Shown here: piece after piece, positions 1-26,555 of the stretch
Layout of the letters: every line of letters starts with the position of its first letter
Numbering within the stretch: position 1 is the first letter of the stretch
Virus record (IMG/VR): IMGVR_UViG_3300032324_000072
Coordinates: 1 to 26,555 of that record
DNA from: a virus
Taxonomy: Duplodnaviria > Caudoviricetes
DNA: 26,555 nucleotides
Strand: one strand, 5' to 3'
The notes under the pieces: model-generated
What the model saw: only the letters and a program-made list of their open reading frames with translations
Databases searched by the model: none
What the model was told of the DNA's origin: nothing
Program-made: the position numbers and the translations under genes

Positions 1-822
1 GAGGCTACACTAAACTCATTACAGTTTACTGGTACAAACGACGTATTTGCCTTACAAGAAATTGGCGACAATATGTCTATTATTGGTCCACGCGCTGTAA
101 CTATTGTTAACAACATGGCCTTCTGGATGGGGCATGATAAGTTTTATGTATATACAGGACGCGTAGAAACCCTACCCTGCACACTACGTAACCACGTATT
201 TACTAATATTAACTACAATCAAGTTGACCAGATTATAGCTGGTACTAACGAGGGTTGGAACGAAGTCTGGTGGATGTACCCAACGGCTGACTCAAACTAT
301 AACAACGCATATGTTATATACAACCACCTAGAAAGAATCTGGTATTACGGCACTATTGAACGTACTGCTTGGCTAGATAGCCCACTACGGGATACTCCAC
401 AAGCTATATTTGCTGACAACATAAATGAGTTGAGCTATTTATATAACCATGAGTCCGGCACTAACGACGACACGTTACCAATGACTGCGTATATACAATC
501 TTCTGACTTTGATTTGATGGAAGGCGACCAGCTTGTATTAACACGTCGTATGATTCCTGACGTTAACTTTGAAGGCTCTACAGCTACTAGCCCAGAAGCT
601 AATTTTATTATTCGACCACGTAACTTCCCTGGGTCTAGTTTTTACTCAAACGCCACCAATACACAGCGTGTTATTCAAACTACGGTTAATCAGTTTACCG
701 ACCAGGTATTTATGAGAGCCCGTGCTCGTCAGCTTGCGTTAAAGATTGAATCTACTGGTTTAAATACACAATGGCAATTAGGTAGCCCACGTCTTGATAT
801 GCGTCCGGATGGTAAGAAATGA
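1..822 (+). CDS. Tail/packaged-DNA stabilisation protein (P22 gp10-like beta-propeller), 5'-truncated
   Basis: Frame is open from base 1 (GAG GCT ACA ... AAT ATG), so the ATG at 73 is internal; aromatic beta-rich sequence (NEVWWMYP, YVIYNHLERIWYYG, RARARQLALKIES, WQLG); lies upstream of the internal virion genes. Confidence 0.7.
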   Translation, partial: EATLNSLQFTGTNDVFALQEIGDNMSIIGPRAVTIVNNMAFWMGHDKFYVYTGRVETLPCTLRNHVFTNINYNQVDQIIAGTNEGWNEVWWMYPTADSNYNNAYVIYNHLERIWYYGTIERTAWLDSPLRDTPQAIFADNINELSYLYNHESGTNDDTLPMTAYIQSSDFDLMEGDQLVLTRRMIPDVNFEGSTATSPEANFIIRPRNFPGSSFYSNATNTQRVIQTTVNQFTDQVFMRARARQLALKIESTGLNTQWQLGSPRLDMRPDGKK

Positions 823-1157
823 CGATTAAAAAGTTCGTTGCCCCAGCACTGCCATCTGCGCCGTTTGAATACGACCATCGTAGGGATGACCAACTTAACC
901 AGAATTTACGTATCTATTTTAATAACTTAGATGCCTTTTTAGTAGCCATATCTACACCACAGAACGGTACAACAGCTAACAGACCTACACAAAACTTGCA
1001 GATTGGGCAGTTTTATTTTGATACAACTCTTGGCTATCCTGTTTGGTGGGATGGCGAATATTGGGTAGATGCTCTAGGGCACCATCCAGTAAGCGCGTTA
1101 GCTACAGGGTCAACAACAATAGGATTAACTGGAACAGTAACGGTTACAACAGTTTAA
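819..1157 (+). CDS. Small virion/tail protein (position of a P22 gp26-like gene)
   Basis: ATGA overlap with previous gene; GTTANRP...GQFYFDTTLGYPVWWDG..WVD motif typical of phage tail-associated proteins. Confidence 0.6.
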   Translation: MTIKKFVAPALPSAPFEYDHRRDDQLNQNLRIYFNNLDAFLVAISTPQNGTTANRPTQNLQIGQFYFDTTLGYPVWWDGEYWVDALGHHPVSALATGSTTIGLTGTVTVTTV

Positions 1158-1196
1158 TATGATAACATTCAACATAATTAACCCAGCGGGGCAAAA

Positions 1197-2618
1197 ATGA
1201 GCCTACACGTAGCAGCACAACACTTAGCATCTAAAGGTCGCGACGGCGACTCAATGCTTGTCCATATGTCTCCAGGCGAAGTAAAAGGCTTGCAAGCCCT
1301 TGCAATGGCTCATGGTGGCTCACTAAGTATTAACCCTGATACGGGTTTAGCCGAGGCTAGTTTTTTAAAGCGTATTTTGCCGACTATTGCTGGTATTGGT
1401 TTGAATTTAGCATTTCCTGGATTAGGGGCTTTAGCTACGGCAGGTATTGTTGGTGGTGGTACGGCTCTAGCTACAGGTGATATTAATAAAGGTTTAATGG
1501 CTGGTCTAGGTGCCTATGGTGGCGCGGGTATTGGTCAAGGTCTTGCAGCTGCTGGTGGAGCCCAAGCAGGTTTAGCATCCGGCGCTGAAGCTTTAGGAAC
1601 TACACCAGAACTTTTAGGCACTACTGAAGGCATGACAAATGCAATTTCATCTCCTAGCACTTATGTGGGTGAAGACGCTATGTACTCTAGCATGATTGAC
1701 CCTGCTAAACAACAGACTTTTGTAGACGCTTACACAAAGGGTGCAGCTACTCCAGAAACACTAGGTGGTAGATTTACTCAAATGGGGCAAGGTATAGGTC
1801 AATTAGGTACAGAAGGCGGAAGAGCCGCTGCTTATAACGCCCTACCAACTGGAACATTACCTTCACTTGGCGCAACAGCGCTTAATGCAATGACTCCAGA
1901 AGCACCCCCAATCCCTGGTGCTCCAGAGGAAGAAGAGCGTTACAAAGGCGCACCATACCGTTATAACTTATCGCCTAATTTTAGTGGGTATGTGCCAAGA
2001 CAACCAAAACCGTACTACACGCCTACTGGTTTAGGTTACGCTGAAGGTGGCGACGTTATGACAACTGCCGGTGGTGCTTACGAAGACGAACCTATGAGTG
2101 ATAACCCAGGCATGGCTGCTGGGGGTATTGCTGGATATGCGGCTGGCGGGTTAAAAATGAAGACTATGAGTCCTGGCGAAGGTATATATAGAGATACCGA
2201 CGAGGACACAGCTTCATTAGGTGCCTATGATGCAGCTATGAAACGCATGGAAAAACAGTATGCTGCAGCTAATCTAAAACCAAAAGAAATGCCTAAATCT
2301 GGTATTGCTAAGTTAGGTCAAATGAAAGCTATGGCTTCAGGTGGTTTAGGAGGTTACTCAGATGGTGGACGCATGCTTAAAGGTCCTGGTGATGGCATGT
2401 CTGACGATATCCCTGCCGTGATTGGTAAGAAGCAGCCAGCTAGATTAGCCGACGGTGAATTTGTTGTGCCTGCTGATGTTGTGTCTCATTTAGGTAACGG
2501 CTCTACAGATGCTGGTGCTAAGAAGCTTTACAGCATGATGGACAAAGTTAGACACGCCCGTACTGGCAAAAAGAAACAAGCCCCAGCAGTTAAAACAGAT
2601 AAATATATGCCCGCATGA
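1197..2618 (+). CDS. Gly/Ala-rich internal virion protein with N-terminal GRxGD..HxxPGE..INPxTGL motif and C-terminal GPGDGxSDDIPA..GEFVV motif
   Basis: 473-aa ORF; hydrophobic Gly-rich segment after the N-terminal motif; repeated xxxGG motifs; location among virion genes. Confidence 0.65.
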   Translation: MSLHVAAQHLASKGRDGDSMLVHMSPGEVKGLQALAMAHGGSLSINPDTGLAEASFLKRILPTIAGIGLNLAFPGLGALATAGIVGGGTALATGDINKGLMAGLGAYGGAGIGQGLAAAGGAQAGLASGAEALGTTPELLGTTEGMTNAISSPSTYVGEDAMYSSMIDPAKQQTFVDAYTKGAATPETLGGRFTQMGQGIGQLGTEGGRAAAYNALPTGTLPSLGATALNAMTPEAPPIPGAPEEEERYKGAPYRYNLSPNFSGYVPRQPKPYYTPTGLGYAEGGDVMTTAGGAYEDEPMSDNPGMAAGGIAGYAAGGLKMKTMSPGEGIYRDTDEDTASLGAYDAAMKRMEKQYAAANLKPKEMPKSGIAKLGQMKAMASGGLGGYSDGGRMLKGPGDGMSDDIPAVIGKKQPARLADGEFVVPADVVSHLGNGSTDAGAKKLYSMMDKVRHARTGKKKQAPAVKTDKYMPA

Positions 2619-3049
2619 TTGAAGTTTCTTTAGTACCCCGTGAATATGTTGATACTTGCTGGGATAAAATTGAGAGTTTCATAGCTAGAGCAGCAGAGTA
2701 TACTTATGGTAGATACACAGTTAGCAACATTTATGACCTTGTAAAAGAAGATGACTACCAGCTTTGGATTGCGTTTGACGGCCCAGTTTTTAAGGGTGCG
2801 GTAGTAACTAATATTATTACGTACCCACAGCGTAAATTGTTGGGTATGCAGTTTTGTGGCGGTGATGAGCTAGATACATGGAAAGAACCGATGCTAGCTC
2901 TTTTAAGAATGTTTGCCCGTGACTTAGGGTGTGAAGCAATTGAGTCGACAGGACGCCCAGGATGGGCTAAGATATTTCAGAATGATGGCTATAAGGCTAC
3001 TTGGGTAACTTACGAGTTACCACTAGATATGGAGAAAGACAATGGGTAA
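2615..3049 (+). CDS. GNAT-fold-like virion assembly protein (P22 gp14/T7 gp13 position)
   Basis: 144 aa, overlaps both neighbours; LWIAFDG..KGAVVT..FCGG..FARDLGCEAIESTGRPGWAK pattern fits the small phage acetyltransferase-like family found before ejection proteins. Confidence 0.6.
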   Translation: MIEVSLVPREYVDTCWDKIESFIARAAEYTYGRYTVSNIYDLVKEDDYQLWIAFDGPVFKGAVVTNIITYPQRKLLGMQFCGGDELDTWKEPMLALLRMFARDLGCEAIESTGRPGWAKIFQNDGYKATWVTYELPLDMEKDNG

Positions 3050-5537
3050 AGGCGGCGGCGGTGGTGGCGGTCCAACACAAACAACAGCATATCAGACTAA
3101 CTTACCTGAATACGCAAAACCGTATGTAATGAACATGCTGGGCGCTGCCCAAAATCAGTTGTTCACGACTACCCCAGGCACTGCTGGTGAGCCAGGCGAA
3201 ATCACAGGCTTTAAGCCATATACGCCATACTCAACTGACCCAACTCAATATTTTGCGGGCCCTTCTTCTTTACAGCGCGGTGTGTATAACGAAGCTGGTC
3301 AGATGCAAACTCCTGGACAATTCGGCGCTGCTACCGGTTTAGCTGGTATGGCTGGGCAAGGTCAACTAGGTACTGCTCAACAAGCTGGTATATACGGTGG
3401 TTTAGGCACTGCACTTGGTGCAGCTGGTGCTATGCAAGCTATGCCAGCTTTTGGTGCGGGGCAACAATACGCTAGTCAAGTAACTAATCCATCAGCATTC
3501 GGTGCATATATGTCACCGTATCAACAGCAAGTTACTGATATTGCTAAGATGAACGCTGTTCGTGAAGCGCAGTTAGCTGGACAACAAGCTAATTTGGGTG
3601 CAGCTCGTCAAGGTACTTATGGCGGCGCTCGTCAAGCTTTGATGGGTGCGGAGCGTGAAAAGAATTTATTGTCTAACCTATCTAATATCCAAGCACAGGG
3701 TTCTCAAGCAGCTTACGATAAGGCCATGCAGGCTCAGCAGTTTGGCGCTAACTTAGGTCTACAAGGTATTCAAACAGGTTTGCAAGGTGTTCAAACTGGT
3801 ATGCAAGGTATCGGTCAAGGACTTCAAGGTGTTGGTGCACAACAAGCTGGATATGCTGGTGCAGGTCAAGCTGCGTCTACTCTAGGTCAATTAGGTGGTG
3901 CACAGCAACAAGCCGACTTGGCTCGTATGGGTTTTCAACAGCAAACAGGAAAAGAACAACAAGCTTACCAACAAAACATCATCAACCAAGCTATTCAAGA
4001 TTACGCTACGGCGCAACAATATCCGTACATGCAGTTGTCAACAATGAGCAACTTGCTACGTGGTTTACCTATGCAGGGTATGTCTACTCAGCAGTACCAA
4101 GCTCAACCAAGTACTACACAACAGCTACTAGGTCTAGCAGGTACAGGCGCATCCCTATACGGTGCGTTTGGTAGAAAAGAAGGCGGAGCAATTAAAGAGT
4201 ACGCAGCTGGTGGAACAATTAGAGGCTTAGAGAACAAGATTGACGACATTGGCGATGCAAGTGGCGCTAAGGGTTTGCAAGCATTATTAGCCCAGACTAA
4301 GAGCCCACGCGCTAAAGAGTTAATCATGGAGCGCATGCGTGAAGAAGGCATTGCCGCAGCGCCGACTGGGAAACTGGGAACTAACATGGCTGGTGGCGGC
4401 ATCATTGCTTTTGAAGAAGGTGGCAGCACTTTAGATAAACTTAAAGACTTCTTTTATGCACGCGGCGATTTTGCTCCTGAAAAAAACCCCATGTCTGGGG
4501 CCTACAAAGGTGATAAGCCATTACAAGGTGAAGGCATACCTGGTTTATATAAACAGCGTAGAGAAGAAAAGCGCGCTAGAGCTGCAGATATTAAAGAACA
4601 AATGCGCTTAAACGCATTACAGCCTGAAGGTTTTGGTGAACCAATTGTACGTTCGGACGAAGACCCATATGGTGCAGCTAATTTAGCTCCTGGCGTAACT
4701 GAACCTCCAATAGTGGCTCCTGCGGCAAATCCAGCAAAAGCGGTTTCAACAACTACAGACACCGGTAAATCTACAGGTTTAGACGCAATTATTGAAGACC
4801 GTAGAAGACGCCTTGGTATAGATGGTCCTGGTGAAAAGAGCGAAGCCTTTATGAAAGCTTTGGAAGAGCGTCAAACTGGTTTAGGTAAACAAAACGAATC
4901 AGACCGCTACTTACGTATGGCTGAAGCGTTTTCTAAGTTTGGTTCTACTGCAGGTCCTATGCTAGGAGTAGCATCAGAAGCTCTTGGTGGTTTTGCTAAA
5001 GGCGAAGCTGCTGCTCGTAGAGACCAAGATAAGATGCAATTAGAAGGTATGAAAATGCAAGCCGACCTTGAGAAAGCTAGACGTGCTGAAGCTCGTGGTG
5101 ATTTAGACGCCGCCGAGAAATTCTATAGTAGCGCTGAAGACCGTAAGAATAGGCTTGAGACGGCAAATATTGGCGCAGCTGCTTCTGGACAAACTGCTCA
5201 ATTTAAGAAAGAAGCTATTGACCGCATAATGAAAGAAAAGGGCGTTGACTTTTCTACAGCCTTACGTGAGGTTGAAGGAGCTGGTAAAGCCGATACTATT
5301 GATATGCAGATTGCTAGTAAGGCATATGCCGCAGTTCAAGAATCTATAGCTGCTGGCGGTCCTAACTCTAGGAAATATAAAGATTTGATGAAAGAAGACC
5401 CAACTGGAGCTGCAGCTCAACAATTTGCAGCTAAGTTAGCTCAAGAACAAATTCGTGGCATGAGAGCTGCTATGGGTTTAGGTGGCGGTGGCGGTGGTGG
5501 TTCTGGTAAAGTAATAGACTTCGGCTCAATTAAATAA
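3042..5537 (+). CDS. DNA ejection/internal virion protein
   Basis: 831 aa; GGAG RBS; starts MGKGGGGGGGPTQTT..LPEYAKPY; Gln/Gly/Ala-rich N-half with YMSPYQQQV and GTYGGARQA; charged helical C-half. Confidence 0.7.
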   Translation: MGKGGGGGGGPTQTTAYQTNLPEYAKPYVMNMLGAAQNQLFTTTPGTAGEPGEITGFKPYTPYSTDPTQYFAGPSSLQRGVYNEAGQMQTPGQFGAATGLAGMAGQGQLGTAQQAGIYGGLGTALGAAGAMQAMPAFGAGQQYASQVTNPSAFGAYMSPYQQQVTDIAKMNAVREAQLAGQQANLGAARQGTYGGARQALMGAEREKNLLSNLSNIQAQGSQAAYDKAMQAQQFGANLGLQGIQTGLQGVQTGMQGIGQGLQGVGAQQAGYAGAGQAASTLGQLGGAQQQADLARMGFQQQTGKEQQAYQQNIINQAIQDYATAQQYPYMQLSTMSNLLRGLPMQGMSTQQYQAQPSTTQQLLGLAGTGASLYGAFGRKEGGAIKEYAAGGTIRGLENKIDDIGDASGAKGLQALLAQTKSPRAKELIMERMREEGIAAAPTGKLGTNMAGGGIIAFEEGGSTLDKLKDFFYARGDFAPEKNPMSGAYKGDKPLQGEGIPGLYKQRREEKRARAADIKEQMRLNALQPEGFGEPIVRSDEDPYGAANLAPGVTEPPIVAPAANPAKAVSTTTDTGKSTGLDAIIEDRRRRLGIDGPGEKSEAFMKALEERQTGLGKQNESDRYLRMAEAFSKFGSTAGPMLGVASEALGGFAKGEAAARRDQDKMQLEGMKMQADLEKARRAEARGDLDAAEKFYSSAEDRKNRLETANIGAAASGQTAQFKKEAIDRIMKEKGVDFSTALREVEGAGKADTIDMQIASKAYAAVQESIAAGGPNSRKYKDLMKEDPTGAAAQQFAAKLAQEQIRGMRAAMGLGGGGGGGSGKVIDFGSIK
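3756..3839 (+). repeat. Four degenerate 21-nt (7-aa) tandem repeats
   Basis: ggtctacaaggtattcaaaca / ggtttgcaaggtgttcaaact / ggtatgcaaggtatcggtcaa / ggacttcaaggtgttggtgca = GLQGIQT GLQGVQT GMQGIGQ GLQGVGA. Confidence 0.85.
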
Positions 5538-5546
5538 GGAAGCAGC

Positions 5547-8500
5547 ATGGCGTATAGCATCCGCTTACCCGACGGGACTCTCGTCGAGAATATTCCTGAC
5601 GACATGGACCCGGCTGTTGCTAAACAAAAAATCCTTTCTGCTTATCCAGACATAGGTAAACAAGTTGCGCCTGAAAAACCAGCGGATAATCGTCGCCCCG
5701 AAGATGTAGGCTTCTTTGAAGGTTTAGGGGCTGCAACTAAAAAAGGTTTTGAAGGTCTAGGAGACATTGCATCTGGTCTAGGCTTAGCTGGTACGTCAGT
5801 GCTTGGTTCTAGAGAAGACACTGCTAAGAAAATGGAAGCTATTAAAGCTGACCAAGCGGAACAAGCTAAAGGTACGCCGACGCTCACTGCAGCTGACATT
5901 CAACGTATTGCTGAAGAACGCGGTTTAGTTAAAGCTGGTACCCAAGTACCCGCATATATTGCAGAACAAATTTTACAAAGCGCGCCTCAAATGGCGATAC
6001 CTTTGGCAGTCGGTGCTGGTGCAGCTGCGTTATCTGGTCCTTTGGCCCCAATTGTTGGTCCAGTTGCTGGTATTGCTGCTTATGGTGTACAGCAGTTTGG
6101 TAACTTTTTAGTCCGTCAAGCACTAGCTAAGGACGACCCGGAAGAATTAGATTTGGCTAAAGCAGCTTTGACAGCTGGTGGTACTGCGCCGATTGGTTAT
6201 TTTGCAGACAGGTTTACTGTTGGTTTAAGTAGTATTGGTACTAAAAAAGCCATGTCAGAAGTTTATGCTGAGCTAGGTAAACGTGGTGTTGCAGGTGAAG
6301 TAGGTAAGCGTGCTGCTAAAGGTGCGGGTATTGGTATTATTGCAGAAGCGCCGACCGAAGTATTAGAGCAAGTCGCTGAGCGCTATCAGGCTGGTCTTCC
6401 TATTGGTATAGACGACGAAGAAGCTAAGAATGAATACATAGAAGCATTCTTTGGAGCTGCCGCTGCGGGTGGTGGTATTGGTGCTGGTGCTAAGACTATT
6501 GGCGGATACCGTGAATACCGTCAAGCAATTAAAGCTGAAGACGCTCTTGGTAAAGTACGTAGTGAAAAGAATGCTCTTGACGAAGCAGGAGAAGAAGATG
6601 CTGGAGTTGACACCGGAATTAATAAGCAAGGCGTTCCTATATCTGACCAACAAGAACTCGACATTGCCGCCGGAGTTAGAGATGCTGGACCTGGAGACTT
6701 GGAAGGAAATCAATTACCTCCTAGTCCAATTGGAGAGCGAGAAATCGCAATCAACAATCAACTAAAAAAACTAGACGAAAAGATATACGAAGCTAAAACT
6801 TATGCGCGACAGATGGCAGAAGTCAATAAAGACGACCCACGTATTGCAGAAGCATACGATGCTGTAGCACAGTTAGAACAACAAAAAGCACAAATAAAAG
6901 CGGCAACTCCTGAGCAGGCTGCCCCTCCTATACAAACTTTTAATGCACCAGGCCCTGAGCAAACTGGTTTTGAGTTTGGCGCAGCTGATGAAACTACGCA
7001 GCGTGCAATCGATACAGAGATGACCGAGACCCCTGGGTTTGCCCTAGCGCAAGAAACAGGTGCGGCTGCATTACCAAAGACAGACGTAACACCAATTGAA
7101 GAAGTTGTAGAAGAGCCTAAAGCTAAGATGATGCTTATCGGCGAAGGCGCTAATCCACTCGCTCCATTAAAGTCTTTCTTAAACAGCTTAAAGACAGCTA
7201 CTAATGCGCCGCAACAAGTGCGTGACTACAACGCCGAGATTAAGAACATGGTTGAGGACATCTCCGAGTTTATTGGGGAAACAACTAAACAGGTTGCTAG
7301 GTATAGGGCTAAAGACTCAAAAGGTAATTATATTGAGCCTCCACCAGTGCCACCTACAGGACCAGATGTAGCGGCACCAACGCCAGGAGTACAACGTAAC
7401 CAGCGTTTAAACTTTTTAGATAATTTCTTTAACGGCTTAAGTAATGCTCCAGCAGGACAAGAGAACTTAACCGGAACGTTGTCTCAACGCTTAGCAGGTA
7501 TGAACCTAAATGACCAGATGCAAGTTCTTGGTCAGTTAACTAAAGTGCCTAACATAAACACAGTTCGAGGTGTAAGGGATTTACGCGCCAAGCTTGGTGA
7601 AGCTATGGCTAAGTTTGAAGGTGAGAAGATTGGCGAGCCAGTAGAGAAAGCGGCTGTCTATAAAGGTGACGAAACTCAATCAACCGCAGTTAAACGTGCA
7701 ATTACCATCCTTAAGAACATACCGGCCAAACTACGCACCTCTCAAGAGAATGCAGCCATGACGTACTTTGAACGCTGGGGTTTTGCAATGGCTATGCGTT
7801 CGGCTGCGTTTGACATTGGCTCTAAACCTAATGACTTAATTGAAGGGCCTATATTTAAAGGCCAAAACAAAAACCAAGCTGAGTTATTCCAAGAGTGGGT
7901 TAAAGAAAACTTACCTGACGAATACAACAAGTTTGAAAACACGGTTAACGAATTTAAAGAGATGACCGCGCGTGCTGAGAAGTTAGAAGCCGATGCCGAG
8001 CGTGTAGCCAAAGGCCGTGGTGTGGTTGCAAGGGTTACACAACCAACAGGTAAGGTCAGTAAAGGTGACGGGTTTGAACCTAAAGCTGGTATCTCTAGAG
8101 TATTAGAGAAGATGGGTCCAACCCCGGTATCTAAGTTAGAAGCTAAACGTTTTTACCCAATGCACCCGGCAATGCAACAAGCAATAGCAGAAGGTAATCT
8201 TGACGTGGCTCTTGCTATTCTAGAGCGCTCAGGTAGCAAATTCTATTCCGGATTAGCTAGACGTCTACGTTCTTTAGGCTTGCAGACCGCTATTGTGTTT
8301 GACCAACAAAATGTATTAGCCGAACAGATATTAACCACAAATTACAAAGGCCAACTTGATACGGTATTTGCATTTGTGCAAGCAACTGATACAGCCTTGT
8401 TTAATGAATACTTTAGCAACCCAAGTGACTACGCTAAGGTTAAAGCTGGCTTAGATAAGATTACTGATAAGAGTATTGAAGGCCAAGTAGAACAACTTAA

Positions 8501-11500
8501 AGCTGGATATGAGTCGGCGCTTAATATGCTGCAATCCAATGGTACTTATGTATCTGGCTTAGATGTAATTAACCTAAACAAGCAGCAAGGTGGTGCAAGT
8601 AACTACACTTTTATACACGAAGTAGTGCACGCTACTACCGTTTACTCGCTAAATGAAGCCAACTTTGACAGTTTAGATAAGGGTCAACAGGCCGCAGTTA
8701 AACAGCTAAAAGAGCTATACGAGTTTGCTAAGCGCACAGGTCTAAATGAGTACGGCTTTAGGAACGTAGAAGAGTTTGTTGCTGAAGCTTTTTCTAACGA
8801 AACGTTCCAAGATATACTTAAGCAGATTCCGTACAAAGCTGGCCAAGACCAATTCCGTACAGAAAAGCTATCCCCACTAGACTATAAAAAACAACGTGAG
8901 TTAGATTTACGCAAGTCTATGTGGGACAAGTTCACTGAACTAGTTGCTAAACTGTTTAAGATGAATAACGTACTAGGGTATACCCTAGCTAACGCTAACG
9001 TAATTATGAAGGCGCCTCCAGCATTTACAGGGCAAGCTGCGGCGTTTAACTCGCAAAGTAAGCGCTCGGTATTAGCCGGAACTATGCCTACATCTCCTGG
9101 GTTTATAAAATTCTTAGACCGAATATACGAAGGTAAGCCTGGTTGGACAAAAGTCAAAGGCACGATGCCATACATATTAAAAGATATGGGCGATACTTTA
9201 CGTAAACGTGCTTTAGGTGTTTTAACGTTACGTCAGCTTAACGATATTGTTGGTGACAATATCAGCCAGTTTAGAGCATTTATTTCTAAATCAGAGGCAA
9301 TGTTAGATGAAACTAACCGCATTCTTTATTCAGTAAAAGAAGTAAGTGACAAGTGGCGCTTGTATAAAAAGAACAACCCTGAAAAATCGAAGACTTTATC
9401 TAGGTTAATGATTGATGCTACACGCATGAGTATAGACCCTAACAATACTACTGGCACTGTTTTAGACAAAGCGTGGAAAGATATTGGTCCAGAAGGTCAA
9501 GCTATTTTTAACGAAGTGCGTCAGTTCTATAAGAAGCAATTAGATGCCTATATTGAGTCTGTAATCGAAGCTAAAAAATCTGCATACAGAACTACTTTAA
9601 ATGAAGATAGCCCTGAATATAAAGCAGAAAGTGCAGAAATTGAAAAGCAACCTGACGTAGTAAACCTACGTAACTATTTCAAACGCCACACAATGCCGGT
9701 TTATTTCCCTCTTCGCCGTTTTGGTGACTACTCGTTACAAGTATTTAAAGGCGATAAAAAAGAATTCTATTTGTTTGAAAGTGCTGCGCAACGTAACGCA
9801 GTTACTAGATACATGATTGAAAAGCGTGGTGTTGCTAAAGGTGACATATTTGAAGGTAATTCAAGAGTAGAAACGTCAGGTAAATTGCAGGACTTTGCGT
9901 TTTATAAAGAGCTACAAGACCTTGTAGATGCCGGCACGGGGCATTCAAACGCTGAGTTAAAGCAGAACATTAAAGACAAAGTAGAGCAGTTGTACTTTAT
10001 GATGCTTCCTGACCAAAGCGTACGTAAAGCGTTTATGAACCGTAAAGACGTTCCAGGTATGGATGAAGATATGCTTCGTGCTTTTGAGTCGTCTGCCACA
10101 CATATTGCTTATCAACACTCAAGATTTAAATACGCGCCAGTACTACACAATTTAATTGACTCGGCTGATAAAGACGTTAAAGACAAAGGCTTAGAAGGCA
10201 CTGCTGAACGAGACTACGTTAACGAGTTAAGAGAGCGGTTAAAAATATTTATGAATCCGCCTGAAGCTAACGGGCTTACAAGAGGGGCAACAAACCTTTC
10301 TTTCTTATGGTATATGTCAGCCCCTGCTTCAGCGCTTGTTAACATGTTAGGCGTACCAGCTATTGGTTTACCTGTATTGGCAGCTAGATATAACTGGGGG
10401 GCTTCTAGTGCAAAAGTAGCCGAGTACATTAAGAAGTTTTCAAGCACTGGGTTTAGAGACCAGTTAGGTCGACGCGCGTTTCCTTCTTTGAGTAATAAGC
10501 CAGAAGTTCTTAACGATTTACAGCGACGTGCTTTTGACCAACTTGTAAGAGAAGGTTTGTTTGACATGACGCTTACACACGACATCTTAGACAAAGCCAA
10601 CCGTGCTTCTAGCGCCGAAGATGGTATTTTAGATAAAGTATCAGACATTGTTGGTACACCATTCCACGCAGCTGAGAAGTTTAACCGTGAAGTACTTGGT
10701 ATGGCTGCGTTTGATTTAGCTTATGCAAAAGCTAAGAAAGATGGGTATAGCGACGCGGCTGCATTTAAAAAAGCAATTAGTGACGCTAAAGAGTTAACGT
10801 ATAGGTCAATGTTTGACTACTCAACGCTAAACAAACCGCGCTATTTCCAAAATCAATACGCCAAAGTTGTTTTGCAATTTAAACAGTTCTCACAGCAAAT
10901 GACTTACTTGTTGGCTAGAAGTGCCTACGAAGGTATATCGCAGCCGTATACCGCAGAAGAACTTGGTGATGTTCGACTAAAAATTAAAGTTGACCATAAC
11001 AAAAACAAACCAGATTTACCCCCACTAACAGACGCTGAGTTAGATGCGGCGGTTGCCGAACACGTTAGACAAATAAAAACAGAAGCAAGAAACCGTTTAG
11101 CTGGTACTTTAGGTATGACGTTTGTGTTTGCTGGAGCTACTGGACTACCCTTGTGGTCAATGTTGTCAATGACCATGAATGCGTTACAAGCTGCATTTGG
11201 TGAAGATGATGAAGAGTGGGACTTTGACAACTGGTTTAAGAACTGGGCTGACAAGACGTTCGGCGGTGTAATAGGTGATTCGTTGTCAAGAGGTGTAGTA
11301 ACTCAAGTTCTTGGTGCCGACTTAAGTAGTCGTATGAGTTTAAATGACTTGTGGTTCCGTGACCAACGTAAGAATGCCGATGAAGTATCTTATGTGCAGA
11401 ACTTAATTATCTCTTTGCTTGGCCCGTCTATGGGTCTAGTTATAAATGGCGCTGAAGCAGTTAAACAACTTAACGACGGGCATATACAGCGTGCTATGGA

Positions 11501-11972
11501 GACAGCATCTCCAGCAGTTATTAAGAATATTATGAAAGGTATGCGCTACGAAGTAGAAGGTCGCGCAGTTAACCTTAAAGGTGACGAGTTAGTAGGCGAC
11601 TTATCAAGCTATGAGTCGCTTGTTCAAGGCATTGGATTTAGCCCAGAACGCGTTGCACAGCGTCAAAAGTCTAATATTGAGACAAAAGCTATGGAGCAAA
11701 AGATGCTTAACCGTAGAAAAGACTTATTAAACGCGTTCTTTATGGCGGTTGACAACGACGATGACGACCTAATGGACCGTGTAGAAGACAAGATTGAAAA
11801 GTACAATAACACTAAAGGTGCGCTACCTATTACTTCTAAGTTACTACAAAAATCAATTAAATCTAGATATATTAAACGTGCGCTTGCTGAATCTACTGGC
11901 GGTATAGCTATTAATAAGAAACTTATTGCTGACTTGGAGGATATGCAAGCCTACGGCAACCCTTACGAGTAA
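5547..11972 (+). CDS. Large polyvalent internal virion protein with zincin-like metallopeptidase motif and PLxRFG motif
   Basis: 2141 aa; TAAGGA RBS; HEVVH (8616-8630) followed by EEFVAE (8769-8786); YFPLRRFGDY (PLRRFG at 9708-9725); helical C-terminal region; last gene of the virion block. Confidence 0.75.
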   Translation: MAYSIRLPDGTLVENIPDDMDPAVAKQKILSAYPDIGKQVAPEKPADNRRPEDVGFFEGLGAATKKGFEGLGDIASGLGLAGTSVLGSREDTAKKMEAIKADQAEQAKGTPTLTAADIQRIAEERGLVKAGTQVPAYIAEQILQSAPQMAIPLAVGAGAAALSGPLAPIVGPVAGIAAYGVQQFGNFLVRQALAKDDPEELDLAKAALTAGGTAPIGYFADRFTVGLSSIGTKKAMSEVYAELGKRGVAGEVGKRAAKGAGIGIIAEAPTEVLEQVAERYQAGLPIGIDDEEAKNEYIEAFFGAAAAGGGIGAGAKTIGGYREYRQAIKAEDALGKVRSEKNALDEAGEEDAGVDTGINKQGVPISDQQELDIAAGVRDAGPGDLEGNQLPPSPIGEREIAINNQLKKLDEKIYEAKTYARQMAEVNKDDPRIAEAYDAVAQLEQQKAQIKAATPEQAAPPIQTFNAPGPEQTGFEFGAADETTQRAIDTEMTETPGFALAQETGAAALPKTDVTPIEEVVEEPKAKMMLIGEGANPLAPLKSFLNSLKTATNAPQQVRDYNAEIKNMVEDISEFIGETTKQVARYRAKDSKGNYIEPPPVPPTGPDVAAPTPGVQRNQRLNFLDNFFNGLSNAPAGQENLTGTLSQRLAGMNLNDQMQVLGQLTKVPNINTVRGVRDLRAKLGEAMAKFEGEKIGEPVEKAAVYKGDETQSTAVKRAITILKNIPAKLRTSQENAAMTYFERWGFAMAMRSAAFDIGSKPNDLIEGPIFKGQNKNQAELFQEWVKENLPDEYNKFENTVNEFKEMTARAEKLEADAERVAKGRGVVARVTQPTGKVSKGDGFEPKAGISRVLEKMGPTPVSKLEAKRFYPMHPAMQQAIAEGNLDVALAILERSGSKFYSGLARRLRSLGLQTAIVFDQQNVLAEQILTTNYKGQLDTVFAFVQATDTALFNEYFSNPSDYAKVKAGLDKITDKSIEGQVEQLKAGYESALNMLQSNGTYVSGLDVINLNKQQGGASNYTFIHEVVHATTVYSLNEANFDSLDKGQQAAVKQLKELYEFAKRTGLNEYGFRNVEEFVAEAFSNETFQDILKQIPYKAGQDQFRTEKLSPLDYKKQRELDLRKSMWDKFTELVAKLFKMNNVLGYTLANANVIMKAPPAFTGQAAAFNSQSKRSVLAGTMPTSPGFIKFLDRIYEGKPGWTKVKGTMPYILKDMGDTLRKRALGVLTLRQLNDIVGDNISQFRAFISKSEAMLDETNRILYSVKEVSDKWRLYKKNNPEKSKTLSRLMIDATRMSIDPNNTTGTVLDKAWKDIGPEGQAIFNEVRQFYKKQLDAYIESVIEAKKSAYRTTLNEDSPEYKAESAEIEKQPDVVNLRNYFKRHTMPVYFPLRRFGDYSLQVFKGDKKEFYLFESAAQRNAVTRYMIEKRGVAKGDIFEGNSRVETSGKLQDFAFYKELQDLVDAGTGHSNAELKQNIKDKVEQLYFMMLPDQSVRKAFMNRKDVPGMDEDMLRAFESSATHIAYQHSRFKYAPVLHNLIDSADKDVKDKGLEGTAERDYVNELRERLKIFMNPPEANGLTRGATNLSFLWYMSAPASALVNMLGVPAIGLPVLAARYNWGASSAKVAEYIKKFSSTGFRDQLGRRAFPSLSNKPEVLNDLQRRAFDQLVREGLFDMTLTHDILDKANRASSAEDGILDKVSDIVGTPFHAAEKFNREVLGMAAFDLAYAKAKKDGYSDAAAFKKAISDAKELTYRSMFDYSTLNKPRYFQNQYAKVVLQFKQFSQQMTYLLARSAYEGISQPYTAEELGDVRLKIKVDHNKNKPDLPPLTDAELDAAVAEHVRQIKTEARNRLAGTLGMTFVFAGATGLPLWSMLSMTMNALQAAFGEDDEEWDFDNWFKNWADKTFGGVIGDSLSRGVVTQVLGADLSSRMSLNDLWFRDQRKNADEVSYVQNLIISLLGPSMGLVINGAEAVKQLNDGHIQRAMETASPAVIKNIMKGMRYEVEGRAVNLKGDELVGDLSSYESLVQGIGFSPERVAQRQKSNIETKAMEQKMLNRRKDLLNAFFMAVDNDDDDLMDRVEDKIEKYNNTKGALPITSKLLQKSIKSRYIKRALAESTGGIAINKKLIADLEDMQAYGNPYE

Positions 11973-12000
11973 AAAAGACCCCGGGTATTTCACCGGGGTT
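11971..12000 (-). terminator. Intrinsic terminator for minus-strand transcription, possibly weakly bidirectional
   Basis: Minus strand reads ACCCCGG-TGAAATAC-CCGGGGT-CTTTTTT; sits where the two gene arms converge. Confidence 0.8.
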
Positions 12001-12059
12001 AAACACTCTCACTAAGGAAAAACTTCATGAACAAACCTGAAGAGGTACGAGGAGTACCT
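11971..12059 (-). ncRNA. Putative ~89-nt antisense small RNA (or structured 3' UTR)
   Basis: Hairpins AGGUAC-UCCUC-GUACCU and CUUCA-GGUUUGUUCA-UGAAG, then UUUUUCCUUAG, then the terminator; 12014-12038 is complementary to the mRNA at 17027-17001. Confidence 0.5.
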
Positions 12060-12065
12060 GGGTGA

Positions 12066-12095
12066 ATAATACTACTTTATCCGCCAAACACGCAA
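12066..12095 (-). promoter_or_regulatory. Candidate sigma70 promoter for the small RNA
   Basis: TTGCGT (12095-12090)-N18-TATTAT (12071-12066); an A 7 nt downstream (12059) is the first base of hairpin 1; the -35 is weak. Confidence 0.4.
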
Positions 12096-12269
12096 CCCCA
12101 TAATGCCTTTTTCTATTACAACACGGGATACTATCTTATAGCGTAGCCTGTTTGTGGTCCGTTTAACCTGAATTAAGGCGTCGTCGGTATCCAAGCACGG
12201 GATAAAAAACGACGCCCCAATCACAAAGTTCTTCCAATTAACTCTGAAGTTCAGCCGATGTATCAGCAT
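12072..12269 (-). CDS. Small basic hypothetical protein, possibly DNA-binding
   Basis: Likely start at ATG 12269 (MLIHRLNFRVNWKNFVIGASFFIPC...GLRVWRIK, 65 aa), overlapping the primase end; W..F.IGxSFF.P...GLRVWR pattern recurs in phages. Confidence 0.65.
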   Translation of the reverse strand: MLIHRLNFRVNWKNFVIGASFFIPCLDTDDALIQVKRTTNRLRYKIVSRVVIEKGIMGLRVWRIK

Positions 12270-15072
12270 CTTGCTTAGCGGCTTGGATATAGTCTTCAGC
12301 ATTAATAAAGTCATTATTATCAATACTAAACATATAAGCATGAACTGCAGGGGTCTGAATATCAGTGCCTTTTGACATACGTTTTTTAACCTGTCCTTTG
12401 TATATACCGTCGGCTTCTAAACCTTTAAGGGTATCTTTTAACGTAATCTGTTGCTTAACGCAATATGCCTTTAAATGCTTAGAGTTAATCCACAATAACT
12501 TAGTGTCAGGCTCAATACGGATTAATAGCTCACCATATTTGACATCTAAAATAGGTATAGAGTTTAAGCCTGTACGTGCATCGGCTTCGCCATTGATAAC
12601 TAAAGTAGACTTACGGTGGTCGTTCATAAACTCGCCAATTACGCTAGATTGAGTCTGTGCCGGAGCTTTAATCTCAGTTCTCATAACTTTAAGTTCCTTG
12701 ATAATCCAGTCATAAACACGCTTGACGTCAAAGTCAATGATGCCTAAGTCCTTAGCAATCAAAGCACCAGCAATGTTGCAAGCTACTGTGCCAGACCAGA
12801 AGCGCTCACGGCTAGTAAACCCAACCGCCTTGTCAATCTTTTGCTGCACCTGCATAACCAAGCTAACTGCATCCTCTAGGTTTCCTACAAGGTACTCGGC
12901 GTATTGCACGCCTGCATGTCCATAGTGAGAATAGACTGGGTTAAATATGGCATCAGCTTCTTCTTTAGAAAGGATGTCTGTAACCTCAATACGATACTCA
13001 ATTAAGCGCATAAACTCGCCATCAGGGGTAGACTTAAGCGAAGATAGCTTATCGTAAAATGAAGCGTTAGAAGAGCATAGAGCAATCGTAGCCCACTTAG
13101 TGGCATTGTGGCGCTCTTCGTTAGAATGTTGCATCATGCGGTTCTTACCACGACCCTGAGAGATGCTGTAAACCAAATCAGAGAAGTGGTCTCCTGACAT
13201 TTTAGTAATCTCGTCAATCGTAACAGGCAGGTTATTCATCACGCCGAGCCGATGAATCATGGCGTTTTGCGTATCTTTCCACTGCAACATTAGCTCTTCA
13301 GGATGCCCCCATACGCTATTGCATAGCTTAAGAATAGTAGACTTACCTGTACCTGACGTATTATTAATTAAGTTGATGATGGCGCCTTTGAGGTTTAAGT
13401 GCTTTAGCAATGGTGCACCAAACGCAGTAAAGAAACCGAACGCATGTGGCTCAAACTGTGGTTGGTCATAGGTTTTAACTATTGATTTCCATTCGTCATA
13501 GTCACCACAAGGAGCCAAAAAATTAGCCAAACTGCCAGTGGTGCTAGAAGGTGGGCTATAAGTAGTTCCATCTGCGCCAATTTCTTTTTCACCCAAAATA
13601 AATTCATTGTTACCTTCCGTCCATCCAAATTGTGTTCTCATAATTTCCACCTGTGATTTATGTTGTAGCTCTTTTACAAAAGCAATTAAGTAATTCATGA
13701 TGGCGTCCATCTGCTTTTTGGCAGCGACAACACCATGCCATGCAAGCTTGTCTCTTAGCTTGTCAAATGTAAGCGCATCTGTTTGTGGCATAGAGAACTC
13801 ACGTACTCCGTCCTTCGGTAGATGCAACCGAATCCATACAGCATCACCCTTGATTGGGTCTTTTAAACGTTTGACCACATACAAGTCGTGCTCATAAATA
13901 TTTACTACTTTTTCTTCGTCTTCATCGTCATCACCCTTGACTTTAAGCGACGCATAGATACCCCCAGTCTTCCCCCTGAAATAAGGGAACGGGAGTTCAG
14001 GAACAAGGTATTTCTCCTGCTTACCCTCGGACGTTTCTTCAACAATCGGAGCATCCGGTTCCGCAGCGACAATCTCATTGCCAAGTAATATCGGTGACGA
14101 TACCTTCCCCTTATTTGGGCAAGCACTACAACCATCCGGGTTAAGTTTGGCGAAGGTCTCACAGGTATACGGACCTTTGGTCTGATTCGCCTTTCTCTCC
14201 GTTTCGTCAGGTGAATACGATGGATGTGCACTAGAAATTTTATGGATGGCTTCATCTTTATCTACGCAGTGCCATGCTATTGACAGGCCTGCTCTCCAAA
14301 GTGGTTCTTCAATTGTGTCTTGATTAAGCGCAATATGCTCTAGCTGTGCGCAGCCCTTACCATCAATTGTTTTCATCATGATGGTTTTAAACCGACTTTG
14401 ACGGTTGCCCATCAATGCTTTAGTAACTTCGCTCAAGCCCCTAGGAATGTAGTCAGGCGCAACTAATACACCAAGTAACTGGCGTAGGTGGTCGTACTCT
14501 GACTCCGGCTCAATCCTCAGTAACTCTACTGGGAAAGGTGGGTCACTCTTAAAATTCCATGTTTCAGGCACTCGTAGGATAGACGCACTCTCTGCCGTAC
14601 GGCTAGGGTCTGCATGAAACTCGTGGTCAACGCATAAGGCTTTTAGTCTGTCGGCAACTGCTTTCCATTCAGCACGGTTAATAGTACTGTTTAATCTCCA
14701 GTAAGCGTGTACACCTCGACCAGAGTTAACGACTGATGGTAATGGCCAATGAATTGTTGCACAAAACTCTTTAAGTGCTACTAATCCTTCTGCTCTGTCG
14801 GCGTAAGGTTTGCCAACACCACAATCAATGTCTATCCAAAAAGACTTAAAGTAAGTGCTGTTCTTTTGTGTACGTCCGTCAGTATCATTTTCATACTTAG
14901 CACAAGCAAAGTAAACGTCATACTGCTTGTTAACCAAATCATCAATAGTATCCTGCGCTTCTAGCAATGTCTGCACGAAGACTTGTCTTGGGTGTCCCTC
15001 TTGCTTTAAACCGACAATGCAGTACCACCCTTCCGGAGGTAGCACTGCTGTCAGTAAATCTGTTGTAGCCAT
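12238..15072 (-). CDS. AEP-type primase fused to DUF927-type P-loop helicase
   Basis: AEP motifs WIDID and SGRGVHAYW; Cys cluster; QFGW; Walker A SGTGKST, Walker B VTIDE; SQGRGKNR; start set to ATG 15072 after GAGG. Confidence 0.85.
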   Translation of the reverse strand: MATTDLLTAVLPPEGWYCIVGLKQEGHPRQVFVQTLLEAQDTIDDLVNKQYDVYFACAKYENDTDGRTQKNSTYFKSFWIDIDCGVGKPYADRAEGLVALKEFCATIHWPLPSVVNSGRGVHAYWRLNSTINRAEWKAVADRLKALCVDHEFHADPSRTAESASILRVPETWNFKSDPPFPVELLRIEPESEYDHLRQLLGVLVAPDYIPRGLSEVTKALMGNRQSRFKTIMMKTIDGKGCAQLEHIALNQDTIEEPLWRAGLSIAWHCVDKDEAIHKISSAHPSYSPDETERKANQTKGPYTCETFAKLNPDGCSACPNKGKVSSPILLGNEIVAAEPDAPIVEETSEGKQEKYLVPELPFPYFRGKTGGIYASLKVKGDDDEDEEKVVNIYEHDLYVVKRLKDPIKGDAVWIRLHLPKDGVREFSMPQTDALTFDKLRDKLAWHGVVAAKKQMDAIMNYLIAFVKELQHKSQVEIMRTQFGWTEGNNEFILGEKEIGADGTTYSPPSSTTGSLANFLAPCGDYDEWKSIVKTYDQPQFEPHAFGFFTAFGAPLLKHLNLKGAIINLINNTSGTGKSTILKLCNSVWGHPEELMLQWKDTQNAMIHRLGVMNNLPVTIDEITKMSGDHFSDLVYSISQGRGKNRMMQHSNEERHNATKWATIALCSSNASFYDKLSSLKSTPDGEFMRLIEYRIEVTDILSKEEADAIFNPVYSHYGHAGVQYAEYLVGNLEDAVSLVMQVQQKIDKAVGFTSRERFWSGTVACNIAGALIAKDLGIIDFDVKRVYDWIIKELKVMRTEIKAPAQTQSSVIGEFMNDHRKSTLVINGEADARTGLNSIPILDVKYGELLIRIEPDTKLLWINSKHLKAYCVKQQITLKDTLKGLEADGIYKGQVKKRMSKGTDIQTPAVHAYMFSIDNNDFINAEDYIQAAKQDADTSAELQS

Positions 15073-15152
15073 TGTCGCCTCTGTCCGCAATAAAGATGGG
15101 GTAGCACGGGGTGCGGCGAATCCCCTGTTCGTTCCGTCAAACTAGCTACCCC
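15073..15152 (-). promoter_or_regulatory. Structured intergenic leader upstream of the primase
   Basis: Perfect 8-bp outer stem GGGGUAGC/GCUACCCC (15152-15145 with 15105-15098) enclosing AC(A)GGGG-AUUCGCCGCA-CCCCGU. Confidence 0.55.
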
Positions 15153-15158
15153 TGTAAA

Positions 15159-15401
15159 CTAAACGCTAAACCTAGCTTTCTTTAGCATCGCTGCAATCTG
15201 TTCGGCTTTTGCTCGGTGTGGTTCTGAAACTCCAGTAAACCAGGAATACACAGCCATACGAGAAACATCAAACTTTTCTGCAATATCAGCGACTGGTATG
15301 TCCTTAGAGATGCAGTACCTACCAAGCGCCACTCCAATTTTTCTAGAGTCGGCAGCTTGGTTAGCTTGCACCAATCGAAAGCTATAGCCTCTTAAACTCA
15401 T
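15159..15401 (-). CDS. Cro/XRE-like helix-turn-helix regulator
   Basis: 80 aa; VADIAEKFDVSRMAVYSWFTG..EP HTH signature. Confidence 0.8.
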   Translation of the reverse strand: MSLRGYSFRLVQANQAADSRKIGVALGRYCISKDIPVADIAEKFDVSRMAVYSWFTGVSEPHRAKAEQIAAMLKKARFSV

Positions 15402-16276
15402 TCGTCGTCAGTAGACCAACCACTCATTACAGATTTAAGGTCACGCTTGGCAGTCGGCTCAGGCTTCTTGTCTTCACGTTTCTTAGGCTCATCTATTTCT
15501 TCAGCTACAACTTTTTCAACTTTAGGCGCAGCAGCTTTAGGTGCTTCTAGCTTAGGCTTAACTCCGTCAGTCTGCGATACCGTCATTTGAATAGCGTTCT
15601 TAGCGGCAGGTGTCTCGCCTTGGCGTTTTGCTGCTTCCCAATCTTCGCGGGACAAGAATTTTAATGGTTTGAAGAACAATTTAGCTGTGTCGCTAGTCTC
15701 GTCAAAACGCATCTGAGTAACCAACGTGTTTAGGTTATAGCCCTGTGCGCCGACATACTTAGCATACTGCTCAAATGGCATGTGCTCCAAATCGCCTTTA
15801 CCGAAGATAGACTTAGCTGCTAACTGTAACTGATATACATCTCCGTTAACGTCGTGTGCCATAGATACAGCTAAGCGACGGAAGTGGCGACATGCACGGC
15901 TATCACCTTGACCTGAACCTTTAATGTTCTGTGGGCACTCGGCGCAGTTGTGATGCTGCGCTTCTTTAACGGACTTGTCTGGTGCAATACCATCGTTAGA
16001 CCAGCAGTCAGGTGGAGTAGCATCTGCTTTAGGGTTATACGCAGAGCCATAGTATTGACGAGATACTTCTTTAGCGGCATTAACGATAACCACTTCTAAC
16101 TCATCATTTTTGCTTGTCATTACCTCTTCACCGTTTACAACCATGCGGAACTTGCCGCCACGCAAAGAAATACGTTTGCTACCGCCACCACCTGCAAGAG
16201 CTCTAGTAACTTCATCTAGCTGTACCTCTTTAAGGTAGTCGGGTAAGTTATTGTTAAACAATGCTAATTCACTCAT
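15398..16276 (-). CDS. Putative ssDNA-binding/annealing protein with Cys motif
   Basis: AAGGAG RBS; RISLRGGKF, PDCWSNDG, CAECPQN..G...RAC; Lys/Glu/Pro linker and acidic-aromatic tail WSTDDE; replication-operon context. Confidence 0.55.
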   Translation of the reverse strand: MSELALFNNNLPDYLKEVQLDEVTRALAGGGGSKRISLRGGKFRMVVNGEEVMTSKNDELEVVIVNAAKEVSRQYYGSAYNPKADATPPDCWSNDGIAPDKSVKEAQHHNCAECPQNIKGSGQGDSRACRHFRRLAVSMAHDVNGDVYQLQLAAKSIFGKGDLEHMPFEQYAKYVGAQGYNLNTLVTQMRFDETSDTAKLFFKPLKFLSREDWEAAKRQGETPAAKNAIQMTVSQTDGVKPKLEAPKAAAPKVEKVVAEEIDEPKKREDKKPEPTAKRDLKSVMSGWSTDDE

Positions 16277-16617
16277 TTTGCTTCTCCTTTAAGTTCCTTG
16301 ATTTGACGACTCATGTACCACTGTGCTTTCTCTAAATCTTGTATCGTGTCTTGTTTCTTTCCTGCACGGGATGTGTATTTAATCACATTACCCTTTAAGT
16401 ACCCAATAAATTCTTCGGGTGTTAGCTTTGCTTTGATGTAGTCAATAGTCTCAATGCCGCCAATTGTGTAATGCGCTGGGCTATTGACTGGGTCATCAAG
16501 CAGTTTTACTTTAGTACGTTTCGGTTTTGAAGTTGCCAACAGCATTGCTTCTAAAGTGTTCTTCTCAGATTCCTCTAGCATCAATGGCACCTCTTTGATT
16601 GGTTCCCATCCGTTCAT
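16273..16617 (-). CDS. DUF3310 family protein (T7 gp1.7-like)
   Basis: DPVNSPAHY..GGIETID...GNVIKY..RAGKK...DLEKAQWY. Confidence 0.9.
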   Translation of the reverse strand: MNGWEPIKEVPLMLEESEKNTLEAMLLATSKPKRTKVKLLDDPVNSPAHYTIGGIETIDYIKAKLTPEEFIGYLKGNVIKYTSRAGKKQDTIQDLEKAQWYMSRQIKELKGEAK

Positions 16618-17015
16618 GATTTACTTCTCCTTACCATTAGTGTGTATTCACTGTCCACATTTAACCCGGCGGGCAGTAGTTCGGGGTTTTCTTCTAGAAA
16701 TTGTTTTAAGTTGCTCTGATGTATGCGCTTTTCAAGTAAATCTGGCGCATCATGTGACATCATAAATTTATAAAACTCATCCCAGTTATTAGTCCAGTAA
16801 CGGGTGTTAACTGAACGAATTAATGTGCCGTCTTTAGTCTTAAGACTATTAACGCCTTCCTCTTTACATATGTCTAATAATTCACGTTTTATTAAATCTA
16901 AATCTTCTGTAAGCTCTGCTTCCCGTGTTTTCCATGCACGTTCTTCAGTCTCACGTTTAGTGTATATTTTGGTATATATAGAGATGAGTTCTTCTAACGA
17001 AGGTTTATCGTCCAT
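16614..17015 (-). CDS. Phage hypothetical protein with N-terminal coiled coil; first gene of the replication operon
   Basis: 133 aa; AAGGA RBS; SLKTKDGT..WDEFYKF..LLEKRI..PAGL pattern seen next to SSB-like genes in phages. Confidence 0.75.
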   Translation of the reverse strand: MDDKPSLEELISIYTKIYTKRETEERAWKTREAELTEDLDLIKRELLDICKEEGVNSLKTKDGTLIRSVNTRYWTNNWDEFYKFMMSHDAPDLLEKRIHQSNLKQFLEENPELLPAGLNVDSEYTLMVRRSKS

Positions 17016-17057
17016 AAGTTTTTCCTTTAAGTTATCAGGTCTAACGCCTGTTACATC

Positions 17058-17088
17058 ATATTAGTTTATAAACTTGACCATGTCAAGT
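17058..17088 (-). promoter_or_regulatory. Sigma70 promoter with an inverted repeat over the -35
   Basis: TTGACA (17086-17081)-N17-TAATAT (17063-17058), AT-rich upstream; palindrome ACTTGAC-CAT-GTCAAGT at 17072-17088. Confidence 0.75.
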
Positions 17089-17096
17089 ATTTTTAT

Positions 17097-18662
17097 TTAT
17101 TTTTCTTCAGAAACTTCACTGTGATACAAATCAATAATCTTGGTATGTACATCCAATTTATTTTGCAACATGCCGTATAGTTTTGTCTCTACGGGTGAAC
17201 CCTTAATGTGCACAATAGTCATAGGGTTTACTTGCCCTTTGCGGTGAATACGTGCGTTCGCTTGCAGGTAAGTTTCAATAGAAGTAACTGGTGAATACCA
17301 AATGATTACATTAGCGGCAGTTAGTGTTACTCCGTGGGCGGCAGCTTGCGGTTGTATGATTAGTACTTGAGGGTTGTCTTGCTCTTGAAAATTCTTAAAT
17401 ATTTCAGTACGTTTGTTGACGGGAACAGCACCATTGATAACTTCGCAGTTAATACCTGCCCCTCTCAGATGCGCTCTCAGTAGTTCTATTGTATGCGTGA
17501 ATGGCACAAAAACAAGCACTTTATGGCTAGCCTCTTCAATAACTTCTTGTACAACCCGTAAGCGATTGCTAACATCAAACTCAATAACAGACCCATTATC
17601 AGAATACACAGCACCGCCACTAATTTGAAGCAACTTATTAAGGTTTGTAGCAGCATTGACGGTGCTAATTTCTTCTCCGTCCGCTACCATAAGCATCTGT
17701 TGTTTAAGAATTTTGTAGTATTTTGACTGTTGCGCAGTAAGCGGGGCGTCCCTAAATACATGAGTAATTTCTGGTAAGTCCAAACATTGCTCCTTAGTAA
17801 AACGTACGGCAGGTTGAAGGGCATCAAATACAATTTGACTAGCGTTTGGTCTAGGTAGCCAACGGAACTTACTTAGGTTTACCATAGTCTGGTCTCTAAA
17901 CGCACCAAAAAATCTAGGTACATTATTAGGTACACACAACTTAGCTAAGCCGTAAGCGTCGGTTGGAGTTTGAGCTGCTGGTGTACCCGTCATCATCCAT
18001 ATCCACATGTCCTCATGACTCTTTACAATAGCATTAAGTGTTTTCCAGCGCTTTGTCGTAGGAGTTTTGTATGCATTTGCTTCGTCAATAATGATTAAGT
18101 CAAATCCCGCAAAGATAATGTCTTCAGCAACAATCTCAATGCCATCGTAGTTAATAACTACAAAGTCGGCGTCGCTATTAATAACTGCTTTACGCTTAAT
18201 GCGGTCTCCGTAGGCTATACCCACTTTGCGGTGCACGGCAAACTTAAACAAGTCTGCTTGCCAAGCCGACTGCATGATAGATAGTGGGCAAATAATTAAT
18301 ACGCGTTTAATCTTACCCTGCTTCATTAAATAGTCAGCCGCCCAAATAGCCGATGCAGTCTTACCTGTACCCTGCTCATTAAAGCAAAAGCTACGTTTGT
18401 TTAGCGTCAAAAATGCGGCAGTGTCTTTTTGATGTGCCATTGGGGGGAACACACCAGGCCAATCGTAATCCCTGATAATAGGAGAAGGTACGTTCTTAAC
18501 CTTTAAAGTAGACAAGGCTTGAGCTTCTTCTAAACCCCAATGAACTGCTACTTTATGTAAGTCGCCGTTAGACTCAACAAGTTTACTTTTAGGTATGCAC
18601 TCGGTTACTAAGTGCGGGCGTCTAGTAGTTACAACTAATGCTTTGTTATTTACTATTTCCAT
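17097..18662 (-). CDS. SNF2-family (SF2) helicase
   Basis: EQGTGKT, LIICPLS, IIIDEAN, MTGTP, GVTLTAA, QANARIHRKGQ. Confidence 0.92.
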   Translation of the reverse strand: MEIVNNKALVVTTRRPHLVTECIPKSKLVESNGDLHKVAVHWGLEEAQALSTLKVKNVPSPIIRDYDWPGVFPPMAHQKDTAAFLTLNKRSFCFNEQGTGKTASAIWAADYLMKQGKIKRVLIICPLSIMQSAWQADLFKFAVHRKVGIAYGDRIKRKAVINSDADFVVINYDGIEIVAEDIIFAGFDLIIIDEANAYKTPTTKRWKTLNAIVKSHEDMWIWMMTGTPAAQTPTDAYGLAKLCVPNNVPRFFGAFRDQTMVNLSKFRWLPRPNASQIVFDALQPAVRFTKEQCLDLPEITHVFRDAPLTAQQSKYYKILKQQMLMVADGEEISTVNAATNLNKLLQISGGAVYSDNGSVIEFDVSNRLRVVQEVIEEASHKVLVFVPFTHTIELLRAHLRGAGINCEVINGAVPVNKRTEIFKNFQEQDNPQVLIIQPQAAAHGVTLTAANVIIWYSPVTSIETYLQANARIHRKGQVNPMTIVHIKGSPVETKLYGMLQNKLDVHTKIIDLYHSEVSEEK

Positions 18663-18942
18663 TTTTTGGTTTGTTCTTCTTCACACTACTGTCCGAGTTA
18701 CGGCTAAACGAACGGTTAGCACTAGCTGCTTTAACAGATAGATTGCCCATCGTTGTCTTGCCACCTTTGGATAGGGGTGTCTTATGGTCTACGTCTTTAC
18801 CATCACCTTTGTGCACTTTGCCAGCAGCTTCCATCATGCGACGGGCTTTGTTGCGCTGGGCACGTTTCTTTTTAACGGCTTCGGTGCCGTCATAAGTCTC
18901 GTACTCATGTTTGTATGGTCTTGGTTTATTAACGTATGGCAT
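18646..18942 (-). CDS. Small HNH endonuclease-like protein
   Basis: GKDVDHKTPLSKGG...NL......NRS; basic 98-aa protein. Confidence 0.8.
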   Translation of the reverse strand: MPYVNKPRPYKHEYETYDGTEAVKKKRAQRNKARRMMEAAGKVHKGDGKDVDHKTPLSKGGKTTMGNLSVKAASANRSFSRNSDSSVKKNKPKNGNSK

Positions 18943-18993
18943 ATTAATCCCCGTGGAGTAGTATTAAACCACCCCATTATCCTTTATTTTTCC

Positions 18994-19374
18994 TTATCTT
19001 CCTAGTTCATTTGCTGAGTTATACCACTCAATTATTACCCACTTAAGTATGTCAATACCTTCACCAAGCAAGACTGGTTCATACTCATTGGGGTTTATAT
19101 AAAAAACTTGTTCTACATTCATCCCGTTATCTGTGTCACCAACAATAATCAACACAACGGTTCTAGGCTGTTTTGCAAGGTTTCTTAGTAATATTCTTTG
19201 GCCACCTCCAAGAGATTCGCCATTGCGCTTCCACTCGCCGAATAAAAAACACTTATTACGTTCATATACCATGTCTACATCAGATGGTAAAAAACGTGGA
19301 TTAGTAGGTATTAACCCTATAAGTTCCCCAAAGTCTTTATGTTTGGCGTTTGGATTGCGCATGGCTGATGTCAT
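18994..19374 (-). CDS. PD-(D/E)XK nuclease-fold protein
   Basis: PSDVD...LFGEWK.....GGGQR; 126 aa. Confidence 0.6.
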   Translation of the reverse strand: MTSAMRNPNAKHKDFGELIGLIPTNPRFLPSDVDMVYERNKCFLFGEWKRNGESLGGGQRILLRNLAKQPRTVVLIIVGDTDNGMNVEQVFYINPNEYEPVLLGEGIDILKWVIIEWYNSANELGR

Positions 19375-20081
19375 TTTTGTATCGCCAAGTTGTTTTGCCC
19401 AATCTGCGTAATCTCATACCCTAGGCTCTCCAAGTGGGCAAAGACCGCCTGACGCTTCTCAGGGAACTTCCATGTCCAAGCTTCAAAGATAATCGGCGGG
19501 TAGTTGTTTTCACGCAACGTATGCTCTGCACCATGAAGCACCTGTAGCTCGTGCCCTTCAACGTCAATCTTGATTAGGCGAACCTTCTCGTACTGCATAG
19601 AATCAAGTGGAATGATTATCATGCGCTCGGCAACACCTTCAGACTTAACTTCATAGTCCTTAAGGCGAGTGTCAAAGTCAATGCTAAACGCACCGATGTT
19701 TGTTTCTTCAGCATAGTTTGGTAATACGTAGCTAGTTATACGCTGTTCGTTACTCAACCCAACATTGTGTGCATATACATTACTTAGTCGGTTTAAGAAT
19801 AGGTTGGCACATAACTGGTAGTAAACAATACGTTGTGGTTCAAAGACTTCAAATTGTAGATGTGCATGATGTCTAGCCAGTGGAACAACATAACTGCCAA
19901 GATTAGCGCCGATATCAAGCACAATACCCTCAGTGTGTCCTGCCAAAAGCTCGGACGAGAGTTCTTGTAATTCTTTCTCGTAACCACCACTACGTACAGC
20001 GTTACTAACAATATCGTTATGCTTAAAAAGAGCATAATTCAGGTCTCCGTCTGTGGCTAAATGAATTTCAGGTAGGCTCAT
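19371..20081 (-). CDS. FkbM-family SAM-dependent methyltransferase
   Basis: VLDIGANLG, FEP, LIKIDVEGHELQVLHGA, PPIIFE. Confidence 0.9.
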   Translation of the reverse strand: MSLPEIHLATDGDLNYALFKHNDIVSNAVRSGGYEKELQELSSELLAGHTEGIVLDIGANLGSYVVPLARHHAHLQFEVFEPQRIVYYQLCANLFLNRLSNVYAHNVGLSNEQRITSYVLPNYAEETNIGAFSIDFDTRLKDYEVKSEGVAERMIIIPLDSMQYEKVRLIKIDVEGHELQVLHGAEHTLRENNYPPIIFEAWTWKFPEKRQAVFAHLESLGYEITQIGQNNLAIQK

Positions 20082-20860
20082 TTAAGATTACCGCCGGATT
20101 TGATAATGTCGCCACCGTATACGTATGTACCAACGTGTTCTAGTTTAATAAATGGGTTAGCGTATATCTTGCCACCGTTCTTACGATGTAACTCACAGAA
20201 GTGATAGTCCTCAGACAGCAAGCAACCTGACTCATCAATACTTGTTGCAAAGAACTCTTTTACTTCGGGCTTGAGGTAGTTGCCGTTAGCATCTTTAACT
20301 GTGCTCGGTCTGTATGTAGGAACTTTGTCAGCTAAGTTCTCAAACACTTGTCGCTTGATAAGCATAAAGCCTGTACCACCATGACGTACTTCAACACAAC
20401 CTGATTCATCTGTGTGTAGTTCTTGACCTAGCTCATGTGCGAAGTTCAATACAAAAGCACCTGAGTAATCTTTTAACCCTGTAGTCTTACCTGATGCTAC
20501 GGCTTTTTCGACAGCAACCCAGTCAACTTCTTTTTTGGGATAGATACCGCAAGCGATATCCTTATCCGCCGCCATCAATTGAGCAACTGCCGTGCCATCA
20601 AACCCGATGTCAGCATCAATGAACATTAGGTAGTCCATCTTTTGTTCTAAGAAGATACGAGTAAGTTCGTTACGTGCACGAGTAATAAGCGATTCGTTAC
20701 CCATTTGTACAAAATAGACTTGTACGCCAATAGACTGCATCTTGTTAATAGTCTGTAATACACCAACCATAAAATTACCTGTGCACATACCACCATACAT
20801 AGGTGTTGCAATCATTAGGCTTGGCTTTTGTTTGTTGATTGTTACTGTTTCAATGCTCAT
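20078..20860 (-). CDS. GT-A fold (GT2-like) glycosyltransferase
   Basis: IATPMYGG, ESLITRARN, FIDAD (DxD), GTGFMLIKR, LSEDYHFC, HVG. Confidence 0.85.
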   Translation of the reverse strand: MSIETVTINKQKPSLMIATPMYGGMCTGNFMVGVLQTINKMQSIGVQVYFVQMGNESLITRARNELTRIFLEQKMDYLMFIDADIGFDGTAVAQLMAADKDIACGIYPKKEVDWVAVEKAVASGKTTGLKDYSGAFVLNFAHELGQELHTDESGCVEVRHGGTGFMLIKRQVFENLADKVPTYRPSTVKDANGNYLKPEVKEFFATSIDESGCLLSEDYHFCELHRKNGGKIYANPFIKLEHVGTYVYGGDIIKSGGNLK

Positions 20861-21024
20861 TTGTAGTCCCTTTCTAAGTATTTCTGCACAAGGCGTGTGA
20901 ATGTTTCAAATCGTCTTATCTCGTTACGTGCATAGTTTGTCGGGAACCCCGATTCGTACGCCCATAAAACAATTTGTTCTCGATTAATCGTTTCGTTCTC
21001 TGTCTTTTCGTTCTCGTTGTTCAC
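20857..21024 (-). CDS. Small hypothetical protein absent from the ORF track; start uncertain
   Basis: GTG at 21024 opens (M)NNENEKTENETINREQIVLWAYESGFPTNYARNEIRRFETFTRLVQKYLERDYK; ATGA overlap with the glycosyltransferase start; resembles the phage NRExI..A.EAGF...RFA.LV pattern. Confidence 0.6.
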   Translation of the reverse strand: MNNENEKTENETINREQIVLWAYESGFPTNYARNEIRRFETFTRLVQKYLERDYK

Positions 21025-21055
21025 GTTCTTCTTTCTGTTGTTCTTGCGGGGTCAT
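20984..21055 (-). CDS. Possible 23-aa highly charged peptide
   Basis: MTPQEQQKEEREQRERKDRERND; ATG overlaps the upstream stop (ATGA). Confidence 0.3.
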   Translation of the reverse strand: MTPQEQQKEEREQRERKDRERND

Positions 21056-21234
21056 AGTAAATCTGTAATATCTTTAAGTTTTTTTGCTAAAGCACGCTTA
21101 ACCTTTTTGTAAGCACGCCTTTCAATCTGCTGTACTGCATTTCTGGTAATACCTAAAACATCTGCAACTTCTTGTTGAGTCATGCCATCGTAATCAAGTA
21201 CTCGAACATGATTTGGTTTCTTTGTCTTTGTCAT
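21052..21234 (-). CDS. Stand-alone sigma70 region 4-like HTH protein
   Basis: MTQQEVADVLGITRNAVQQIERRAYKKVK; GAGGGAG RBS. Confidence 0.8.
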   Translation of the reverse strand: MTKTKKPNHVRVLDYDGMTQQEVADVLGITRNAVQQIERRAYKKVKRALAKKLKDITDLL

Positions 21235-21391
21235 TCTGCTCCCTCTGCTTCTTTAGCATCAGGCTCTTCTGTACCCAAGCCGCTATGTACTCCCTGAACT
21301 CCCAATCCGTCATCATTATCCCGTCGTTTGGGTCTAAATATTTCGTCATAGTTAGCACGGTATCGTTCATTTGTTTTCTTTTGGTTTTCAT
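21194..21391 (-). CDS. Hypothetical protein
   Basis: Co-oriented ORF starting directly after the upstream stop; alternative start at MNDTVL. Confidence 0.55.
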   Translation of the reverse strand: MKTKRKQMNDTVLTMTKYLDPNDGIMMTDWEFREYIAAWVQKSLMLKKQREQNDKDKETKSCSST

Positions 21392-22027
21392 TCATTTGTT
21401 TAACTCTTCAAAGTTATAAAACCACTCATCCTTGGCGCTCCACTTAGCATGGTTTTCAACGCTGTACACTTCTGTTGGTATCTTAAAATCAGGTGTTTTT
21501 AATACGGCGGGAACCAATGATACGTCATACCATAGGCATCTGTTGTTTGGCTGGCATGCAAATTGACCGTTGTCTAGCTTAATAAAGTTATAGCTCTTGT
21601 GTTCTTCAACTCCTTCACTAAAGCTCGTATCCAAACGGTTAGCATCGGGGCTGGCAAAGTCAATCGTGAACAAGTAGTTACCAAAGTGAAACTGTTTATC
21701 CTTGCCAAAGTATTTGACCTTGAGTCCACGTAGATTAGATTTCTCAATCACAGCCATGTCGTATGATAGGCAATCCCAAATCTGCAAGAAATCCAATGGT
21801 AACATATATGTTACTGGCTTCCATACGTAGGCACTGATAGGTAGCTTGTCGTACAAAGCTCCATAGTTTGTGAGCATAGATTCAATCCTAAACGCTTGAC
21901 CCTTGATAGCTTTGGCACTAATCCATACGCAAGGCTCTAATTCACCATGCCCTGATTCGTGGTTATATAGGAATTCTTTACGAACAAAACATTTAACAGG
22001 CGGTATGTTGGCTACTAAAAAAGTCAT
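21392..22027 (-). CDS. Phage protein of unknown function
   Basis: 211 aa; ANIPP..C.VRKEFLY...HGE, YLFTID, EHKS, GQFACQPNNR pattern, recalled from aquatic phages. Confidence 0.75.
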   Translation of the reverse strand: MTFLVANIPPVKCFVRKEFLYNHESGHGELEPCVWISAKAIKGQAFRIESMLTNYGALYDKLPISAYVWKPVTYMLPLDFLQIWDCLSYDMAVIEKSNLRGLKVKYFGKDKQFHFGNYLFTIDFASPDANRLDTSFSEGVEEHKSYNFIKLDNGQFACQPNNRCLWYDVSLVPAVLKTPDFKIPTEVYSVENHAKWSAKDEWFYNFEELNK

Positions 22028-22147
22028 TTAATTTTTCCTGTGATAAACATCTTCGGGATTCATCTTCATGCTTGCAAGCAACTGTTCGATGGAATCAAAC
22101 CAAACAATGAAGTGTAACCCTGTCTTTGTATAAACATCAAACGTCAT
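22028..22147 (-). CDS. 39-aa hypothetical protein absent from the ORF track
   Basis: TAAGGA RBS then MTFDVYTKTGLHFIVWFDSIEQLLASMKMNPEDVYHRKN; stop abuts the next ATG. Confidence 0.65.
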   Translation of the reverse strand: MTFDVYTKTGLHFIVWFDSIEQLLASMKMNPEDVYHRKN

Positions 22148-22162
22148 AAATTAGTCCTTAAC

Positions 22163-22438
22163 CTACTTAATGCTTCTTTTATGAGTCATTTTTGCTTTAG
22201 CCAATGCTTTTTCAAGCGCATCAATACGTGCTGTCAATGCCCTGTTTACTGTCATAGCTTCGGATACTTGGGTAGTAATAGCTTCTGCTTGTTGGTTAAT
22301 TACGTCTGAGGCTAACCACAACGCACCGCTAAGGTCGTTATCTTGTGACTGTTCAGCAACCATCTTGACAACGGAAGCCGCACCATCAAGCCTGTAAGTA
22401 AGTTCTTCAATCCTGCTTAAATGTTGCCATATATTCAT
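22163..22438 (-). CDS. Hypothetical helical/coiled-coil protein
   Basis: 91 aa, ATGA overlap, heptad-like pattern. Confidence 0.7.
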   Translation of the reverse strand: MNIWQHLSRIEELTYRLDGAASVVKMVAEQSQDNDLSGALWLASDVINQQAEAITTQVSEAMTVNRALTARIDALEKALAKAKMTHKRSIK

Positions 22439-22662
22439 TTATTCACATCCCCAGTAAAGTGTTCAGGGTACTTTAATATAGGCTTCCTATCCGCCGCATT
22501 AAACCATTCGAGTTGAGCATAAATACCTTCTATATCATCTGCTGATATGGTTGCTTGCCCATAAGCATAGGCTTCACCTTCGGTGTCGTAAAACACTTCA
22601 GCTATTTCAAAAAACTCATTGCCCATTTCATCAACCGTACTAACTATTCTATGGTTCCACAT
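22435..22662 (-). CDS. Hypothetical phage protein
   Basis: Start set to ATG 22662 (TAATG overlap); MWNHRIV...FEIAEVFYD..G pattern common in phages. Confidence 0.7.
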   Translation of the reverse strand: MWNHRIVSTVDEMGNEFFEIAEVFYDTEGEAYAYGQATISADDIEGIYAQLEWFNAADRKPILKYPEHFTGDVNK

Positions 22663-22844
22663 TATTTCACCATGCACGTATAAGCTAACTTACCTATGCG
22701 GAACTGCTTCATAGTGTCGCAATCCTGTTGCAAATGATAGGTAAATGTAGCGTTGGACACCATAGTGCCAAGAGCAAAGCCCACCATTAGAACAATCATA
22801 AAGTTTCTAAACTTAGTAACCCATACTTTGTTTTCATCACTCAT
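22662..22844 (-). CDS. Small membrane protein
   Basis: One hydrophobic stretch FMIVLMVGFALGTMV, then C.....F..G...Y.C. Confidence 0.7.
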   Translation of the reverse strand: MSDENKVWVTKFRNFMIVLMVGFALGTMVSNATFTYHLQQDCDTMKQFRIGKLAYTCMVK

Positions 22845-23023
22845 TTTGTTTTCCTCATTCGTTTAACTGATGCAATACCAACTTCGGTTTCTTTATACTT
22901 TCTTAGTTCAAGCATTTGGTCGGCTATGTTATAAGCCGTCTTTATAGGCACTTCATCGCCACGGATTAATATACCTAACATAGCAAACATCGCAAAGCAG
23001 TCTCTCAAGTCTTCATCGTTCAT
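22841..23023 (-). CDS. Small phage protein (LRDxFA...AY..AD.ML family)
   Basis: LRDCFAMFAMLG...AYNIADQMLELR; ATGA overlaps on both sides. Confidence 0.75.
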   Translation of the reverse strand: MNDEDLRDCFAMFAMLGILIRGDEVPIKTAYNIADQMLELRKYKETEVGIASVKRMRKTK

Positions 23024-23694
23024 CTGTAATGTCCTTTCCCGTTATGTTCACAATTTTTTACCAAACAATACTTACGGCAAGTAAAATTAGGTTTTGCGTT
23101 CCATACGCCTGTCTCATGCGCTTTCTCTAGGCGGTCGGTCTCTTGTATCCACTTCAACCATGTGAGCGGTGCGTCTTTCTTTTCAAAGTCGGCTTTCACG
23201 AAGTCGTTGCAAACCAAAAACACCAAGCCAGTCTTGACCTTACGCACCTTCGGGAAGTGTTTGAAGATAGCCAGCGCCATCAACTCCAATTGCTTGACGT
23301 CAGCAAACTCAGATGACTTACCAGTCTTGTAATCAATAACCCGTGCTGTATCCCCGTTTATGATGACTAAGTCTGCGACTCCTCTGAACCATACGTTCTC
23401 GTCGAAAAAACCACACGCTTGTATATCTTTTGTTAGCCCCATCTTGTATTCGCATAGTTTCTCTCCTGGGATTGCTTTCAACATATCTAGCACTTCTTTG
23501 AACTGCTCAAATGGCGGTGGCAACGGCGTGCCCTTGCCGATATAAAACTCAGCCGCCTCGTGTACACGCTTGCCATATAGGATGGCTTCGGTCTCAGGTT
23601 CTTTAATATCCTTAGCTACACGCAAGTGATAATACTTACGTGGGCATTGTTGAAACAAACCCAAAGACGAGTACGACCATTTTAAGTCACCCAT
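23020..23694 (-). CDS. Cas4/AddB-like PD-(D/E)XK exonuclease
   Basis: WSYSSL..FQQCP, G..VH, RGVADL, IDYKTGK, QL, C-terminal CRKYC...C; start at ATG 23694 (TGATG overlap). Confidence 0.88.
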   Translation of the reverse strand: MGDLKWSYSSLGLFQQCPRKYYHLRVAKDIKEPETEAILYGKRVHEAAEFYIGKGTPLPPPFEQFKEVLDMLKAIPGEKLCEYKMGLTKDIQACGFFDENVWFRGVADLVIINGDTARVIDYKTGKSSEFADVKQLELMALAIFKHFPKVRKVKTGLVFLVCNDFVKADFEKKDAPLTWLKWIQETDRLEKAHETGVWNAKPNFTCRKYCLVKNCEHNGKGHYR

Positions 23695-23873
23695 CAATCG
23701 TCCTTCCTAGGTATCCAAGACCTAACCGCAGTGGTCATCAAACGCATCTCAACCTGTGCGTTTATGCATTGGTCATAAGCTTCTTGAAACTTACCTGCTG
23801 TTAACGCATCATGCGCTAGCTCTAAGCATTTCTTTGCTTCTAGGTAGGCAGGACTGTAATCTACTGTTTTCAT
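23694..23873 (-). CDS. 59-aa hypothetical protein absent from the ORF track
   Basis: MKTVDYSPAYLEAKKCLELAHDALTAGKFQEAYDQCINAQVEMRLMTTAVRSWIPRKDD; fills the gap exactly with ATGA and TGATG overlaps. Confidence 0.75.
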   Translation of the reverse strand: MKTVDYSPAYLEAKKCLELAHDALTAGKFQEAYDQCINAQVEMRLMTTAVRSWIPRKDD

Positions 23874-24325
23874 TTTCTTCCTGACTTTCTTCCTGTTGCT
23901 TTTACTTGATTAAAACTAGTCATTCTTCCGTTTAGTTTACCGATGTCAATAGATAAACTTAGTTGTTGCATATGTAGTTTTGCCCTTCTATCTGTACCGT
24001 TTGATTCTCTTTGCCACTTAGTTGCTTTCTTGCTTCTTTCGCAATCAAGCCCAGTAGAAGCGTTAACCCAATCTAATACACGTTTGTTGTCTTCAACATC
24101 CCATAGCTTAATACTTAGCGGATGTAAAAAACTATCTACCCAAACACGTACGTGCATGGTGTAGTGCATGTAAGTTGAACACCTAAGCATACCTTCTTCA
24201 GCAAATTCGTTTGGGTATTTACCTAACATCTCTTTACATTGATGTATTAATGTTCCACATCTATTATCCCTACGCCAGTGGAGTATCAACAACGCATCCC
24301 AGCTTCTTTGTTTCGGGTGCATCAT
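23870..24325 (-). CDS. Hypothetical protein
   Basis: Co-oriented ORF; ATG 24325 overlaps the polymerase stop; no recognised motif. Confidence 0.6.
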   Translation of the reverse strand: MMHPKQRSWDALLILHWRRDNRCGTLIHQCKEMLGKYPNEFAEEGMLRCSTYMHYTMHVRVWVDSFLHPLSIKLWDVEDNKRVLDWVNASTGLDCERSKKATKWQRESNGTDRRAKLHMQQLSLSIDIGKLNGRMTSFNQVKATGRKSGRK

Positions 24326-26154
24326 AACCCCCAACTCTCAAGCGACTTCTTGTCGCTACAGTCTGAATAGTTTTTACCTGCGCCTATCTCGCAAGCAAGC
24401 GGTAGTGTTTGCGCCCATTTAGGTCTCCAACTCATACACTCGGCAACGTATCTTATCGCATCATCATGTTCTTCTTCGTTAACAATTGCCATCACGGCAT
24501 CATGTACGGTCAATGCAACCTTGTATCTCTTTGATATACGGAGCATCTGTTCACCAATCACGCAACGTGCCAGTGCTTGACATACGTTCTCAACAACTTT
24601 ACCGCCGTATATTTTAATGCGCCCACGTCGGCTTGCGTAACTCCACTCCTCGTCTTTGTCTTGTCTTAAGTCGGGATAGTTGAGATATAGTCCACTTGGC
24701 AATAGAAAACCGCTATCCGTAAGTGAAAGTGCTTGCGGCTGGCACCCAACTTTCGCAGTTTTACGTTTGCTAAGGGCGGTAAGGGCACGATTAGCTTCTT
24801 TCCAGAGCCCAGGAATTCGTTCGTAGGTTTCACGGTAGACGTTAATAATCCTATACGCCTCCGCATCATCGATTTCCACCCCAAAAGTTTTGAGCTGTAA
24901 CGAGAACTTAGAAGAACCCATCCCGTAACCCGCCCCAAGGATGGTCGTCTTACCCACGAACCTTTCATCCGCTGATATTTCTTCTTCTCCCTTGTTGTAT
25001 ATAGAAGACGCCATGATTTTGTATACGTCCTGTTTATCATCAAATGCCTTTACTAAATCGTTCTGTCCTGATAACCACGCAACCGTACGAGCCTCAATCT
25101 GTGATGAGTCGGCATCGACTAACACGTAGCCCTTTGGTGCAACTATGGATTTTTTGAGTAAGCTTTTTCGTGGTAGGTTTTGAAGGTTAAGCTTATCATC
25201 ACCACCCCATCGTCCTGTGTGTGCCGCATAATATCGCAACGGTACGGGCATGACGCCCCTGAGAGATATGCCAATAAATCGTTCTGTTCTTGTTTCTTCA
25301 AGGGTAGACTTCGTACCCAAGCGTGCAGCGACAATCGCCTGAACTCTTTCGTCGTGGTGTTCCGCAAGCGCCTTAAAGCCTTCGTCATTCTTCGCAAAAG
25401 CATACGTTTCCTTTCCATTCGCAGGGCTTATTTTCATCGGTGGCTCAACACCCAAGCTCATTAGCAACTCGGCTAACTTAGGATTAGACATCAAGGTATC
25501 TTTGTCTGATATACAAGCATCAAGCAACTTCTCTTTTCTAGCTTTTACTTGCATCAAATGCTGTTCAAGAAGCAATGTATCTAATCGCAACATAGGGTTG
25601 TAGAACATAGAAAGAGTTAGGTCAATCAACTTAAGCTCAGACATTGAGAAACGGTCGACCATAATTTGAAATAACAAATATGTTATTGCTACGTCGTTCT
25701 TGCAATACTCACCATACTGTGCCAACTGTGCTTTAGGAAAGTCTATGCGGTGTAATCCTTTAGCATCACCAACTTCTGTGCCCTTTTTGCCTACGCCGTA
25801 GCGGTCGGCTAACTTAGCCAAACTGTTGCCAACTTCCAAGCCATCTGTTGCTCTAGCCATACATAGAGTATCTAGCCAGGCTTTCGGTCTAATGTCGAAT
25901 ATCCAAGAAAGGATTGCGGAATCAAACATAGCATTATGGGCTAATCCGAAACTGTTGTCCCAGTCAAACTGTTTTAACCATTGCTTTGTTTCTTCGTGTG
26001 TTCCTGTGAACCATTGTGGTTCTTCAGCATCGACCTGAACAGAAACACCAATAACTTCAAACTCATCCCCACGGATATACTCTTCCGTTGTCATCTTACT
26101 TAATGAGTAAGTGACGGAGTAATAAGTCTCGAAGTCTATTGTGAGAATGTTCAT
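24322..26154 (-). CDS. polA: Family A DNA polymerase with 3'-5' exonuclease domain
   Basis: Exo DFETY and HNAMFD; HTGRW, NLQNLP; motif A DSSQIEAR; motif B RFVGKTTILGAGYG; motif C VHDA. Confidence 0.95.
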   Translation of the reverse strand: MNILTIDFETYYSVTYSLSKMTTEEYIRGDEFEVIGVSVQVDAEEPQWFTGTHEETKQWLKQFDWDNSFGLAHNAMFDSAILSWIFDIRPKAWLDTLCMARATDGLEVGNSLAKLADRYGVGKKGTEVGDAKGLHRIDFPKAQLAQYGEYCKNDVAITYLLFQIMVDRFSMSELKLIDLTLSMFYNPMLRLDTLLLEQHLMQVKARKEKLLDACISDKDTLMSNPKLAELLMSLGVEPPMKISPANGKETYAFAKNDEGFKALAEHHDERVQAIVAARLGTKSTLEETRTERFIGISLRGVMPVPLRYYAAHTGRWGGDDKLNLQNLPRKSLLKKSIVAPKGYVLVDADSSQIEARTVAWLSGQNDLVKAFDDKQDVYKIMASSIYNKGEEEISADERFVGKTTILGAGYGMGSSKFSLQLKTFGVEIDDAEAYRIINVYRETYERIPGLWKEANRALTALSKRKTAKVGCQPQALSLTDSGFLLPSGLYLNYPDLRQDKDEEWSYASRRGRIKIYGGKVVENVCQALARCVIGEQMLRISKRYKVALTVHDAVMAIVNEEEHDDAIRYVAECMSWRPKWAQTLPLACEIGAGKNYSDCSDKKSLESWGL

Positions 26155-26537
26155 TTAATCTCGCCTATAAACGGCTCAAATGGGTATTTTTTTCTAATCC
26201 CTTCAGCAATTTTTTTTAGTTCTTCCAGTTGTTTTGTTGTTAACCCGTCTACTCGTGACATCTCACCCATGCGTGACATCCGTCCTGCGTTTTTAATTGT
26301 GTATGTGTCAGGGTCAATCTCTACTGGTGTAGGCTCATGCAATAGTTCTTGCATCACAACACGTGTGAGTTCTTCACGACGTATGTTAGTTAGAGCTCCG
26401 TTGATGAGGGCTCTCTCGCTAGTGTTGAAAAACTTTTCAAACTTATTGAGTACGTCAGACCATCTGCTATGCTCGCCATAAAATTCTTCAGGATGCGTTT
26501 GCATACGCTCAAGCAATATTTTTACGCCATCATTCAT
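26151..26537 (-). CDS. Hypothetical protein
   Basis: AAGGAG RBS; GVKILLERMQTHPEEF....RW; ATGA overlap with polA. Confidence 0.75.
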   Translation of the reverse strand: MNDGVKILLERMQTHPEEFYGEHSRWSDVLNKFEKFFNTSERALINGALTNIRREELTRVVMQELLHEPTPVEIDPDTYTIKNAGRMSRMGEMSRVDGLTTKQLEELKKIAEGIRKKYPFEPFIGEIK

Positions 26538-26555
26538 GCGTTCTCCTTCTTGGAA

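Follow-up and report, generated by a model that had tools for sequence, protein, structure and literature searches.

A likely autoregulatory small RNA of phages, predicted to pair with the first ribosome-binding site of its own replication operon

The targets of bacterial sRNAs can rarely be proven from sequence, because the seeds are short and resemble the Shine-Dalgarno (SD) sequence. The present locus raises this question inside a single phage operon: does the segment that closes the replication operon produce an RNA directed against the ribosome-binding site (RBS) of the operon's first gene, as an initial annotation had suggested? The window, that is the whole stretch of DNA that was analysed, is a phage contig of 26,555 nt.

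The replication operon and the predicted cassette

The features of the operon are listed below in the order of its transcription, followed by the convergent neighbour and by the parts of the predicted sRNA cassette.

17058..17087, minus strand: operon promoter TTGACA-17-TAATAT, called by the consensus scan, with an operator-like palindrome over the -35
17036..17050, minus strand: leader hairpin with a C..AGA loop, close to where the mRNA is predicted to begin
17001..17027, minus strand: target site, comprising the SD, spacer, AUG and codons 2-5 of the DUF7307 gene
16614..17015, minus strand: DUF7307 (Pam3 gp33-like) gene, 133 aa, first after the promoter and main predicted target
16273..16617, minus strand: DUF3310 gene
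15398..16276, minus strand: SSB-like gene (weak fold matches), possible secondary target
15159..15401, minus strand: HTH protein gene
15085..15152, minus strand: int-alpA RNA (RF02996, covariance match), an established structured motif that separates the HTH gene from the primase gene
12238..15090, minus strand: primase/helicase-like gene (DUF927), likely start at 15072
12072..12341, minus strand: g89, last operon gene (putative start), whose final codons hold the sRNA -35
5547..11972, plus strand: LPD39/DarB-like gene, convergent, ending at the terminator
12090..12095, minus strand: predicted sRNA -35 TTGCGT, from Leu-Arg codons of g89
12066..12071, minus strand: predicted sRNA -10 TATTAT, directly after the g89 stop
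11971..12059, minus strand: predicted 89-nt sRNA (folding, terminator call, covariation in relatives)
12059-12043, minus strand: 5' hairpin of the sRNA
12014..12038, minus strand: sRNA seed, antisense to the DUF7307 translation start (SD, spacer, AUG and first codons)
11999-11978, minus strand: sRNA terminator stem, then U tail (folding and terminator scan)

The first four ORFs of the operon (DUF7307, DUF3310, SSB-like and HTH) are chained by ATGA overlaps, as first noted. Among 33 clusters of relatives the operon promoter pattern was present in 27, of which 19 also had the palindrome arm, and the leader hairpin pattern in 11. The int-alpA motif scored 38.5 bits (gathering threshold 35.8) and was also found in 6 of 19 relative loci. 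The SSB-like gene had weak fold matches (phiC31 RDF, E 0.0029; RB69 SSB, E 0.017), and g89 matched the profile phrog_7200 with an E of 5e-4. For DUF7307, Foldseek gave no match at E 0.001, VIA returned generic coiled coils only (best Z 6.0) and PDB sequences nothing below E 0.09; the PHROG label "minor head protein" was not adopted. The family is large, with pattern matches in an estimated 3300 or so stored IMG/VR stretches.

In the relatives the cassette measures 55-95 nt. A sigma70-like -35/-10 is followed as a rule by a 5' hairpin, then by a pyrimidine seed that is open and by a terminator that is one-way. A rule-based search located it at 182 of the 202 untruncated g89 loci of a redundant set. 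The -10, a TAnnnT that the search rule itself demanded, lies 18 nt (26 clusters) or 17 nt (7 clusters) from a codon-aligned -35 in all 33 clusters. TTG encodes the Leu of the -35 in 24 of 28 cases compared to 208 of 946 in the background, TTG being absent from five atypical cassettes; the Arg codon is CGN in 5/5 cassette-less lineages too. The promoter first proposed for the sRNA was missed by the consensus scan, but this register and the TTG bias of the relatives back it. The first paired base falls on the predicted +1 or +2 in 25/33 clusters, and the 5' hairpin has a z below -1.5 in 23/33. Judged by its sequence, the cassette carries both a promoter and an intrinsic terminator, as a transcription unit of its own would.

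In the window, folding reproduces the 5' hairpin and its UCCUC loop, a second hairpin, which is weak, and the terminator as had been described, and the terminator scan agrees on the last, but neither the second hairpin nor the UCCUC loop is shared by the family at large. The folding of the 89-mer has a z of -1.7, with 10 of 200 shuffles equally stable. RNAalifold found no consensus structure on a MAFFT alignment of 23 sRNAs, because variable loops misalign the stems. The seed is more open than the remaining sRNA body in 28/33 clusters. For two contigs from one study (X1 and X2, probably DNA), relatives about 88% alike, none of the differences listed fell within 12001-12061.

Covariation of the seed with the DUF7307 start

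The two sites lie where they had been placed, and their alignment (AAGGAAAAACTTCATGAAC---AAACCT / AAGGAAAAACTT-ATGGACGATAAACCT) comprises 23 identities, two gaps and one G-U-compatible mismatch. The shared 12-mer was found at +12014 and -17027 only. With 71 direct pairs of 12-mers and 65 inverted ones in the window, the 12-mer alone is at chance level, as was conceded beforehand. Pairing energies were obtained with an IntaRNA-like heuristic, not IntaRNA itself; plain duplexfold over-extends and was dropped. The target had been expected to lead the translation starts. It came second of 29, and narrowing the start window put it first of 30; pairing of similar strength was seen at the DUF3310 start, and four other places in the window pair as well as the target. 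Within the window, the 136 other 12-mer pairs and this second rank would agree with a chance similarity of two A/G-rich words beside an ordinary terminator.

The relatives refute this explanation, to which we attach a negligible probability. Conservation and covariation of both sites, a point on which the proposal had been set to stand or fall, were seen in the 33 clusters, in the held-out set and in sister pairs. Over the 33 clusters, the sRNA paired with its own DUF7307 start at -9.46 kcal/mol on average and with foreign ones at -3.42 (z -13); the corresponding values were -8.87 and -3.22 in a set of 18 clusters (z -8.5), and the permutation p was at its floor in both tests (1e-5 and 2e-5 for 18 and 33 clusters). 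In the 15 held-out clusters the energies were -10.09 and -3.77 (z -8.3), and 11 of them had their own target in first place. Five additional clusters gave ranks of 3, 2, 2, 2 and 1 for the own start against 33 foreign starts. Among disjoint nearest-neighbour pairs, the own combination outscored the foreign one in 13 of 16 cases (sign test, p 0.011; Wilcoxon test, p 0.0007). Ten contigs of 45-67 kb, with 53-101 starts each, had the target in first position seven times, second once and third twice. Start windows shifted by -60, +60, +120 or +180 showed no own-pairing effect (z -1.4 to -0.05), nor did the reversed sRNA (z +0.8). By these sequence comparisons, the match between seed and target is real and not due to chance.

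In 30-32 of the 33 clusters, positions -11 to -5, which comprise the SD and spacer, take part in the conserved pairing. The antisense stretch had been described as reaching codons 2-5, but only a minority of the clusters pairs that far. The sRNA lies downstream of its target on the same strand, at a distance of 4398-4956 nt, in 33/33 clusters. The cassette has a short, imperfect and exposed seed with conserved complementarity to a distant RBS.

Some lineages depart from this pattern. Four with atypical spacing (L078, L175, L209/L210 and L255/L256) pair at -14 to -15, and two (L136 and L211) possess the cassette with a pairing of only about -5. The own target ranks 9/18 and 15/33 in L057, and 14/33 in L171. 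In the L010/L011 lineage, pairing with the DUF7307 start is weak or absent (0 to -9.9); with the SSB-like start it reaches -14.7 to -19.5 in 8 of 9 loci, L010 itself being at -0.7. The opposite-facing cassette of L093-L095 showed no clear pairing. The cultured distant relatives Xp15, Effie, Rollin, RHph_TM27A and KPP25 possess DUF7307 and SSB-like genes; no g89 match was found in them, and their operon end had no match to the DUF7307 start.

Origin, mode of action and reach of the predicted RNA

The letters of the cassette change in step with the RBS of the first gene, which points to a likely sRNA that lowers the translation of this gene. Covariation supports the core idea first advanced, an RNA from the operon 3' end predicted to pair with the first RBS. 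We consider it probable that the cassette produces a discrete sRNA of about 89 nt from its own sigma70-type promoter, and that this RNA pairs in trans with the DUF7307 RBS and blocks translation initiation. Transcription would start at the promoter inside the final codons of g89, and the seed would bind the SD and spacer of the DUF7307 mRNA, preventing initiation. Since the first four genes overlap by ATGA, the repression would likely reach the downstream genes; by translational coupling it would cap the output of DUF7307 and of the SSB-like protein. Transcription, pairing in the cell and repression are what we infer.

The same RNA, with the same target, could instead be cut by a nuclease from the 3' end of the operon mRNA, in which case its level would directly read out operon expression. 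The terminator and strand common to operon and sRNA, the lack of a strict internal terminator in 27/33 operons and the precedent of CarZ (in the accessible part of PMC7398697) speak for such processing. It needs neither a fixed 17-18 nt register between -35 and -10, seen in 33/33 clusters, nor a TTG bias in coding sequence, nor a hairpin that begins at the predicted +1, and we consider it unlikely.

Operons without a strict internal terminator may yield a long mRNA containing both sites, which share a strand. In this mRNA of 4.4-5 kb, the 3' tail could fold back onto its own first RBS and stop translation. This 5'-3' end pairing was the second option of the initial annotation. It leaves the promoter signals and the 5' hairpin unexplained, the int-alpA motif with a pyrimidine tail sits between the two sites, and so does a terminator-like site in 6/33 operons. 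We regard it as very unlikely; the G-U bias described below, the promoter codon bias and the spacing favour the promoter-driven trans-acting sRNA.

The cassette might also function on the plus strand or as DNA, either by late-operon read-through, in which a copy of the RBS would lure away a sequence-specific protein, or through a DNA-binding protein that recognises both copies. Past the terminator stem, 6.85 T per 8 nt were counted on the sRNA strand (a rule-selected value) and 1.85 on the opposite one, which makes read-through plausible; without a U-run on its strand, read-through from the LPD39/DarB-like gene would be antisense to the sRNA. The reverse-complement pairing test was significant as well (z -7.4), as any direct repeat would make it. 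An asymmetry of the mismatches favours a minus-strand RNA acting on mRNA: G-U-compatible mismatches outnumbered C-A ones by about 1.6-2.3 to 1 (p 0.008-0.08 in six settings; 57 vs 39, p 0.08, on the whole alignment), compared to about 1:1 in foreign pairs. Moreover, the pairing accommodates bulges, it is the minus strand that bears the promoter and the terminator, and the shared word varies between lineages. A plus-strand SD with ATG exists in only 9/33 clusters, and a 12-codon ORF on that strand was rejected on this count. We give this explanation little credence.

The reach of the RNA beyond DUF7307 was considered next to a further alternative, a general anti-SD RNA directed against host mRNAs as in Burkholderia, in which case an RBS style common to the whole genome would have produced the DUF7307 match incidentally. 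A similar CU-rich two-hairpin layout (accessible part of PMC5688073), the two anti-SD words of many family members, the word shared among several early genes in three lineages (L081, L043 and L252) and a weak own-genome preference at early-strand starts (z -1.7 to -1.9) are consistent with it. The DUF7307 effect (z -6.3, rank 1 in 9/10) is far above that of the other early starts, the 8-mer of the DUF7307 start is common to 0-2 other starts per genome, and the effect is slight at the HTH, primase and helicase starts (z -1.6 to -2.6). This alternative seems to us highly improbable, although host mRNAs could be targets in addition to DUF7307. The SSB-like start had a z of -4.1 in the first set and +0.7 in the held-out clusters, where its effect as a general co-target was not reproduced; as its SD is conserved, the comparison of own and foreign pairs has little power there. 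As to the host, seven genome contig matches fell in unrelated metagenome bins across phyla; they were treated as likely mis-binned phage contigs.

Other early-strand starts pair more weakly with the predicted sRNA, which suggests that it would also damp early genes more broadly. In the 10 contigs, the early minus late pairing was -1.78 for own and -0.95 for foreign combinations (p 0.005), and the early strand held 5.4 and 4.1 of the top 8 starts, respectively (p 0.0035). It is possible, though we offer it tentatively and think it doubtful, that the RNA serves as an early-to-late switch and an identity code in integrase-less phages. It would silence DUF7307 and the early genes sharing a lineage-specific RBS word that late starts avoid; unterminated late transcripts would titrate it, and competition between co-infecting relatives would drive the divergence of seed and target. 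If true, this would provide superinfection specificity like that of the P1/P7 c4 RNAs, but without lysogeny. The latent state envisaged by the initial annotation is unsupported, since a tyrosine integrase or resolvase was found in none of five complete genomes.

A seed and one target RBS that covary across more than 30 lineages make a regulator-target pair readable from uncultured phage genomes alone. DUF7307, a large family, would stand out as a protein that the phage keeps at a regulated level, and dozens of natural, partly orthogonal sRNA-RBS pairs are on offer, suited to ordinary laboratory reporters.

Comparison with known systems

The cassette is likely a new autoregulatory phage sRNA family. 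No Rfam family matched the cassette at threshold, and six short motifs had no match in 6 supplementary files of PMC10690425. The initial annotation had seen it in the spirit of P22 sar and P1 c4, a closeness that did not hold up. Sar and OOP are fully complementary to the targets that they overlap, whereas the cassette is on the same strand as its target, 4.4-5 kb away, with imperfect pairing over 9-25 nt and no opposite-strand overlap. Sar, lambda OOP and aQ, short antisense RNAs of temperate phages (accessible part of PMC12197685), resemble it as short phage RNAs that lower phage gene expression by base pairing, as predicted here.

C4 of P1/P7 has three stems, is released by RNase P and controls an antirepressor during lysogeny (accessible part of PMC5320573). 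It is a phage RNA that occludes a phage RBS from a separate site, as predicted for the cassette, with seed variation setting the specificity among relatives. The cassette differs by its target, the first gene of a replication operon, by the lack of an integrase in the five complete genomes (although P1 itself is a plasmid prophage) and by its fold of two or three simple hairpins; the C4 Rfam model matched neither the window nor the 19 relative loci.

The Burkholderia double-hairpin RNAs (RF02278) and anti-hemB (RF02837) share with the cassette a size of 55-100 nt, a 5' hairpin, a CU-rich anti-RBS stretch and a terminator, but they are chromosomal with many predicted host targets (accessible parts of PMC5688073 and PMC1950547). 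Anti-hemB scored 20.6 bits at 12052-11971, below its threshold of 49.5 (E 0.96), RF02278 was not detected in the window up to E 5, and neither matched the 19 relative loci at threshold.

VpdS of VP882 and PreS of lambda are of similar size, trans-acting (a prediction for the cassette) and linked to phage replication. They come from temperate phages, are described as depending on Hfq and have mostly host RNAs as targets; their descriptions in the accessible part of PMC12197685 mention no operon-level self-targeting or seed-target co-evolution.

RNA control of their own replication genes was not found for phages without integrase in the papers searched. CarZ and OppZ of Vibrio cholerae are autoregulatory sRNAs derived from 3'-UTRs (accessible part of PMC7398697, as for CarZ below). 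The cassette likewise lies at the 3' end of the targeted operon in 33/33 clusters, ends at the operon terminator and is predicted to pair with the start of the first gene (carA for CarZ), and coupled downstream genes would drop along with it. CarZ is chromosomal, requires Hfq and is cut by RNase E from a single-promoter transcript; the cassette is phage-borne, its promoter signals in the codons of g89 point to a start of its own, and its seed and target diverge together. The predicted sRNA would extend operon self-control of the CarZ type to phages without an integrase.

Operon setting and pairing within the window

The plus- and minus-strand gene blocks of the window converge with a gap of 100 nt between them. 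The completeness of the window, which is the entire virus record of 26,555 nt, was estimated by the tool at 41%. The predicted 89-nt RNA (hereafter the sRNA) lies at the 3' end of the minus-strand replication operon, adjoining the last gene, g89, 5 kb from the start of the first gene. The relevant features are the following:

Features of the converging gene blocks
Ends at 11972, plus strand: LPD39/DarB-like gene, 2141 aa, last of the plus-strand gene block
12059-11971, minus strand: predicted sRNA
16614-17015, minus strand: DUF7307 gene, first after the operon promoter
Minus strand, rest of the operon in order: DUF3310, 292-aa SSB-like, HTH, DUF927 primase/helicase and g89 (small, function unknown)
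17086-17058, minus strand: operon promoter TTGACA-17-TAATAT, from a promoter scan
Minus strand, before the operon promoter: DNA polymerase A, exonuclease and SNF2 helicase genes

The first four genes of the operon are linked by ATGA overlaps, as previously noted. The modelled structure of the DUF7307 protein (pLDDT 84) consists of a long helix, a beta ribbon and a small region of helices; a fold search with it returned no match. The 292-aa SSB-like protein showed weak matches to the phiC31 directionality factor and the RB69 SSB. The early genes also include, at 19371-20860 and 21392-22027 on the minus strand, an FkbM-type methyltransferase, an Anp1-like glycosyltransferase-type gene and a member of a PHROG "ferredoxin" family.

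The repeat shared by the sRNA and the DUF7307 start was recovered as first described, with 23 identities, one G-U-compatible mismatch and two gaps. Its 12-mer match alone means little, since the window contains 71 direct and 65 inverted 12-mer pairs. Pairing energies came from a routine modelled on IntaRNA but not validated against it, which adds opening costs to ViennaRNA loop energies and uses a 6-bp seed. The DUF7307 start, expected to rank at the top, scored -12.05 kcal/mol and was second among the 29 starts of the window, with the DUF3310 start third and the SSB-like start fifth. The target window was seventh of 2099 background windows (mean -2.6, sd 2.1), and four other places scored higher. 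The single-genome case for sRNA-target pairing was suggestive only. The best pairing in the window (-13.0) joined the 3' linker of the sRNA to the start of a 91-aa gene at 22163-22438 (site 22438-22470, minus strand).

Covariation of the seed with the DUF7307 start

Relatives were contigs fetched by scans with g89 and DUF7307. The g89 gene was found in 207 of 261 sequences (redundant loci), of which 182 possessed the cassette by rule, 20 did not and 5 were cut off. A metagenome scan provided 80 further loci, with the cassette in 53, two cut off and the rest (19 distinct sequences) without it by rule. The cassette was absent from L008/L253, L172, L176, L257, L259 and many distant metagenome loci. 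Over 55-95 nt its elements followed a common order: the stop codon of g89, then TAnnnT and in most cases a hairpin, next a stretch rich in pyrimidines, and finally a G-C stem with its U run. Its primary sequence was poorly conserved (mean column identity of 42%). The 167 loci with the cassette and both start sites corresponded to 93 unique pairs, grouped into 33 clusters at 72% sRNA identity.

The covariation anticipated in the initial annotation was observed, the seed of each genome tracking that genome's DUF7307 start. Seed words matching the own start were AAGGAAAAACTT in the window, GAAAGGAAGTA in L020, ACTGTAAAGGA in L038, AGGAGAGTGA in L082, GGAGTGTGC in L184 and CCCTTGGAGAAAG in L187. 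Over the 33 clusters (at most three loci each), pairing with the own start averaged -9.46 versus -3.42 with foreign starts (z -13). The first 18 clusters (53 loci) had given -8.87 versus -3.22 (z -8.5) in a test that retained two truncated loci with mis-set starts, and among the 15 previously unseen clusters, 11 had their own target in first place (z -8.3). No own-over-foreign effect was seen with windows shifted by -60, +60, +120 and +180 nt or with reversed sRNAs. When kinship was allowed for with 16 disjoint nearest pairs on the protein tree, leaving one of the 33 clusters unpaired, own pairing was better in 13 of 16 (sign p 0.011, Wilcoxon p 0.0007); the exceptions were two close pairs with near-identical words and one pair including L010.

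Ranked against the other starts of its locus, the target came top in 11 of 18 cases, or 13 of 18 with two self-antisense artefacts set aside. On ten contigs of 45-67 kb, with 53-101 starts each, it ranked first in seven, second in one and third in two. Five new metagenome clusters with both sites gave own ranks of 3, 2, 2, 2 and 1 against 33 foreign starts; in one of them, L348, the duplex involves the terminator stem, which makes that case doubtful. The initial annotation had extended the duplex from the SD into the first codons. Pairing to the SD and spacer held (positions -11 to -5 in 30-32 of 33 clusters), but codon 4 or beyond was reached in about a third or fewer. The comparison shows the cassette anatomy and a selected complementarity of the predicted sRNA to the target SD and spacer. 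Over the three RNA-pairing readings that retain this target, taken together, it is very likely that the cassette and its selected pairing to the start of DUF7307 are genuine.

Several lineages departed from this pattern. In L010/L011, whose operon has inserted genes, pairing with DUF7307 was 0 to -9.9 and pairing with the SSB-like start was -14.7 to -19.5 in eight of nine loci, which suggests that the target has moved to another gene of the same operon. In the L011 variant (3844-4797) the operon opens with an additional gene, and the SSB-like gene is preceded by a 98-aa gene that resembles, by eye, an excisionase-type HTH. L136 and L211 possess the cassette and pair poorly with DUF7307; four lineages that failed the cassette rule on spacing paired at -14 to -15. 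In the cluster of the window, the longer RNA pairs additionally with the DUF3310 and SSB-like starts. On the ten contigs, own compared with foreign sRNAs paired slightly better with early-strand starts (z -1.9) and slightly worse with late-strand starts (z +2.4), a difference (p 0.005) from a small sample on which several statistics were tried.

A second anti-SD word was visible beside the DUF7307 seed in many members (e.g., L080, L092, L128, L134), and a host or other phage gene could be its target. Just past the g89 stop in L093-L095 and L362 is a hairpin-hairpin-terminator cassette in the reverse orientation, preceded by a TATAAT-like word; it showed no clear pairing with the DUF7307 or SSB-like start.

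Acting molecule, proposed role and other control elements

The predicted -35 hexamer corresponds to the Leu-Arg codons of the g89 C-terminal motif, and TAnnnT was located 18 nt (26 clusters) or 17 nt (7 clusters) away under a search rule permitting eight start positions. The Leu codon was TTG in 24 of 28 cases versus 208 of 946 in two other genes counted, and Val or Ile occupied this position in five cassette-less lineages. Of the two codons, the Leu bias alone was taken as promoter evidence, because CGN encodes the Arg in cassette-less lineages too and TTG is likewise missing from five atypical cassettes. With +1 set seven bases past the -10, the first paired base fell at the predicted +1 or +2 in 25 of 33 clusters. 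U residues came after the stem on the minus strand alone, and the seed was more open than the remaining sRNA body in 28 of 33 clusters. Repeat mismatches favoured G-U in a duplex of minus-strand RNA and mRNA by about 1.6-2.3 to 1 (p 0.008-0.08 according to settings; 57 to 39, p 0.08, in a looser initial count), and the ratio in foreign pairs was about 1:1.

A long mRNA with both the sRNA and target sites may also exist, since 27 of 33 operons were without a strict internal terminator. The promoter register, Leu bias, hairpin at +1, one-way U run, G-U asymmetry and open seed together favour a discrete minus-strand RNA. On the other strand, the stop of the late LPD39 gene lies within the A run of the terminator (11971-12000, plus strand) and an own-strand U tail was seen in 0 of 33 clusters, so that late transcription may continue into the sRNA locus and yield antisense RNA.

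We propose, from established sRNA biology, that pairing of the discrete RNA at the DUF7307 SD and spacer would block 30S loading and that the ATGA overlaps would pass this block down the operon. Of the single mechanisms, a trans-acting repressor expressed from its own promoter is the best and is fairly probable. It most likely serves to limit the amounts of DUF7307 and SSB-like protein, or to set their timing, while replication proceeds. The alternative role in a latent state was unsupported, since none of five complete genomes contained a tyrosine integrase or resolvase; a plasmid-like state of these phages is possible.

Other potential control elements were observed. A palindrome, TTGAC-N3-GTCAA, covers the operon -35 (17058-17087, minus strand), is kept in 19 of 27 promoters and is a candidate operator for the HTH protein of the operon. 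A leader hairpin with a C..AGA loop (17036-17050, minus strand), at the predicted mRNA 5' end and present in 11 of 33 clusters, is possibly a protein-binding site. An int-alpA RNA (RF02996, 38.5 bits), missed in the whole-window scan, lies at 15085-15152 (minus strand) between the HTH and primase genes; its loops, GACGG and GCCG, could pair with each other. Other lineages have at this position a different structure, with GCCGTC...GACGGC pairing adjoining the primase start. One lineage (L081 5480-5860; L080, L084, L087, L089) has a structured leader of 240-330 nt from promoter to DUF7307 start, with no Rfam match to E 1. The gap between the converging operons of Xp15 and Effie (L261 17500-18000, L262 17040-17400) contains long repeated GAGCGC-centred palindromes, possibly origins or operators.

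Comparison with known systems

In Rfam, the window gave only a sub-threshold anti-hemB match (20.6 of 49.5 bits), and 19 relative loci gave no sRNA match. Literature searches that covered few subscription papers, judged from listings and selected text, gave no account of this element; the supplements of PMC5737381 and PMC10690425 may list the motif without its target, and six short motifs had no match in six supplementary files of the latter. The sar, OOP, aQ, VpdS and PreS RNAs, as described in the available text of a 2025 phage sRNA review (PMC12197685), include no counterpart of this layout. Burkholderia double-hairpin RNAs, in the portions available (PMC5688073, PMC1950547, 10.64898/2026.09.01.748597), share the layout but differ in sequence and context. 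The likeness to P1 c4 was partial: C4 of P1/P7, according to the sections available, occludes RBSs with lineage-specific loops (PMC5320573), but its fold and role are different. The closest working model is CarZ, which according to the accessible text derives from the 3' end of carAB, pairs at the start of carA and is released by RNase E from a transcript with a single promoter (PMC7398697), whereas the present sRNA has its own predicted promoter. The element is, on this comparative evidence, a putative phage sRNA family working like CarZ and standing outside every tested family definition.
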